Below are positions 1 through 64,000 of a stretch of 64,000 nucleotides of DNA, piece after piece (positions within the stretch are counted from its first letter, which is position 1; each line of letters starts with the position of its first letter). Position numbers and translations under genes: made by a program. A model generated the notes under the pieces. The model saw only the letters and a program-made list of their open reading frames with translations. It ran no database searches and had not been told where the DNA came from. The stretch lies in the NCBI GenBank assembly GCA_000146465.1, contig CP001951.1. One strand, written 5' to 3'.

Positions 1-2495
<2,495 letters not shown>

Positions 2496-2520
2496 AATTC
2501 CCCCCAATCTCTCAAATACT

Positions 2521-3811
2521 GATCCTGCTGCTGGTTCTCCAACAGCAGCCATGTTACGACTTATATCTTATCTAACACGAAGGACTCAGACCTTCCAATC
2601 TTCGTCCACTGCGTCATCTTAGATAGCGACGGGCGGTGTGTACAAAGGACAGGGACCCATTCAAAACAACTTGTTCAATCGTTATTACTAGGAATTCCAC
2701 GTTCAGAAGCCCATTACACAGCTTCATCCCTCACAGCAGGCTCCCTCGCCATCTATCGTAGTGCGCGTGCCGCCCGCTTCATCTCAGGGCATAACGGACC
2801 TGTTCTGTTCCATTCCTCCCTTGCCCCAAAGAGCACTGTCAAAGGGTCTCACATCTTACGCAACTTAATCCAAAGCTCACGCCATCCATTTCAAACGGCC
2901 ATGCACCACCGCCGCGCGCATCCCGTCCTCGTTCTCCTGCCCGCTTCAGAACCGGTAAGTTGCCCCGCGTTGAGTCAAATTAAGCCGCACACTCCACTCC
3001 TTGTGGTGTCCTTCCGTCAATCTCTTCAAGTTTCACTCTTGCGAGCATACTATCCCCAGAACCCACATACTCAAGATTTCTCATGCACAACACTATATAG
3101 TCCCGTCCAGTCGGCATCGTTTACTGCTAGAACTAAAACGGTATCTAATCGATTTCGATCCTCTAGCCTTCGTCCTTCATCGTCACATAAGTCCAAGAGC
3201 ACAGCCTTCGCTTCTGTCCGTCCAGTCAGGGTCTTCGTATTTCACCCCTCGCCCAACTATCCGGTGCCCCTCGTCCTCTGCCAAACCTCTTACATCCACA
3301 TCAGGACATAATCCCCCAAACAAAGACATACAAAAGACTACGGACTTTTTAACTGCAGCATTCACCATAGACACTATTGGAGCAGGTATTACCGCGGCTG
3401 CTGGCACCCGACTTGCCCTCCAATCAATCTCGACTCCTTTACACTCGAAAAAAACTCACTTCTCATAACCGCCTCCCCAAAGGATTAGGCAAGTTTCGCG
3501 CCTGCTGCCATCCTTGGACGTAGTAGCCATCTCTCAGGCTCCCTCTCCGGAATCAAACCCCGATCCCCCGTCTCCCGTCTCCGCCTAGTTAGGCCATTAC
3601 CCTAACTACCAGCTGATAGGCCTACAACTTACTTGGCTCGTGTCAAAAACACTCCTAGCCCCCTACCTGCAGTTTCCCGCAGTTACAGCTCTCCCGCCAA
3701 CCAAATCATCGTACTATCACTGAGCCGTCCGTCAATCCCCCACAAGGTTCATCAACATGCATGGCTTAGTCCCAGAGAATAGCATCCACGTCAGGCAGAA
3801 TCAACCTGATG
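2521..3811 (-). rRNA. Small-subunit rRNA (16S-like, ~1.29 kb)
   Basis: Reverse complement of the 5' end CATCAGGTTGATTCTGCCTGACGTGGATGCTATTC...AAGCCATGCATG at 3737-3811. GTGCCAGCAGCCGCGGTAAT at ~3393-3412. GACGGGCGGTGTGTACAAAGG (1390-1400 region) at ~2628-2648. 3' end ...AAGTCGTAACATGGCTGCTGTTGGAGAACCAGCAGCAGGATCA at ~2521-2565. The length is typical of microsporidia. Confidence 0.9.
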
Positions 3812-4045
3812 CTACCCCCCATCAAAAATCTCTCAGATCCCTCATCAACAAACCCCTGGCCACAGCCACATCAAATCCCAAAAAATCCTCCATCCCCACC
3901 GTCAAACACAAATCTCTCTCAGAGGAGACCAAGACTAATCCAAAACCACTCTCTTTTCTCCCCACATCCCAATCCCCCCCCTCGCTCCCCCTTCTCTCCA
4001 TAGCCCCTCCCCTCTGCAAAGGAGACTCTGGGGGGAAATAAGACG
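3812..4045 (-). promoter_or_regulatory. rDNA upstream spacer: putative Pol I promoter / 5' external transcribed spacer
   Basis: Lies immediately 5' of the SSU on the transcribed strand. Composition is strongly skewed (C/A-rich on plus, with G-runs on the transcribed strand around 3940-3990) and differs from the AT-leaning coding context. The apparent ORFs here are low-complexity. No promoter motif was identified. Confidence 0.3.
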
Positions 4046-4392
4046 GTGGGCCCTAGAAGAATTCCCAAGAAGCCGCGGAATATAGATTTCGGAGAGAGCA
4101 GCAGCTCGGAAAGCTCCATGTCCGAGCAAAGGGAGGAGAAGCCTCTGTACATGTTGAAGTCCACAGGGCCTGGGCGAAAGAAGAGGAGAAGAGGAGATCC
4201 ATTTATTGATTGTTATTTGAAAGGAGATCCATCCACCAGATGCACGTCGGACAGTTCCGAGGGGAGGCCGGACATAGGCGATGCAGTTATCTACAGGAGC
4301 GATCTCGACAGCGGCGACGAGATCATATATCTTAGTGAGCTGTTGCAAGGATGACGGCAACACACACCAAATATTATTAAAGCATGTGTTTT

Positions 4393-5511
4393 CTATGCAG
4401 GGTCCCGATGTGTTTTCAAGCCGTCGAAGAATGGATGGTTGAGGGCGTCTGGAGCAGTGATCCTGGTTGAAGAGCAGAGATCAAGCATCCTGTAGAGCAG
4501 GTCGTATCCCTCGGAGCCGACCTCGGCCCACGGGTTAAGCGACTCGATAATTGTCTCGAAGGGGATTCTCTCCTCGGGAATTGTGTCTATGTTCGACCTC
4601 CACAGTCTTCCGTAGAACTTTGCAGCCTTTCTCATTTCTGCGTGTCCAAAGATCGTTGCAATCTCGACAATGGCGTCGATATCCTCGGACGAGTAGAAGA
4701 AGGGATATTGTGCAGTCAGGATCGTCAAGAAAATCACCCCCACAGACCACATGTCTATGGCTCTGGTCTGGTGAGGGTAGCGGAACAGGACCTCTGGTGC
4801 TCGGAACCCACGTGTCCCGGCCCGAGGAGCCTTCATCTGCGGCCTGGAGTCTCTCTCGTAGTATCCCGGAGGCTTTGTCTTCGACACAATCGAGTTGAAG
4901 AAGAGCAGGGGTGTCTGGGGCTTGCTACTGTCCTTTGGAAGATGTTCCTCCCTGCGGTCTTCGTACTGGGCAAGCCCAAAGTCTATGAGCATCCCTCTTC
5001 CAGTCTCCTTATTGTACAGAAAGTTCCCTGGCTTCAGGTCTCTGTGTATTATGCCATTGCCATGCACATGGTCTATCGCTTCCAACAGGTTGTACAGATA
5101 CTGCTTGATGTCATTCAGGCCTGCATTGGAAATAAACTCCCGGAAGTCGATGGGCTTGAAGTACGGAAAGACAGCAATCACCTGGTCTTCGTTCCGGAAA
5201 ACCCCGAGAAGCCCCATGCAGTTCCTCTTTCCCTCAAGTGCCTTCAGAAACGTCAGTTCCTCGAGAACCCTTGCTGGAGAGCTGGTTCTTGTTATTACCT
5301 TCAGAGCGACATGTCTCCCGGCCTCTGCATCAAGGGCCTTGTACACAACACTGAACGACCCTTCGCCTATTTTTTCTATGGGCGTGTACTTTGGTATGAT
5401 GAAGGACAGATGCTTGAGGTCGGACTCTGGGATCTTTTCCTCTTCCATCCCCCTTTCCAGGTTTTTTATTTTAAGATTGGGTGTGGCTCTGCCATACCGA
5501 TTGTCTTTCAT
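4393..5511 (-). CDS. CDC7: Cell-division-cycle 7 (Cdc7/Hsk1) protein kinase
   Basis: Kinase subdomains: [42 protein letters not shown]. There is a long insert between DFG and the Cdc7-specific [11 protein letters not shown] followed by [14 protein letters not shown]. The ATG sits behind a C-rich run. Confidence 0.85.
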
Positions 5512-5556
5512 GGCTGGAAGGGGATGGAGATAAAGGGTGGGAAGGGTAGCCCTTTA

Positions 5557-6720
5557 ATGTGTGGAGGACTCAAGGCCGATCTGTTTGTTAGATACAAACA
5601 AATGGAAAGAAAGCTCAAGCTTCTCGAGATAAGGGAGGCGTATGTGCGCAAGGAAGTGGAGACGCTGAGGAGGGAAGAGAGACACAGCAAAGAGGAGCTG
5701 GATAGAGTCAAGAGTGTTCCGTTGATAATGGGGCAGTTTCTGGAGCCTATCGACAACTCGACAGCAATTGTGGGGTCGACAGCAGGGAGCAACTTTGTTG
5801 TCCGAATACTGTCTACTGTGGACCGAGAGCTGCTGAAGCCAAACACTACAGTTGCGCTGCACAGACACTCGAGTGCGATTGTGGATGTGCTCCCTCCGGA
5901 AGTGGACAGCACGATTCCTGTAATGGGGGAGTCTGAGAGGCCGGAGGTGACGTATGCAGATGTGGGAGGGCTGGATGTGCAGAAGCAGGAGATAAGGGAG
6001 ACGGTTGAGCTTCCTCTGCTGCAATCTGAGTTGTACAGACAGATAGGAATTGATCCTCCACAAGGGGTGCTGCTGTACGGGCCGCCTGGAACGGGGAAGA
6101 CGATGCTTGTGAAGGCTGTGGCGAACCATACAAAGGCTACATTTATAAAGGTCAACGGGTCTGAGTTTGTGCAGAAGTATCTTGGAGAGGGTCCGCGGAT
6201 GGTGCGGGATGTGTTCAGGCTTGCAAGGGAGAAGGCGCCGTCGATTGTGTTTATCGACGAGGTGGACTCGATAGCAACAAAGAGATTTGATGCGTCGACA
6301 TCTGCAGACCGGGAGGTGCAGCGGGTGCTTATTGAGCTGCTGAACCAGATGGACGGATTTGACCAGACGGCAAATGTCAAGGTGATCATGGCCACAAACA
6401 GGGCAGACACAATCGACCCTGCACTGCTCAGGCCGGGACGGTTGGACAGGAAGATAGAGTTTCCGCTTCCCGACCGGAGGCAGAAGAGGCTTGTGTTCAA
6501 TGCCATCACATCGAAGATGAGCCTCAAGGACGAGGTTGACATTGAGAGCCTTGTGTGCAGGCCCGAGAGGATAAGCTGTGCAGACATCAATTCGATCTGC
6601 CAGGAGGCGGGAATGCTTGCAGTGCGGGCCAGCAGATACATGGTTACGCAAAAGGACTTTGAAGAGGCATACTCAAAGGTTGTTGAGAGAAGCGACACAA
6701 GGCCTGCATTCTACAATTAA
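5557..6720 (+). CDS. RPT3: 26S proteasome regulatory AAA-ATPase subunit Rpt3 (PSMC4, 6B)
   Basis: Near full-length colinearity with PSMC4: [112 protein letters not shown]-terminus ...FYN. The start is taken at the ATG giving [14 protein letters not shown], with 5524 as an alternative. The 4642-5553 part of the tracked ORF is antisense to CDC7 and is rejected. Confidence 0.85.
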
Positions 6721-6787
6721 ATAGTTTGTGTTTTCCCGACTAAGAGGCCTGGGTTGGATCTAAAGATGTGAACATCAAAGAAGGTAT

Positions 6788-7423
6788 TTAATTGCTCTTA
6801 TCCTTAGTCTTCAAATTTTGGATTTTCTTAAGCCTGAAGAAATCTCCTCTATCTTGCTCGTCGAGCTCGGAAGAAATGTAAGAAATAGTGTTCTCTAATT
6901 TTGGGATTATGTTGAATTCCAGTGCGTTAACTCTTCTATTAGTACTCATTAGTATAGAATTGAGGACTCGGAATGAGTTTTTCAATGCACATAAATCTAC
7001 AAGCATTTCCAAAACTTCCAAGAACTTTTCTCTACACTCATTAAGGGATTGACCGCTTCTGTCAAGGAAGAGAATAGGCTGTGTGTTTTCCTTTTGAAGG
7101 GTGAAGAACGGAAGACTCACTCCAGAAACCTGTTCTATTCGGGGCTTTACATATACATTTTGTTTTTGGCATTCGTACAAGAACATCTTTAGGTTGGCCC
7201 CAAGAAACTCGGCTTCTGTGAGTTTAAAGAATGCGTCTTTTATCTTTTGATTTATGCCCAACTCTTTTCTTTTGTATTCTTCTTCTATTACCCTGTACTT
7301 CACCTTCAGTGCGTCGCTTTTTCTCTTCAGCAGAGAATACCCCTTTTCTGCACTCTTTTGCTTTGTTTCCATTGTCTTTAGATTCATTCTTGTGGGAAAC
7401 ACAGGTATTTTCTGGCCTGTCAT
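6788..7423 (-). CDS. VMA8: V-type H+-ATPase subunit D
   Basis: MTGQKIPVFPTRMNLKTMETKQKSAEKGYSLLKRKSDALK ... NRRVNALEFNIIPKLENTISYISSELDEQDRGDFFRLKK is colinear with Vma8. The start is at the ATG of MTGQ, preceded by agcccacaaaATG. The upstream 17 codons of the tracked ORF were dropped. Confidence 0.85.
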   Translation of the reverse strand: MTGQKIPVFPTRMNLKTMETKQKSAEKGYSLLKRKSDALKVKYRVIEEEYKRKELGINQKIKDAFFKLTEAEFLGANLKMFLYECQKQNVYVKPRIEQVSGVSLPFFTLQKENTQPILFLDRSGQSLNECREKFLEVLEMLVDLCALKNSFRVLNSILMSTNRRVNALEFNIIPKLENTISYISSELDEQDRGDFFRLKKIQNLKTKDKSN

Positions 7424-7511
7424 TTTGTGGGCTTTTGTTAGTAATCTCAAAAGTAAATTGGAGGAGGCAAACATATTCCAAAATCGGATTATCTTGAATG
7501 ATCTTCGGATT

Positions 7512-8678
7512 TCATTTATTAATGACTATTTCTCCACTAAACACACATCCCATGTCGTATACTATTCTATCATCCTTTATGTTAGGGAGGATGAACCTCG
7601 GAATTCTGTCGTCATCTGTTCCCTCGATAACTCCTAGCATAAAGCAATCAATTCTCTGAAGAAATTTCTTAAAGTCCTCTATGCTTTTTTCGATTCTCTT
7701 GATTTCATCTTCGTGCTTGTTGTTGAAGTGGTTGAATATAAACTTTTCACTTTCGAATGACTTTCCACAGAATCCACACTTGTAGTGGTTTTCATTAACG
7801 ATTGTTGTCATGTTGTTAAGCTCTTCTTCCTTAGTCTTTGGATGAAGATATCCAAACCCTCGATAGTTTGCTAAGAACTCTCTTCTTCTTGTGGCTGTAT
7901 CGGTTGCTTTGTGGTTTCTACAACCCATCATCATTTCAAGAGGATCATCATACTGGTGTGCACATGTGTAGCAGTAAAGAAATATGCTCTTGAGTGCTCC
8001 ACAGATGAACTTCGCAGTGTTCCTCTCTGTAGAGCTGTCTTCTAGTGTTGATGCATACTTTTCCAGAACCTCCTCTTCATTTACATCAAACATCCTGGAT
8101 AGAGAGGTAAATATTGATGCTGACATTTGGTAGTCATCATCTTCGAACGATATTTCTGGCTCTGACACTCCGGAGATGTCGAATTCCTCAAGCTGAACAC
8201 CCAGTCCCTTATCTAGGATGGACTTCATAAACTTGATCGAGTCTTGCGTGTTTGCTTCCTTTTGCAAGATAATATAGCATAGCCTTGAAAATCCATTTTG
8301 CGACGTTTGTTGCTGGATCCAAAATCTTTCAAGATTTACACATTTTGAGAAAATAGAGTATATAACAGATCCGGGCATGCTATCTGGTATATTCCTTGCT
8401 ATTATGCATGGGCCTTCTATCTTGAAGCTATGAACATTACAAATGGTCTTTCTCCTTTGTTCAAAAAAGGAATTATCTAAGTATCTATATATAAACCATT
8501 CCTTTCCTAAGCTTTTGTCAAATACCTCAGGCACTCTTCTTCTGTAATAGTTTGTACTGTAGTCTTCGTAAGATTGTATAGGAAGAACCATTTCCAATTC
8601 CCTTTTGGTAACAAGTCTTTGTTGCTTCAGTAAGAAAAATATGTCAATCTTATCAACCAGAGTTCTTTTTGTGTCCAT
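7512..8678 (-). CDS. ARS2/SRRT-like C2H2 zinc-finger RNA-effector protein
   Basis: C2H2 finger YKCGFCGKSFESEKFIFNHFNNKHEDEIKRIEKSIEDFKKFL resembles the ARS2 C-terminal ...FVRKHIFNKHAEK block, but that consensus was recalled from memory. The track start at 8720 is a TTG, so the CDS is begun at the first ATG (MDTKRTL...). Confidence 0.4.
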   Translation of the reverse strand: MDTKRTLVDKIDIFFLLKQQRLVTKRELEMVLPIQSYEDYSTNYYRRRVPEVFDKSLGKEWFIYRYLDNSFFEQRRKTICNVHSFKIEGPCIIARNIPDSMPGSVIYSIFSKCVNLERFWIQQQTSQNGFSRLCYIILQKEANTQDSIKFMKSILDKGLGVQLEEFDISGVSEPEISFEDDDYQMSASIFTSLSRMFDVNEEEVLEKYASTLEDSSTERNTAKFICGALKSIFLYCYTCAHQYDDPLEMMMGCRNHKATDTATRRREFLANYRGFGYLHPKTKEEELNNMTTIVNENHYKCGFCGKSFESEKFIFNHFNNKHEDEIKRIEKSIEDFKKFLQRIDCFMLGVIEGTDDDRIPRFILPNIKDDRIVYDMGCVFSGEIVINK

Positions 8679-8730
8679 TTCCGAGGGCTGTTCTTGATAG
8701 CGAGACTTATTCGGTTGCAAAACGACAAAA

Positions 8731-8803
8731 CGCCCCTGGAGAGACTCGAACTCTCGACCTTTCGGTTAACAGCCGAACGCGTTAACCACTGCGCTACAGA
8801 GGC
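8731..8803 (-). tRNA. tRNA-Asn (GUU)
   Basis: Reverse complement GCCTCTGTAGCGCAGTGGTTAACGCGTTCGGCTGTTAACCGAAAGGTCGAGAGTTCGAGTCTCTCCAGGGGCG folds as a cloverleaf: acceptor GCCTCTG/CAGGGGC, anticodon loop CUGUUAA, T-loop GTTCGAG. No intron. Coordinates +/-2. Confidence 0.8.
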
Positions 8804-8883
8804 TGTGCTTCCACATACACCCCACAAACTGTTTCCAACATCCGAACAACAATCTAACAAAAACCCTCTTCCTCCTTGCCCCC

Positions 8884-9201
8884 ATGGATACACCGAAGAG
8901 GAACTTTAAGCATCCTAGAAACCTCGTCTCAAAGATGCCAAGAAACACCCCGCACGACATAATACTCTATGCGCTCACCACAGAGAAGGCTGCAAGGTGC
9001 ATGGAGCAGTTCAACACCCTGGTCTTCTATGTGGAGAAGACCTCGACCAAGCCGGAAATTAGAGATGCCGTTACCCAGCTCTATGGATGCAAAGTCAAGA
9101 AGGTCAACACCTTGATCAACAAGCATGGGAAGAAGGCATATGTCCGATTTGACAAAGAGGGAGACGCCATTCAAATCGCCTCTAAAATAGGTGCAATCTG
9201 A
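8884..9201 (+). CDS. RPL23A: 60S ribosomal protein L23a (uL23)
   Basis: ALTTEKAARCMEQFNTLVFYVEKTSTKPEIRDAVTQLYGCKVKKVNTLI...KKAYVRFDKEGDAIQIASKIGAI matches the uL23 core. Upstream context is cccccATG. Confidence 0.85.
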   Translation: MDTPKRNFKHPRNLVSKMPRNTPHDIILYALTTEKAARCMEQFNTLVFYVEKTSTKPEIRDAVTQLYGCKVKKVNTLINKHGKKAYVRFDKEGDAIQIASKIGAI

Positions 9202-9276
9202 ATTAAATTTATTTTCGGTTTTTATTCTTTTCTTATCCTCCTTAGTCTTGGCAACTTCTTTTTTGAAATTAGAAGC

Positions 9277-10554
9277 TCAAGAGGACATAAGGCTATTCAC
9301 AATGTCTTCCGATCCTATATTTGACAAATCTGAGTTTGTCTGCCCAACACCTAAGAATAAAATGGGGGCATTGGAGGAAAAAGCCATGTTCAGTATCTGT
9401 CCTATCTTGTTATCCACCGTATCAACTTTGGTAAGGAGTATACTGTCGATATTTCTTAACTGATCTGCATCTTTAATTGCCCTGTTAAATTCCTTAATAT
9501 GTTCCAAGCTATCGGACCCGACCAGTGCCTCCCCTACATATATGATATGGTCAGGCTTATTAATCTTCATTAGCTTGGTAAGAGACATCATGAGATTCTT
9601 CTTGTTGTGCATTCTTCCTGCTGTATCAATGAGGATAACATCATACCCTTCGTGCTGAGCTTCTTGAATGGCACATCTTGCCACCGATGCATCGTCCTTT
9701 CCATATCCCTTTTGGTAGAATCCAACAGAATAACCCCCTAATTGAAATCTCTCTACATGAGTCTTAAGTTGCTCAATTGCTCCTGCTCTAAAGGTATCAC
9801 ACGCTGCTATGTACACTTTGAGTTTGTTTTTCAGAAGCCAGTAACATATTTTAGCCAACGATGTACTCTTTCCAACTCCATTCACTCCAACGAAGCAAAT
9901 GGAAAACACACCTTTATGCTTCCTTATTCCGTCTAGCATTTTTTCATGGTCTACAGACGGGATAAGTTTTCCAAGCACATTAGACATTTTTTCCTTAAAC
10001 TTCTTTTCGGAAACGACATCTAGTCCCTCTCCAGACAACTCCTCCATGACATTCTCTACAAGTGTTCTGGTTATTTGGTAGCTTACATTTTTGTTTATTA
10101 AATGCGTAGTCATCTTGTCCTTCAGCTCTTTCACTTGTATTTGATCTTTAAACAAGCCAAATGCTTTTTGGATTGTTGCTTTCTTAATAACCTTAACAAA
10201 ATTACTTACTCCACTTGAAGGCGAAGAGTAGTTTAATTCCTCCTCGTTTCCTATATCTTCCCATTTTCTCTCCTTATTCTTTTTCCATGCCCTTTTTTTG
10301 TTTTCCGAGCCAGCCTTTTCCTTACTTTTGTTCAGATAATTATCAATTGCTATCTTGAGATTAGGCGTTCTAGATAGACTCAAATATACAATGGCCCCCC
10401 TAATTTCGTATTCCATAACTTCATCCCTAATTTTCCTTTCCCCGCCCGGCCTAGACACGTCTAGAGATACTACTATTTGGTTGAAATGTTCTGGCATCCT
10501 CCCTTCTTCGTGGATAACCAGTCCTCTCTTGTTGAATACGCAAAAATATCCCAT
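9277..10554 (-). CDS. Signal recognition particle receptor alpha subunit (SRP54-type GTPase)
   Basis: N-terminal SRX-like domain. GTPase motifs: FVGVNGVGKSTSLAKICYWL, AACDTFRAGAIEQLKTH, DTAGR, TKVD. Confidence 0.85.
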   Translation of the reverse strand: MGYFCVFNKRGLVIHEEGRMPEHFNQIVVSLDVSRPGGERKIRDEVMEYEIRGAIVYLSLSRTPNLKIAIDNYLNKSKEKAGSENKKRAWKKNKERKWEDIGNEEELNYSSPSSGVSNFVKVIKKATIQKAFGLFKDQIQVKELKDKMTTHLINKNVSYQITRTLVENVMEELSGEGLDVVSEKKFKEKMSNVLGKLIPSVDHEKMLDGIRKHKGVFSICFVGVNGVGKSTSLAKICYWLLKNKLKVYIAACDTFRAGAIEQLKTHVERFQLGGYSVGFYQKGYGKDDASVARCAIQEAQHEGYDVILIDTAGRMHNKKNLMMSLTKLMKINKPDHIIYVGEALVGSDSLEHIKEFNRAIKDADQLRNIDSILLTKVDTVDNKIGQILNMAFSSNAPILFLGVGQTNSDLSNIGSEDIVNSLMSS

Positions 10555-10610
10555 GCAAGGGCTCAGGTCTCACATGTTTTTTGTCTTGTTGGGCCAGTAG
10601 GCCAAACAAA

Positions 10611-11210
10611 CTATCCCAAGTTCTCCTCGATAATCGTGGTATATCCATTTGCCTCAAACAGTCCATGCTCTATGACCCCACAGATGCTCTTGCATTCCGA
10701 TATAAAGTCGGCGTTGTATTCCACATCAACTATACAATTTCCTAAGTCGCTGATTAATGGTCCTGCCTTCCCTGTGGTTTCTCTTAAGAAATGCTTCAAC
10801 TTATACTCTTGAAGAATCGAAAGGAACTTCATCAGGGAAATAGAGGAGATTTCAATAGGAACAAGACATCCTTCAAATGTTTCTCTATACTTATGCCTTT
10901 GAACTATTATAATGATATCTTTGGCCATGGAATAAAGTAGCTTTTCGGTAGTAAGTGCTCCTCCCCCTCCTTTAATCAGATTTCCACATTTGTCAAAGTA
11001 GTCTGCACCGTCTATGTACAGATCCAGGGACTCATGACCCAGGGGGCTTGATACTATCAAGCCCTTTTCTCTAAGCTTCAGTGCTGTTTGGATGCTTGAG
11101 GGAACATACACCACTTCCCTATCTAGAACCCCTATATACCTTTCTATAGTAGTTCCTGTTCCAATTCCAATCACTGTCCTGCTCTCTACATTTTTTTTAT
11201 ATCCTTCCAT
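10611..11210 (-). CDS. RKI1: Ribose-5-phosphate isomerase A
   Basis: Motifs: GIGTGTTIERYI, DGADYFD, KGGGGALTTEKLL. The start is at the ATG of MEGYKKNV. The 71-codon hydrophobic extension in the track would overlap the next gene and is rejected. Confidence 0.8.
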   Translation of the reverse strand: MEGYKKNVESRTVIGIGTGTTIERYIGVLDREVVYVPSSIQTALKLREKGLIVSSPLGHESLDLYIDGADYFDKCGNLIKGGGGALTTEKLLYSMAKDIIIIVQRHKYRETFEGCLVPIEISSISLMKFLSILQEYKLKHFLRETTGKAGPLISDLGNCIVDVEYNADFISECKSICGVIEHGLFEANGYTTIIEENLG

Positions 11211-11358
11211 ATGTCCCTGAAGACAAAATAATAAATCTCTTAAAAGGAAAAATCTCCAATAATTCACAACTACGAATGCAAAAAACATCCCTCCTGCCAC
11301 AGTTACTTCTTTCATGATCAAACAGTAGCACCATATGAAAATAATGAAAGACATTGCT

Positions 11359-12465
11359 TTATTTAACACACTTCTTAATTCTACGCACAACATCACATCC
11401 ATATCCAATGATGCTTGATGCATCCTGGTCTTCCCGAGAAGTCACTTCCACAACTCCGGAGATACGGTCTATTTTACTCCACAAGCGGCCCTCAACTATA
11501 AACTCTCCAAGATCCTCCTCAACATACTCCACACTCACCCCGAATGTTTCTGCCATATTTTCAAGTAGCATCGAGCGATAACTTTCAAGAACCTGTCCAT
11601 AAACACGCAGCCTCATCTCTCGGCAGAATAGATTTACAAACCTTCCAACAAATACGTCTTCCTGGAGAGACTTGCAAAAAAGATATAAGTCTTCCATAAA
11701 ACTTCCGTAATTGCATTCAAACAATGATGTCGCCAGCTGTACCCCAAGCTTCTCGGAGCTTCCCATTACATCACTACATTTAAGGATCCGTGTCTCAATT
11801 TCATTTCTCTCAAATCCGAGTAAGCCGCAGAATATCATATATTTCACAGCCCGTGAATAGCTTATTACCTCGCTTGATTCAAATGATGGAAGCACCTCGC
11901 TGAACAAAATTCCTGCTTCCTTAAACTTCCTCTCCATCATTTTAAATACTCCCTTGTATACTTTGTATCTGTTTCTTCTGTCCCAATCACATCCTCTTTC
12001 GTATGTGTCATCAGCCACATTAATACTCTCCTCAACAATTCTTTTGTTCCCCACAATCAAACCCATTCTGATTTTACATAGAGAAATGTCCATCTTCAAC
12101 GATAATGACATGTCGTCTCTCATGAGCTTCCTCATCCATTCAAATCCATTTTGTGTATCCATCACTTGGCAATAGAACTCAGCCGTCTTCCGCTCAATTT
12201 CTTCTGCATACGTTTCGTTCTCTGTTTCCTTCTTCCTAAGCTCCTCAAGCTCCTGAATTCTCTGATTTTTGCAATTCAGCAATGAATCTATGCGCTCATG
12301 GTTTGGCTGCAATATACCTTTTTCCACAAGGAAACTATAGAGATCATACATGCATTTATCGGAAAGAAGCTTTTCAAGTTCTTCCTGGGCTTCGGATTTA
12401 CCCAGCTTTGTTGCATGAATAAGGTCATGGACAAGTAATGTCGGCTCCTTGAAGTCAAAGTCCAT
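11359..12465 (-). CDS. RPN7: 26S proteasome lid subunit Rpn7 (PSMD6), PCI domain
   Basis: FECNYGSFMEDLYLF...FCREMRLRVYGQVLESYRSMLLENMAETFGVSVEYVEEDLGEFIVEGRLWSKIDRI aligns with the PSMD6 PCI region (CRYSVFF...[20 protein letters not shown]...AEAFGV...RLHCKIDKV). Confidence 0.7.
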   Translation of the reverse strand: MDFDFKEPTLLVHDLIHATKLGKSEAQEELEKLLSDKCMYDLYSFLVEKGILQPNHERIDSLLNCKNQRIQELEELRKKETENETYAEEIERKTAEFYCQVMDTQNGFEWMRKLMRDDMSLSLKMDISLCKIRMGLIVGNKRIVEESINVADDTYERGCDWDRRNRYKVYKGVFKMMERKFKEAGILFSEVLPSFESSEVISYSRAVKYMIFCGLLGFERNEIETRILKCSDVMGSSEKLGVQLATSLFECNYGSFMEDLYLFCKSLQEDVFVGRFVNLFCREMRLRVYGQVLESYRSMLLENMAETFGVSVEYVEEDLGEFIVEGRLWSKIDRISGVVEVTSREDQDASSIIGYGCDVVRRIKKCVK

Positions 12466-12530
12466 GGGTACATAGTCGTCTTGGTTTTAATATACAAACA
12501 CGATAGTAATGTTAAAAGATAAGAATAAAA

Positions 12531-12603
12531 TGCTTTTGCTCGGGCTCGAACCGAGGACCTCATCCGTGTGAAGGATACGTGATAACCGCTACACTACAAA
12601 AGC
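12531..12603 (-). tRNA. tRNA-Val (CAC)
   Basis: Reverse complement GCTTTTGTAGTGTAGCGGTTATCACGTATCCTTCACACGGATGAGGTCCTCGGTTCGAGCCCGAGCAAAAGCA: acceptor GCTTTTG/CAAAAGC, anticodon stem TATCC/GGATG with loop UUCACAC, T-arm CTCGG-TTCGAGC-CCGAG. Coordinates +/-2. Confidence 0.8.
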
Positions 12604-12676
12604 TCAGTTTTGTTGACAAGACTTCTCACCTATAGGTGATATAAACATATATGTGTTTGGAACTTAAAATCCCTCA

Positions 12677-13456
12677 ATGGACGATACAATTCAAAGGTAT
12701 AAGGAAAAGCTAAATGAGCTGGAGAAAATTGGAAGTGAAATAAAAGATATGCTTTCCCTGGACTATGATTTGGATTGCTTAAGCCATTCCCCATCCGTAT
12801 GCTATATCGCTACATCGCTGGAGGAGGGGAAGGCCGAAGAATTAGAAGAGAATAAGTATTCTATAGAAGTTCAAATGATAATAACCATTGGGAAGTCTTT
12901 GGATTCAACCTTAAAAAAAGATCTCATCTCAAAGATTGAAAAGATTAAAGCGATCAATATTGGGATAGAAGAATACAGGGATGCAATTGCGTCCCGATTC
13001 AAATATCTCCATAATCTACTAGGGAATGATCTTCTATTCAAGTTAACCATAGAGGTGAAGAGTCTTCTCCCTTTGGCAAGAGCTATTCCATCGGAGATAA
13101 TGAAGTATGGCATTGAGACATACGGATTTCCACTATTGTCTCAACACCAGCTGATCATGAAGGCCTCTCCACAGAACCAGGAAAAGCTTCTTAGGAAGCT
13201 TTGCTGTAAAGTCACGATGGCCGCCAAACTGGATTTCTGCGAAAGCAGCTTTGAAATAGATTTTTATAGCCAGATGGAAAAGATTTTTAACAGTCTTGAA
13301 AGCAAAGAAAAAGAAGAAAAATCTATTCTGAAAGTTCCACTTGCCAGAAAAGAAACCAGACGGGGAGGAATAAATGCAAGGCGAAAGAGACAAGGTTCTT
13401 CACCCCATAAAAGAAGGAGACTTCTGAAGCTGGAGCCTGACGAAGCCGATGGATAA
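12677..13456 (+). CDS. Minimal Nop-domain protein, probably U4/U6 snRNP factor Prp31 (or a Nop56/58 relative)
   Basis: N-terminal coiled-coil. The C-terminal half (ARAIPSEIMKYGIETYGFPLLSQHQLIMKASPQNQEKLLRKLCCKVTMAAKLDF) matches the Nop-domain consensus (PaSniq.lGaeK..f..lkt..tPkyGli.h...I.qa.p..kgK.aR.LaaK.alAaRiD). Basic NLS-like tail. Upstream context is ccctcaATG. Confidence 0.35.
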   Translation: MDDTIQRYKEKLNELEKIGSEIKDMLSLDYDLDCLSHSPSVCYIATSLEEGKAEELEENKYSIEVQMIITIGKSLDSTLKKDLISKIEKIKAINIGIEEYRDAIASRFKYLHNLLGNDLLFKLTIEVKSLLPLARAIPSEIMKYGIETYGFPLLSQHQLIMKASPQNQEKLLRKLCCKVTMAAKLDFCESSFEIDFYSQMEKIFNSLESKEKEEKSILKVPLARKETRRGGINARRKRQGSSPHKRRRLLKLEPDEADG

Positions 13457-14190
13457 TGCCCCATGGGAAATTTCATCCCATAATGAAAAGCCTTTTAGAT
13501 TTCATAAAAAGTCGTCCTGAGGGAGTAGTTGAAGAGGAGCTTTCTTTAGAGTTTCCGGATATGTCCAAGGCCGATATTGCAAAGGAGTTAAATAATTATC
13601 TTAAGTGCCAGGAGATCAGTCTGTTTAGAGACAAAGGCGTTCTGTATTACAAACCATCACCAGTTAATGTGGATGACTACGAACTTATGATATACAACTT
13701 GGTAAATCAGAGTGGAAGTGAAGGTGTCTGGCTAAAGGTGATAAAAGATAAAACCAATATGCCGCATAACTTGGTTGGAAAGGTCCTCAGGAACATGGAA
13801 ACAAAGAGAATCATCAAGTCTGTTAAATGCCTTAAGAATAACAGAAAAGTGTATGTTTTGTATGATCAAGTTCCTTCTGAAGAGATTACTGGAGGCATGT
13901 GGTTTCAAGATAACGATGTGGACGTGGAGTGTGTAACTAAGATTCTCGAGATTATACTGTTATTTCTGGAAAAAAGACTGGGTGATAGATTGGAGCTTCC
14001 CGAGTACGAAGAGAATCCTAAACTTGAGGAAATAATGAATTATGTTAAGGACTTGGGCATCCTGTCTGTTCCCCTAAGGCTTGAAGATCTTGAGACATTG
14101 GTAGATATACTTGTATTTGATGGGAGGGTAGAGAAACTCCATTCGGGGCCTATAGTCAGATATAGAGCCCTTAGACCATATGGAAAGTAA
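13456..14190 (+). CDS. RPC34: RNA polymerase III subunit Rpc34 (POLR3F/RPC6)
   Basis: Winged-helix region GVWLKVIKDKTNMPHNLVGKVLRNMETKRIIKSVKCLKNNRKVYVLYDQVPSEEITGGMWFQDNDVD is characteristic of Rpc34. Its start overlaps the upstream stop (TAATG); an alternative start is MKSLLDF at 13483. Confidence 0.7.
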   Translation: MPHGKFHPIMKSLLDFIKSRPEGVVEEELSLEFPDMSKADIAKELNNYLKCQEISLFRDKGVLYYKPSPVNVDDYELMIYNLVNQSGSEGVWLKVIKDKTNMPHNLVGKVLRNMETKRIIKSVKCLKNNRKVYVLYDQVPSEEITGGMWFQDNDVDVECVTKILEIILLFLEKRLGDRLELPEYEENPKLEEIMNYVKDLGILSVPLRLEDLETLVDILVFDGRVEKLHSGPIVRYRALRPYGK

Positions 14191-14267
14191 ATCTCATGGA
14201 TTTGAAGTGAAGACATTCGGCTTGTTGCGAAATTTTTACTTATTTTCAATTTCTCTGCCAGGGATAA

Positions 14268-15254
14268 ATGGATGATGGACTTTCGATAGGAAGCGAAGGA
14301 TATTTTCTAAATATAAAATGCCACGAAAGACCTATAACGGATGTCAAGTTCAATTACGATGGAGACTTAATATTTACCTCTGGGAAAGATTCCATAGCCA
14401 CACTTCTCCGCTCTGATGGATCTGTGGTAGGAGAGTACAAAGGACATCGAGGATCAATCTTTTCTATTGCTGTGGATAACAAAAGCACTTCCTTAGTGAC
14501 AGGAAGCGCCGACCAGTCCATTATTTTGTGGGATGTTTCCACCGGAAAAATGAAGGCACAAACCGATGTCGGCGTTGTAGTTAAAGGCTTGGATTTTTAC
14601 AAGGACGGGACGTTGTGTCTGGGATGTAGTGACGATTCCATGGGAAAGACCCCCTCCATCGGGATTCTTGATACAAGAAACAAAAGCTTTGAGAAGATTT
14701 TTGTTCCCACCTCATCTCCTATAAAGATTTTAATGGACATCTCAGAAAACTTTTTGGTATATTGCGATTCAAGAGGAGGAGTTAGCTCTGTGGACCTTCG
14801 AAACTCTCAGGTTATCAAGAGTGCAAAGATACACACATCCAAGATAAATAATATTAGGCCAAGCAGGTGTAGAACTTTCTTCATTACAGGTTCTATGGAT
14901 TCACAGGCAAAGATCATTGATTTTCTTGATCTGTCAGTTCAAAAGACATTTGTATGTGAAGAACCAGTGAATTGTGCAGCCATATTCAACACTAACGACA
15001 AAGTTATCTGTGTTGGAGGAATTAATGCAAGGGATGTAACTACAACCAAAGGAAAGTCTTCTTTTGACGCAAACTTCTTTGATGTAGTAACATGTGAAAA
15101 AATTGGGTCTTATAGCACACATTTTGGAACAATAAATTCTGTAGATGTCCATCCCTCTGGAAAGCTTTACTGCTCCGGAGGAGAGGAAGGGACTATTACC
15201 ATTCTAGCATTTGGCCAAGATTTCTTTCAGGCCAACTTTACCAATTTCAATTAA
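14268..15254 (+). CDS. TIF34: Translation initiation factor eIF3 subunit i (WD40)
   Basis: HERPITDVKFNYDGDLIFTSGKDSIATLLRSDGSVVGEYKGHRGSIFSIAVDNKSTSLVTGSADQSIILWDVSTGK is colinear with eIF3i/TRIP-1. WD repeats throughout. Confidence 0.75.
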   Translation: MDDGLSIGSEGYFLNIKCHERPITDVKFNYDGDLIFTSGKDSIATLLRSDGSVVGEYKGHRGSIFSIAVDNKSTSLVTGSADQSIILWDVSTGKMKAQTDVGVVVKGLDFYKDGTLCLGCSDDSMGKTPSIGILDTRNKSFEKIFVPTSSPIKILMDISENFLVYCDSRGGVSSVDLRNSQVIKSAKIHTSKINNIRPSRCRTFFITGSMDSQAKIIDFLDLSVQKTFVCEEPVNCAAIFNTNDKVICVGGINARDVTTTKGKSSFDANFFDVVTCEKIGSYSTHFGTINSVDVHPSGKLYCSGGEEGTITILAFGQDFFQANFTNFN

Positions 15255-15269
15255 AACATCATGCAAAAG

Positions 15270-15677
15270 TCATTTAATATATTCATGATCTTTAGGGCCA
15301 TTTTTTATTGCAATGCTCCCGTCGGGATATCTAACTTCCTTTAAGCCCGAGGGGAATGTCTTTTCGATTTGCCCATTTGAAAACTCATAAGTAATCACTT
15401 TGGTTTTTGCATCATACAAATATCTATACTGATTGCTCTTTACAACATATGTGGACCCATCCTTAAGGTAATACCTTGTTTTGTTTTGGAGCTGGTCCTT
15501 ATGCATGACTCTTTTAGCCTCTAGTGATTTCTTGTACTCTTCATTGAGCTTCTTCAGTTTAAGTATCTCTTCTTTGAGGACGTCGACCACGGAAATGTTT
15601 TTGTTTTCTTCTAGTCGCTTCATTAGTGTGCTAATGGTCTCGATCTTTTCTTTTATGTTTTCCTGCATGAAAGTCAT
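15270..15677 (-). CDS. Small coiled-coil protein with a C-terminal G-box (TCP10_C / CPAP-SAS-4-like) repeat
   Basis: N-terminal coiled coil. C-terminus YVVKSNQYRYLYDAKTKVITYEFSNGQIEKTFPSGLKEVRYPDGSIAIKNG closely resembles CPAP G-box repeats ([24 protein letters not shown]). Confidence 0.4.
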   Translation of the reverse strand: MTFMQENIKEKIETISTLMKRLEENKNISVVDVLKEEILKLKKLNEEYKKSLEAKRVMHKDQLQNKTRYYLKDGSTYVVKSNQYRYLYDAKTKVITYEFSNGQIEKTFPSGLKEVRYPDGSIAIKNGPKDHEYIK

Positions 15678-15796
15678 CCTATGCTTATGTGGGGCAATGC
15701 TGATTATGTGAGGTCACCTGGAAAGGAATTAAAAGCCGCAAACAGAATAAGAGAATTTGGAAGAAAGCCAATTCGCCTTCAAACTTAAATTTTTAT

Positions 15797-17356
15797 TTAA
15801 CGCTTACTTTCGATTATCCCATCAATTCTTAAAAGCTGCGACACTGCTTCAATAGCAGATTTGATGCATTGGCTCTTCACAGCATATGGCTCAAGCACAA
15901 GATCTCTTGTGTCTACAATCTCCCCGGTTATTCCATTAACTCCGTAGAAGGATCCTTCCTGATGCTTTTTCTCCAAAAGAGTGATGGCCTCTAGAGGATT
16001 AAATACTCCGGAGTTTTCAAGGAGTATGGAAGGAATTATGGTTAACGCCGAAGCCACTCTTGAAAAAACTTCGGCTTCTATTTCGTTGTCTCCGGAATTC
16101 TGCATTAACTCGTGTGACATTGCCATCTCCACAGCTCCCCCTCCTGGGCAGAGCTTGGGACTGATAAATATGCTTTTTGCTACCTTAACTGCATCCATGA
16201 AGTTTCTTTCGAGTTCATCAAGGATATCCTTTGTCGGGCCACGGATAATAACACTGCAAGCCTTCGGGTTTACACACTTACTGAATTTGCAATAGTATTC
16301 CTCTCCATATTTAACATATTCAAACAGTCCACAAGAAGTTCCTATGTGCCTTTCCTCAAGGTCTTCAGGCCTGTTGACAGGTCGTGCTCCGCAGGCTTTA
16401 CTTAGCCTAGAAACATCTGTTTTCTTTAACCTTCTTAGGCCTGTGATGTTGTTTTCAAAGAGAATTGACAATGCAAGATCACTAATCCCTTTCTCACATA
16501 CCACAATATCAGGCTTTGCTGCAATTATTTTCTCACACATTTCACGGACTTGCTCTTCCTCAATCTCAAGTGCTCGTGTGAAATCGTTTTCTTTGGAAAA
16601 CTCATAGCTTGTTTGACTTTCTCCCTTTTTGTATTCAAGAGGAGACTCAACTATAGCAATCCTCGGATTCTCGATGGTTCTTCTCATCTGTGGATGTATA
16701 ATGTCCTTGTTGATGAGTATTCCATCCATGACCTCAGACTCTACAAAATTTCCTCCAAGTATTTTCTCTACCTTCATGTTGCTCTTAAGATCGCATCTGT
16801 TCTCTTCCTTTATGTAAATCTTCTTCACAGCTTCTAAAGCAAGCTTTCCAATAGGAACCTTGAGAATACTGCAGACTTTTGACGCCACACTACCATTAAT
16901 TATTTTGATTCTTGTTTCCTCGCTGGAATCTAAGGACATAGCTGTTCCGTCAATGGCCTTGATACAAACTTCAAGTGCTTTGCTTAAAGAATTGCATATT
17001 TTTATAGGATGAACATCCTTGTCTAATATGTAAGTCATCTCGTTCAGGATCTCGGCTGCAAGGAGTACAACCGATGTTGTTCCATCTCCTACTTCATCAT
17101 CTTGTGTCTTTGCCAATTCTATAAGAGATCTAGCTGATGGATGTGCAACATCTAACTCTCTAAGAATAGCATTTCCATCATTGGTAAGCTCTATGGAATT
17201 TATCTTTGTCAAAACCATTTTCTGCATAGCACGGGGCCCAAGACAGGTCCTTATCACCGATGATATGGTTTTGGCTGCTATTGCACTTTCATTTTGGATC
17301 TGTGCAGGCTTGTCAGGTACAAGAATGTACATCTTTCGAGGAATTGGTTTCTGCAT
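15797..17356 (-). CDS. CCT3: T-complex protein 1 subunit gamma (CCT3) chaperonin
   Basis: CLGPRAMQKMVLT..NDGNAILRELDVAHPSARSLIELAKTQDDEVGDGTTSVVLLAAEIL and the C-terminal GGGAVEMA match group II chaperonins, CCT-gamma best. The start is taken at the ATG of MQKPIPRK; the upstream 29 codons in the track were dropped. Confidence 0.75.
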   Translation of the reverse strand: MQKPIPRKMYILVPDKPAQIQNESAIAAKTISSVIRTCLGPRAMQKMVLTKINSIELTNDGNAILRELDVAHPSARSLIELAKTQDDEVGDGTTSVVLLAAEILNEMTYILDKDVHPIKICNSLSKALEVCIKAIDGTAMSLDSSEETRIKIINGSVASKVCSILKVPIGKLALEAVKKIYIKEENRCDLKSNMKVEKILGGNFVESEVMDGILINKDIIHPQMRRTIENPRIAIVESPLEYKKGESQTSYEFSKENDFTRALEIEEEQVREMCEKIIAAKPDIVVCEKGISDLALSILFENNITGLRRLKKTDVSRLSKACGARPVNRPEDLEERHIGTSCGLFEYVKYGEEYYCKFSKCVNPKACSVIIRGPTKDILDELERNFMDAVKVAKSIFISPKLCPGGGAVEMAMSHELMQNSGDNEIEAEVFSRVASALTIIPSILLENSGVFNPLEAITLLEKKHQEGSFYGVNGITGEIVDTRDLVLEPYAVKSQCIKSAIEAVSQLLRIDGIIESKR

Positions 17357-17529
17357 TTTTGGGGCTTTACAGATTCTCCTAAAAAATTGCTCCGGTCTTC
17401 CATCCCACAATCTTACTTCGAACCCGATGATGATGGATTTCAAGAAGCCCCAAGGCTAGAGTTCTTAGGAATTGACGACTGCAGAATTGTTAAGGAATCT
17501 TTTGATATTTCTTTGAATTTATTTTTTGA

Positions 17530-20500
17530 ATGTATGAATCCCTCATGGATTCCATGTTTACAAAAGAGCACAGTTGGCTGATAATATCTTCATTCTTCGA
17601 GCAGAAGGGACTTGTCAGACAACAACTGGACTCTTTCGACCAGTTTGTTAAGACAAAGATGCAAGAGGTTATCGACGAGAGTCCTGCAATAATTGTCCAG
17701 TCTGCTCCTACGGCAGGAATAGAAACCCAAAAGAGAATAACCGTTAGATTTGGGCAAATATATGTTTCAAAACCTCCTATTTACACCGAGTCTGATGGGA
17801 GAACTATTACGGTGTTTCCAAACGAAGCCCGTATAAGAGACTTAACATATGCATCCCCTCTGTTCATCGATGTTACAAAGGAAACCATATCTGAGCTAGG
17901 GGTTGTGGACAAGCACAAGTATTCTAGAGTTCCCTTTGGGTCCTTACCAGTGATGTTGAGATCGTCGTATTGTGTCCTTTATGGGCTAAGCGACAAGGAT
18001 CTCATTGATCTTGGAGAATGTCCATATGATCAGGGGGGATACTTTATTGTAAATGGATCTGAAAAGGTGATTGTAGCTCAAGAGAGAATGGCTAGTAACA
18101 CAGTTTATGTGTTCAAGAAGGCACAGCCTGCGACCTATACACACTATGCAGAAATACGTTCGGTCCCAGAAAAAAGCTCACGAAATCCAAGCACTTTATC
18201 TATGAAGTTATGCAGATCTCCGGGAGTAATAAGGGTTTCGTTGCCACTAGTTAAGCAGGATATTCCTCTTTTTGTTCTGTACCGGGCCTTGGGGTTTTTA
18301 TCTGACAAAGAGATCATCGATCATATTCTATATGAAGATGATGATGAGATGTTTGAGCTCCTGAAGGAAAGTATTGAAGAGGGTATGGTTGTTCAGGACC
18401 AGAATGTGGCCTTGGATTACATAGGAAAGAGGTCGGCCCCTGTTGGAACACCACAGGAAAAAAGAATAATTATTGCAAAAGATTTACTTGCAAAAGAAGT
18501 TCTTCCTCATATTGGAACACAGGAATTTTGTGAGACAAAGAAAGCATATTTTATTGGATATATTGTTCAGAGACTCCTACTTGTAGCTCTTGGAAGGAAG
18601 AATCCAGATGACAGAGATCACTATGGAAAGAAAAGAATGGATCTTAGTGGGCCATTGCTTGCATCTCTATTCAGGACTTTATTTAAGAAGTTGTGTGCAG
18701 ATACAACAAGACACATGCAGAAGTGTATAGAAAACGGACGGGAGTTTAACATAGCCCTTGGTCTGAAGGCAAGTATAATTACACAGGGTTTTCGGTATGC
18801 ATTAGCTACAGGGAATTGGGGGGATCAAGCGAAAGCAATGCAAACAAGGGCAGGCGTGGCTCAGGTTTTAAATAGATACAATTTTGTTTCAACACTCAGT
18901 CATTTAAGAAGGGTCAACACACCTATTGAGAAGGAAGGAAAGCTGGCAGCGCCTCGACAGCTTCACAATACCCATTGGGGTATGGTTTGCCCTGCAGAGA
19001 CACCTGAAGGACAGGCATGTGGGCTTGTAAAGAATTTGTCTCTCATGGCATATATTTCTGTTGGTTCATCTTCTGGGCCATTAGTAGAGTTTTTAGAAGA
19101 ATGTGGAGTCGAATCACTGGAGGAGATATCCACTCCGCAACTCAATGCAGCCACTAAGATTTTTGTTAATGGAATCTGGGTTGGAATTCATTCGGATCCT
19201 GTGTATCTCATAAAGTCGCTTAAGTTACTGAGGCGGAGCTTGGAGATGGACAAGGAGGTTAGTATTGTCCGAGATATTAGGGAAAAGGAGATTAGAATAC
19301 AATCGGATGCAGGAAGACCTTGCCGTCCCCTGTTGGTAGTCAAAAATAATGAGCTTGTAATTACTCCAGAAGACATCAAAAGGCTGAAAAGAGGGGAAAT
19401 TAAATGGGATAATCTGATTAGCGAAGGGTTTATTGAGTTTCTGGATGTTGAGGAGGAAGAGATGTCCATGATAGCAATGAACACAAAAGCTCTTGAAGAG
19501 TCTAAAAAGGCTTCTGATGTAAAGATATCCTACACGCACTGTGAGATTCATCCGGCATTGATATTAGGGATCTGTGCATCCACAATTCCCTTTCCTGATC
19601 ATAATCAGAGTCCTCGTAACACCTATCAAAGTGCTATGGGCAAGCAGGCCATGGGGATCTATGCAACAAACTTCCTGTTGAGGATGGATACCTTGAGTAA
19701 TATTCTATTCTATCCACAAAAGCCTCTTGTAACAACGAAGAGCATGGAATATCTTAGGTTCAAAGAGCTACCGTCTGGCCAAAATGCTTTGGTTGCGATT
19801 GCATGCTATTCCGGATATAATCAGGAAGACAGTATTATTATGAATCAAAGTGCCATTGACAGGGGCCTGTTTAGGAGTTTTTTCTACAGGACATATACAG
19901 ACCAGGAATCTATGTCAAGACCAGGTGTTAATGAAGAGTTTTGCAAGCCCAGCCGAGGAACGGTCTTAAGGATGAAAAATCTAAACTACAATAAACTGGA
20001 CGAGGATGGGCTTATAAGTCCTGGAACAAGGGTTACGGGAGACGACGTCCTTATCGGAAAGATAACACCTATACTTGATCCTGAAAGAAGCACTAAGGAG
20101 GCACCGGTTTATGTCTATAAGGATAGTAGTACTGCAATGCGGAGAACCGAAACAGGTATTGTGGATACGGTTATTGTTACAAACAAAGATGGCTATAAGT
20201 TTTCCAAGATTAAGGTAAGGTCGGGAAGAATTCCTCAGATGGGAGACAAATTTGCATCGAGACATGCTCAGAAAGGAACTATAGGAATTACCTTAAGACA
20301 AGAGGATATGCCATTTACATCTGATGGAATAGTCCCGGATATAATTATAAATCCTCATGCCATTCCAAGTCGTATGACCATTGGGCATTTGATCGAATGT
20401 CTTCTTGGGAAAGTTAGTGCAATGAGCGGAGAAGAAGGAGATGCAACACCCTTTAGCGATATGACTGTTAATGAGATCTCGGCCAAATTGAAGTCCTATG

Positions 20501-20967
20501 GCTTCCAGCAAAGAGGACTGGAAGTTATGTACAATGGAATGACGGGAAGGAAGCTCCGGGCCCAGGTGTTCTTTGGGCCAACATACTATCAAAGGCTTAA
20601 GCATATGGTTGATGACAAGATACATGCTAGGGCCCGAGGTCCTCTTCAGATTCTTACAAGGCAACCTGTTGAAGGAAGATCTAGAGATGGAGGGCTCCGA
20701 TTTGGAGAAATGGAAAGGGATTGTATAATTTCACACGGAGCGTCTGCCTTTCTAAAGGAGAGACTGATGGACGTGAGCGATGCATACTCTTGCTTTGTCT
20801 GCAACTTTTGTGGGCTCCTTGCAATGGGGGGAAGCAAAGTAAATGAATGCAAGGGATGCAACAATACCACCAACGTTAGTATGATTGAAATCCCCTATGC
20901 CTTTAAACTTCTTGTTCAGGAACTTATGGGGATGAATATTGCACCAAGAATTCGCTTTGAAGAATAA
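17530..20967 (+). CDS. RPB2: DNA-directed RNA polymerase II second-largest subunit Rpb2
   Basis: Colinear with Rpb2 over 1145 aa: [40 protein letters not shown], the fork/hybrid-binding regions, [27 protein letters not shown], and the C-terminal Zn ribbon CFVCNFCG...CKGC. Confidence 0.95.
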
Positions 20968-21095
20968 AGCTATCTCTACTGTCCAGGCTGTTGGAAACTC
21001 GGACTTTCTCCGATTCCATACGTTTCAAATATCTTTGCTATGAAACATTTTTACTTTTGAAACCAGGAATCACAAAATAAAACGGATCTATAAAA

Positions 21096-21473
21096 ATGAA
21101 CGAAGATTTAGAGCCAATGGATGAATTCAGCCGAGGACTGAGGCCTACGGACAGATCTTTGCCAATAGCTAATATATCAAAGATTATGAAGAAGCCGATT
21201 CCCAAAGAAGCCAAAGTCGCTAAAGATGCGAAGGAAATAATGCAAAAGTCTGCGGGTGAGTTTATAGCTATAATAACATGCAGAGCCAAGGAAATATGCG
21301 AGTCAGAAGCCCGTAAGACTGTTACTGGAGAAGACTTAATAAGAGCAATGGACGAGCTGGATATGCCTTATTATGCCGAGCTGGCAAGGAAGTATTATAT
21401 TCAGTATAGAGAACTTGCAAAAAACGAAAGGGTTCGAAAGTATTCAAGAAGCTTTGACTACGGCAAGCCTTAA
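21096..21473 (+). CDS. HAP3: CCAAT-binding factor subunit NF-YB/HAP3 (histone fold)
   Basis: DRSLPIANISKIMKKPIPKEAKVAKDAKEIMQKSAGEFIAIITCRAKEICESEARKTVTGEDLIRAMDELDMPYYAELARKYYIQYRE matches the NF-YB histone-fold core (LPIANV.RIMK...AK..KDAKE..QECVSEFISF...). Confidence 0.7.
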   Translation: MNEDLEPMDEFSRGLRPTDRSLPIANISKIMKKPIPKEAKVAKDAKEIMQKSAGEFIAIITCRAKEICESEARKTVTGEDLIRAMDELDMPYYAELARKYYIQYRELAKNERVRKYSRSFDYGKP

Positions 21474-21526
21474 TCCCTGTAATGTGATATTTAAATAGAT
21501 CAATTAAAATCGGTTGTCTTTATTTA

Positions 21527-22135
21527 ATGGGAAAGAATTTATTCCAGCTATCAGCTAACCCATTACGAATGAGTGGAATAAGATCGATGATGAGTGTGAT
21601 ACCCCATTGCACGGGATCTTCAAGATTTACCTACAACAATACAACTGTGTTCTGCATAGTTCATGGGCCCTCAGACAGTATATCTAGGCAAGAGGATCCT
21701 GAAATGGCTATTTTAGATGTGAAGTGGAGAGACATTATTCTTATCAATGGAAGAATTTATGACAAGTATTTCTCAAGAGAAATTGAAAAGATTCTTTCTA
21801 AAAGAATCATTCTTGAACTGGATCCTTGCAGATCAATACAGATAAGTTTCAATGTTGTAGGAGAAGTAAGAAATACTCTTTTTTGTGCTGTGAATGCTGC
21901 ACTTTTGGCGCTTTCCGATGCAGGAATTCCTCTTATATCTATGTTTTATGCCAGTAGCTCGTTTACACATGAGGAGGAAGTCATTGTTTTTGATGGAGAT
22001 GAGAACGTATTGGCCAGCCATTCATTTGGATCTATTTCAAAGACAGGCATGGAGAGAGCAAAAAGCTTTCTTAAATATGTTAAAGAGGTCCAGACTTATA
22101 CCCTGAAGTCCAAGTTTCCTTTTTGCATTAGCTAA
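21527..22135 (+). CDS. Exosome RNase PH-like subunit (Rrp46/Mtr3 class)
   Basis: RNase PH domain pattern LRMSGIRSMMSVIPHCTGSSRFTYNNTTVFCIVHGP...CAVNAALLALSDAGIPL. Which subunit is uncertain. Confidence 0.5.
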   Translation: MGKNLFQLSANPLRMSGIRSMMSVIPHCTGSSRFTYNNTTVFCIVHGPSDSISRQEDPEMAILDVKWRDIILINGRIYDKYFSREIEKILSKRIILELDPCRSIQISFNVVGEVRNTLFCAVNAALLALSDAGIPLISMFYASSSFTHEEEVIVFDGDENVLASHSFGSISKTGMERAKSFLKYVKEVQTYTLKSKFPFCIS

Positions 22136-22252
22136 CTGATATATGTTTCTAGATGTAAGTATTGGGTCTTGTTCCTTGGGAAAAGGATGTTTAAGGCAAG
22201 TTACTTTTTATTTTTTATGGCTTTGGAATGGAAATGTTTATTCAAGAGAATT

Positions 22253-24733
22253 TCATCTCTCCTGGTTCATAACATGGTTTTTTTCTAAATCTTCAAGAAG
22301 AATTGATAGTACTTTTGTCAGAATATTGACTATCTGAAATGGCTTCAGGGTGAGAAGCTCTGCAATTTCATCAATGCTTCTGTTCTGGCAGCCTACCATC
22401 AGTAAAACAGATTTCCTAAGAACAGACAGGTCCTGGCTAAACATTCCATGGAAGTACATTCTAGATATGTCTGGAATGATATCTGTCACAAGATTCAGAT
22501 CTATCTTTCCTCCAGATGCCATTCTAATTCTAGAAATATCATCATATGGAAAATACATCATTCTCCCTTTTTCCGGGACAGGGTCCTTTAAAAGAGAAAG
22601 AGACAGAGACGGCCCAAGACTTTTAAAACTGCTTGAGAGCTGCCCGACAAATCTTGACATGAATTTTTGATTGTATTTGTATATTCTATCTTCTTCTGTG
22701 TGAGACAGAGATCTAATAAAGACAGCAGAGTGTTCTCCAGTTTCCTGTGTAACAGCTTGCTTTACTCCTACAGGCACAAATTGATTCTTCAGCCAGAATC
22801 TACATAGGGTTTCGGCCATCCCGAATGATGCTCCAATCCAACTGACTTGAGGAATTAGCACATCCGTTATATTCTGCAAAAGAATATCTTTCTCTCCGTC
22901 TCTTACTTTCATTGAACAAATATCTTCCCCGTGAGAGGACAAATGCTTAATCAACAGGTTTAGAGATGCTGTTCCATATCCCATCCCAGCGTATTCCGGA
23001 TGCACTGCTATTCTAACTATACGGATTCCATATACGTTCAAAAACGATGCATCGATATGTTCCTCGGAGATGACCCAAGGAATTAGATTTCCTTCTCTCA
23101 GATGTCCTGTCCTTGTGCATTTACCTTCAAAAGAAATCTGAAGAGAGCAAATGACTTTTGGTATGTCCTTCCCATCATCTTCAGCAGGTGTTACAAGAGC
23201 AAATATCTCGTGTCTTGGAGAGTCTGCTAGAACCTGAAGATCATTGGGGCTATTTTTGTAATGGGAGGAAATGAACAGGGAAAATACATCGTTCAAGAAC
23301 TTCTCTGCTGGCGGCTTTCCGGAAAACAGAACATCTTTGTTCACATAAAAAAGACTGCATTCCGATGGCCTTGGGCACCCTTGGATCTTCGGAACAGATG
23401 CATCTAATAATAGCGCCTTATATAGCCAGTTTTCTACGGGATCGTTTTGGCCATATCGAATTGATTCTTTCATAGTCAATTCTTTGTATATGAAAGAAGA
23501 GGATTCAGCGCTGCTCTTTCTAAGCATCTCCGATAGCTTAACAGAAAATGCCCTTCCCGTCCCCTCGTATCCATTTACCGTTGTAGCCATGATGACAAAG
23601 TTTGGAAAGATCAGCTTTGTGAGATACACAAGAGGGATTGCTGCAGCCTCATCAACAACTAACAGATCCGGATAGTATTTAAGCTCATTTGCAGGATTAA
23701 AGTATTCTATAATATGCTTTCTTCCCCCGGTAAACTCAATCTTTTGCATAAACCTCTTGTTTCCTCTAAACTGGTATATGATTTTAAAGTCGATATACTT
23801 TTTATATCCCAGCTTTTCAAGGCCCGTGATGAGAAATAGGAATACTGTCTTAACATTCTCTATGGCGGGAGAGGCAATATACACAGACAGAAGCCCCAGG
23901 CTTATTGCCTTTGCTATTGAAATCCCCAACGCAGCAGACTTTCCTCTTCCTCTTGATGCAGTGATAGAAAATACTGTTTTGCCCGCTCTTGACTCCAAGG
24001 CTTTAAAGATTTCCTCAATAATATATATCTGATCTCTAGTCTTCCCAAGACTTTTCAGGACCTCACTGTCTGGGTCATACTGTTCTTCATACTTATCCTT
24101 GCTAACTTTTAGGTTTTTGTCCTTTGGGCTGTTCATACAGTCTAATACGTTGAGCTTATCGTCCAGAAACAGTGCAAAGTTCGAGCTTATCAATGATTTG
24201 AATAATCTTTTGTTGTATCTGGGTTCAAACTCCCCAATTTTCTCATGGAGGTCAGTTTTGTGGGATATAAGTGTTTCTATAGAATGTGCAGTATCCAAGA
24301 GTAACACTATAGCTCCTCCTCCCCTTACGGTTTCCATACTTGTTGCTATTAAGTTGGGAGACAAGGCTTCAAAATCTTGGAGTATCAGCATATCTACTGT
24401 TCTTCCCAAAATCCTTTCGCTCTCTCTGTATTCAATGAATTCTATATCTCTAGCTCTTATAAACAACGCTAAATCATCCTGGGATTCTTCTTCCTCTATT
24501 CTCTTCTTCTGTCTCTTTCCTGAAACCCTTTGGCCGGTCTTCCTTGTTACTTCATTCTTATGGCACCAAACTATACTTTCCACAGAGCCGTTTGTATGTC
24601 CCTGCAATATTCTGTGGATGGCTGGAATCTGGGCTTTTCCATTCTCCCCCAATAAAATAACGAAAGATCTATGGTTTCTCCTTCCGTTTTCTTCAAAGAA
24701 GTTTTGAATTCCTCTGTCGCATAGAAGCGTCAT
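22253..24733 (-). CDS. KRE33: RNA cytidine acetyltransferase NAT10/Kre33
   Basis: Helicase-like ATPase (GRGKSAALG, VVDEAAAIPLV), tRNA-binding and GNAT-type acetyltransferase regions colinear with NAT10 over about 820 aa. Confidence 0.9.
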   Translation of the reverse strand: MTLLCDRGIQNFFEENGRRNHRSFVILLGENGKAQIPAIHRILQGHTNGSVESIVWCHKNEVTRKTGQRVSGKRQKKRIEEEESQDDLALFIRARDIEFIEYRESERILGRTVDMLILQDFEALSPNLIATSMETVRGGGAIVLLLDTAHSIETLISHKTDLHEKIGEFEPRYNKRLFKSLISSNFALFLDDKLNVLDCMNSPKDKNLKVSKDKYEEQYDPDSEVLKSLGKTRDQIYIIEEIFKALESRAGKTVFSITASRGRGKSAALGISIAKAISLGLLSVYIASPAIENVKTVFLFLITGLEKLGYKKYIDFKIIYQFRGNKRFMQKIEFTGGRKHIIEYFNPANELKYYPDLLVVDEAAAIPLVYLTKLIFPNFVIMATTVNGYEGTGRAFSVKLSEMLRKSSAESSSFIYKELTMKESIRYGQNDPVENWLYKALLLDASVPKIQGCPRPSECSLFYVNKDVLFSGKPPAEKFLNDVFSLFISSHYKNSPNDLQVLADSPRHEIFALVTPAEDDGKDIPKVICSLQISFEGKCTRTGHLREGNLIPWVISEEHIDASFLNVYGIRIVRIAVHPEYAGMGYGTASLNLLIKHLSSHGEDICSMKVRDGEKDILLQNITDVLIPQVSWIGASFGMAETLCRFWLKNQFVPVGVKQAVTQETGEHSAVFIRSLSHTEEDRIYKYNQKFMSRFVGQLSSSFKSLGPSLSLSLLKDPVPEKGRMMYFPYDDISRIRMASGGKIDLNLVTDIIPDISRMYFHGMFSQDLSVLRKSVLLMVGCQNRSIDEIAELLTLKPFQIVNILTKVLSILLEDLEKNHVMNQER

Positions 24734-24816
24734 TAGTAAAGGATTATTTCCAAAGAATTTATTTAGGCAAAGGGCTGGAAAATCTGCTAAATACAGAGAT
24801 AGAGGTTTTCAAACGG

Positions 24817-25191
24817 TCATTTGTATTTCCTTATTGCTTCGGTGATGGTTCCTAGGAAGTTTCTTTTGTCTCGAAAGTCGAATCCAAGCGGAAGTTTAAA
24901 TCCTAATGGCTCCTCTGGTACAACAAGGTCCAGATAGAAATCCCCTGGAGGAAAAGAAAAACAAGTATTTTGCTTTTTTTCGGCGTTCTCACTCTCCGCC
25001 TTTTTGTTCTCAGTCTTCATATCTTTCAAAATAGATGCCATTTCTGCTATCACTTCTTTTTTTTCAAACATTTCCATGTAATAGGCCTTTCTCATAAGCC
25101 TGTGCTTTGCACCCTGGAAATGTATCCTTCTGCTTTTCAGCTTGTCGTTCAGCAGTGTCTTGTTACAAAATTCGCAGAAATACTTTGCCAT
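24817..25191 (-). CDS. U1 snRNP protein C (U1-C, matrin-type zinc finger)
   Basis: MAKYFCEFCNKTLLNDKLKSRRIHFQGAKHRLMRKAYY matches the U1-C N-terminal finger (MPKYYCDYCD.YLTHDS.SVRK.H..G..H...V..YY). The tracked ORF extends 64 codons further 5', but that part is antisense to tRNA-Ser and is rejected. Confidence 0.6.
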   Translation of the reverse strand: MAKYFCEFCNKTLLNDKLKSRRIHFQGAKHRLMRKAYYMEMFEKKEVIAEMASILKDMKTENKKAESENAEKKQNTCFSFPPGDFYLDLVVPEEPLGFKLPLGFDFRDKRNFLGTITEAIRKYK

Positions 25192-25267
25192 AGGAAAGGA
25201 TAGAGTTTCTTTGTGAATTTTGAGTCTCCCCGGAACTACTTTGGGTATTGTTGACTGAGAGCGGTAA

Positions 25268-25349
25268 GACCTTGTAGCAAAGTGGTTAACGCGGTAGATT
25301 GCTAATCTATTTCCCTCTGGGAGCACGAGTTCGAATCTCGTCAAGGTCG
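25268..25349 (+). tRNA. tRNA-Ser (GCU), type II with long variable arm
   Basis: GACCTTGTAGCAAAGTGGTTAACGCGGTAGATTGCTAATCTATTTCCCTCTGGGAGCACGAGTTCGAATCTCGTCAAGGTCG: acceptor GACCTTG/CAAGGTC, discriminator G, anticodon stem GTAGA/TCTAT with loop UUGCUAA, variable-arm hairpin TCCC-TCT-GGGA, T-arm CGAG-TTCGAAT-CTCG. A TTTTT run follows. Coordinates +/-2. Confidence 0.8.
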
Positions 25350-25405
25350 CTTTTTGCACCAGTCCCCTTTCCATTATAAACAAAATACTGTTTTGTAATA
25401 CCCTA

Positions 25406-26608
25406 ATGAGGAATAATTACGTTCCACAAGAAAATGCTTCCTCCCACTCATTATCTGTCCACACCACAAAGAAGATAGAAAAGGGAAAGGGAGAGATGTA
25501 TGGGCTGAAAAATCTGGCAGTGATAATTGCCTTTTTAAGTGTTGGAAAATTCATAATAGATAACAATAGAGAATTTGGCTTTCTCATGTCACTACCTCTT
25601 CAGACTCTTTCTCTGCTTGAGTGTTCTTGCTTTCTCTTGGCAATTCTTATGAGTTTTGTACGCTCACTCTTTGGATTCTACATAGAGGCCAGAAAGCTTG
25701 GGCACTTATATATATGTTTAAACTTAGGTGTCTTTGAGGCGTTTATTGCATACTTGAACTTAAACTACATACGTCACATATATTCCTCTGGATGGTCGAT
25801 GATACTTAATGTTGTCTACACAGCTAAGCTTATCTCCTTCCATTTGGTTGTGAAAGAGCTCAGAAGAGACCGAAAGATTAACATAGAAGAGGAATTAAGC
25901 ATAAGACATTTTCTGTACTTTCTGGTTGTTCCTACTCTCTGCTTCCAGTTACAATTTCCCATGAGGTCTGGAAGAAATATCAAAGGCATGGTTCTGAAAA
26001 CCATTCAACTTCTAGTAGGCTTCCTTCTTTTTGTCCTGGTTATGGATCAATATGCAATCCCTAGCATATATAGAATCGTTAATTTTGAAGATCTAACGAC
26101 AGTAATTGAAAACATAATCAATCTTTCAATAAGTACCATAATTCTGTTCTTAATATTCTTTTACACGGTTTTTTATTGCTTTCTAGAGACTGTTGCCGAC
26201 ATAACACTGTTTTACGATTCATGCTTCTATCAAGAATGGTGGAATGCATCTTCTGCAAGGGAATTCTGGGCCTTATGGAACAGACCCGTGTATCTTTGGT
26301 TCAAAAGACATGTGTATGCTCCAATGGTTGGAAGAGGAATTTCCAAGGAAAGGGCAGGAGTAATAGTATTTGCAATGTCGGGATTGATCCATGAATATGT
26401 TGTCTCCATCTCGATAAAAAAATTCACAGGATGGTTTCTGATAACTATGCTTCTTCAAGTTCCTCTTATTCATGTTACGGAGTCATTCAGACGGAAATTT
26501 CCCAGTCTGGGGAACTTTTTCTTTTGGGGAGCTTTTTGCGTGATTGGCCAGCCCTCTGTAATATTATTATATTACAGGTCTTTATATCTAAAAGAATGTC
26601 ACATGTAG
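25406..26608 (+). CDS. MBOAT-family sterol/diacylglycerol O-acyltransferase (ACAT/DGAT1-like)
   Basis: Multi-pass membrane protein with FYDSCFYQEWWNASSAREFWALWNRPVYLWFKRHVYAPM and the conserved His region (MSGLIHEY), typical of the ACAT/DGAT1 FYxDWWN family. Upstream context is ccctaATG. Confidence 0.7.
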   Translation: MRNNYVPQENASSHSLSVHTTKKIEKGKGEMYGLKNLAVIIAFLSVGKFIIDNNREFGFLMSLPLQTLSLLECSCFLLAILMSFVRSLFGFYIEARKLGHLYICLNLGVFEAFIAYLNLNYIRHIYSSGWSMILNVVYTAKLISFHLVVKELRRDRKINIEEELSIRHFLYFLVVPTLCFQLQFPMRSGRNIKGMVLKTIQLLVGFLLFVLVMDQYAIPSIYRIVNFEDLTTVIENIINLSISTIILFLIFFYTVFYCFLETVADITLFYDSCFYQEWWNASSAREFWALWNRPVYLWFKRHVYAPMVGRGISKERAGVIVFAMSGLIHEYVVSISIKKFTGWFLITMLLQVPLIHVTESFRRKFPSLGNFFFWGAFCVIGQPSVILLYYRSLYLKECHM

Positions 26609-26702
26609 AAGCACAAATCTGGAACATACTACCTTGAGTCAAGAATCAGTATTTGTTTTGAAGGTAATTAGATCTATAAAAATAAATAAATAAGCCTAAG
26701 GG

Positions 26703-28061
26703 ATGAAGGAAATGGTATTGAAAAAGAGAACGTTTTTGCATGATGCTATAGACATGGTGTCGATGGGGAGTCATACACTCGAAAACGACGACTTTACAAG
26801 ATGCTTTCAACCAGCAGCGGCAATCGAAATGGACTCAAGCGGGATATTTTATACGTTCTCCTTTGTAATAAGATATTTTATTTTGTTCCCGATGAGGATA
26901 GCATTTCTTATCTTGTCTATGGCCGTTTTCTTTCTTATGATACTCCGAGCAGCATTTACAAAAAATAACATGCATCTGGAGAGTGCATTGATATTTGGAG
27001 CCAAGTCCTTGATGCTTGCAATGAATGCAAAGATAAAGCACCGAGGGATAAAAAAGAGGCAAGCAGAGCCTCATCTGTATGTTTCAAATCATACATCATT
27101 TGTGGACTTCTTTCTCCTCTGCAGCCATAAGTTTCCTCATGCCTGTGTTTCCGAAATGCATGGTGGGCTTTTTGGGTTTTTGTTCAACTCCATCTTGATA
27201 AGAAACGGATCCATTGGATTCAAGAGGAGTGAAAAGGTTGACAGGCAGCTTGTTGTGGAGAAGATCAAGGAACATGTGAGCTCTGGAGGAGCACCTATGC
27301 TGATTTTTCCAGAAGGAACATGCGTCAACAACAAGTTTTCGGTACTGTTCCAGAAAGGTGCCTTCGAGCTCGGTGTAACAATATATCCTGTAGCCATAAG
27401 GTTCCGTAGAGGGCTGTTTGATCCCTACTGGAACAGAAGAAACCATGGGTTTGCCATGCACATGTTTTATCTCATGACCCGATGGAGACTTGAGGCCGAG
27501 GTTACATGGATGAAACCACATAACATTATGAAGAACGAATCCCCTACTCAGTTTTCTCATCGAGTCAAAGCCGCCATTTCCAAGGAGGCTGGGCTAAGGA
27601 ACACATTATGGAATGGCTTTCTCAAGAGTAGCCCGGCTATCAAAGATAGAGAAATACTCAGGGAATCTTATTTAATAACATACGGAAGGATTGTATCAAA
27701 CTCTCTAGACAAAAGTAATGCTGTCGATGTAGAGAAAAACAGATTCTATTTATACGATAACAATATCGACTTTTCTTCTTCAAGAAGCCATTCCTATTTC
27801 GAATCCATGATATCTTACAAGAAATTTCAGAACGAAGTTTTAAAAGAATACTTGAGACTCAAAGAGCTTCCCCAAAAAGACCTGAAGTTCCTTCTGTCTA
27901 ACCACAAAAGCCGAGAGGACTCTCTTGGAGACTCGGAAAGAAAGGGATTTTGCAGCTGTGGGACCAAGAAAGGTTCTAAAGGAAACAATTTCAAGAAGAA
28001 GCAGAGCAACCCTCTTATGTTCTGCAAGTATGAGAGTTTTAAGAGTCCAAGCCTGGGATAA
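26703..28061 (+). CDS. Glycerol-3-phosphate/lysophospholipid acyltransferase (GPAT/LPLAT family)
   Basis: N-terminal TM segments. Acyltransferase motif I VSNHTSFVDFF (HxxxxD), motif III FPEGTCVNN, motif IV region VYPVAIRF. Confidence 0.75.
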   Translation: MKEMVLKKRTFLHDAIDMVSMGSHTLENDDFTRCFQPAAAIEMDSSGIFYTFSFVIRYFILFPMRIAFLILSMAVFFLMILRAAFTKNNMHLESALIFGAKSLMLAMNAKIKHRGIKKRQAEPHLYVSNHTSFVDFFLLCSHKFPHACVSEMHGGLFGFLFNSILIRNGSIGFKRSEKVDRQLVVEKIKEHVSSGGAPMLIFPEGTCVNNKFSVLFQKGAFELGVTIYPVAIRFRRGLFDPYWNRRNHGFAMHMFYLMTRWRLEAEVTWMKPHNIMKNESPTQFSHRVKAAISKEAGLRNTLWNGFLKSSPAIKDREILRESYLITYGRIVSNSLDKSNAVDVEKNRFYLYDNNIDFSSSRSHSYFESMISYKKFQNEVLKEYLRLKELPQKDLKFLLSNHKSREDSLGDSERKGFCSCGTKKGSKGNNFKKKQSNPLMFCKYESFKSPSLG

Positions 28062-28112
28062 GCACTTCGTGTTTTATAAAGCAAAGAAAAAGCCGGCAGG
28101 CGCTTCTTAGAA

Positions 28113-29609
28113 TCATTCAGAAACAAAATTTGTTATCTTGCGTTTTACAGACCCAAGCTTGCATTGGCTAACTCTATCTGCAAACCGAAGAGAGCATACT
28201 GTTTCATTGAAATGTTCTGCATCAGGTGAAATGTTGACAAGCATGATTGCCCTGGAGTTGCCAGATAAAAAACTTTGTAAAAGATGTGTAAGCTTCGAGT
28301 TCCTAAATGGGATATGGCCATCCTTTCTTAGAATAGAATTAAAAACATCTCCTAGTGCCGATAAACTTTTGTTTATGTTTTGTGTTTCCTTTAGCCTAGC
28401 CCCCTCGGCCTTAGAAACACTAAGCCTTTCTGATCCTGCCAAGTCTATGAGCGCCATGACCCCTTCCTTTTCTTCCTTTGAGGTTTTATTACTCATTTTT
28501 ATTTTCAAGATGAAAATCACATGGCTTCTGCTCGACTTCATATTGCAGTTGGTGTCTCCAATTTTTTTTCTCCGAGCACCACTTTGGAATAGGCCAATGG
28601 CTTCCGATGCATTGGAAACAGATATACTAATGCAGTCCACCATATTTACATCTCCACCTCTATGCACAATTCCAACTTTCCTCATGTCTTCTGAAAACAG
28701 ATCTACAACATCTTCGTTATATATTTCTACATAACTGCACGTGATGTCAAACACCCAGCCGTCCGTTCTCATTTCTTCAATGATGCTGTAGATATCTTTC
28801 AACGTTCTAACAATCAGCCCTGGATTATTATCATTCCCTTCCATAGTATAAGTCTTTCCACTTCCAGTTTGCCCGTATGTGAACACACAAACTCGATACC
28901 CCTCCAGTACTGAACGAAGGATCATCTCCATTTCTCCATATACACATTCTTGTGTTGTATGCGGCCCAAGCACCTTATCAAATGAAAAAGAATGTTCCTT
29001 ACCTCCCATACTAATTTTCAGAGCTCCATCTGATATTTCTATTCTCGATCCCTTTCTCCCAGCTGTATTGGGCCTTATACGGCAGATTACTTGTACAGAG
29101 CCTTTAAGATCCATTATTTCACTTTTAAGCTTTGATATAACTTCTTTATAGGCTAAGCACTCCTTCTTGGTCTCTTCCAGCTTTGAAGCCCTTTCTTTGT
29201 ATTCATCAAGACAGGACTGTATCCTTAAATTATCTTTACGAAGGCACTCATTTGCAGACACAATTCTAGACAATTCTTCCTTCATCTTCTTCACTTCGTG
29301 ATTCTTTTCTTCCATTGCAATGGCAATATCCTTCGCCTGCAGCTCTTCTTTATAGGTGGAGAAATCAGTGACTTTACTTATATTTTCTATTATCAACTCC
29401 AACTCCTTAATCCTCTCTAAAAGCTCAGATTCCCTGTTTCTTGTAGACTTGCTACATCCATTATATCCACAAGTTCCAGGAGTGCATATCTCGAGTAAAA
29501 CAGAGTCCTTTCTGACCCTGTTCGGTATTGTCGCATTGATGTTTTCTTTGATTTCACTAAACATTTCCTTTATCTCATCTATTCTGTGACGAATTCCTGG
29601 GGTTACCAT
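28113..29609 (-). CDS. Kinesin-14 (C-terminal motor, Kar3/Ncd-like)
   Basis: N-terminal coiled coil. C-terminal motor domain: IRPNTAGR, FSFDKV, GQTGSGKTYTMEG (P-loop), SSRSHVIFIL (switch I), LIDLAGSER (switch II), ending soon after the motor. Confidence 0.85.
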   Translation of the reverse strand: MVTPGIRHRIDEIKEMFSEIKENINATIPNRVRKDSVLLEICTPGTCGYNGCSKSTRNRESELLERIKELELIIENISKVTDFSTYKEELQAKDIAIAMEEKNHEVKKMKEELSRIVSANECLRKDNLRIQSCLDEYKERASKLEETKKECLAYKEVISKLKSEIMDLKGSVQVICRIRPNTAGRKGSRIEISDGALKISMGGKEHSFSFDKVLGPHTTQECVYGEMEMILRSVLEGYRVCVFTYGQTGSGKTYTMEGNDNNPGLIVRTLKDIYSIIEEMRTDGWVFDITCSYVEIYNEDVVDLFSEDMRKVGIVHRGGDVNMVDCISISVSNASEAIGLFQSGARRKKIGDTNCNMKSSRSHVIFILKIKMSNKTSKEEKEGVMALIDLAGSERLSVSKAEGARLKETQNINKSLSALGDVFNSILRKDGHIPFRNSKLTHLLQSFLSGNSRAIMLVNISPDAEHFNETVCSLRFADRVSQCKLGSVKRKITNFVSE

Positions 29610-29836
29610 TCAAAGGGTCTGTGAACCTTCGCATTAAGTTTGACTTTGAATTACCATGCTCCTGATGTTATAATCCCACAGTTAATGGGAACTATAGGCT
29701 GATTTATTTCATATATTCTATATTCCAGTGGTCGGTGAGAAACAATTGTTTGAAATGACTTCTGTCCAATAGTTTGAGATTATTCAACATACAATTCTTT
29801 TTTAGAATCATATATCTCTCTTTTTTGTCCCTAGAA

Positions 29837-30496
29837 ATGAAGTGTTCTGCATGCCAAGTAGAAATAGAGGAAAATATCAAAGCTCATTATGCTTCGGAAG
29901 TGCACAAGATAAACGTCAAGAGGCAGATCTATAATGCACCCCCGATAACCATTGAGGAGATCAATGGAGAACAGTTAAGTGATGACGTGTCTCTAGAAAT
30001 TAACGGACTTGAGACGGGAGAGAAGTGTTCAAGTTCGAAGAAATACTCCAGAAAAAGGAATTCATCAAAAGTCGTAGGTTGTTCTCCAGAAGCTGTGTGT
30101 TTATTCTGTGAGTTCCCGGAGAGCAATACTCACTATAGAGATCATGGGCTATCTGACGAAGAAGTTGCATACATCGATAACAAAGTTTGCTATATGTGTT
30201 ATGAGGCTTTTAGTGAACGGGAGAGCCTTAGAAGACATATTTCCTCTGGAAATCACAGAAATGCCATGACTGACGGGGTGAATCTTATATTAGAAAGCGG
30301 TAAAGTTATACAGGGGAGAGGCCGTAATAGATCGAGAGAAGAAGAACCTAGACGGCCTGAAAGTAGAGAAAGAAATATGATAGTGAGAAGTCAGGCAAAA
30401 GAAGATAGAAGAGCTATCATAAAGAACAAGAATCGGCTGAAGATTTCCCTTTCCATGAATTTTCAACCCCGTTTCAAACCTGATTGGATGCAATAA
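29837..30496 (+). CDS. REI1: Rei1/ZNF622-like C2H2 zinc-finger pre-60S maturation factor
   Basis: MKCSACQVEIEENIKAHYASEVHKINVKRQIYNAPPIT resembles the Rei1 N-terminal finger (C..C......Q..H...DWHRYNLKRR...LPP). Second finger pair CLFCEF...HYRDH and CYMCYEAFSERESLRRHISSGNHRN. The start is at the first ATG; 29774 in the track is not an ATG context and the upstream context here is ccctagaaATG. Confidence 0.5.
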   Translation: MKCSACQVEIEENIKAHYASEVHKINVKRQIYNAPPITIEEINGEQLSDDVSLEINGLETGEKCSSSKKYSRKRNSSKVVGCSPEAVCLFCEFPESNTHYRDHGLSDEEVAYIDNKVCYMCYEAFSERESLRRHISSGNHRNAMTDGVNLILESGKVIQGRGRNRSREEEPRRPESRERNMIVRSQAKEDRRAIIKNKNRLKISLSMNFQPRFKPDWMQ

Positions 30497-30592
30497 GCTT
30501 TTGGATTGAAATATCTTAAAAACAGGGATATTGTTTGTGAGTTATGACATTTCAGAAACTATTTAAAAAAATCTTGGATACCTAACCCACAA

Positions 30593-31426
30593 ATGACAAG
30601 CTACTCGACACTCAAGATTGGAAAAAAGTACTCACCTGGGTTCAAGACGTACGTGACACAGAATGGGAAGATAGTTTCTCCGTTTCACGATATTCCTCTG
30701 CACATGACAGAAAATAGGGAAGTTATATCTGTGATCTGTGAGATCCCCAGGTTTGAAAATGGGAAATTTGAGATCAATAAAAAAGAGAGGTTTAATCCAA
30801 TAAAGCAGGATGTTAAGAATGGAAAGCCAAGATTTGTAAAGAATGTCTTTCCTATGAAAGGATATTTGTGGAATTACGGTGCTATACCACAAACATGGGA
30901 GAGCCCTCATGAGATTGACAAACATGTTGGAGCAAAGGGAGATAATGATCCTTTGGATGTCATTGAAATAGGAGGGAGGAAAAAGAAAATAGGAGAGGTT
31001 TATCAAGCAAAGGTCCTTGGAAGTATTGCATTGGTTGACGAGGATGAATGCGATTGGAAGGTGATAGTCATTGATGTATGTGACGAAAAGGCCAATGAGA
31101 TGAATGACATTGAAGATGTACAGAAGATGTGTGGAGGATTACTTGAGCAAACCAAGTTTTGGTTTGAGAATTACAAGGTCCCTGACGGGAAGGGGAAGAA
31201 CAGTTTTGCCTTGGATGGAAAGTACATGAACAAAGAGTTCACTCTAAAAGTCATCGGGAATGCACACGAAAGTTGGTGTGGAATGGTGAACTCCAAGGAC
31301 AGTGAAGATATTTGTAAGGAGAATTCCACTCTAATGGATAAGATTGATCCTCCCGCTATCACTGGAGAAGATTTGTCCGACTCAGAAATTCCTGACTATG
31401 TCAATCAGTTTGAGTTCATTAAATGA
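30593..31426 (+). CDS. IPP1: Inorganic pyrophosphatase (family I, soluble)
   Basis: VSPFHDIPL, DNDPLDVIEIG, ALVDEDECDWKVIVIDVCDE; the catalytic Asp/Glu constellation of family I PPases. Upstream context is acccacaaATG. Confidence 0.9.
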   Translation: MTSYSTLKIGKKYSPGFKTYVTQNGKIVSPFHDIPLHMTENREVISVICEIPRFENGKFEINKKERFNPIKQDVKNGKPRFVKNVFPMKGYLWNYGAIPQTWESPHEIDKHVGAKGDNDPLDVIEIGGRKKKIGEVYQAKVLGSIALVDEDECDWKVIVIDVCDEKANEMNDIEDVQKMCGGLLEQTKFWFENYKVPDGKGKNSFALDGKYMNKEFTLKVIGNAHESWCGMVNSKDSEDICKENSTLMDKIDPPAITGEDLSDSEIPDYVNQFEFIK

Positions 31427-31495
31427 TGGTCTGATATGTATCATGTCTAAGCTATTATTCATATATCCAAAAGACAGAGGACCCTAATAATTAGT

Positions 31496-31744
31496 ATGAA
31501 GAATCTGAAACTTTCCCAGTCCCTAGTTAATAAATTAATCTCTAAGGCTGATGTTAAGTGTACCAAGAGTGCGGAGAAATTATTATCTAAATCGATTGTG
31601 ATTTCTGTGGCATTTTTATCCATGTGCATTGACGAGTTATCCGATGAAAACTGCAAGGAAGAAGATGTTCTTCAGGAAGTTTTGGTAGCTCTTGGAGTTC
31701 CAGTAACCCATAATGATGTTCCCAGCTTGAGCCAAAAATACTAA
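31496..31744 (+). CDS. Small hypothetical protein (possible histone-fold-like)
   Basis: 82 aa, well spaced between neighbouring genes. LSQSLVNKLISKADVKCTKSAEKLLSKSIVISVAFLSMCIDEL loosely resembles a histone-fold alpha1-L1-alpha2. No firm identification. Confidence 0.3.
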   Translation: MKNLKLSQSLVNKLISKADVKCTKSAEKLLSKSIVISVAFLSMCIDELSDENCKEEDVLQEVLVALGVPVTHNDVPSLSQKY

Positions 31745-31783
31745 AAGATATTTATTCTAAGAAACACCCACTCCATTCTATCC

Positions 31784-32389
31784 TTAACGACAACACTTCA
31801 TGCATGATAAAAAGCTACATGATTCAGCATCAGATGTTGCCTGCTTTGTATCCCATATGTGTTTTGCTGCCTCTAGAAACACAAGATTCACATTTTCCCT
31901 TGTACGCGAAGAACATTCAAAAAACCTTGTCGCATTAATGTTATCTGCGATTTTCCTTCCTTCGCTTTCGGAAATCATTGAGGATTTATCAATAGTTGGG
32001 TCGTCCAAGTCTCTTATGTCTTTCTTCAGTCCAATAAGAAAGAACTGGGACGAGGGGCAATAGTTCTTTATTTCCATCAGCCATTTTCTTGATATGTTTG
32101 GAATCTTCTTCTTGTTTTCTATTGTGTAGCATAACAATACAAGGTCTGTCTCCTTATATGAAAGAGGTCTGATTGTGTCATAATCCTCTTGCCCTGCCGT
32201 GTCCCACAATGCTAAGGAAACATACTTGTCGTCCGAAATTTTTACTTCTTTAACAAAGTTATCAACAACAGTGGGAATGTATGTTTCGGGGAACTGGTTT
32301 CTTCTAAATACCTCGAGTAAACATGTCTTTCCACAGGCCCCGTCTCCCACAACGACAACTTTTCCAGACTTGTGCGTCTTGTTATTCAT
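31784..32389 (-). CDS. RHO1: Rho-family small GTPase (Rho1/Rac/Cdc42-like)
   Basis: KVVVVGDGACGKTCLL, TVVDNF, LALWDTAGQEDYDTIRPLSY, IGLKKDIR, C-terminal CAAX-like ...CCR. Confidence 0.85.
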   Translation of the reverse strand: MNNKTHKSGKVVVVGDGACGKTCLLEVFRRNQFPETYIPTVVDNFVKEVKISDDKYVSLALWDTAGQEDYDTIRPLSYKETDLVLLCYTIENKKKIPNISRKWLMEIKNYCPSSQFFLIGLKKDIRDLDDPTIDKSSMISESEGRKIADNINATRFFECSSRTRENVNLVFLEAAKHIWDTKQATSDAESCSFLSCMKCCR

Positions 32390-32613
32390 TATTTAGTTTT
32401 TTTACTTCTTTCTTTTTATGTGAAGCTTAAAGGAGATTTTCCATTTGTTAGGCCTCCATTTTTACATTTCCTACATCATTGGTTATCTGGAGGTCTGCAA
32501 TTGGTTTGTCTTCTTCAAACAATTAACCTGATAACACAGCAATTAAATGAGGGAATAGGGGAAGCTTCATCAACCTTAGCAACAACAAATAAGACTGTGG
32601 ATTTTGGAACTAA

Positions 32614-32940
32614 CTACCTCTTTTTTCTTTTTTTCTTAGATATTCCCATAAATTCCAGTCTTTCTCTCTCTGCAATTGCACTTGCTTTTTTTGTTTCTAT
32701 TCTTTGAATTATACGGTTAAGTGGGACGGTATATTTCTTTACATGTCCGCCAAGCCTTTCCATTTTTTTTCTCTTTAGAGTAATTCTTTCTTTGGGTGTT
32801 TTACTATTCTCTATGACCTTCTCGATTTCTTTTATGCATTCTTGAAGCTCCGCTTGTACTTTTCTCGGCATGGAGGGTATGCTTATGTGAGTCTTAAGTC
32901 TCTGTGAGCGGGGAGTTTTGTCATTAATCTCTATAAACAT
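32614..32940 (-). CDS. Hypothetical basic (NLS-rich) protein
   Basis: 108 aa with a Lys/Arg-rich C-terminus (KKKRKKR). Clean ATG with an upstream C-run on the coding strand. Possibly a nucleolar or ribosome-associated factor, but no match was recognised. Confidence 0.35.
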   Translation of the reverse strand: MFIEINDKTPRSQRLKTHISIPSMPRKVQAELQECIKEIEKVIENSKTPKERITLKRKKMERLGGHVKKYTVPLNRIIQRIETKKASAIAERERLEFMGISKKKRKKR

Positions 32941-32952
32941 TAACCCCTAGAA

Positions 32953-33420
32953 ATGAGCTTGACGATACCTGGGCTAGATCTTATAAGAAACGAGATTGAG
33001 GAGATCAAAAGTGGAAATCTTCGATATACAATCGCCAATCTGTCGATCAAAGAGCCTATATCATTATCTGTCCTCCGAAACGGAGGAAGGGTCAAAGACT
33101 TTGATTACAAGAGAAAGTACACCATAAAAGAGCTTCAGGGGATATTTGAGGAATTTTCGGAAAGTGTCAATGAGCAGGATCCCTGTCTTGTAGTATATGA
33201 CTTCATACACTTCGACGATGATGGAATTCAAAAAAACACCCTGTGTTTGATCTCCTACATTCCCGAGCATCTTGTACCACTTAAGAAGGTTGCATATTCT
33301 ACCAATGCCTTAAACCTTAAGGAACTACTGGATATTTCCGTTCATATCTCCATAAAAAAGAAATCTGACCTCATCTTCGATAACATTGCCGAGAAGTGTG
33401 CAGCGTCACGGATGAAATAA
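32953..33420 (+). CDS. ADF-H domain protein (cofilin/ADF/GMF-like)
   Basis: DPCLVVYDFIHFDDDGIQKNTLCLISYIPEHLVPLKKVAYSTNALNLKELL fits the ADF-H core (d.cry.vyDf.....G.kk.k.vfi.W.Pd.apiK.KM.YAss...l...l). Upstream context is cccctagaaATG. Confidence 0.45.
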   Translation: MSLTIPGLDLIRNEIEEIKSGNLRYTIANLSIKEPISLSVLRNGGRVKDFDYKRKYTIKELQGIFEEFSESVNEQDPCLVVYDFIHFDDDGIQKNTLCLISYIPEHLVPLKKVAYSTNALNLKELLDISVHISIKKKSDLIFDNIAEKCAASRMK

Positions 33421-33897
33421 ATGTTTTATTATTATGCCATTTATATTCATCCTACTGATGTGCCAATCTTAAATATTTCCATTCAAGATACCAAAGAGAT
33501 GGGTCTTGGAATAAACACAAAATCTGTTAGAGGACTAAGAAGATTTACAAGAAGTAAGACCCAAGTTATTTTCTTCGATAATTCCCGTTCTCCAAAGACA
33601 AGTAAGAACACACAGAAGCACCAGGAATGCAGGGAAGACCAGCCTGCTGAAAATATTCCACAAGTGAGTAATGTTTTGAAGGCCGAGGAGAGAATGTTTC
33701 CTTTTGAGAAGCTCCTAGAAACCTTTACCAACTTGGAAAAAAAGAAGATACAGAAAACCTTAAGGCCCTGCGATGGCATCAATCCCATGAAGACTTTGAG
33801 GAAAGATTCATTTGCAGAAAGGTATTTTGACTCTCCTTCTGGGACCTTCCTTGGAAAAGAGAGACATATATCTTCATCTTCTCAAGAGCGTACATAA
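33421..33897 (+). CDS. Hypothetical protein
   Basis: 158-aa ORF starting at the ATG directly after the upstream stop. Ser/Lys-rich, no recognised domain. The true start may be the internal MGLGINTK. Confidence 0.3.
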   Translation: MFYYYAIYIHPTDVPILNISIQDTKEMGLGINTKSVRGLRRFTRSKTQVIFFDNSRSPKTSKNTQKHQECREDQPAENIPQVSNVLKAEERMFPFEKLLETFTNLEKKKIQKTLRPCDGINPMKTLRKDSFAERYFDSPSGTFLGKERHISSSSQERT

Positions 33898-33978
33898 GAT
33901 TGATTTGGAAACCAGGGAGATCTAAGATGGAGTAAGAGTACAGATGGTTTTAAAAACTTTTTGCGAAGAGGCCAAGCC

Positions 33979-34839
33979 ATGGAAAATAAAAAAGAAGAAA
34001 TCAGAAGGCACTATAACAACATTAGGGAAAAAGGAAAAGAAGGCCGACAGAAGAGTAAGGCCATAAATATCAGGAATACAAACAATTTCATCAAATCTTG
34101 TCTTATAAGGCTATACACAAAGAAAGGAGACAGTGTTTTAGATCTTGGATGTGGCAAGGGAGGAGACTTGTTGAAATACGAGAATGCGAACATTAGCGAG
34201 TATTATGGAATTGATATTGCAGAGGTGTCAATAAATGACGCACGGATAAGAGCAAAGAACATGAAGAGGAGGTTCAAGGCTTCATTCAAGGCTCAGGATG
34301 CATACGGCCAGGAGATAGATCTCGGGAAACAATTTGACGTAGTGTCTTCCCAGTTTAGCTTCCATTATGCCTTTTCTAGCAGTGAGACTCTAAGTATATC
34401 GGTAGGAAATGTTGCACGGCATCTGAAGCCAGGTGGGTATTTTATTATGACCATTCCATCCAGGGATGTTATTCTTAGAAGATATGAACAGGATAGAATG
34501 TCTAATGAATTCTATAAGATCGAAATCGATAGGAAAGAGTCCATTCCAAAGGAAGACATCAAGGAATATCGATTCACCCTGGTGGACTCGGTAAATAACT
34601 GTATTGAGTATTTCGTTGATTTCCCTACCATGGTAAGTGAATTCAAGAAGTTAGGAGTTGTGTTGGTGGAAAGAAAAGGGTTCATTGATTTCCTTGAAGA
34701 GGAAAGTAAAAAGAACCTTGAGCTATTTAGGAGAATGAAAGTTAAATGTCTAGAAAAAGGAGAATTAGAAGTTGTTGGGATTTATGAAGTTATCGTTTTC
34801 CAAAAGCTAAGCCCGAAGGAAGAGTCAAGTGTTCAATAA
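33979..34839 (+). CDS. ABD1: mRNA cap guanine-N7 methyltransferase (Abd1/Ecm1 type)
   Basis: SAM-binding motif [15 protein letters not shown], then [21 protein letters not shown], and the cap-binding C-terminal region. The track start at 33961 is a TTG, so the first ATG (MENKKEE) is used. About 286 aa, as in small microsporidian cap methyltransferases. Confidence 0.85.
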
Positions 34840-36369
34840 AAATCCAAATTGATCTCCAATCTCATCTACTTTCTTCCGGAGGTCATTGGACAACCTTGGT
34901 GGCTCAAACGCAAGAATATTAGACAAGTAGTACATAACTATGGAATGCCCTTCTACCAATGGTTTTATACGCCTTAAGATCCTTAGATGCTCCATCGGCA
35001 TCTCTTCTATAATTCTTACAATCTCCATCAGAATCTGTACGTCCGATGCTTTTTGCTCAATCATTCCTTTCACTATTCCTATTATTTTTGTGGCATGGCC
35101 CTCCATGTATTTGTTTATCATCTTGTACAAGTCTTTAACATCTTCCGAGTCTGGAGGTCCCAGCAAATGCTTCGTTTCGTAGATGTCCTTTATTACAGAT
35201 TCGAGATCAGAGAACTTTTTTAGCTCCACCGACTCATAGCATTTATCTATATATTCCAGTACCTTATTTTTTAGATGTCTTTTCTCTTCTTTGGAAACAA
35301 CATCAATAAAAAGATTGAAAACATCCTCCATGTGTGCCATTGCATCTTTAAATGTCTCAACTGTTACAGAAGGTATCTTTCTAAACCCATCGTCAATCAC
35401 TTTGGTCTTGACCCTCTTAAGATGAGAAAAGTAAACCATTTTGGCATCTGATGAAAGCTCGACCACCTTTGTGTTTTCTTTTAGTTTTCTTATCCACACC
35501 TTGATGAAAAGTAGTTCCTTGTTGTACAAAATCTTTTCAATACATTCAAAATAGTGATCCGTTGCTAGGATTTGGATCTTTCCATCAACCCTCCCCATAA
35601 TCTTCAGATAGTGTCTTGTAATTTCTTTCAGACACTCTTCCTCATCTAGATAAGATAGTTCTAAACTCTTTGTACTATTTTCCTTGAAGTTGACTAATAG
35701 AGTATTCATAATTTTATGTTCGGACTTGTGCTCGCAAACCTTAAAATACAAATCAAAGTAGTAAAGTGCCTCATGGAAGGTGCATCCAGGCCTCTGAATA
35801 TTCCTGTAGATGATTTCTAGGAATTCGCATCTTTCATCGTGGATGGAATTCCAAACCTTCTGTATATACACAGAGTTCTTCAGTTCCAAATACATCTCCA
35901 TGGCGCCTTTGTATATGTCAACAAACCTCTCGAGATTATGGAGATTTCTTCGAAGATAAAACTTGACATTGAACAATAAAGAATATTTCTTCATGTAGTA
36001 CTCCCTTCTTCCTCCCTCTATCTTCCCTTCCACATCATCAGATATTCCTGAGGTCATCTTCCTGAACTTTTCTTCAACCACTTTAATGTTGTTTTCAAGA
36101 TCTGTGGTGAATTCCTTATCATATCCTTTCTGCTTGATATCTACCCAAATCTCTTCTAAAACTGTTCTACACTGCACAAACTTTCCAAAGTGCTGCTTCA
36201 CAAGCTGCTTATTTCTAACCTTTGTTCTATTTATCACCTTTGTCAAGAATATCAACGCATCATTCAGATCATACTCGGTAGCATTTGCATATGTCTTGTT
36301 TATCACATCCACTGCATTGAACTCTTTGCCGGGGTTGCCTGGCTCCTGGCTCTCCGCATCCATAGCCAT
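34825..36369 (-). CDS. Hypothetical alpha-helical protein (possible vesicle-tethering/CATCHR-like)
   Basis: 514 aa, all-helical composition with no enzymatic motif. The track start at 36426 is a GTG abutting RPS23, so the first ATG (MAMDAESQ) is used. Its 3' end overlaps the cap-methyltransferase stop by 15 bp. Confidence 0.5.
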
Positions 36370-36426
36370 AGACAATAGAAAAATTTTATCACCTTGTATT
36401 AGAAAAAAACAAATGGAATCACCCAC

Positions 36427-36849
36427 ATGCCAGGGCTATTTGCTGCCAACAATCTGATAAAGAGCAGAAAGGCCAAGAGACTAGCCGATACTACTTACAG
36501 AAAGCGAGCCCTTGGGACAAAGTACAAGCATAGTGTGCTTGGAAGAGCCCCACAAGCAAAGGCCATCGTTCTGGAAAAGATTGGAGTGGAAGCCAAACAA
36601 CCAAACTCTGCTATAAGAAAGGCTGTTAGGTGCCAACTGATTGCCACTGGAAAGAAGATAACGGCATTCGTGCCCTATGACGGATCGGTTACATACATCG
36701 AAAGCAATGATGAGGTAACCGTAGAAGGATTTGGTAAAAAGGGAAGAAGTTTTGGAGATATTCCTGGAATTCGGTTCAAAGTCTGCAAAGTACAGAATGT
36801 GTCTTTGCATGCAATATTTACAGGAAAGAAGGAAAAGCCTTCAAGATAA
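36427..36849 (+). CDS. RPS23: 40S ribosomal protein S23 (uS12)
   Basis: [83 protein letters not shown] is almost invariant uS12. Upstream context is cacccacATG. Confidence 0.95.
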
Positions 36850-36891
36850 TATTAAAGTTCAGTTAACTGTTTGTATTTTAACGAAAAATCT

Positions 36892-37518
36892 TTACTTTTG
36901 TTGTTTTTTTTGCTCTTCAAGAGACAATCGGATGGCTTCTGCCAACTCGGGATCATCCTCTTCAACCAGATCATTCCCGCTTATAAACGGTAGAACCCGG
37001 TCAATAAACTCTTCGTTGGTTTTAACCTCTATGCAAGAAAAGTTTGTGAAGTCGATCTTTTTGAAGGCTTCTACCATTTCTACTGCTTCTCCGAAAAAAA
37101 CCATTTTGATTCCAATGCCAAATGTCAAGAGCTGGTATATCCTTGCAAATAGCTCATCCTTCTCCGACTCTTGGAGCTCTGAAGCCAGAAAGACCACTAG
37201 TATACATCCAGGAGAATCTCTCTGATTGAAGATGTGAAGGGATTGAGAAAGACATCTCATAATGTCTCCTTCCTTATTCAACTTTATGTCATTAAGAAAG
37301 GTTTTTATGTGTGATCTCTGCTTTGTAGGTGTAATTATATCATTGGATTGTACTTGCACCAAAGGAATGATTCCTATTGTATTTTCTTGGTTATCCTCAA
37401 ACTTCCTAGATATCAGAGATTCTACTGTTTCCTTCTGTACAATGAATCTACTAGGAAGATAGTCTTGGTTTTGAGAAGCCATTCCATTATCAAACAATAC
37501 AACAATAGTTTCAGGCAT
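36892..37518 (-). CDS. RPN10: 26S proteasome ubiquitin receptor Rpn10 (PSMD4): VWA domain plus UIM
   Basis: MPETIVVLFDNGMASQNQDYLPSRF (VWA start, compare ICIDNSE.MRNGDY.PSR) and the C-terminal UIM DDPELAEAIRLSLEEQ. Confidence 0.8.
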   Translation of the reverse strand: MPETIVVLFDNGMASQNQDYLPSRFIVQKETVESLISRKFEDNQENTIGIIPLVQVQSNDIITPTKQRSHIKTFLNDIKLNKEGDIMRCLSQSLHIFNQRDSPGCILVVFLASELQESEKDELFARIYQLLTFGIGIKMVFFGEAVEMVEAFKKIDFTNFSCIEVKTNEEFIDRVLPFISGNDLVEEDDPELAEAIRLSLEEQKKQQK

Positions 37519-37645
37519 CTAGGGGTGGCCTATTCTACAAATTTAGAAGAAAAACTTCTGGAAAGAGCCTCCTAGAACAACTCTACCCAAAGAGGCCATC
37601 CAGCTGGTATGGAAACTATCAAGTATGATTTATTAAGGATTTATC

Positions 37646-39256
37646 TTAGCATTCAGTCAATTCCACATTGATAAAGTCATTTTTCTCAATGGATTCCTTG
37701 TATTTTTTGTTTATGTAAAGGACAGACCTGACCCACATTATACAAAATATCCCTACAAACACAGTGGATATAGAAACCATGTTTCTAACATCTCGAACAT
37801 CAAACACCACCGTTATAAGAGTGCAGTACACAGACCCTATTGTTTTTCCAATGTTTATCCCTAGCCCATCGTGTATTCCCCTGAAGGAATGGCGATGAGA
37901 AGGGGGGACTCTTATAGAGGCTGCTTCCTTTGCAACGTCAAAAAAACAATACTTGGATATTTTTATGATCGTATTCAAAAACATCCCGGTATAGTTTTCC
38001 AAAACAAAGCTCCCCAGGTACCCCTCCCGGGGTGTGATGACTTCATCTTCAGAAATGTTGTTGAAGAAAACCATGGGAAAAAACAAAACCAATGTGATTA
38101 TAGCGATAGCAGGTGCTGTTATGGCCACTAAAAACCATCCCTTTCTCTCTATAAGATGAGTTGCAGGCCTGAAGAACATTACAATCAAAAAGGCGGAAGT
38201 TATTATCTGTGCCATGGCATTAAGTTTGTTGATATAAGAAGATCCAGACAAAGAAGCCTGAACAGCTCCCAATACTACTCCTCCTCTATAGGTTGCTTCG
38301 AATATGTTTGAGCACACGGAAGTAGCTATTACAGACTCGGTCATTGCCATGAGAAACCTAGACTTCCTCATTATTCTTAACGACTTAGTAAACCCCATTT
38401 TGTGGTCCTTATACTCCTTCTTACTTCCATACTCTCGATCGTCTTTTGGTGTAAATTTGTCGGTGAAATAGCTTGTTATTGCTGATACAGCTGTCAAAAT
38501 GGATGTTACAACAAATACCTGAGAGAACAGACTTTCCTTTTTGCTATATGGTAGGGTGTCCCTATAACTGTTTAGGCTTCTTGTAAGCAAACCAGAGGAA
38601 AGCAAGACCATTCCTGATATCAAGGATACCACCGGTAAGAACTTCTTTAGCTGGGCTTCTGTGCTCTGATGAATTGCTCTTGAGAAGAACATAAAGGAAA
38701 TTATAAGAGACCCCCACAACTCTGCCACAAGATATAACACAGTAGAAGCCCATTCGTTAAAGACAAGAAATATGGGAAAGAAAAAGTCCAAATGTCTTAT
38801 CTTCATTTTTCCATCGCTGAATATATCTCTTGACCAAAAGAAGTCTGGCTGAAGCTTCTTAGAACAGGGCCAGATTACCAACCCAAATAGCAAGAAGAAC
38901 ACAGATAAAATTATAAGGACAACTTCGAGAATTCTTGGCTGGCTAAGAAATTTCAGCCCTTTCTGTACAATAACGATGAAAAAGAAAGTCACCGGTAAGA
39001 CTAACACAGACTTTATGAACAATATCGAGCTAGGGATTTGAGTGTTCATCATCACCATATCGCCTAGAATGTACAAAAATGCGTCAATGTACGAAAGTAA
39101 AGCATAAAGTAAGCTAAAAAGAAGAGTTGCCTTGGTGTCGTTGCTGATATCATTAATTCTCTGGAGGGTTCTGCTATATATGGAAGCACAATGTCTTTCT
39201 TTTCCAAGTATCTTGTCTTCGCAGCCGGCTAAATCAGTGCATTCATTTTCTAGCAT
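37646..39256 (-). CDS. ADP/ATP nucleotide transporter (NTT, TLC family), paralog 1 of 3
   Basis: 536 aa with about 12 predicted TM segments. Block FFWSRDIFSDGKMKIRHLDFFFPIFLVFNEWASTVLYLVAELWGSLIISFMFF is shared with the other two copies in the window. Size and topology are typical of chlamydial/rickettsial-type TLC transporters known from microsporidia. Confidence 0.8.
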   Translation of the reverse strand: MLENECTDLAGCEDKILGKERHCASIYSRTLQRINDISNDTKATLLFSLLYALLSYIDAFLYILGDMVMMNTQIPSSILFIKSVLVLPVTFFFIVIVQKGLKFLSQPRILEVVLIILSVFFLLFGLVIWPCSKKLQPDFFWSRDIFSDGKMKIRHLDFFFPIFLVFNEWASTVLYLVAELWGSLIISFMFFSRAIHQSTEAQLKKFLPVVSLISGMVLLSSGLLTRSLNSYRDTLPYSKKESLFSQVFVVTSILTAVSAITSYFTDKFTPKDDREYGSKKEYKDHKMGFTKSLRIMRKSRFLMAMTESVIATSVCSNIFEATYRGGVVLGAVQASLSGSSYINKLNAMAQIITSAFLIVMFFRPATHLIERKGWFLVAITAPAIAIITLVLFFPMVFFNNISEDEVITPREGYLGSFVLENYTGMFLNTIIKISKYCFFDVAKEAASIRVPPSHRHSFRGIHDGLGINIGKTIGSVYCTLITVVFDVRDVRNMVSISTVFVGIFCIMWVRSVLYINKKYKESIEKNDFINVELTEC

Positions 39257-39415
39257 TTAGGGTATTATCTTAAGAAAATTAAATTGGTTTGTTATTTAAG
39301 ACTTTGATTCTTTTGTATGACATGTTTATATTAAACCGGAGAGCCGAGTCGAGAACTAGACCTCATAGCGAAGATAATCAAAAGAGAATTGATTTCTCCC
39401 TCGCAATCCCAAGTA

Positions 39416-39838
39416 ATGGATGATAATTGGAAAGCCTTCAACTTGAAAATCGAGCATGGATTAGGACACAAAAGGACTCTTGAATGGGAAAGGATTGTAA
39501 AGCATCGCATAAGACAAAATTCGCTAAATTTAGCAAGTGAAAATGAAATTGAGCGGTATTCCGATAAGTACTTTAAAAGTCTTCTTTCAGAGGACATGAT
39601 AAAGGAGATAGTAAGTGTGGAACTGATGCCACCCGAGATCTCAAGGACATTTGGAGAAAAGAAAGAGAAGAATATGGAGGACATTGAAGGAATTGAAAGC
39701 TCAGCTTCGGAGGAGTATGATGGGTCGGATGAAACTGAGAATAGTAATGATGTTGAAAACGACTATGAAGAGAACTTCTATGAAAATGAAGAGGATGATG
39801 AGCTTACTGAAGAAAAAGATGAAGAAGGATTCTTCTGA
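39416..39838 (+). CDS. Hypothetical protein with strongly acidic C-terminal tail
   Basis: The track start is a TTG, so the first ATG (MDDNWKAF) is used. The C-terminal 50 aa are Asp/Glu-rich (EEDDELTEEKDEEGFF). No domain recognised. Confidence 0.4.
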   Translation: MDDNWKAFNLKIEHGLGHKRTLEWERIVKHRIRQNSLNLASENEIERYSDKYFKSLLSEDMIKEIVSVELMPPEISRTFGEKKEKNMEDIEGIESSASEEYDGSDETENSNDVENDYEENFYENEEDDELTEEKDEEGFF

Positions 39839-39923
39839 TATAAGCCGAGGTGGACGGGATAGATCTTCGTTTGTCTAAATATAAAATTTTTGTAAACTCA
39901 ATAGCCTTGGTTTGGATTTTAGA

Positions 39924-41126
39924 ATGGAATTCGATGAACTAAATATTGATGATTCTTTGGTACAAGCATGCCAAAGAAATGGAATTACTAGGCCTACGGA
40001 AATTCAGAAGCAGGTAATTCCTATGGTACTTGGAGGAAACGACATTATAGCTGTTTCGCAGACGGGGTCGGGAAAGACCCTTGCATTTGTTCTTCCAATA
40101 GTGTCACGCCTTCTGCTGAAGAACAGATCTTTTTTCTGTCTAGTGGTTGCTCCAACAAGGGAATTGTCTTCGCAAATTGCCGAATGCTTTAATATGTTTG
40201 GATCCACAGGCCTGAGGGTTTGCTTACTTGTTGGAGGGACTAATTTTAATCTTCAGGCCAATCAGCTTTCCAAGCATCCTCATATTGTTGTTGGGACACC
40301 GGGAAGAATAGCTGAACATATTCTAAAGACCAAGTCATTCAAAGCAGAAAGAATAAGGAAACTTGTGCTTGATGAGGCAGATCGATTCTTCGAACAAGAC
40401 TTTGTAGAGGATTTGGAAACCATTATCCGAAGCTTGAGAGAGAAGAGACAGACACTCCTCTTTACGGCGACAATGTCTAATGAAATATCCAAGTTGTCCA
40501 GTTCGATACTTATAAAGCCCAAGACCATTCGTGTAGTAGAAGGATATGAAACGGTTTCTGCTTTGAAAGAATACTATTTCTTCACAGCAATGAAATGGAA
40601 GAGTTCTGCCTTGGTTGAATTCCTTGAGATGAATCCAGGTGCATCTACTATTGTATTTGTATCAATGTGCATAACTGCTCGAGTAATGTCTCTGGCGCTG
40701 AGTAAGCTTGGATTCCATTCGGAAGCACTCTATGGGGAATTGAGCCAGGAAAAAAGAGAAGAAACCATGAGGATGTTCAAGGAGAATAAGTTCAGCGTCC
40801 TTGTTTGCACCGATGTTGGGAGCAGAGGATTGGATATAAGCCATGTAGACTTGGTGATAAACTTCGATGTTCCAAAGAGTGGAAAGGACTATGTTCACCG
40901 TGTTGGAAGAACTGCTAGAGCAGGAAGGGCAGGAACAGCTATTACGCTCGTGACTCAATACGATGTTGAACAACTTCAGAGAGTGGAATTTGTGCTGAAG
41001 AAGAGTCTAGAAGAATTTAAACCGGTAAAGAAGAACTTCGAATCAATACGCGAGAAGGTTGAAGAAACTATCCAAGAAGCCCAGGAGATTCTCAAGGGGG
41101 AAAGAAAAAGAAATAGAAGACATTGA
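39924..41126 (+). CDS. RRP3: DEAD-box ATP-dependent RNA helicase (Rrp3/DDX47-like)
   Basis: Q-motif region RPTEIQKQVIPMVLGGNDIIAVSQTGSGKTLAFVLPI, PTRELSSQI, TPGRI, LVLDEADRFF (DEAD box), SAT-like TAT, ARGLDI, HRVGRTARAGRAG. The track start is a TTG, so the first ATG (MEFDELN) is used. Confidence 0.8.
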   Translation: MEFDELNIDDSLVQACQRNGITRPTEIQKQVIPMVLGGNDIIAVSQTGSGKTLAFVLPIVSRLLLKNRSFFCLVVAPTRELSSQIAECFNMFGSTGLRVCLLVGGTNFNLQANQLSKHPHIVVGTPGRIAEHILKTKSFKAERIRKLVLDEADRFFEQDFVEDLETIIRSLREKRQTLLFTATMSNEISKLSSSILIKPKTIRVVEGYETVSALKEYYFFTAMKWKSSALVEFLEMNPGASTIVFVSMCITARVMSLALSKLGFHSEALYGELSQEKREETMRMFKENKFSVLVCTDVGSRGLDISHVDLVINFDVPKSGKDYVHRVGRTARAGRAGTAITLVTQYDVEQLQRVEFVLKKSLEEFKPVKKNFESIREKVEETIQEAQEILKGERKRNRRH

Positions 41127-41347
41127 TGCATAGGACTATCAATAAAGATAAGTATTTACATTCTCATAGAATGAAGAATAAATTAGATATCCGCTTAGGT
41201 TTTATTTTGAGTTTTCTAATCTATGTTCCATCTTTTTAAGTGAATAGAAGGTTAAAACAGAGATGAAACCACATCGGACACAAGTATCAACATGTTAGAG
41301 CTTGAAGGATTATTGAAAGTATTTACTTTCCTTGGAGTTCCACATCA

Positions 41348-43225
41348 ATGCCGCCCGAAGGTACTGATCCAGAAAGAGAAGTACCAGAAGAAAAGATAAA
41401 AGAGGAGGAAAATAAGGAGGGGCCTGGAAAAGAGGAAGAAGGAGAGAAAAAGAAGGAAGAAAAAAAAGATGATGGAGTAATAGACGATATCATTGCCAAC
41501 AACGCTGTTGATGCACCTCCTGTTGAGCCGGAAAATGAAATAATATTCACAAAGGCCAAGGTGTTTGAAGAGGAAGAGCTTTCTTTCTGGAATATAGACA
41601 GCTATTTGCACAGTAAGTTCTCCTATATCCCCGAGGTCATTAGAAGACTAATAGAAATTACCATTGTGGTATTTCTATTCATGGTTTTTCCTCTAGTTCT
41701 TTCGTTTTTGGAAGATGGAAAGGAAGTATTATACCTCCCGAAACAGGTATTTCAGAACACCGGACAAGGCCCAACATACTTATTTTTTCGGATCAACCTT
41801 TTCATATCAATGTGTTATGTGATTTACGTGGTGGTCTCTCTGTTTGCAAGTAACATACTCTATATCATGGTTGGGGTTCTAAACTTCTTTAACTACGATC
41901 TTGACGAGTACACCATAGAGATCATTCAAGTGATAAACTCGACGTCGTGGTGCTGGAAGCAATCCCTAATAGCTGCTCTGATTTTTTTGGCTGCATCAAT
42001 CACCTCCCAGCCGTATGATTTTGGAAAAAATGATGGAAGTTATAAGTACAAAGTCGTCACCATGATACTTATGTACTCTGTCTTTATATTTGTTGTGTTT
42101 CTTGAGAAATTCTTTATGTGCTTTATGATTTCAGAGATAAGAAGAAAGGAATACAGAAACAGAATATGGGATATCAATTACAAGACATTTGTGTTCAAGA
42201 AGCTTGCAGCAATTTCCGAGGTTTCTTCGTCCGAAAGGAAGGAGCTTGCAGAAACCATCCAGCCAGACTTCGATCCAGGGTTTTATTTAAAATATAACGA
42301 CTTAAAACTGAACTCGGTGGAAGCTGCAGAAATGGTTGCCGAGTCGATATTTGGATTCCTGGAAGTTCAAACGATTATATACGAAGATTTAGAGAAGTTC
42401 TTTCCCGACAATCACAAAGAAGTGTATACATACCTGGCAGACAACTCGGAAGTTAAAGATAAAGACAATCCTCCAATAACGTTTGAGGACCTTAAAGCCA
42501 AGGCAATAGCCTTGTATAAGGAGAGGACAGACATATCAAGAACTCTTCAGTCTAGAGACATTATCATAAACAAGTTAGATATAATACTGGTTGGAATTGC
42601 AATGTACTTCGGGGTTATATTAGTGATGATTCTCTTAGGAATCAACTACGAAGGGATGCTTGCGGCCATTGTTCCATCAATAGTTACCTTCAGTTGGATA
42701 TTCTCCGATACTGTCAAGGAGATATATAATTGCTTTATATTTCTTCTAGTCAACCATCCCTACGATTGTGGAGATAGGGTTGTAATCGATGGGGAAGAAC
42801 TTTATGTGTCCTCTGTTGATCTCCTATCATCCACATTCACTGGAGTGAATGGGAGACAAGTACTCATACCGACATCTACTCTGTTCAGAGCAAAGATCCA
42901 TAACATAAGAAGATCAGGAAAGCAATTTTCTGAGGTCAGCATCCTAGTAAGTAGGAAAACTTCATTTGATGCAGCACTCAGGCTTAAGGATGGAATTGCA
43001 AAAACATTTTCTGAGTCTACGAAGTCATTTTCGGGGGAGATTTATATCCGAGACTTCAGGACTGAAGGAGAAAATGTCAAGATAATTTTTGCAATACAAC
43101 ATCAGTCTAACTTCCAGGATGTTAAGAAGAAATACAGCAGAAGGGCTGAAATTGTAAATATACTAGAAAAGGAAATGAGAAGCCAGGGAATAGAGTACTT
43201 AAACTCATACAGATTCAGTGATTAG
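41348..43225 (+). CDS. MscS-like mechanosensitive ion channel with low-complexity charged N-terminal extension
   Basis: Multiple TM helices followed by the MscS beta-domain signature NHPYDCGDRVVIDGEELYVSSVDLLSSTFTGVNGRQVLIPTSTLFRAKIHNIRRS (compare hPf.vGD.i.i.g..G.V..i.l..T.l...dg..v.iPN). The N-terminal 45 aa are Lys/Glu-rich. Confidence 0.75.
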   Translation: MPPEGTDPEREVPEEKIKEEENKEGPGKEEEGEKKKEEKKDDGVIDDIIANNAVDAPPVEPENEIIFTKAKVFEEEELSFWNIDSYLHSKFSYIPEVIRRLIEITIVVFLFMVFPLVLSFLEDGKEVLYLPKQVFQNTGQGPTYLFFRINLFISMCYVIYVVVSLFASNILYIMVGVLNFFNYDLDEYTIEIIQVINSTSWCWKQSLIAALIFLAASITSQPYDFGKNDGSYKYKVVTMILMYSVFIFVVFLEKFFMCFMISEIRRKEYRNRIWDINYKTFVFKKLAAISEVSSSERKELAETIQPDFDPGFYLKYNDLKLNSVEAAEMVAESIFGFLEVQTIIYEDLEKFFPDNHKEVYTYLADNSEVKDKDNPPITFEDLKAKAIALYKERTDISRTLQSRDIIINKLDIILVGIAMYFGVILVMILLGINYEGMLAAIVPSIVTFSWIFSDTVKEIYNCFIFLLVNHPYDCGDRVVIDGEELYVSSVDLLSSTFTGVNGRQVLIPTSTLFRAKIHNIRRSGKQFSEVSILVSRKTSFDAALRLKDGIAKTFSESTKSFSGEIYIRDFRTEGENVKIIFAIQHQSNFQDVKKKYSRRAEIVNILEKEMRSQGIEYLNSYRFSD

Positions 43226-43310
43226 TTCTAAAAATAAAATACTTTTATTAGAACAGATGAAGCGTTTTGAGTGAAGATGGATTTGGGAGGGATCGAGGAC
43301 ACAGGTGGAA

Positions 43311-43381
43311 GGCGCCATGGTCCAGTGGTACGATACGTGCTTCGGGTGCACGCGACCCGAGTTCGATTCTCGGTGGCGCCC
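43311..43381 (+). tRNA. tRNA-Pro (CGG)
   Basis: GGCGCCATGGTCCAGTGGTACGATACGTGCTTCGGGTGCACGCGACCCGAGTTCGATTCTCGGTGGCGCCC: acceptor GGCGCCA/TGGCGCC, anticodon stem CGTGC/GCACG with loop UUCGGGU, T-arm CCGAG-TTCGATT-CTCGG. A TTTTT run follows. The D-arm pairing is weak, so isotype and coordinates are +/-2 and moderately confident. Confidence 0.65.
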
Positions 43382-43470
43382 GAGGCTTTTTCATTTTCTT
43401 AGAATCGTATGCTTTTCGCCCGCAACAATACCTAAATGAATACTAGTTCGGTGGGAAGTCACCCCTATAA

Positions 43471-43938
43471 ATGGAGTTTGGAGACAAAGTAATTCCCTAC
43501 GATCATGTCATCATAAAGACAATGCATTCGTTTATATTCACAAACCTCAGGCCTTTTCTTCCCCTTCACATACTTGTATCTCCCATATCTAAAAAGCAGA
43601 GGATATATGAGTTAACGAATGAGGAAACATCCGACCTATTCAACACAGTAAGAGTTGCGATGTTAGGTCTCAAAGACCTATGCGATGGATTTACATTAGG
43701 TGTCCAAGATGGTTCCTGTGCTGGGCAGACGGTGTTTCATGTTCATGTCCATATAGTTCCCAGGGTAGTTAAAGATCTTGAAAGAAACGATGATATATAC
43801 GAAAAAGGCGCTTTGGATTCTGCCGACAGGCCGGCAAGGGAATACGATGAGATGAAGAAGGAAGCTGCAAAGCTTAGAAAAATCATAGGGAGAGCCTTTG
43901 ACTCTGAAGGATTATATTATCAGAACAGCTTTGAATGA
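43471..43938 (+). CDS. Histidine-triad (HIT) nucleotide hydrolase, Fhit-like
   Basis: Histidine triad VFHVHVHIVPR and upstream nucleotide-binding residues. Size about 155 aa. Upstream context is acccctataaATG. Confidence 0.75.
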   Translation: MEFGDKVIPYDHVIIKTMHSFIFTNLRPFLPLHILVSPISKKQRIYELTNEETSDLFNTVRVAMLGLKDLCDGFTLGVQDGSCAGQTVFHVHVHIVPRVVKDLERNDDIYEKGALDSADRPAREYDEMKKEAAKLRKIIGRAFDSEGLYYQNSFE

Positions 43939-43987
43939 TTCTCCCATTGCTTTCTACAATAAAGTAGATTTTTATTAGGGCCCACGC

Positions 43988-44767
43988 ATGTTGGAGCTTC
44001 CCCCAGATACCAGAAAAGGCTTTTTATATCTGGTCGATAGAGAAGTCTTCTCCAAGTTCAAGGGATATGTAGATCTTGACTTCCTGTATGAAGAAGACCA
44101 TGGTGAAGTAAAAGTAGCCTCTGTCAGTGTATTAGAAGATAGTTTTATGTGGTCTGAGGGAAATGAGGAGAAGTCTGCTCTCCCAAGTGAATTTAGATGT
44201 TCCCATGGAAACGAGATAACTCATAAATCATTGAATCTTCTTCCCCAGGAGGGATGGGAAGAGTTGATAGACTGCTGGTCATGCCACAACTGCGAGTTCA
44301 GAACCATGCTAGATCTCAAACTTCGGCCTAGAGAAGGGGGTCTGCTTCTTTCCGATTTCTTTTTCCTTGTAAATGATCGAGATCTCCCAGAATGCTGTAG
44401 AAAAAATGATTCTTCTGTAAGAAAGCTGTTCTACAACGAAATTGAGCAAGAGGAATTCACCCACAGAGCTCTAATCTACTCATATATGAACCTTCATTTT
44501 CGAAACAAGAATGTTCTTTTACTTGAAGTAAACGAAAAGAAATACGAGATTAGGTACTTTTATAAGACAATGTTGGTATCTGCAAATGGGAAGAGTTTGG
44601 AGAAAAAGGAGGCAATGAAGGTAGGAATCAAAGAAACGGACAAGCTTCTGGAAGAAAATAAGAACATAAACAATTTCTATTCTAAGCTTATATGGGATGC
44701 AGTAACATTAGGCGCAGTTGGAATAACTGCCCTAGGATATGGAATTTCATTTGTAACAGAAAAGTAA
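43988..44767 (+). CDS. Hypothetical Cys/His-containing protein with C-terminal transmembrane anchor
   Basis: Clean ATG (gggcccacgcATG). CWSCHNCEF and FRCSHGNE Cys/His clusters. The C-terminal hydrophobic segment LIWDAVTLGAVGITALGYGISFV suggests a tail-anchored protein. No family recognised. Confidence 0.45.
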   Translation: MLELPPDTRKGFLYLVDREVFSKFKGYVDLDFLYEEDHGEVKVASVSVLEDSFMWSEGNEEKSALPSEFRCSHGNEITHKSLNLLPQEGWEELIDCWSCHNCEFRTMLDLKLRPREGGLLLSDFFFLVNDRDLPECCRKNDSSVRKLFYNEIEQEEFTHRALIYSYMNLHFRNKNVLLLEVNEKKYEIRYFYKTMLVSANGKSLEKKEAMKVGIKETDKLLEENKNINNFYSKLIWDAVTLGAVGITALGYGISFVTEK

Positions 44768-44835
44768 AATTGCTGTTAATTTATTGATTTTTGGAATCTT
44801 ACTTGGGAATAGCCCAAGACGATACTTAACGGTGC

Positions 44836-47800
44836 CTACAGCTGAAGAAGCTGATACCCGCTCTTGTTATGTTTTCTTTCGATTATACTAAGTAGTTTTC
44901 TAGCTGCACTTGAAATCTCTTTTCGGGTGCTATCCACGACAAGTGCAAAGTACGGAGAGCTTTTGACAAGGCATTTCTTGAAGTGATAGACCTTTTGGTA
45001 TAGAACTTGAAGTAATTTCAGAATAATAACTGTCTTGTCTCCTTTCATACTGTTGAGTATTAGATCGTTGGCATCCTCGATTTCTTTTGGATTGTGTCTA
45101 AGGATGCTACCAATACACCTTGCATACAGAACATCCGGATCATCACAGTAAAACAAAAAGAGAATTTCAAACATCTTTCTGTGAGGAAGACCATACTCCG
45201 AATCCCAGTATAGATAATCGGTTATAAATGATATCGCATCTTTATCCTTCTCTTCGACCAGCTTAACCATGACATCTGCATATGGCTTGAAGATTTTAAA
45301 GCAAAGAGAAAAAGATGCCTGGGATACTTGGAAGAAAACGCATCTATTTCTTTCGTAGATGATCCTTAGAAGAGATTGGATCTCTTCGTCTGCCTCAGGG
45401 TTTACCTTTAGATAAACCTCAAAGAACTTCGTAAGAAGCTTGCCTTTCAACTTCGAGACATTTGAGCCAAGGAACTTCACAACCTTTATGAGTACAGACG
45501 GTGAAACCGAAAGTCCCGAGGTATCAAGTACCTTGTGCATGAAGTCAAGATGATGTTCGTCTGGAGCGTCTACGTATGCCTTTATTGCTCCTGTCAGGAG
45601 GTATCGTGAATCAATTTCGAGCATGCAATCTTGCAGCTCAGGAAATTTCTGGAGAATGTCTTTAACGTAAGGTCCCATGATGTTTTTATGCTTCTCAAAG
45701 AGTATTCTGACAGACTCCTTCTTATGTTCTATCATGCAGGGTGCAATCATAGGTACAAACTGCAAGGAATCGAATGGAAGTTTCCTCAGAAGAATATCAA
45801 AAAGGCTACTTCGGAAACTATAATCCGAATTCTTGGCTACATCCATGAGTTTTTGGTAGTCTATGGAGGCTTCATCTTCCACAATTGTCTCGAAGAGATC
45901 GAGATCACCTTTGAAATCAGAAAAGTTGCCAAGAAAGTAGTCAAAGCAGAATTGCCGGTACTTATCATATTGCAGAACTAGTTCGGAAACAATGACCTTT
46001 ATAACATTCCATTCTCTTATCGTAGTGCATTTGATAAGATGAGGAATGTACTTACTTTGAAATAGTGCTTTGACTATTCTTTCTCCTCCAAACTCGACCA
46101 GAGAAGAAGAATATCGGATAAAATCCTCCTCATCTTTAGGAAGCAAGTTTTGTTTGGATGTTGTTTCAATGAAGTCTACCACATGTTCATTCCTTCTATT
46201 TCCAAGAATCTTACAAAACCCGTACTTTCTACACAGAGATAAAAGAGCATCATGGTGTCTTTCCACAAGACACTCGTCAATCACCTCTTCTTTATATCTG
46301 TATAGTCTATCAACCACATCGTAATTGTCTTTTGAAAATCCTTTTGTGCTCAGAATCTTTTCGCAGTTTTCTTTACTCACAACCTCAAGATGAATCCTCA
46401 GTCCTGAGTAAAAAGCCGGATAAAACCACATCTTATCTATCAACCATCCGAAGACATCGTTTATGAGTTCTTCATCCTTCACCTGCTGTAAATACCCACA
46501 CAGTGCATCCATATGTGCCTTAGATGAGAACTCCATGGCCTTCTTCAGTAGTCTTCTGCTCATCTCTACTTCAAAACCTCTGGCCTTTTCAGAGAGATAG
46601 TTCAGATAGGCCGGGTTGGTGTAAAATTCCTTTTGGATAATTATAGTTGCCAGATCTATGTTCATGAGCTTGGCTGTGTCGATGATGTTTTTCACAAAGA
46701 CATTTTCTTGGCATTCGTCCATCAATGAAAAAAGTACTTTCTCATCAAGGTAGTCCACAAAGACATTTCCATCATATTTCACATACTTCAAGCAGGTTTT
46801 CATAATCTTCATCAGATCATTCTCTACCATCTTCCGGGGCATGTTCATCACAACTATGCTGTAATTTCCTTCGGTTATAAGACTTTCCCATAACCACGGA
46901 GACTGTTCTGAAAGATATGCTTTGTCGGCATCTCCCATGTGCGGAATAAGTGTTGAGACATTCTTAGGAAACCTCTGACTAAGAAGCTTGACAAGACCCT
47001 TCTTGTCTTCCAACTCCCTAAACAGATTGATATAGTCAAAGATTTCCCCATCGAGATTCTTTTCTTCAATTCCACAAAGAGTCTTCAGAGCTCCGATCTC
47101 TATCTCATTGATCGACTTCAAAGATAGTTCTTCTCTATGGAGCCACATCACATAGTCTTTATATCTGCTGCTGTCTCTCAGAATCTGTCTGTCGTTCCCA
47201 CTATCATATATCTTCCTAAAAAGTGCACTTTCTTCATGGGGAATATCCTCTTTATGACTTACCTCTTCAAGCTTTCTTGACATCAGATATTCCTTGGCAA
47301 AATAGGGCTCCAACAACTCAACAAACTCATCAAGAACTCCCTCGACATGGTCTCTTATTTCGAAGAAAATCTTGACTGCTGCATCACTTTCTCCAGACTT
47401 GGTGAGATGGGATATCATCTCATAGAACTGCATGGAAAAGTCTTTGTCTGTATTCTTAATCCCTGAAACTATATATCCAGTTACATCAAGACAAAAGTCT
47501 TGGATATACTTGAAATGCTCAAAATATCCTACAAAGAAATCAAAAAAGTGCTTCTCTCTCAAACAAAGATTCCCAATAAACTGATACGAATAGGTTGGTT
47601 GAATTGAGAAGTAGTTGAAATCAGATCTCTGACTTATGCATAAAACCTGGCCATAGTACTTCTTAAATGGAAGAAGAAAGAAAATCATCTCCTTTGGGTT
47701 GAAAGTGTCACACATATATCTTCGGACAAGATATTCAAACAAATATTCGATATCCTTTACATTCCCATATCTGACCAATTCTTTCAAAAACTCCGAAAAT

Positions 47801-48054
47801 CCCCTGTTAAACTTTCTCTCCTCCTCCTCTGTCTGCCTCTGTCGGTCAAAAAATAGGCTTTTGGTTTTTGTGTATGGTGTTTGGATTGGAATCAGTTCAA
47901 GAATTGTTTCTTCGTCCATGTCCTCTGTATCTCCAAATCTCACTCTTCCCTTCATCTCAGAGTGAGCAGCTCTTCTGCATTTCTTCAGCCTCAGCAACTG
48001 ATCTTTTAGCGACATGAGGGCTTTTGGTATAAAATAATAACATCCTTTGAGCAT
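44836..48054 (-). CDS. Large hypothetical alpha-helical protein (1073 aa)
   Basis: Uninterrupted 3.2-kb ORF. The track start is a TTG, so the ATG two codons later is used. All-helical, repeat-like composition (HEAT/ARM-like) without catalytic motifs. Its start lies 16 bp downstream of the HMGS stop. Confidence 0.6.
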   Translation of the reverse strand: MLKGCYYFIPKALMSLKDQLLRLKKCRRAAHSEMKGRVRFGDTEDMDEETILELIPIQTPYTKTKSLFFDRQRQTEEEERKFNRGFSEFLKELVRYGNVKDIEYLFEYLVRRYMCDTFNPKEMIFFLLPFKKYYGQVLCISQRSDFNYFSIQPTYSYQFIGNLCLREKHFFDFFVGYFEHFKYIQDFCLDVTGYIVSGIKNTDKDFSMQFYEMISHLTKSGESDAAVKIFFEIRDHVEGVLDEFVELLEPYFAKEYLMSRKLEEVSHKEDIPHEESALFRKIYDSGNDRQILRDSSRYKDYVMWLHREELSLKSINEIEIGALKTLCGIEEKNLDGEIFDYINLFRELEDKKGLVKLLSQRFPKNVSTLIPHMGDADKAYLSEQSPWLWESLITEGNYSIVVMNMPRKMVENDLMKIMKTCLKYVKYDGNVFVDYLDEKVLFSLMDECQENVFVKNIIDTAKLMNIDLATIIIQKEFYTNPAYLNYLSEKARGFEVEMSRRLLKKAMEFSSKAHMDALCGYLQQVKDEELINDVFGWLIDKMWFYPAFYSGLRIHLEVVSKENCEKILSTKGFSKDNYDVVDRLYRYKEEVIDECLVERHHDALLSLCRKYGFCKILGNRRNEHVVDFIETTSKQNLLPKDEEDFIRYSSSLVEFGGERIVKALFQSKYIPHLIKCTTIREWNVIKVIVSELVLQYDKYRQFCFDYFLGNFSDFKGDLDLFETIVEDEASIDYQKLMDVAKNSDYSFRSSLFDILLRKLPFDSLQFVPMIAPCMIEHKKESVRILFEKHKNIMGPYVKDILQKFPELQDCMLEIDSRYLLTGAIKAYVDAPDEHHLDFMHKVLDTSGLSVSPSVLIKVVKFLGSNVSKLKGKLLTKFFEVYLKVNPEADEEIQSLLRIIYERNRCVFFQVSQASFSLCFKIFKPYADVMVKLVEEKDKDAISFITDYLYWDSEYGLPHRKMFEILFLFYCDDPDVLYARCIGSILRHNPKEIEDANDLILNSMKGDKTVIILKLLQVLYQKVYHFKKCLVKSSPYFALVVDSTRKEISSAARKLLSIIERKHNKSGYQLLQL

Positions 48055-48070
48055 ATCCAAGATAGGGAAT

Positions 48071-49216
48071 TTATTCCATCAAACATTCATAATGTCTCTC
48101 AAACGAGGAAATTCTCTTCAAATAGTATCCGGGCAATGATACTCCTTCCCGGGGCTCATAGTTGTCTTGTGGCACCGGCTCCTCAACAAGTTTCACAAAC
48201 TCCGGGTACAATATTTTTCTTCTTTCTAATAATCTTTTTTCAAATCCCGTGACAATACATCCCTGGGAGATTCTTTCCAAGCAAAACATCGAGCTGCATG
48301 TTCCAGATCCATAGGAGAACATTAAAATCTTCTCCCCAATCTTTCCATCGTGTCCGTCAAGCAAAGAGATTAACGAAAGATACAAAGAAGCCGAATATGC
48401 GTTTCCGTTCTTTCTGGATGCTTCCAAGGATTTTAGAAACTTCTTTCTATCTATGTGGTTTGCAACACACATCTTTTCAGGGAGTCTTGTGTATGGAGAG
48501 TGGAGTACAATATAATCAAAGGTTTCATCCCCCATCTTCTCCCTAAACTTCCCATAGCACACCTCAAATGCAGTCCTATAGTTCTCTATTGATTCCTTTC
48601 CCTTAACAACTGGAAATGGATGCGTCTTCCTAGGCTTCATAAAGTCAAATTGGTTTGTAAAGTAGTGAATGATGCTTGATGGAACGATTCTGTAGATGCT
48701 ATTTGGCCCCACCAGGATTGCAACTGCCCCTGCCCCTCCTGTAGGCTGGCAACGTTTATCTTTATACATGGCTACATCGGTAGCAACAACTATTGCAAGC
48801 CTTCCATCCCATAAGGATGATTCCATCCATGAAACTGCATTTAATAGTGCATTTGTTGCACTGTAGCAGGCATGTACACTATCACAACCGCATATCGATG
48901 TGTTTCCCGGGAATAGGTCTGTAAGGTACGACTTGATGGACTTGGATCCATCCGGATTGCTTTCGGTTCCGACTTCAAGTCTCCCAACGCTTTGGGGACT
49001 CAGTTTATACTTTTTCATGAGTTTACTCACTGCATTCAGAGCAAGAGAAATGGAATCTTCCCTTCTAGATGGAACCCCCATCTGTTCCAATCCTAGCCCT
49101 ATTTTGATTTTGTCAACTTCGAAGTCAATGTTATTAGCAACCTCCTCCTGGTCGATGTAGAGAGAAGGAAGTTGGTATTCAAGTCCTACAATCCCAAACA
49201 TATTCTTTGCCGGCAT
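48071..49216 (-). CDS. ERG13: Hydroxymethylglutaryl-CoA synthase (mevalonate pathway)
   Basis: IVGLEYQLPSLYIDQEEV..IGLGLEQMG, active-site region ...HACYSATNALLNAVSWMES, and the C-terminal thiolase-fold blocks are colinear with HMGCS. Confidence 0.85.
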   Translation of the reverse strand: MPAKNMFGIVGLEYQLPSLYIDQEEVANNIDFEVDKIKIGLGLEQMGVPSRREDSISLALNAVSKLMKKYKLSPQSVGRLEVGTESNPDGSKSIKSYLTDLFPGNTSICGCDSVHACYSATNALLNAVSWMESSLWDGRLAIVVATDVAMYKDKRCQPTGGAGAVAILVGPNSIYRIVPSSIIHYFTNQFDFMKPRKTHPFPVVKGKESIENYRTAFEVCYGKFREKMGDETFDYIVLHSPYTRLPEKMCVANHIDRKKFLKSLEASRKNGNAYSASLYLSLISLLDGHDGKIGEKILMFSYGSGTCSSMFCLERISQGCIVTGFEKRLLERRKILYPEFVKLVEEPVPQDNYEPREGVSLPGYYLKRISSFERHYECLME

Positions 49217-49433
49217 CTTCGGGGTAGGGCCATTCTGTATTTCAATAAGGTCTTCATTTACGGTTTTACGGTGGAATTAAAATGAGAAAGGCTTTTGAAG
49301 AGGCAAGAGAAATACTTGTTTGCTATAATAATGTTTTTAGTAAAAGTTGTGGAACGTCCTTCGTATTTGTATGCTGCCATTTTCTGTTTATATTCTATGA
49401 ATATAAATACAACTGGAAGCATATCATACACTT

Positions 49434-51065
49434 CTAGAACTCGTCTAACTCAATGTAGGTATTTTTCTCAACCGACGTCTGAAACTTTCCGTTCAGGTAT
49501 TTCACGATGAAACACCAAATCACAATTATGATTCCAACCAGTAATCCCAACACACCCGAGACAATACGGATGTCGGTTATATCCCATATCCCCGTCATGA
49601 CAGTGCACATTACAGATCCCAAGGACTTTCCAAGTTTTCCACAAAGTCCATCGTAAATGGCCTTGTACTTTGCCCTGTATAGAGGATCTATTTGCATTGA
49701 GATCGCCTCCTTCGAAACATCTGCTCCAAGGTACTTCCCTATCTTTAAAGATGCATTTGTTATAAGTCCAAGGGTGTTTTCAAGAAAAAATACAGGTTGC
49801 TTTCCTTTGAAAAAGGACTTAAATAGTCCACTCTTCCCCGAATACACTCCTACGTTGTAGAAGGCAATAAGAAACACAGAAAAGAACGAGAACACAACCA
49901 CAGCTATGGGAATCGAAGCCACATACTTCCAATACCCCATCTTAATCAAAGCAGAATAGGGGGTGTTGATGACAATAAGAAGAGTCATCGCAATAATTAT
50001 CTGCTCCGAACCATTATAGAAGTTTGAGAATGTTTCCTTCGAGTTGTTTGTATATTTTGCTCCTGCTGCCAATCCACTTTTGAATGTTGCTTCTATTAGT
50101 GTAGAAGACACTCCATAAAGAAGCACGTTTAAGGATATAGCTACAAGTAACTTTGATTTGGATAAGCTCTTCCCAGCTTCTTTTAGTTTGAGTTCCTTTT
50201 GTTTCACGGGCGTCTCTTTTATTTCCTTAATAAGAAACACAGGCACAGGGAGGATTTTCTTTTCTATGTACTTCTTCAATACAAGAACCCCAATCACTCC
50301 AAAAGCCAGCAGTAAAATTAGTATTTCAAATCCTAGCTCCTTCGTCTCAAACACAACGCTATCTCTCCACCTGTTGAATATCAATGTAAAAACAGCAGAC
50401 AGAAAGATCGAAATTGCATTTGATATGTTATAGACTGTTATGTATCTCTGGGATTGCCTTCTTGTTGAAATCTCGTTTGTAAAGACGTTGAAGAAGTACG
50501 ACACCACAAGAGCTCCCCACATTTCCGAACACAGAAAGAGAAATGAAGATGTCCATTCGTTGAAAACTAAAAACACAGGATATAAGAAGTGAATTCTTAA
50601 AGACTCCATTTTTCCGTCTCCGAAGATGTCTCTTGACCAGTAAAAGTCTTTTTGTATATATGCTTTAAATGGCCACATGACCAGTCCAAAGAAAAAATAG
50701 CACCCGGAGAAGAGAATCAGAGTGATATCGAACATTTTGGATGGGTTGAAGAAGTTCAGCCCAAAGTGAATGGCCCAGACAAAAATCAGAGAACAAGGAG
50801 GAAGAAAAATCGACTTGATGAAAAACATGGACATGGGATCTTGTCTTCCCATAAGGACCATTTCTCTTAAGTTTCCCATTATCGTATGCACCATTGTTAT
50901 AACTCCGAATAGAAGTGACAAGTAGAGAACCCTGGGCCACTCGTTTCTTGCTATTCTTATGTGTTTGAAGAACCCTGTCTTCTTGTAGACCTCCTCTTCC
51001 AGCTCCTCTTCTGTTCTAAAGAGGCAAGAGTTCTTAGGAGATGTTGATGGCTGAATATAGCTCAT
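49434..51065 (-). CDS. ADP/ATP nucleotide transporter (NTT, TLC family), paralog 2 of 3
   Basis: 543 aa, about 12 TM segments. FYWSRDIFGDGKMESLRIHFLYPVFLVFNEWTSSFLFLCSEMWGALVVSYFF and C-terminal ...[27 protein letters not shown] are shared with paralogs 1 and 3. Confidence 0.8.
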   Translation of the reverse strand: MSYIQPSTSPKNSCLFRTEEELEEEVYKKTGFFKHIRIARNEWPRVLYLSLLFGVITMVHTIMGNLREMVLMGRQDPMSMFFIKSIFLPPCSLIFVWAIHFGLNFFNPSKMFDITLILFSGCYFFFGLVMWPFKAYIQKDFYWSRDIFGDGKMESLRIHFLYPVFLVFNEWTSSFLFLCSEMWGALVVSYFFNVFTNEISTRRQSQRYITVYNISNAISIFLSAVFTLIFNRWRDSVVFETKELGFEILILLLAFGVIGVLVLKKYIEKKILPVPVFLIKEIKETPVKQKELKLKEAGKSLSKSKLLVAISLNVLLYGVSSTLIEATFKSGLAAGAKYTNNSKETFSNFYNGSEQIIIAMTLLIVINTPYSALIKMGYWKYVASIPIAVVVFSFFSVFLIAFYNVGVYSGKSGLFKSFFKGKQPVFFLENTLGLITNASLKIGKYLGADVSKEAISMQIDPLYRAKYKAIYDGLCGKLGKSLGSVMCTVMTGIWDITDIRIVSGVLGLLVGIIIVIWCFIVKYLNGKFQTSVEKNTYIELDEF

Positions 51066-51384
51066 TTAGGGTTGTGCAAGCCGTTAATAAAAATTGATTA
51101 AAAATCGAAAGATTCTCTGGATGGGCTTGAATTTGGACAAGGGCCGCTTATCTTGGGATTGGAGAGCCTCCAATTTAATTTGTTCTTTCAAATAAAGTAA
51201 TTGCTTTATATGGCTACTTAATAATAGTCTTTGGCACTTGCTTCTAGAGTTTCCGATAGTAGTGCAATGGAAAATTTCTTGTAGTCTCAAGAAACAAAGA
51301 TTTTAACGTTACCCAGGTGCTGGGTATAAGACCATCTATCTATGTTCAGGATATTTTAATCCGAGAAATGTCCATCCTGATAAA

Positions 51385-52296
51385 ATGAAGACGGAACAAG
51401 AAAAAGAAGAAGGACATGTATGCTTTAGCCGGGACTTGGGAAAAGTAGATGTGCGCAATGAGAAGGTTTTTGAAGGGAGTTCCCCTCTTTCATCAGGAAA
51501 AGGTAGTCTTGGAAAGAGACAGTTGAGCCTGGACGATATGTTTTCCAAAAGAAAGACAACAGCTTCGGAAATTAGTAGCGGCCGGAAAGTAGACTGGGTT
51601 TGTGAGGGATGCATCAATCCATGCGAGTATTGTAAGTTAGAGGAGAAGATCGACCCAAAATGGAGAGTATATCTGAAGTCCGAGTTTGGAAAAGACTACT
51701 TTAGAGGAATCAAGAGGTTTCTTCATAAAAACAAAAACCACCTGCCTCCTATCGACAAGATATTCACATTTTCGAAGTTTTTTCCACTGGAAAACACAAA
51801 GGTTGTTATAATGGGGCAGGATCCTTACCATAACGACCAACAAGCAATGGGGCTGTCCTTTTCTGTCCCCCTTGGGGTTTCCATTCCCCCCAGTCTCAGG
51901 AACATATATTTAGAGGCCAGCACTGACATTGAAGGATTCGAGATTCCCTCTCATGGAGATTTGACAAAATGGGCAGAGAATGGGGTTCTCCTGCTGAACG
52001 ATGTTCTTACAGTCACCAAAAACCAGGCAAATTCGCATGCAGGAATCGGGTGGCGGGAGTTTACAAGTAGGATACTCCAGATTATAAACGAGAAATGCAC
52101 CAATGTCGTGTTTATGTTATGGGGACGCCATGCACAGGCAAAGGGAAAATTCATTAATAAGAATAAGCATCTAGTGCTATGCTGTGGGCACCCAAGCCCT
52201 CTTAGCTCCAACCACTTCTTTGGCTGCAAGCATTTCTCTAAAGCCAACAAATATCTTAGGGAGCATGGAAAGTCCCCCATCAAGTGGCAGATATAG
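51385..52296 (+). CDS. UNG1: Uracil-DNA glycosylase (family 1 UNG) with an ~80-aa N-terminal extension
   Basis: Catalytic water-activating loop VVIMGQDPYHNDQQAMGLSFSV, Leu-intercalation loop region HPSPLS, GVLLLN. The N-terminal extension carries a PIP-box-like QLSLDDMF. Confidence 0.85.
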   Translation: MKTEQEKEEGHVCFSRDLGKVDVRNEKVFEGSSPLSSGKGSLGKRQLSLDDMFSKRKTTASEISSGRKVDWVCEGCINPCEYCKLEEKIDPKWRVYLKSEFGKDYFRGIKRFLHKNKNHLPPIDKIFTFSKFFPLENTKVVIMGQDPYHNDQQAMGLSFSVPLGVSIPPSLRNIYLEASTDIEGFEIPSHGDLTKWAENGVLLLNDVLTVTKNQANSHAGIGWREFTSRILQIINEKCTNVVFMLWGRHAQAKGKFINKNKHLVLCCGHPSPLSSNHFFGCKHFSKANKYLREHGKSPIKWQI

Positions 52297-52399
52297 AAGC
52301 AAAGACTTCTTAACCCAAATTAAAATAAGGTTCCCTATCCGTTTTCTACAGAAGAACACAAAAACAACACTGGGACTAATGGACTGGACTGATTTAATT

Positions 52400-54058
52400 T
52401 TATTCGAGATCCTTCTTCCCAGAGAAAAGATCAAGATCAATTGGAGACGAAGTCTGAATAGATTGGTTGTACTTTCTATTCAGATATAGAACCGAGTATA
52501 CCCAGACAGGAGATATTATCAGCCAAATACCAAGAGTAATCGGTGCTGCAGCTCTTACGTCATTGTATCCCATCAATGACCAAAACATAGCATAGAGAGA
52601 TCCTATTGATTTCCCAAGCTTACCACAAAGTCCATCATAAACAGCCTTCAGCTTAGGTCTGTATATAGGATCGATTTGAAGCGAAATAGCCTCTTTTGAA
52701 ATGTCGTAGAAGGCATACTTGGCAATCTTCATTCCACTTACACAGTAAATACCCATGTTGCATTCCAAGAAGAAGTTTGGTTGATATCCTTTGACTAGAG
52801 AAGAGAGGATCACTCCTTCTCTTCCACTTGGATAGTTTGGATAGTTGAAGTATGCTGATCCAAATATCACCATAGAAGATACTAGTGTAACTAGTGGTGG
52901 AACAATAGCCATTGTTATCCATCCATGTGTCTGGACAAGGGTGGATATGGGTGTCAGTAATATTATTGCAACCAAGGCTCCAACAACCCTCTGCTCTCCA
53001 GACACAATAGAGGCAGAATATGCTCTCTTTTCCATGTTCTTTGCATCTGCTGCAACACTTATACCGTTCTTCCATGAAGACTCAATGAGATTGGTTCCTG
53101 CATAATAAAAAAGGGCGTTAAGAACCATTGCAACTAGGAACTTCGATTGTGCCATAAGCTTTATACTTTCTGAAAAGCTAGTTGTAGGCTTTCGTCCTTT
53201 CTTTTTAATTCCCTCTGTTCGGATAAACAGTTGTTTCTTAAGAATTCTGTTTTCTGCATATTTCTTCATAAGATATGTAATTGCTATCAGAACTCCAAAT
53301 ATGACAAAGAATGAATTTGTTACTAAGCATGTTGTCTTGTAGTCCCACATCTTGACTCTTCTTGAGTAGAGAGCTGTCGATTCTGACGACAGAAGAAGCA
53401 GGATGTTTGAAACCACATAGAACAATGGCATCATCCTGGTCGATTGGCGGATGGTCAGAGCCTCATTTGCAAACGAGAGGAACATAAACTGCACTATCAA
53501 TGATCCAAACAGTTCTGCACATACATAGACAAAGCTTGTGGTCCATTCATTGAATATCAAAAAGATTGCAAAAAGAAACTCAAATCCTTTGTATAACATT
53601 TTGTCGTCTGCAAAGATATCTCGAGACAAATAGAATCCCGGTTGAATCTTACTGGCAAAAGGAAGAAGAACTGTTCCTATAAGAGTATACAGAAATGCAA
53701 ACGCAATCAAAGTATAATCGAATACTTTCGAAATTGTGCGCGTCACTAGAAGCTTCTGAACAACCCCAGTAGCAATAACCGACATGGGAAGAACAAAACA
53801 TGTCTTAAGAAATGAAATAGCAACAGGCAGTTGGCGTGATAGAACGAACGAATCCTTCATCACCCTTGAAAATGAATAAATATAAGCTGCAGATCCAAAG
53901 ATAAATGCTAAAGTACTCCAAAGCTTCCATTCGCATCTTGCTATTCTAATTCTACTCAGAGGCCATGTTGTTGATGACAGTGCTTGTGCCTCAACCTCGT
54001 CTTCCGTCAAGAGAGGTCTGTGTTCATCTACCGGAGCAGAAAATCCGATTTCACTCAT
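52400..54058 (-). CDS. ADP/ATP nucleotide transporter (NTT, TLC family), paralog 3 of 3
   Basis: 552 aa, about 12 TM segments. [53 protein letters not shown] and ...[27 protein letters not shown] are colinear with the other two copies. Confidence 0.8.
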
Positions 54059-54326
54059 TCCTTTGGGGCTTATTTTTTCTTTTTTTATATAGGAGATGTA
54101 AAAATTTGCTTGATCTCAGACTTTTCAAGACCAGGGGGAACCAAAAAAATCCGTTGAGCCTTGCATATTCTTCTCCTTCCCCATATTCCGTGCCATTCTA
54201 ATTCCTATTTCCATCTCCCAGATGTTTAAATTCAATCCTCTTTACCCTACCATCTCATATGCTATACCGGGCTTATATGTACTTCCCAATCAAATAGGAG
54301 GAACTTGAATATTACAAGAAATGATT

Positions 54327-55031
54327 TTATTTCTCTGCTATGTCCTGGAGGATCTTATCAATATCTTTTCCAGATAGATGGCATAGATCCTGCCCTGCCC
54401 TTAGATAAGCCACTTCAATTTCCGAGTATCCAGAGTCGGTTCCAATCGACTCCAGCAGAGCTCCAATTGCTAGCTCGAAAAGTTCTTTGTCCTCCATATC
54501 TCCATGATGGTTTTTCTCAATGAACTTGGTCATCTTTCCGTGTTTCTCTCCAGCTGCAGTGGCATAGCAGGGATACGAAATCCCAGACATGTCTGTCTGG
54601 TATATCATAGGCTTTTTCCCGTCAAATCCAAATATAGATGCATTGAATGCTGGAGATCTTTCTTCCGAGCTCTGGATCAACTGCTGAATCTTATCAGCAA
54701 AGCACCTGCATAGGATATCCGGTGTCACTTCCATTCCAAACGAAAACGTCTTTTGGTTTGCAACCATCTTAATCCTTTTTATAACATAATCGACGTCTCC
54801 AGAAAGCCCGGTAATCCCCACATAACATTTCCCGGAGACTCTGAAGAAGCTTGAAGACTCAGACTCCTCGAGCTTGTCTCGTGGGATCTTTTTCGAAGCA
54901 CAAACTATCATGCTCTTGGATTTAGCTGTGACAATAGGTAAGGAGTTATTCACAGCCTCAAGACCATATTCGATTTGCAATAACTTCCCATCACTATTAA
55001 AGATGTTTGAGATCTCTTCCTGTGTTGTCAT
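54327..55031 (-). CDS. 20S proteasome alpha-type subunit (alpha-2-like)
   Basis: N-terminal alpha signature FNSDGKLLQIEYGLEAV (compare FSPSGKLVQIEYALAAV), followed by the Ntn-fold core (ASKK, TGLSGD). Confidence 0.75.
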   Translation of the reverse strand: MTTQEEISNIFNSDGKLLQIEYGLEAVNNSLPIVTAKSKSMIVCASKKIPRDKLEESESSSFFRVSGKCYVGITGLSGDVDYVIKRIKMVANQKTFSFGMEVTPDILCRCFADKIQQLIQSSEERSPAFNASIFGFDGKKPMIYQTDMSGISYPCYATAAGEKHGKMTKFIEKNHHGDMEDKELFELAIGALLESIGTDSGYSEIEVAYLRAGQDLCHLSGKDIDKILQDIAEK

Positions 55032-55074
55032 TTAGGGATGTCATATATTTTTAATAATTCTAAACAACCTTTCT

Positions 55075-55785
55075 ATGGGAAAAATAAACCTTGAAGGAAA
55101 AACTGTCTGTGTCACTGGAGGAAGTAGAGGACTTGGATTGGAAATCACAAAGGAGCTTGCAAAGAAGGGATGCTATGTCCATGTATTTGGGAGGTCTCCT
55201 CAGCCTTTTTCCCACAAAAACGTAAAGTATTATCAGATGGACCTACTGAAGGAAAGACCCGCCATTGCAATTCCGTTTGATATCGTAATATCAAACCTTG
55301 GGACAAGTGTGGGCAATAAAGGGTTTGATGAAATGGAATACAAAGAAGTCACAGATATGCTAAAGTTGAATGTGGAGCTACATCTATGGCTTCTGAAAAA
55401 CATTAGCTACAAGAAGTTTGTTTTTGTTAATTCTATATTGTCACAACAAGGACTTCCGGGATATTCCATGTATTGTGCTTCTAAGTCGTTCATTCACACA
55501 CTGAATCAGTCGTTGAGGAGAGAAGGAAAAGACACTATAATCATCTACCCTTACAAGATAAATACCTCGTTGTTCAGCGAGATCAAAGACATATGGACGC
55601 TTGATGCAAATTATGTAGCTCAAAGACTTCTGAGAGACATAGAGAATGGTACAAGAGAAGATTTCATCCTCTGGATATTCAAGCCCATCACTTTACTATC
55701 AAAAATGATCCCTATGTTTCTTCAAGACATCCTTTCCAGGTTTCTGGAAAGGGTTTTCTACATAACCAAAAGAAAGAGCGAATAA
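55075..55785 (+). CDS. Short-chain dehydrogenase/reductase (SDR)
   Basis: Rossmann motif VCVTGGSRGLGLEI and catalytic YxxxK (YCASKSF). The substrate class cannot be determined. Confidence 0.65.
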   Translation: MGKINLEGKTVCVTGGSRGLGLEITKELAKKGCYVHVFGRSPQPFSHKNVKYYQMDLLKERPAIAIPFDIVISNLGTSVGNKGFDEMEYKEVTDMLKLNVELHLWLLKNISYKKFVFVNSILSQQGLPGYSMYCASKSFIHTLNQSLRREGKDTIIIYPYKINTSLFSEIKDIWTLDANYVAQRLLRDIENGTREDFILWIFKPITLLSKMIPMFLQDILSRFLERVFYITKRKSE

Positions 55786-55839
55786 ACCTTATCTTTCGCA
55801 TTTCCATCGGATGTTACAGAAAGTCAATCAAGAACCCCA

Positions 55840-56850
55840 TCAAATGTAGCCATATCTCCATATCTTTCTATAGACCTCTGAAGAATATATGGTTCCATAT
55901 CCTCTGAACGTCTGGCCATATCCGTTTTTTTGATCAGGGAGATAATCAGTTGTATAGAGGATTCTGAGATTTGCAGGCCTTGAGAAACATTCTTTCCTTG
56001 CGATGTTGAACAGAAATGGAGGTTTGGACTTTTTCTGAAAAACTTCTTGCCATTCTATCCCCTCGAAGAAAGGATGTTTTCTGATAGCCATACAATCTCT
56101 CTCCCTATATCCAAGTCTGTCCTTGGGAGAAACAACAAGAAGCTTCGATACTAAGTCCCGGGCATTCTTATCAAAAAATTCCGGAAACTTAATTCTATTC
56201 TTCCTGATTCTTTCAACTGTCGAGGCCATATCAGGTGCTGCAAATGGCGTAGTTCCAGAAAGCATGTGGTATAGTACCATTCCCATCGACCAGTAGTCGG
56301 ACACAGGGCCGATTTCCCCACTCTCTACATAATCTAGGGATGCGTACTCTACGTTCTGCTCAAGATCCCCTATTCCACAATCTATTCTGTTCAAAAAATC
56401 GTATTTCAGCTTCACATGCCCGTCGTCACCTATCATCATACTCCTTGGAGACAGAAACCCATATGAAAGCCCTTTAGAATGTAAGTACTGAACCGCTAGA
56501 AGAATCTCTGCCATATAAAACCTGGATACTTTTGGTGAAAGTCTTTCCTCGGAACTGATCAAATTGACAAGATAGTTCTGTGACTGTTCTGAAAGTAGAA
56601 ACAAATGTTCGTAATCTTGAAATCCACATATTGTGTTGATGAGAAATGGATGCCGTATCCTCGATCGAACGTAATATTCATCTTGTACCATCTCTTGCTC
56701 TCCATATCCTATTATTTTTTTCTTCTTCATAACCCGAAGGCCATAAAGCCCTCCAACCACTTCTCCAACGTCTATAAACACAAGAAACTCTTCCCAAAAC
56801 GGCCCAAGCCCCGTTTTCTCAATACACATTATGTCTTTCTTTCCTATCAT
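55840..56850 (-). CDS. AGC-like protein kinase homolog with degenerate catalytic motifs (probable pseudokinase)
   Basis: Kinase fold is recognisable: YGLRVMKKKKI (VAIK-like Lys), YLHSKGLSY, DYWSMGMVLYHML, DRLG. The catalytic loop reads YGFLSPRSM where HRDLKPEN is expected, and DFG is DFL. Confidence 0.6.
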   Translation of the reverse strand: MIGKKDIMCIEKTGLGPFWEEFLVFIDVGEVVGGLYGLRVMKKKKIIGYGEQEMVQDEYYVRSRIRHPFLINTICGFQDYEHLFLLSEQSQNYLVNLISSEERLSPKVSRFYMAEILLAVQYLHSKGLSYGFLSPRSMMIGDDGHVKLKYDFLNRIDCGIGDLEQNVEYASLDYVESGEIGPVSDYWSMGMVLYHMLSGTTPFAAPDMASTVERIRKNRIKFPEFFDKNARDLVSKLLVVSPKDRLGYRERDCMAIRKHPFFEGIEWQEVFQKKSKPPFLFNIARKECFSRPANLRILYTTDYLPDQKNGYGQTFRGYGTIYSSEVYRKIWRYGYI

Positions 56851-56942
56851 TTCGATGGGTATTTCCCTATTGATTTTGAAGGATCTGGCTCCGGGGAAAG
56901 AAACTAAATTTATAAAAATAGTTTATTCCTATTTTGAGTCCG

Positions 56943-57872
56943 TTAGATAAGTAGTTTGATAACCAAATCGAATAGGTTACCCAAAACAGAACTTTGCTCT
57001 TCCACACCTCTCTTTTGGAGATCTGCATCCATGGTCTTTTTTGCTTTTTCAAAGTCCTTCATTCTTTTCTCATTGATTTCCTTGATTCTGCTTCTGTATC
57101 TTTTTTCCACATCCCAGGAAAACAGATTTCTCTGTACAAATATGCCTTTCTGGACCCTTTCAAAAGCACTGTAGAAGTTCTTTCCTAGGTATGATTTTAG
57201 TGTGCCCCGAAAATCACTTATCCCAGTGAAGTGAAGATTGTGAAGAAAGTTCAGAAGATCCAGAAGCCCGTATTCAGGGCCTCCTCGCCATTTTTCAAGT
57301 CTTAGAAGGTTTTCATCAAAGTCCTTGTGATATTCGTTTTCTTTTGTTGAAATAACCACAACCTTTTCCAGTGGTCTATTTAGATGCTCGCTGCCAAACA
57401 TCTTTTTGTCTTTACAATACACCTTATAAGAAATGCAGCCGTAGGGATCAATTCTATTCAACAGAAACCTGCTAAATCCCACAGACGACTCCGAAACATG
57501 GACCAGCTCATATATATGAGCACTATGGAAAAGAAAAAGATCTGTAAATGCCCTCTTGGTGACTAGGAAGTCAAGGTTGAAAAACGAGAACCTCTTCTTT
57601 ATAAGAAAATCCTTACAATCAAATATAACTGTAGGTTTAGGTCGTTCTTGGGGAGGTAAGACAGGAGTTTTTGGCTCTGGATCTTGGAGAAACCTGCATG
57701 CCTTCTCTTTTGCCCGTTTAATGTATCCCATAATGCTTTTGTCTTTGGCCCCATTTGGTCTTCCAAGGATAGCAATCCCAACTCCTAGAGACAACATTGA
57801 TGATGTTATAAAGGGAAACCTTTTCTCCTCCATTCTGCTCCGGAACGCCCCTAGAAGCTTTTCCAGATCCAT
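56943..57872 (-). CDS. TIM50: Tim50-like NIF/FCP1-family HAD-domain protein (mitosomal inner-membrane import component)
   Basis: N-terminal TM segment (FITSSMLSLGVGIAILG). NIF domain PKPTVIFDCKDFLIKKRF...KRAFTDLFL...IYELVHVSES...DPYGCISYKVYCKDKKMF...HLNRPLEKVVVISTKEN is colinear with the Tim50 core. The catalytic DxDx(T/V) motif is degenerate (FDCKDFL), as in Tim50. The track start is a TTG, so the next ATG is used. Confidence 0.5.
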   Translation of the reverse strand: MDLEKLLGAFRSRMEEKRFPFITSSMLSLGVGIAILGRPNGAKDKSIMGYIKRAKEKACRFLQDPEPKTPVLPPQERPKPTVIFDCKDFLIKKRFSFFNLDFLVTKRAFTDLFLFHSAHIYELVHVSESSVGFSRFLLNRIDPYGCISYKVYCKDKKMFGSEHLNRPLEKVVVISTKENEYHKDFDENLLRLEKWRGGPEYGLLDLLNFLHNLHFTGISDFRGTLKSYLGKNFYSAFERVQKGIFVQRNLFSWDVEKRYRSRIKEINEKRMKDFEKAKKTMDADLQKRGVEEQSSVLGNLFDLVIKLLI

Positions 57873-57900
57873 CAAGGGTTATATCCACACAGTCTGTAAT

Positions 57901-59232
57901 CTATCTTCTCAAGAACATTCCCACTCTATTCACAAGATGCATTATAGATGTTTTAAAGCTCCCTACTGCGTCCTTAACCTCCCTTTCAAAGAGTTCTAAC
58001 GCCCTTTGCTCGGTTACCTCCATCTTCAATCTTCCTCTTGCAAATGTAATAATCTCTTCTAAGTCAAACCGGAAGATTTTGTTCTGGAGCAATACACACC
58101 ATAGAACAAAGATCTTTTGGCAGGACCTCCTTATCTGGAGAAACACCTCCCCTGACTTTATAATAAAATCCTGGTAGATAAGTTCGTCGTTTACTAGATA
58201 GTCGCATATGGGCCTGGCAATTGTTATCCTTGGAGAGATGAGCTTTGGATCATTCCCAAACACATAGCTAAAATCCACATGAAAAAATCTTCCATCCCTC
58301 GATACCATCATATTCCCTGGATTTCTATCTCCAACCCCCATCATATAGCAAGCAACCGAGTATCCACAGAGAGTATCTACAAATGTTCTTTTCTTCTGAG
58401 CATTCTGCATCCATCTTGGGTCATTTTCTCCTTCAATATACCTTTCTAAGTCTTCTCTCCCCTTTATTTGAGTAAAGTCTACCCCGTCCACAACTTCCAC
58501 AATCCCTTCTTCTCTGCTCAATGGAATCACCTTGTATGCTACCAGATCCATCTCCACCAACTCCGATATGTATCTTATAGTCTCAAGAACAAACAGATCC
58601 TTTGTCAGGTCGTCTCCCTTCTTGTATATGATCCTGGAGATGCCTTTATCTGTATTCAAAGGAACAAGAATTGGAAATGTAGATGAGGGAAATATCTTGA
58701 TCTCTCGAAGAATCATTTCCTTTACTACTGTATCTGGATTGAACAGAGAGGTACAGTGCCTAATACTTCCCATCCTTGGATGGAGGCATAACGCTCCATG
58801 TAATTTGTACTCTCTTATCTTTGTCTTCCTAGGCGATCCTTGGCAAGTTATGCTGTAGATTCCTCTAACTTCGTTGATCAAGGCCATTTGCCCTTCCAGT
58901 TTCTCCAATATTCCATACTTGGAGTCCAGTGCTAGAAAGCTATTTACAGCATCTCTATATTTCGACTCGTTGCACTCCTCATGAAGCTCAAACCTAATCT
59001 TCCAGAACCTGTTTATTTGGTGCTCAGCAGATAGGTTGTCTCCCGGGTCCTTCCCTCCCAACGAGGGGAAGTATATATACAGACTGCCCACTTTTTGAAC
59101 GCATAAATACTCTGCAATCATCTTCTCGGCATCCTCACTTCTGCTTAAAAGCCTGGAAACACTTCTAGCAAGCTCAGAAATGTCTTCTTTCTCTATCTTG
59201 CATTCAAAAGCACTTCCGCTTAGTTGATCCAT
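57901..59232 (-). CDS. VPS34: Phosphatidylinositol 3-kinase catalytic subunit, Vps34-like (class III)
   Basis: PI3K/PI4K catalytic domain: KKGDDLTKD (GDDLRQD box), catalytic loop MMGVGDRNPGNMMV, activation loop FHVDFSYVFGNDPK (compare GVGDRHLDN...HIDFGYILGRDPKP in Vps34). Compact at 443 aa. Confidence 0.7.
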   Translation of the reverse strand: MDQLSGSAFECKIEKEDISELARSVSRLLSRSEDAEKMIAEYLCVQKVGSLYIYFPSLGGKDPGDNLSAEHQINRFWKIRFELHEECNESKYRDAVNSFLALDSKYGILEKLEGQMALINEVRGIYSITCQGSPRKTKIREYKLHGALCLHPRMGSIRHCTSLFNPDTVVKEMILREIKIFPSSTFPILVPLNTDKGISRIIYKKGDDLTKDLFVLETIRYISELVEMDLVAYKVIPLSREEGIVEVVDGVDFTQIKGREDLERYIEGENDPRWMQNAQKKRTFVDTLCGYSVACYMMGVGDRNPGNMMVSRDGRFFHVDFSYVFGNDPKLISPRITIARPICDYLVNDELIYQDFIIKSGEVFLQIRRSCQKIFVLWCVLLQNKIFRFDLEEIITFARGRLKMEVTEQRALELFEREVKDAVGSFKTSIMHLVNRVGMFLRR

Positions 59233-59329
59233 GATCTATTTCTCAAGTGTTTTGGTACCATTAGTATATATCAGCATCTGAAACAATGGTCGTTGGCATA
59301 AGTATTTCAATTACAGAGACAAGTCCCCC

Positions 59330-61048
59330 ATGAAACTTGAGCCAGGAACGGTTGAAGCCCTCTATAACAGCCAGACTACCAATCCTTTGTATAAGAACCC
59401 CATTCTCCAGATTACATCGCTAGGAAAGCTCTCGGTTGCCATTGGGGACAAGCAGAGATACCGAGTCAATCTCTCCGACGGTGTACACTACATGAAAGGA
59501 ATCTTCTCCAGTGAGCTTACAGCCCATTTTGAGAAAGGGCTTGTGAGTAGATATAGTCTCATCAGGCCTGGAAGGTTCAGTGTAAGGTCTAAGGACGGAA
59601 GTGTGTATATATATATCCAGGAGATCCAGGAGTACGAGGACTGCAATGTCGAGATCGGAAAGCCTGTGAACATAAGCACAGGAAATGCGTCTTTCAACGA
59701 CAACCAGCTGAGCCCAGGAATCCAAAAACGTGTAGATGGAGGGAACCAGCATGGTAAAGCATTGGACGAGGAAGACAAAAAAAGAGTGAAAAAAGACATT
59801 AAGGACGAAGGAGAGTTTACAGCCATAAACATGTTGAATCCATTTCACAACAAATGGATGATCAAGGGGAGAGTGGTGTTGAAAGGAGATATAAGAAGAT
59901 TCAGTAATCAGAAGGGAGAGGGAAAGGTCTTTAACTTTGAGATTTCCGACGGAACTGCGCAAGTGAAGATAATATGCTTTTCCGACTGCGTAGATATATT
60001 CTTTCCGATAGTTGAAGTTGGGAAAGTTTATTCTGTTTCAAAAGGTACTGTTAAGATGGCCAACAAGCAGTACTCTACAAATCCATTTGACTACGAGATC
60101 ATTCTGGATAAGAATTCTGAAGTTCGGTGTACTGTCGACGATGGATCACCTCGATACTTCTTCAACTTCATCAAGCTTTCAGATCTATCGCTTGGAAATG
60201 CATACTGCGATGTGATTGGAGTTGTCAGAGAAGTATATGCACCTTCAACCGTAATGGTTAGAAGCACCCAGAACGAGCTCCTCAAAAGAGATATAATCCT
60301 TGTCGATGAAAGTGGAAGCGTAAGACTAACTCTGTGGGGGCCAAAGGCAGAGCTGGATATTGAAGGGGGAGTAGTTCTTGGGCTGAAATCTGTAAAGGTT
60401 AGTGAGTTTAACGGAATTTCAATATCAACTACAGGAGGCTCCCAGGTTGTGATCAACCCAGATATTCCGGAAGCACATGAGCTTGCAGGTTGGTACCAGT
60501 CGACCGGTAAGGACATGCAAGTTGCTCTCCCTCGAAAAGAGGAAAAAAGAAGACTAATACAGGAAGTCAAGGAGAATGAGCTGGCATATTCAACCATTCA
60601 AGGAACGGTGATGTTTTTGAAAGAAGATGCGCTTTGGTATACATCATGCAAGGGGGAGGGATGCAACAAAAAGGTTGTGATGGAGGACAGTGGAAACTAC
60701 AGATGCGAAAGATGCAATATGACATATGAAGACTGTAACTACAGATACATGGTCACTATGCATCTCGGAGACTTTACTGGACAAGTATGGCTGAGTCTCT
60801 TTGACGAAGCTGCAGCCAGCTTTTTTGGAATACCTGCTCAGGAGATGAAGAGGATGAGCGAGGAGTCCCCAGCAGAGCTTCAAGCATTGATCAAAGGAAT
60901 GTATTTCAAGGAATACCTCTTTAGAATCAAGTCAAAGCAGGACAGCTACAATGATGAGATTAGGATGAGATACAGTGGGCTGAGTTCAAGCCCCCTGGAC
61001 ATCCGAAAAGAATCTAAACGACTTCTTGATGCGATTGAAAAGGCTTAG
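59330..61048 (+). CDS. RFA1: Replication protein A large subunit (RPA1/Rfa1)
   Basis: N-terminal OB fold, DBD-A/B OB folds, and the C-terminal DBD-C with zinc ribbon CKGEGCNKKV...YRCERCNMTYEDCNYRY. Upstream context is gtcccccATG. Confidence 0.85.
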   Translation: MKLEPGTVEALYNSQTTNPLYKNPILQITSLGKLSVAIGDKQRYRVNLSDGVHYMKGIFSSELTAHFEKGLVSRYSLIRPGRFSVRSKDGSVYIYIQEIQEYEDCNVEIGKPVNISTGNASFNDNQLSPGIQKRVDGGNQHGKALDEEDKKRVKKDIKDEGEFTAINMLNPFHNKWMIKGRVVLKGDIRRFSNQKGEGKVFNFEISDGTAQVKIICFSDCVDIFFPIVEVGKVYSVSKGTVKMANKQYSTNPFDYEIILDKNSEVRCTVDDGSPRYFFNFIKLSDLSLGNAYCDVIGVVREVYAPSTVMVRSTQNELLKRDIILVDESGSVRLTLWGPKAELDIEGGVVLGLKSVKVSEFNGISISTTGGSQVVINPDIPEAHELAGWYQSTGKDMQVALPRKEEKRRLIQEVKENELAYSTIQGTVMFLKEDALWYTSCKGEGCNKKVVMEDSGNYRCERCNMTYEDCNYRYMVTMHLGDFTGQVWLSLFDEAAASFFGIPAQEMKRMSEESPAELQALIKGMYFKEYLFRIKSKQDSYNDEIRMRYSGLSSSPLDIRKESKRLLDAIEKA

Positions 61049-61098
61049 GAGAATAAATCTTGTGGGCTAAGGATATTTTGGTTTGTCTATGTCTTCCC

Positions 61099-61593
61099 AT
61101 GCAGTACAAAGGGATCAACAGAATGACAAGGGAAAAGATACTTGCATCTGAGGAATTCAAGAAGATGAGGTCCCTTACACAATCAGATGTGATTCGGAGC
61201 ATCCAGTCTTTGGATTCTATAGGAGGTCTGGTCAGAGATACACCCCATCGATTTCTATGTCTTGTTCAGAAAATGGGAGCTATCTCCTTGGATGAAGATG
61301 TTATTGCTGCCAATCTGGGGGATTTCAGGCCTGAAGAGCCCCTACTCTCAAACTCCTCAATGGAAATGTTTCGCGGGAACGTCTGTTTCATAGCGGCTTC
61401 TCTCTTATATCTAAGACTTTCAAAGAGGTTCCATAAATACGAGTCCTTGGTTAGGTCGTTTCTGATGGACTTCAGGAAGGTACCCATGGTTGATGGAGAA
61501 AATAATAAGACGTTTATATACCTCGATGTACTCGCAGACGATTTGCTTAACAGGACCAGGGTGTTCAATGTCCATTTGAAGAAAACCTTCTAA
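61099..61593 (+). CDS. PRP38: Pre-mRNA splicing factor Prp38
   Basis: KILASEEFKKMRSLTQSDVIRSIQSLDSIGGLV..TPHRFLCLVQKM......FRGNVCFIAASLLYLRLSKRFHKYESLVRSFLMDFRK is colinear with the PRP38 N-terminal domain (KIIRTRIYES.YWKE.CFGLTAE.VVDKAMEL...KPTPFLCL.LKMLQI...YVRMLGALYMRLT). The track start is a TTG, so the first ATG (MQYKGINR) is used; MTREK at 61123 is an alternative. Confidence 0.6.
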   Translation: MQYKGINRMTREKILASEEFKKMRSLTQSDVIRSIQSLDSIGGLVRDTPHRFLCLVQKMGAISLDEDVIAANLGDFRPEEPLLSNSSMEMFRGNVCFIAASLLYLRLSKRFHKYESLVRSFLMDFRKVPMVDGENNKTFIYLDVLADDLLNRTRVFNVHLKKTF

Positions 61594-61652
61594 AGCCCGG
61601 TGGTTAAAGGCAAACACAGCCAAAATAGACAGAATAAACGGTCTTTAATACT

Positions 61653-64000
61653 TCATATTTTCTGCACAACTCTTTCTCCATTCAGAACTGCAGAGATTGA
61701 TTCCTTTTGATGGCTAGTCATTTCTGCAATGACTTTCTCAGCATAAGACCCGACTACTGGAGAAGAAAGTATCGAAGAGATGTATCCAAAAGGCTCAAAG
61801 TGGTCCAGGGCAGTCTCGAAGTAAATATCCTCTTCTAAGATATCCATTCCGCTGATGTCGCTTGCATCGAGATCTTCCTCATCTTCCGAGTCTACAGAAG
61901 ATGCTACAGCATCCTCATCATCCTTCATCTGGTTTCTTAGCCTTATGGCTGCAGGAAGCGAGGTAACAGTTGCTACAAGAGCCTTACCGAGGTTTCTAAC
62001 ATCAAGCTCAGGAAGATCCCCACTCTGGAGCCTACAGATTGTACCTATAAATAGGATGCATATCTTCTTGTCATGGACCCTCTTGAATTTGCTTTTCTGG
62101 CTGAAGAGCTTTTCAAAGAACTCCTGGAGATACTTCTGCTCTCGAAGAATCTGAATGGTCTCTCTCGGTCTTAGGATGAAGCAGTTCATTATCAACTCAA
62201 GCACATAAACCATTGCAGGGCCGTTTTCATCAATCATCTTCTCCCCAGACACCGCAACTGAAATGAAGAAGGGCAGTCTCGAAGGGTCCTTGCAAAGAAC
62301 TTCATTTCCTATGTTCAGAATAATCGATTCGATAATCCTGCATCCTCCTATGAAGTCGTCGTCAAAGAAGTTCTCTTCGTTGCACAAGCAAAGCTTTGAA
62401 ACCACAGAATAGATGCTTCCTAGTATGTTTGCATCCATTATGGTTGCTTTTCCATATGTTATGAAGTTATCAATTAGATCGGCAATTTCCGACGAGTATA
62501 CTGTGATTTCATCGATCGGGAGGTTCAGAATCATCTGGAAAAGACCCCACATCGATCCCTCTATTTCCTTGATCATAAACACATAGCCGTTGAGTATGTC
62601 CAAGGCCTCCTGGTAGAAGTCTGCCTTTTCCTCCTTCAAAATGAAGGATATCACATCATAGGAGTTGATATAGGAATGCCTGAGAGCCGGGGACCTTTGG
62701 TTAAGAGATAGAATGAGATTTTCCATACTTCGAAGAAATCCAGAAACCACCATCAGCTTGTTATCACCAGAGTCATTCTCATTCATAAGATGCGACAGTG
62801 TAATCCTGGATATCGATCCAACGAGTTCCGGTGCATATTTGGATATCTCCTCAGGATAGTACTCAATTATTGAGTCAAGCAGTATTGTCAGGGGCTCCAG
62901 ATCATATGTATTCGAAAGATTCAGTATCGACTCCACCGTCTCTGGAATCAGCTCCTTGAACTTCTCAGAGGCTGTCTCGTTGAACAGGAAAAACGACATT
63001 GCAAGTGTCCCCTCTACCTCCAGGACTTTGTGATTTGATTTCATGAGTTTGTGCACGTTAGTCATAGCCTCAAACACCAAGTCTCCCATGGGAAGATCCT
63101 CTTCTATTGTTGATAGAAAATAGCAAGCTTGGGACTTCAGAACCAACGAGCTTCCTTGGAGAGCTGGAATTACGTGGTTGGCTATAATGTATTCGAGAGC
63201 ACTTCTTGCTTTCTTCATCAGAGTTGATTTTATGTTTGCTAACAGAAAGAACGATCCATATGCCATTCTTATATTTTCCCTGCTAGGGCTTTCTTTGTAT
63301 GCTCCAAGGATGGAAACAAGGTAATTAACAATTCCCTGGAAGGCTTCCTGTTTCTGCTTTATCTTTGCCACAATCTCACAGAACAAAGTGTTTAGACTGT
63401 TTCTTAGATCATTACCAAAGAAGTTGTACTTTTCCCTTAAGTATTTGTCTGGGTCGTTTTCAAAGTCATCTTCCTCTGAATCTGACAGAGAATAAAGCGG
63501 CAGAATATATCCCGAGATAAAATACGAAAGATTCGGCTCCATGTAACGGAAAAACTCAGAATCCGATGTCAGCAACACAAAAAAGTCTATGGCATAGAGC
63601 TCGATGTCAACTGTATGTTCCGATCTCTCCTGAATGATCTTCAGGAATGTCCCATACACCATCTGGAACCTGTTCACATCTGTAACATATTCAGAAAGCT
63701 CGTTATTCTTGTAGAACTTCTTGACTCCTTTGCTGCAAGCCTTGTACATAAAGTATGCAGCCCATTTCTTACTTTCAAGCAGATTCTCGTCTGTACCTCT
63801 TAGATTTAGAATTCTAAGAGAGAGATTGAATACATATGAGAAAGTACTTATGGCAGAGAGAAAGTCTGGAATGGAGTAATAGCCGTAGGACTTGGTTAGC
63901 ACAATCATTCCTGTCTTCACCATGCTATAATTCCCTGATTCCAGGAACCCGTACACTTTTTCCAGAACATCTTTTCCGGCAGTATCAAACAGAAGCCCAA
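61653..64000 (-). CDS. Karyopherin-beta-family (importin/exportin-like) HEAT-repeat protein, 5' end outside window
   Basis: Over 780 aa of helical-repeat protein with an acidic patch (DSEDEEDLDASD). The reading frame stays open from 63956 to the window edge (the track start codon is a GTG), so the N-terminus is missing. The family call is tentative. Confidence 0.4.
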   Translation of the reverse strand, partial: GLLFDTAGKDVLEKVYGFLESGNYSMVKTGMIVLTKSYGYYSIPDFLSAISTFSYVFNLSLRILNLRGTDENLLESKKWAAYFMYKACSKGVKKFYKNNELSEYVTDVNRFQMVYGTFLKIIQERSEHTVDIELYAIDFFVLLTSDSEFFRYMEPNLSYFISGYILPLYSLSDSEEDDFENDPDKYLREKYNFFGNDLRNSLNTLFCEIVAKIKQKQEAFQGIVNYLVSILGAYKESPSRENIRMAYGSFFLLANIKSTLMKKARSALEYIIANHVIPALQGSSLVLKSQACYFLSTIEEDLPMGDLVFEAMTNVHKLMKSNHKVLEVEGTLAMSFFLFNETASEKFKELIPETVESILNLSNTYDLEPLTILLDSIIEYYPEEISKYAPELVGSISRITLSHLMNENDSGDNKLMVVSGFLRSMENLILSLNQRSPALRHSYINSYDVISFILKEEKADFYQEALDILNGYVFMIKEIEGSMWGLFQMILNLPIDEITVYSSEIADLIDNFITYGKATIMDANILGSIYSVVSKLCLCNEENFFDDDFIGGCRIIESIILNIGNEVLCKDPSRLPFFISVAVSGEKMIDENGPAMVYVLELIMNCFILRPRETIQILREQKYLQEFFEKLFSQKSKFKRVHDKKICILFIGTICRLQSGDLPELDVRNLGKALVATVTSLPAAIRLRNQMKDDEDAVASSVDSEDEEDLDASDISGMDILEEDIYFETALDHFEPFGYISSILSSPVVGSYAEKVIAEMTSHQKESISAVLNGERVVQKI

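Follow-up and report, generated by a model that had tools for sequence, protein, structure and literature searches.

Three paralogous TLC-type nucleotide transporter genes of Encephalitozoon intestinalis lie in a gene block conserved among its relatives

Related nucleotide transporters

The nucleotide transporters CpNTT1 of Chlamydia pneumoniae (structures 9j3n and 9j3o) and AtNTT1 of the Arabidopsis plastid (9j3j, 9j3l and 9j3m) belong to the same Pfam family as the three E. intestinalis proteins considered here, with which they share a 12-helix MFS fold, modelled for one E. intestinalis copy, and four essential charged residues. They differ in sequence, with 23-25% identity in structural alignments, and in location: CpNTT1 is bacterial and AtNTT1 resides in the plastid envelope, whereas the E. 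intestinalis proteins would reside in the parasite plasma membrane and the mitosome.

Among microsporidia, Trachipleistophora hominis (ThNTT1-4) and Enterocytozoon bieneusi (EbNTT1-4) likewise contain four-copy expansions of the same acquired gene (PMC4256464, PMC5923384), which arose by independent, lineage-specific duplications. Some of these proteins are proton-driven symporters and none is mitosomal. In contrast, net import is reported to be absent from the Encephalitozoon set, one copy of which is mitosomal.

All four NTTs of Encephalitozoon cuniculi transport ATP, with Km values of 2.6-24 uM (PMC5113988). [quoted passage not shown] Counter-exchange was demonstrated for the EcNTT3 copy (PMC5923384). 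In the passages of later papers that cite Tsaousis 2008, EcNTT3 is described as a mitosomal exchanger, while the remaining EcNTTs are placed at the cell surface (PMC5923384, PMC4256464, PMC5113988). The sequence of NTT3 contains no recognisable signal for mitosomal targeting (PMC4256464), and the literature had tentatively confined this mitosome-type lineage to Encephalitozoon. A literature search by the locus tags ECU10_0420, ECU10_0520, ECU10_0540 and ECU08_1300 returned nothing.

The locus in E. intestinalis

The window, a stretch of 64,000 nucleotides, originates from E. intestinalis ATCC 50506, as its three transporter proteins are identical to deposited entries named ATP/ADP translocase. 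The chromosome that carries the three NTT genes is syntenic with E. cuniculi chromosome X, and subtelomeric rDNA is located ~35-54 kb away. An earlier note on this DNA had proposed three transporter genes on the minus strand, two of them separated only by a uracil-DNA glycosylase (UDG) gene. The boundaries of all three reading frames proved exact and each product matches the TLC profile. The genes are named here after the UniRef names of their best E. cuniculi matches.

37646-39256, minus strand: copy 1, NTT4-type, 536 aa, identical to ADM12364.1 (PF03219, E = 2.8e-42)
39257-39415, minus strand: 159-bp upstream region that separates copy 1 from a 140-aa ORF arranged head-to-head with it
39416-39838, plus strand: 140-aa ORF, divergent from copy 1
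49434-51065, minus strand: copy 2, NTT3-type, 543 aa, identical to ADM12372.1 (PF03219, E = 7.4e-37)
51066-51384, no strand assigned: divergent spacer between copy 2 (NTT3) and UDG, 319 bp
51385-52296, plus strand: UDG, 303 aa, identical to ADM12373.2 (PF03167, E = 3.3e-18, residues 131-292)
52400-54058, minus strand: copy 3, NTT2-type, 552 aa, identical to ADM12374.1 (PF03219, E = 6.3e-48)
54059-54326, minus strand: 268-bp upstream region of copy 3, on the 3' side of a proteasome alpha-subunit gene
54327-55031, minus strand: proteasome alpha-subunit gene

Copies 2 and 3 indeed enclose a single gene, that for UDG, which was identified by its PF03167 domain and is head-to-head with the former copy and tail-to-tail with the latter. 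A scan of the whole window with Rfam at the gathering threshold detected only rRNA and four tRNAs. An 804-bp interval that initially appeared as the largest gap of the window was dismissed as a product of greedy ORF picking; it is filled by a 270-aa ORF resembling ribose-5-phosphate isomerase.

Family, fold and divergence of the three copies

Judged by sequence, all three proteins are members of the TLC/NTT nucleotide transporter family (Pfam PF03219; TCDB AAA family), as had been suggested. The PF03219 model (TLC ATP/ADP transporter) matches each copy end to end, with 128-164 bits (cutoff 21) and a profile coverage from positions 6-24 to 491 of 491. Among solved structures, a profile built from the three copies matches in turn the NTT entries 9j3n (E = 8e-46) and 9j3j (E = 3e-38). 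Copies 1 and 2 contain a sequence block that the earlier note had assigned to all three proteins, while copy 3 departs from it.

The fold was modelled for copy 3, and copies 1 and 2 were compared with it by alignment. The AlphaFold2 model (pLDDT 77, pTM 0.75) contains 12 long helices and crude hydropathy analysis shows 10-12 peaks at matching positions in copies 1-3, in agreement with the 12 transmembrane helices proposed earlier. In a Foldseek search of the PDB, the top five hits of the model are AtNTT1 and CpNTT1 (E = 8e-16 to 5e-13), with TM-scores of 0.66-0.73 when normalised to the query and 0.73-0.83 when normalised to the target; other MFS transporters rank far behind these two, for which E is about 1e-15. 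Residues K155, E245, E385 and K527 of AtAATP1 are reported to be essential for transport (PMC10654386). They correspond to K82, E179, E320 and K471 in copy 1 numbering and are invariant in copies 1-3, based on a mapping via the 9j3j chain with a single consistent offset of 84 that was deduced in this analysis.

Pairwise BLASTP identities among the copies are only 32%, 30% and 35% over about 525-532 aligned columns, with the highest raw value for the NTT2/NTT3 pair (35%). At the DNA level, similarity is restricted to two segments of ~105 nt each (73-76% identity), located in the most conserved protein motifs. No evidence favours a duplication introduced by assembly or a recent repetition of a single locus, a reading that has next to no probability left. 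It is refuted by the divergence of the copies and by conserved synteny: three other Encephalitozoon genomes each contain a separate ortholog of every copy (77-89% identity), and independent assemblies show the same arrangement of the three genes. The 30-35% protein identity and the near absence of DNA similarity thus identify the copies as old paralogs, and since each forms its own orthogroup across genera, the proposed series of diverged, old local duplications is supported.

Orthology and gene order

By sequence comparison, the three genes are three of the four NTT/TLC genes of E. intestinalis. Copy 1 shares 77% identity with NTT4_ENCCU (P0007, CAD25761), copy 2 shares 80% with NTT3_ENCCU (P0015, CAD25771) and copy 3 shares 88% with NTT2_ENCCU (P0031, Q8SUF9, ECU10_0540). 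These pairs are one-to-one orthologs of similar length (553, 543 and 536 aa for E. cuniculi NTT2, NTT3 and NTT4, versus 552, 543 and 536 aa in E. intestinalis). The assignment of copy 2 to the NTT3 orthogroup is supported by sequence, by the tree (100% neighbour-joining bootstrap) and by its position between the genes for UDG and HMG-CoA synthase. In E. cuniculi, the fourth paralog, NTT1, is encoded on chromosome VIII; word-indexed protein searches did not recover an NTT1 ortholog, and no unannotated representative was assignable to it.

The E. cuniculi locus shares gene order, orientation and flanking genes with that of E. intestinalis, and differs by two extra DUF1686 genes between the MscS-like gene and the DEAD helicase within the block. 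The earlier note had recommended a comparison of gene order among Encephalitozoon genomes, and conservation was found to extend beyond the genus. The order is kept in E. cuniculi, E. hellem, E. romaleae, two Ordospora species and the contigs L004 and L012, so that the same order is counted in six named genomes and two further contigs. The position and orientation of UDG are identical at all Encephalitozoon and Ordospora loci as well as in L004 and L012, and the NTT4-type gene is kept at the syntenic position in every relative examined. NTT3-type syntenic orthologs exist beyond Encephalitozoon, in Ordospora and several other relatives, down to about 47% identity. The locus L013, under JGI 3300073837, stems from a metagenomic relative that is further removed; here, NTT2-type and NTT3-type genes are adjacent as a direct tandem without UDG, and tblastn detected no UDG remnant in the spacer between them.

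Duplication history

In neighbour-joining trees of the NTT2, NTT3 and NTT4 types, each type is monophyletic with 100% bootstrap support and spans Encephalitozoon, Ordospora and further relatives. These three separate orthogroups support an old series of duplications. NTT3 groups most closely with NTT4 (98-100% bootstrap) rather than with NTT2, the copy that lies nearest to it. As copy 1 (NTT4) carries the longest branch of the tree, the grouping of NTT3 with NTT4 could be affected by rate artefacts, and by raw identity NTT2 and NTT3 are the closest pair.

All three genes would derive from one bacterial gene gained by the microsporidian ancestor, followed by local duplications that would predate the split of Encephalitozoon and Ordospora. 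The oldest visible arrangement would be the tandem pair of NTT2-type and NTT3-type genes, with NTT4 as the probable closest relative of NTT3. The L013 locus is a hint that this pair began as a direct tandem. Tree and gene order may be read jointly as follows: the NTT3 lineage was born as a head-to-tail tandem beside a plasma-membrane NTT2-type gene, it is older than Encephalitozoon and reaches beyond it, UDG was inserted later between the pair, and the NTT3 lineage gave rise to NTT4. This scenario is tentative, with a chance slightly below even. If true, the local arrangement would record the order of events that allowed the mitosome to lose its own carrier.

Upstream regions

Unusually long upstream regions had been ascribed to all three copies. 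This holds for NTT3 (319 bp) and NTT2 (268 bp), which are clear outliers and the largest real values against a median of 84 bp (46 window genes); it is marginal for NTT4 (159 bp), which lies at the 75th percentile. The 319-bp spacer is, as had been claimed, a divergent region that copy 2 shares with UDG. Its length is conserved: the corresponding spacer spans 284-318 bp in the three other Encephalitozoon species (E. cuniculi, E. hellem, E. romaleae), where the upstream region of copy 3 measures 262-268 bp, and in O. pajunii the spacer is 311 bp long.

Sequence close to the start codons is conserved across the four Encephalitozoon species for copy 1 ('CCAATTTAATTTTC...ATACCCTAA-ATG'), and conserved proximal elements are likewise found next to NTT3 ('ATCAATTTTTATCA...CAACCCTAA-ATG') and copy 3 ('GCAAATTTTTACA..CCTATATAAAAAAAGAAAA...CCCCAAAGGA-ATG'). 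CCC-like and AAATTT-like signals have been described previously (PMC2803860). Only such generic microsporidian start signals, CCC-like and AAATTT/TATA-like, are common to the three upstream regions. Five 6-mers, one 7-mer and no 8-mers occur in all three, and these are generic A/T-rich or TATA-like words. An NTT-specific motif, for which the earlier note had proposed a comparison of these regions, was therefore rejected, as the shared k-mers do not exceed the shuffled expectation (fractions 0.09 and 0.21).

The long regions might owe their size to a hidden element, be it a gene for a small protein or a non-coding RNA, or a regulatory module specific to the NTT genes. Consistent with such an element, the two lengths are the top real values of the window and are kept across species, distal blocks such as 'GACAAATTAAATTA', ~110 bp upstream of NTT3, and 'AGCCCGGTATGGCATAT' are conserved in all four Encephalitozoon species, and a 56-aa gene has been called upstream of NTT2 in L004. 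However, Rfam gave no match at E <= 1 over 51000-54400, and the small ORFs in the copy 3 upstream region and the NTT3/UDG spacer are unconvincing, being short, mostly non-ATG and overlapping the flanking genes, with no conserved ATG ORF of plausible size among them. Moreover, k-mers common to the three regions are no more numerous than in shuffled sequence, and outside the genus the alignments fade fast beyond the proximal 60-70 bp. A hidden element of this kind is therefore improbable.

Transport function and location

While family, fold, charged residues, orthology and synteny were established in the present analysis, transport mode and location are extrapolated from published E. cuniculi experiments. 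The identity to the E. cuniculi orthologs (77-88%) indicates that the E. intestinalis copies most likely exchange ATP for ADP. As with the E. cuniculi orthologs, each copy would be a 12-helix MFS-fold carrier that takes up ATP from the host or the cytosol in exchange for parasite ADP. Copies 3 (NTT2 type) and 1 (NTT4 type) would import host ATP at the parasite plasma membrane, whereas copy 2 is predicted to be mitosomal by analogy with E. cuniculi NTT3. The proposed link of these bacterial-type NTTs to microsporidian energy parasitism agrees with the Encephalitozoon identity of the locus and with published ATP transport in E. cuniculi (Tsaousis 2008; Dean 2018).

Alternatively, duplication could have been followed by a change of substrate range or transport mode, or by gene decay, in at least one copy, for which the fast-evolving copy 1 is the likeliest candidate. 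It is the least conserved of the three, with 77-79% identity to other Encephalitozoon species compared to 88-89% for copy 3, and has the longest branch; in addition, duplicated NTTs of other microsporidia became symporters or gained GTP/NAD+ transport (PMC5923384). On the other hand, the copy 1 ORF is intact and full length relative to the TLC model, retains all four essential charged residues and is syntenic in every relative examined. All four E. cuniculi NTTs transport ATP, and none can be used for net import according to Dean 2018. A changed or decaying copy is accordingly considered unlikely. The explanation held with high confidence is that the locus encodes three E. intestinalis NTTs, orthologous ATP/ADP carriers that would descend from one bacterial ancestor via old local duplications.

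Implications

The genes, their family, the four-member Encephalitozoon repertoire and its function are already published and annotated, and the finding is therefore not new. What is added is an explicit ortholog for each E. intestinalis copy, a layout that is conserved across Encephalitozoon, Ordospora and other relatives, the occurrence of NTT3-type genes outside Encephalitozoon, and a hint of an original NTT2/NTT3 tandem. These additions leave the current understanding unchanged: NTT transporters are the core of microsporidian energy parasitism and candidate drug targets, as shown between 2008 and 2018 for the direct orthologs.

Three diverged transporter genes

The window contains three minus-strand nucleotide transporter genes, whose positions in the ORF table agree exactly with those of the earlier note, and a gene for uracil-DNA glycosylase (UDG).

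Transporter and UDG genes, with E. cuniculi GB-M1 orthologs named from UniRef
37646-39256, minus: copy 1, 536 aa; PF03219, E = 2.8e-42; ADM12364, "ATP/ADP translocase"; ortholog NTT4_ENCCU, 77% identity
49434-51065, minus: copy 2, 543 aa; PF03219, E = 7.4e-37; ADM12372, "ATP/ADP translocase"; ortholog NTT3_ENCCU, 80% identity
51385-52296, plus: UDG; PF03167, E = 3e-18; deposited as "uracyl-DNA glycosylase"
52400-54058, minus: copy 3, 552 aa; PF03219, E = 6.3e-48; ADM12374, "ATP/ADP translocase"; ortholog NTT2_ENCCU (ECU10_0540), 88% identity

The proposed membership of the TLC/NTT family is borne out by a Pfam search, in which PF03219 (TLC ATP/ADP transporter) matches all three copies almost end to end with E values of 7.4e-37 or lower. 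The quoted shared motif is present, with some substitutions in copy 3, and UDG, with its PF03167 domain, is indeed the sole ORF between copies 2 and 3. Proteins identical to all four products are deposited for Encephalitozoon intestinalis ATCC 50506 (exact-sequence look-up), and in E. cuniculi GB-M1 one best ortholog corresponds to each copy.

The copies had been described as diverged rather than near-identical, and their pairwise BLASTP identities, taken across almost the whole proteins, are 32%, 30% and 35%. DNA similarity is confined to two stretches of ~105 nt each (73-76% identity), both on the most conserved protein motifs. The copies are thus real, diverged paralogs, and assembly duplication of a single locus is ruled out.

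The UDG protein carries an N-terminal extension of ~130 aa ahead of the Pfam domain (51385-51775, plus), and its ATG lacks the CCC-like motif that precedes most genes. The E. cuniculi ortholog is annotated as 253 or 286 aa, versus 303 aa in the window; given these unequal lengths, the true UDG start may need checking.

Fold and essential residues

A profile of the three copies matches two NTTs of solved structure, 9j3n at E = 8e-46 and 9j3j at E = 3e-38. The fold search shows 9j3n to be NTT1 of Chlamydia pneumoniae and 9j3j to be AtNTT1 of Arabidopsis. The AlphaFold2 model of copy 3 has 12 long helices (mean pLDDT 77, pTM 0.75), and its top five PDB matches in Foldseek are these NTT structures (E = 8e-16 to 5e-13; TM-score 0.66-0.73 query-normalised, 0.73-0.83 target-normalised). 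Generic MFS transporters rank next, ~7 or more orders of magnitude weaker.

Four charged residues of AtAATP1, K155, E245, E385 and K527, are listed as essential to transport (PMC10654386). When they are mapped with HMMER onto the chain of 9j3j, one and the same offset, 84, brings each onto a matching residue (K, E, E and K); this offset, itself inferred here, can be regarded as secure because it is consistent at four sites. The counterparts in copy 1 are K82, E179, E320 and K471, in columns that are invariant in the three-way alignment.

Age of the duplications

The suggested old local duplication series is supported by neighbour-joining trees, built with three distance corrections and without NTT1, which was not recovered: each of the three orthogroups receives 100% bootstrap. 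Genes of the distant metagenomic contig L013 are basal in the NTT2 and NTT3 groups. NTT3 and NTT4 are nearer each other than to NTT2 (98-100%, with NTT4 on a long branch), so the physical neighbours NTT2 and NTT3 are not closest relatives, and a Nosema granulosis protein falls just outside NTT3 plus NTT4. Subject to the limits of the neighbour-joining method and the long NTT4 branch, this topology fits the published view that the duplications are older than the Encephalitozoon/Nosema split (PMC4256464).

Gene order across relatives

In reversed orientation, the block reads proteasome alpha, NTT2, UDG, NTT3, HMG-CoA synthase, a ~1070-aa ORF, a 259-aa ORF, HIT, tRNA-Pro, an MscS-like gene, a DEAD helicase, a ~140-aa ORF, NTT4 and VWA. 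The synteny comparison proposed earlier shows that this order, with its three-gene layout, recurs in E. cuniculi, E. hellem, E. romaleae, Ordospora pajunii, O. colligata and two further assemblies, L004 and L012, with only two differences. In E. cuniculi, an insertion of two DUF1686 (PF07937) genes separates the MscS-like gene from the DEAD-box helicase (L003:19965-21632, L009:2678-5740); it is missing in E. intestinalis (window 41127-41347), E. hellem, O. colligata and L004. O. pajunii (L007:14592-14745) and O. colligata (L008:731-882) lack the HMG-CoA synthase between NTT3 and the ~1070-aa gene; every Encephalitozoon species has this synthase beside NTT3, as do L004, L012 and L013.

In L013 (JGI metagenome 3300073837, positions 6340-10154), NTT2-type and NTT3-type TLC genes adjoin head-to-tail with a 533-bp spacer, and tblastn detected no UDG at this locus. 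Proteasome alpha and HMG-CoA synthase still flank the pair; synteny ends past HMG-CoA synthase.

The 1072-aa ORF (44836-48054, minus) has no Pfam match; its position and size (1057-1073 aa) are kept in every relative examined.

Upstream regions

Unusually long upstream regions had been claimed for all three copies. In an ATG-only gene table, the median spacer for 46 genes of the window is 84 bp.

Upstream spacers of the transporter genes
NTT3 (copy 2): 319 bp, head-to-head with UDG and common to both
NTT2 (copy 3): 268 bp
NTT4 (copy 1): 159 bp

The claim holds for NTT3 and NTT2, whose spacers are the window's largest once a single greater value, an artefact of ORF picking, is set aside, and only marginally for NTT4, which lies at the upper quartile; the divergent region common to transporter and UDG is confirmed. 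Spacer lengths are kept across species, and in alignments the 60-70 bp nearest the gene are strongly conserved. In every spacer a CCC-like motif directly precedes the ATG, and an A/T block, either AAATTT-like or TATA-like, lies farther upstream; both elements are generic microsporidian start signals (Peyretaillade et al., PMC2803860). No k-mer common to all three spacers exceeds shuffled expectation, and the long NTT spacers contain no Rfam match at E <= 1 and no convincing small ORF. Nothing marks the extra length as a special element.

Other features of the window

The window starts inside the chromosome's subtelomeric rDNA unit.

Subtelomeric rDNA unit
27-2407, minus: LSU rRNA
2517-3811, minus: microsporidian SSU rRNA

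The interval 3812-6720, which separates the rDNA from the first ordinary gene, has a high GC content (about 0.50-0.52) and a strong GC skew. Several long ORFs overlap there on the two strands, e.g. 4642-6720 (plus) and 5508-6698 (minus); the interval probably consists of subtelomeric repeats or gene-family sequence. The ORF at 10611-11423 (minus) resembles ribose-5-phosphate isomerase by its GIGTGTT motif. Read from its first ATG, it overlaps the start of the adjoining 368-aa gene; translation probably begins at an internal ATG.

Probable transport mode and significance

ATP is a substrate of all four E. cuniculi transporters (EcNTTs), for which the apparent Km ranges from 2.6 to 24 uM (PMC5113988). 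According to Dean et al. (PMC5923384), most microsporidian NTTs keep the ancestral exchanger phenotype, and net import through NTTs, possible in T. hominis and E. bieneusi, is not open to E. cuniculi; the exchanger that the paper names from counter-exchange assays is EcNTT3. Three EcNTTs are located at the parasite surface and EcNTT3 in the mitosome (PMC5113988, PMC4256464). In a working model built on these published experiments with the E. cuniculi orthologs, copies 3 and 1 would bring host ATP through the parasite plasma membrane, while copy 2 would deliver ATP into the mitosome. This location of copy 2 is deduced from orthology, because the sequence contains no recognisable targeting signal (PMC4256464).

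The genes were already annotated, their orthologs functionally characterised, and the bacterial origin and lineage-specific duplication published; E. intestinalis orthologs of EcNTT3 are explicitly mentioned (PMC4256464). No discussion of physical clustering was found, and the two main NTT papers do not use the words "chromosome", "synteny" or "tandem"; the clustering is evident from E. cuniculi locus numbering. The earlier observation is correct, and the present analysis makes small additions to it: a single distant contig carries an NTT tandem without UDG, NTT3-type genes occur in Ordospora and other relatives, and the synteny of the NTT block is made explicit across genera.

Follow-up and report, generated by a model that had tools for sequence, protein, structure and literature searches.

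A probable AGC-family pseudokinase, intact and conserved among microsporidia, encoded in Encephalitozoon intestinalis

The window that we analysed, a 64,000-nucleotide stretch of contig CP001951.1 (assembly GCA_000146465.1), carries a gene whose product is named "cAMP-dependent protein kinase" in the database (XP_003073737.1), and members of the same family are publicly named "ribosomal protein S6 kinase" and "cGMP-dependent protein kinase I alpha catalytic domain". A preliminary description of the locus called the protein a candidate pseudokinase with altered HRD and DFG motifs, which raises the question of whether a gene named for phosphotransfer encodes a protein that can perform it and, if not, why the gene is kept.

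A complete reading frame with an AGC kinase fold

The gene and the motif that anchors its C-lobe are located as follows.

55840..56850, minus strand: AGC-fold pseudokinase, a complete open reading frame, assigned from Pfam, PDB sequence matches and alignments
56281..56298, minus strand: alphaF motif DYWSMG, residues 185-190, with the structural Asp and Trp (PKA D220 and W222) retained

The reading frame is real, as 336 uninterrupted codons and a stop fill this interval exactly, and the encoded protein is identical to the E. intestinalis ATCC 50506 protein XP_003073737.1 / ADM12377.1. The protein matches the Pfam Pkinase profile (PF00069) with 93.8 bits against a gathering cut-off of 31.7 (E = 1.5e-26), and comparison of the single sequence identified yeast PKA Tpk1 (4e-40), AKT1 (4e-39) and S6K1 (2e-38) as relatives, which bears out the AGC-like scaffold proposed earlier. 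The best 60 PDB sequence matches are AGC kinases throughout, with a best E value of 4e-40 for the single sequence and 4e-59 for the family profile. An AlphaFold2 model built from a 28-sequence family alignment has the bilobal fold of eukaryotic protein kinases (pLDDT 86.5, pTM 0.87; residues 291-320 of the tail at pLDDT 76-89). Foldseek returned activated AKT2-PIF (327 aligned columns), S6K1, PKG and PKA as top matches, with a probability of 1.00 to kinase structures.

Residues were mapped onto PKA using 26-28 family members and 8-103 active AGC kinases, depending on the position. The C-lobe is conserved, as the preliminary description had noted, with DYWSMG, the D173/R245 pair and HPFF all present. 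Membership of the AGC group is further indicated by a C-terminal tail with tether and hydrophobic motif and by the residues of the alphaB/alphaC pocket; the equivalents of PKA E91, K76, D220, W222, F347 and F350 are kept in 26/26 family members.

Active site, activation segment and tail

Outside these structural positions, the elements that bind ATP, transfer phosphate and respond to phosphorylation are altered.

56794..56811, minus strand: degenerate glycine-rich loop GLGPFW, residues 14-19, with Trp19 at the third Gly (PKA G55)
56734..56736, minus strand: Arg39 at the beta3 'VAIK' Lys position (PKA K72), YGLRVM against YAMKVL in all alignments
56716..56727, minus strand: KKKK, residues 42-45, helix alphaB, in which K43 corresponds to PKA K76 and lines the hydrophobic-motif (PIF) pocket
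56665..56679, minus strand: alphaC segment E58-R62, with Glu58 (PKA E91) retained and Arg62 replacing RS3 (PKA L95)
56437..56463, minus strand: dead catalytic loop YGFLSPRSM, residues 130-138, where YRDLKPENI is expected
56389..56406, minus strand: KYDFLN, residues 149-154, a remnant of T-DFG-xxK in which the DFG Asp is deleted or replaced
56332..56367, minus strand: activation segment, P+1 loop and APE remnant DLEQNVEYASLD, residues 162-173, from alignments
55942..55959, minus strand: LYTTDY, residues 298-303, remnant of the C-tail 'active-site tether', aligning with YFDxxF of active AGC kinases
55897..55926, minus strand: family-specific (D/N)GYG followed by the hydrophobic motif F315-R-G-Y318, residues 309-318 (pLDDT 76-78)

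In the N-lobe, the preliminary description had placed a VAIK-like lysine within RVMKKKK, which is incorrect: the beta3 position is Arg39, and the lysine run belongs to helix alphaB, modelled as a helix at residues 43-48. K43 is present in 26/26 family members and its PKA counterpart is equally conserved in active AGC kinases, which rules out the run as a source of a substitute VAIK lysine. The beta3 residue is Arg in 25/26 family members and Lys in 103/103 active AGC kinases; one member, P0043, retains the Lys and is otherwise dead. The third glycine of the G-loop, which is Gly in 8/8 active AGC kinases, is Trp in 14, Phe in 3 and Tyr in 3 family members, and the positions of V57 and A70, which contact adenine and belong to the C-spine, vary and carry mainly polar or charged residues. 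The alphaC residues are Glu at position 58 in 26/26 and Arg at position 62 in 25/26 family members, the latter a position (RS3) that is Leu in 96% of active AGC kinases. An Arg at RS3 makes a canonical assembled regulatory spine doubtful, and an 'active-like conformation' cannot be claimed for the protein.

The catalytic loop agrees with the earlier reading of YGF at HRD. In all alignments, YGFLSPRSM pairs column by column with Y-R-D-L-K-P-E-N-I/L, which leaves Phe132 at the position of the catalytic Asp (PKA D166), Ser134 at that of the catalytic-loop Lys (K168) and Ser137 at that of the Mg-binding Asn (N171). Across the family alignment, Asp never occurs at the D166 position and Lys never at the K168 position; most members have an Asn at the N171 position, which E. 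intestinalis and several further lineages have each lost independently.

The described change of DFG to DFL holds in part: the string DFL exists at residues 151-153, but its correspondence to DFG is doubtful. As judged from the alignments, it is probably out of register, since Y150 occupies the column of the DFG Phe and D151 that of the DFG Gly in both HMMER profile alignments and in a 35-sequence L-INS-i alignment. The L-INS-i alignment leaves the DFG Asp column (D184) as a gap in 26/26 family members, the Tpk1 profile alignment pairs K149 with that Asp, and D151-F152 is paired with D-F in a small MAFFT alignment only. The position of D151 is itself unconserved (19 Asp, 3 Ser, 3 Ala and 1 Glu among 26 members), and the nearby position of PKA K189 is Asn (N154) in 26/26. 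A one-residue ambiguity around KYDFLN persists and has no effect on the conclusion that the protein is a pseudokinase. The proposal that a different register might restore HRD or DFG fell away, as no such register was obtained with phmmer, profile hmmsearch, MAFFT auto or L-INS-i.

The activation segment has D162 at the position of PKA T197, where the family carries Asp, Gly or Glu and no phosphorylatable Thr, and N166 at that of T201; APE reads SLD, with the acidic D173 retained. The equivalents of the pocket that holds the T197 phosphate are also replaced (H87 by M54, R165 by G131, K189 by N154). In the tail, LYTTDY aligned with KYFDQQF and RYFEDHL, and the model has pLDDT 89 for residues 291-300. 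F315 (PKA F347) and Tyr or Phe at 318 (PKA F350) are each found in 26/26 members, and G310 and G312 are specific to the family. The phospho-acceptor position after the hydrophobic motif is Gly, and about 18 further residues follow, unlike PKA, which ends at the motif.

By sequence, a kinase homologue counts as a pseudokinase when it lacks one or more of three residues, the VAIK Lys, the HRD Asp and the DFG Asp, and here all three are absent: R39, F132 and S137 stand at K72, D166 and N171, and the DFG column holds a gap or a residue other than Asp. The candidate pseudokinase call therefore holds, and the losses reach the adenine pocket and the activation-loop phospho-switch as well. The protein keeps its bilobal fold and AGC tail; we propose that F315-x-x-Y318 docks intramolecularly in the alphaB/alphaC pocket, to whose lining K43 contributes, and that Arg39, standing in for the beta3 Lys, may pair with Glu58. 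The ATP site would be dismantled by the G-loop Trp, the polar V57/A70 positions, the K72-to-Arg change and the deleted DFG Asp; Trp19 may occlude the adenine pocket, and nucleotide would probably not be bound. The phosphotransfer machinery would be disabled by D166 to Phe, K168 to Ser, T201 to Asn and, in E. intestinalis, N171 to Ser, and the phospho-switch by replacement of T197, H87, R165 and K189. Phosphate transfer would then be impossible, and phosphorylation of the T-loop or hydrophobic motif could not switch the protein, which makes binding its most likely mode of action, in the role of a constitutive scaffold or allosteric partner.

A ligand could still bind the remodelled cleft, which is itself strongly conserved (R39, E58, R62, N154 and mostly Asn at the N171 position).

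Conservation, selection and alternative readings

The gene with these degenerate motifs is maintained. We defined a microsporidian clade of ECU10_0570 orthologues by a beta3 Arg, an RS3 Arg, a residue other than Asp at D166, Asn at K189, a (D)GYG-x-x-F-x-x-Y/F tail and a single-domain architecture, and the E. intestinalis protein has all of these. The shared signature (R39, R62, no Asp, N154, G310 and F315, or variants) occurs with conserved synteny in at least 12 microsporidian genera, and the reading frame is intact with a steady length of about 320-345 aa. The spread includes Encephalitozoon (four species), Pancytospora, Enteropsectra, Glugoides, Hamiltosporidium, Binucleata, Astathelohania, Edhazardia, Spraguea, Trachipleistophora and Vavraia. 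Written as RRFSNGF, the signature matches all Encephalitozoon orthologues, and variants of it are found in every family member. Every orthologue and all three E. intestinalis strain variants show the degenerate motifs within an intact frame, which dismisses the sequencing or frameshift artefact that the preliminary description had allowed for.

Among the four Encephalitozoon species, NG86 dN/dS is 0.05-0.09, compared with 0.04-0.11 for four neighbouring genes, values that are approximate because dS is saturated (1.3-1.9 or more). Amino-acid identity among these species, 76-79%, equals that of adjacent housekeeping genes. The gene order PI3_PI4_kinase, NIF, kinase, adh_short, proteasome is conserved. 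In Encephalitozoon the NIF-domain gene adjoins the pseudokinase gene, and in Hamiltosporidium the two are 2.8 kb apart, an arrangement most simply explained by residual synteny. The NIF gene was dropped as a functional clue, as its predicted product appears to resemble a non-catalytic Tim50, with FDCKD rather than DxDxT and an N-terminal hydrophobic segment.

The combination of degenerate motifs with a maintained gene makes a non-catalytic role the best inference, which supports the scaffold or regulatory role suggested in the preliminary description. Taken together, these results lead us to conclude, with a probability of roughly 0.8, that the gene encodes a pan-microsporidian AGC-family pseudokinase that most likely functions as a non-catalytic binding or scaffold protein.

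Several other accounts were weighed against this conclusion. Proteins called pseudokinases from sequence are sometimes active through relocated residues or different chemistry, as in WNK, CASK and SelO, and the microsporidian protein might likewise be an enzyme, either a kinase with non-canonical residues or a catalyst of another nucleotide-dependent reaction in its remodelled cleft. Strong purifying selection on the family is compatible with this idea, as are the cleft-lining residues R39, R62, N154 and E58, which are newly invariant in 25-26 of 26 members rather than drifting. We nevertheless consider it unlikely, because no conserved acidic residue lies at or beside D166 or D184 (D151 is Asp in 19/26 and aligns with Gly), the adenine-contacting positions vary, and a bulky Trp or other aromatic residue fills the G-loop. 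The repeated, independent loss of the last Mg ligand, N171, also counts against catalysis, because such a loss would be intolerable if the residue were needed. That the protein is an ordinary active PKA, PKG or S6K whose substitutions reflect misalignment or sequence error has the database product names in its favour and a negligible probability: four independent alignments agree on the register of beta3 and the catalytic loop, the three strain variants carry identical motifs that all orthologues conserve, and an uninterrupted 336-codon frame with well-aligned flanking segments leaves no place for a change of frame. These alignments, variants and orthologues refute it.

The database name and the best single PDB sequence match, yeast PKA Tpk1, would also suit a decoy PKA catalytic subunit that would bind both PKA regulatory subunits of microsporidia and buffer cAMP signalling while phosphorylating nothing, and E. 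cuniculi does encode two R-subunit homologues beside a single active PKA (PMC2078597). However, the features that contact the R subunit or pseudosubstrate are absent or unconserved: PKA T197, H87, R165, K189 and E127 correspond to D162 (Asp, Gly or Glu in the family), M54, G131, N154 and Y93, and E170 and E230 correspond to R136 and H195, at positions that vary within the family. The tail is also of the AKT/S6K type, with a YxxxY tether spaced like YFDxxF and the residues beyond the hydrophobic motif. On this evidence from the family alignment, we set the decoy aside as very unlikely. Still less probable is a functionless former kinase gene heading for loss. Microsporidian genomes are highly reduced, their kinomes include several predicted dead kinases, and the gene is reported to be absent from Enterocytozoon bieneusi (PMC4280135), all of which would fit such decay. 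However, a compact genome would not keep a useless 1-kb frame for so long, and the intact frame of constant length in at least 12 genera, identity and dN/dS on a par with adjacent housekeeping genes, and invariant family-specific positions effectively refute it.

The ancestry of the non-catalytic protein was not assigned to a single AGC subfamily, as profile scores and fold matches tie between PKA, S6K and AKT. The family profile scored Tpk1 at 203.7 bits, S6K1 at 203.1, PKC-theta at 191 and AKT1 at 190, so that S6K1 ties with yeast PKA, and it ties with AKT2 in Foldseek; the tail layout is AKT/S6K-like, not PKA-like, and neither S6K-type phospho-acceptor is present, as D162 stands in the T-loop where the PDK1-site Thr would be and Gly follows the hydrophobic motif in place of the TOR-site Thr of F-x-x-F-T-Y. 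No active early-branching relative was found among the best 150 matches of a representative-sequence search. The ancestor may have been an AKT/S6K/Sch9-like growth-control kinase of which the non-catalytic function alone was kept after microsporidia lost the upstream activators PDK1 and TOR; E. cuniculi has no TOR, PDK1 or AKT homologues (PMC2078597). A more specific and rather improbable version holds that the protein is a non-catalytic remnant of the lost PDK1/TOR-AKT/S6K/Sch9 axis whose cleft binds an anionic or phosphorylated ligand, a reading suggested by the newly invariant R39, R62 and N154 and the retained E58. If true, what was once a phosphate 'writer' would now be a 'reader', linking the growth or translation of the parasite to signals from the host or to nucleotide status.

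Significance and comparison with known systems

To our knowledge, microsporidia have the smallest eukaryotic kinomes and lack TOR, AMPK, PDK1 and MAPK pathways; the E. cuniculi kinome comprises about 30 kinases. These parasites otherwise discard whatever is dispensable, and the persistence of an intact dead kinase throughout the phylum, under strong selection, implies that a non-catalytic function of the protein is needed; interaction and structural studies of it would be reasonable. The public product names assert an activity that is almost certainly lost and could mislead pathway reconstruction and drug-target lists.

The protein resembles active AGC kinases such as AKT1/2, p70 S6K1, PKA (Tpk1, PRKACA) and PKG in its fold, at 24-31% identity, in a tail with tether and then FxxF/Y hydrophobic motif, and in the alphaB PIF-pocket Lys, alphaC Glu, alphaF DxW and E208-R280-type pair. 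It differs from them in lacking the ATP, Mg and catalytic residues, the T-loop Thr and its basic pocket, and a phospho-acceptor after the hydrophobic motif; RS3 is Arg, and acidic residues that recognise substrate are unconserved in the family. The human AGC-group pseudokinases RPS6KC1 (RSKL1), RPS6KL1 (RSKL2) and SgK494 likewise lack canonical catalytic residues that their ancestors had, and a non-catalytic mode of action is presumed for them. They are not known to be orthologous to the microsporidian protein, which is a bare kinase domain with a tail and is likened to them by description only; the RSKL proteins carry additional PX and MIT domains.

Predicted inactivity has been in print since 2007, and the present analysis is a refinement. 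A literature search by accession and locus tag, with tags mostly presumed, returned only the kinome papers PMC2078597 and PMC4280135 and no data on partners, localisation or expression. The 2007 E. cuniculi kinome listed ECU10_0570 (CAD25776.1) as 'Inactive (K, D1)', an orphan AGC kinase with no yeast orthologue (PMC2078597). That assessment scored the Lys and first Asp only; it did not cover the DFG deletion, RS3 Arg, retained tail and pocket or phylum-wide spread. In 2014, AGC/RSK/p70 kinases of E. cuniculi, N. bombycis and N. ceranae were found to lack VAIK, HRD and DFG and were called inactive, with an RSK/p70 kinase in 3/4 surveyed microsporidia and none in E. bieneusi (PMC4280135). These kinases belong to the same gene family and share its catalytic losses, and Table S1 of that study equates CAD25776.1 with ECU10_0570. 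In that study such proteins are regarded as 'pseudogenes' or inactive and are placed in p70 S6K by best match, whereas purifying selection indicates that the gene is not a pseudogene. To these accounts we add a corrected residue correspondence, the retention of the tail and pocket, the residues that are invariant and specific to the family, its phyletic range and the evidence of purifying selection. The closest known counterpart, E. cuniculi ECU10_0570 (CAD25776 / Q8SR57), is a direct orthologue that shares both the gene neighbourhood and the dead motifs; the E. intestinalis protein is 77% identical over its full length to a strain-variant form of it, which shares a 90% cluster with CAD25776.2. 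The two differ in that ECU10_0570 keeps the catalytic-loop Asn (SPSNMM), which E. intestinalis has lost (SPRSMM).

Gene identity and predicted fold

The kinase-fold ORF lies on the minus strand, and a complete rRNA unit stands at the start of the window:

55840-56850, minus strand: kinase-fold ORF (the target), 336 codons, uninterrupted
27-3811, minus strand: complete microsporidian rRNA unit (LSU 27-2407, SSU 2517-3811)

Database comparison showed that the target protein has the same sequence as XP_003073737.1 / ADM12377.1 of E. intestinalis ATCC 50506, for which the product name is "cAMP-dependent protein kinase". This identity and the position of the rRNA unit indicate that the window is a chromosome end of E. 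intestinalis. GC content is about 50% in the rRNA unit and about 40% elsewhere. The target matches Pfam Pkinase with 93.8 bits (E = 1.5e-26; gathering cut-off 31.7), and its closest solved structures by sequence are all AGC kinases (yeast PKA Tpk1, 4e-40; AKT1, 4e-39; S6K1, 2e-38), which bears out the AGC-like scaffold recognised in the preliminary description. With a family profile, E-values against AGC structures improve to about 4e-59.

AlphaFold2 with a 14-sequence input returned a pLDDT of 74 and a disordered tail. With a 28-sequence family alignment, pLDDT reached 86.5 and pTM 0.87 (five models all 83-86), tail residues 291-320 scored 76-89, and the unstructured parts were limited to residues 158-160, 286-288 and 321-336. 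The top Foldseek matches were activated AKT2-PIF (327 aligned columns), S6K1, PKG and PKA. We infer that the target docks its hydrophobic motif, pairs R39 with E58 and has an occluded pocket.

Active-site residues and retained elements

The catalytic loop is represented by a remnant that pairs without gaps with YRDLKPENI/L in every alignment made:

56437-56463, minus strand: catalytic-loop remnant YGFLSPRSM, residues 130-138

HRD is thus replaced by YGF, as described previously, and the catalytic Asp is absent, with Phe132 in its place; Ser134 replaces the catalytic-loop Lys, and Ser137 the Mg-coordinating Asn. At this last position (N171 in PKA), Asn occurs in 23 of 26 relatives and Ser in all three E. 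intestinalis strain variants, and the Asn was lost independently in E. intestinalis and a few other lineages. The VAIK-like Lys formerly read in RVMKKKK did not hold, as YGLRVM pairs with YAMKVL, which places Arg39 at the beta3 Lys position. This position (PKA K72) is Arg in 25 of 26 family members; all 103 active AGC kinases compared have Lys there. The KKKK run lies downstream of beta3 in helix alphaB (helix 43-48 in the AlphaFold2 model); its K43 corresponds to PKA K76, which lines the hydrophobic-motif pocket and is conserved in active AGC kinases too.

The reading of "DFL" as DFG probably rests on the wrong register. In both profile alignments and in a 35-sequence L-INS-i alignment, Y150 falls on the DFG Phe and D151 on the DFG Gly; only a 14-sequence MAFFT alignment pairs D151-F152 with D-F. 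In the L-INS-i alignment, all 26 family members have a gap at the DFG Asp, the remaining activation segment is then gap-free against PKA, and the D151 position holds Asp in 19 members, Ser in three, Ala in three and Glu in one. Because D151 is not conserved, the choice of register leaves the conclusion unchanged.

Degeneration extends further. The G-loop G55 is Trp19, the regulatory-spine L95 is Arg62 (Arg in 25/26 members), and the C-spine adenine-contact positions V57 and A70 are variable and mostly polar across the family (E21 and G37 in E. intestinalis). The activation-loop Thr197 is replaced, as are its three basic phosphate-receiving residues; H87 is Met54, R165 is Gly131 and K189 is Asn154, a residue common to all family members. 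T201 is Asn166, the APE position reads SLD, and the acidic residues that PKA uses for basic substrates or regulatory subunits (E127, E170, E230) are Tyr or variable. Retained are the alphaC Glu (E58; 26/26), the Tyr of Y/HRD (Y130), and the alphaF Asp and Trp (D185, W187) with an E208-R280-type pair (D173, R245), which agrees with the conserved C-lobe noted before. The AGC tail is also kept: LYTTDY pairs with YFDxxF, and the hydrophobic motif F315-x-x-Y318 matches PKA F347 and F350 in all 26 members.

One tail position differs within the species:

55924-55926, minus strand: residue 309 of the tail motif (D/N)GYG, Asn309 in the window strain ATCC 50506

Residue 309 is Asp in another E. intestinalis isolate (protein match P0001) and in the other 11 members of a 12-sequence family alignment; the species is thus polymorphic at a position that is almost invariant in the family.

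Conservation, family spread and neighbouring genes

The target shares 77-78% identity with its orthologues in E. romaleae, E. hellem and E. cuniculi, and the same motifs occur in these and in more distant relatives. Four other genomes keep the gene order PI3_PI4_kinase, NIF, kinase, adh_short, proteasome subunit, nucleotide transporter. Pairwise NG86 dN/dS of the target was 0.05-0.09, versus 0.04-0.11 for four neighbouring genes (approximate values, as dS is saturated at 1.3 or more), and its amino-acid identity (76-79%) falls within the neighbours' range. The target is a real, maintained gene. The E. cuniculi gene model (contig L003, 5001-6011), which both kinome papers used in its 348-aa form (CAD25776.1), has been revised to 336 aa (CAD25776.2), and the shorter start agrees with that of the ORFs in E. 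intestinalis, E. romaleae and E. hellem.

About 20 additional full-length, single-domain members came from a profile search of 1.84 billion representative proteins; lower-ranked matches were canonical AGC kinases. All members share a beta3 Arg (with one exception, Lys), the RS3 Arg, a non-Asp residue at D166, Asn at K189 and the (D)GYG-x-x-F-x-x-Y/F tail. Named family members come from Pancytospora, Enteropsectra, Glugoides, Hamiltosporidium, Binucleata, Astathelohania, Edhazardia, Spraguea, Trachipleistophora and Vavraia, which indicates that the dead state is old and phylum-wide. The sole member with a beta3 Lys (YLKAI) is P0043, a 373-aa protein from a 1.5-kb Logan contig; it still lacks the catalytic Asp and DFG, and could belong to an early-branching lineage or reflect an intermediate state.

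Two upstream neighbours also have altered motifs:

57901-59232, minus strand: PI3_PI4_kinase-domain ORF, 443 aa, Pfam 4.9e-19, two genes upstream of the target
56943-57875, minus strand: NIF-domain ORF, 310 aa, Pfam 4.1e-14, directly upstream of the target

PI3K/PI4K enzymes have GDRHxxN and DFG where the first ORF has GVGDRNPGN and HVDFS. Its His-to-Asn and Gly-to-Ser changes are common to E. romaleae, E. hellem, E. cuniculi and a related Logan-assembly genome, and the catalytic-loop Asp and Asn and the DFG Asp are kept. The NIF ORF has FDCKD in place of the expected DxDxT phosphatase motif and an N-terminal hydrophobic segment, which suggests what we take to be a putative non-catalytic Tim50-like mitosome import subunit. 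In Hamiltosporidium, a NIF gene lies 2.8 kb from the target's orthologue (contig L006, 8810-9730).

A probable non-catalytic role and earlier predictions

Misalignment or sequence error behind the apparent substitutions, including any register that restores HRD or DFG, is ruled out by concordant alignments and agreeing orthologues, and selection and conservation refute a decaying relic. Residual or novel catalysis is disfavoured, as the cleft has no conserved acidic residue, the adenine-contact positions are variable and the last Mg ligand has been lost repeatedly. A decoy for PKA subunits is likewise disfavoured, since the residues required for regulatory-subunit binding are gone. The pseudokinase reading is instead supported, with a non-catalytic role predicted from residue losses, conservation and selection. 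The target would be a constitutive AGC-fold module whose tail, seated in the alphaB/alphaC pocket, probably stabilises its N-lobe; predicted to lack an adenine pocket, metal ligands, a catalytic base and a phosphorylation switch, it would act solely through binding other molecules. The tail is laid out as in AKT/S6K, which suggests that the target descends from an AGC kinase of growth control whose activators were lost while a binding function stayed, a view held as inference because profile and fold scores fail to separate PKA, S6K and AKT as nearest to the family. E. cuniculi lacks TOR, PDK1 and AKT/Sch9/Ypk homologues (Miranda-Saavedra et al., 2007; PMC2078597).

Taken together, we conclude that the feature is real, that the preliminary observation is confirmed in part and that its interpretation is supported. 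A literature search found no functional study, and the added elements here are a corrected map of the residues, the retention of tail and pocket, the family-invariant R39, R62, N154 and GYG, the phyletic breadth, the signs of purifying selection and the point that the product names in use imply an activity that the target almost certainly lacks. The inactivity itself had already been predicted. Miranda-Saavedra et al. (2007; PMC2078597; Table 1) list the E. cuniculi orthologue CAD25776 (Q8SR57), which shares a 90% identity cluster with protein match P0004, as "Inactive (K, D1)" and as an unpaired AGC kinase. Li et al. (2014; PMC4280135) placed the same protein, ECU10_0570, in AGC/RSK/p70 and reported RSK kinases of three of four microsporidian species as inactive, without VAIK, HRD and DFG. 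The pseudokinase call thus correctly recovers, for E. intestinalis, a prediction already in print, and the remaining interest lies in the predicted non-catalytic role of a dead kinase kept throughout the history of one of the most reduced eukaryotic lineages.
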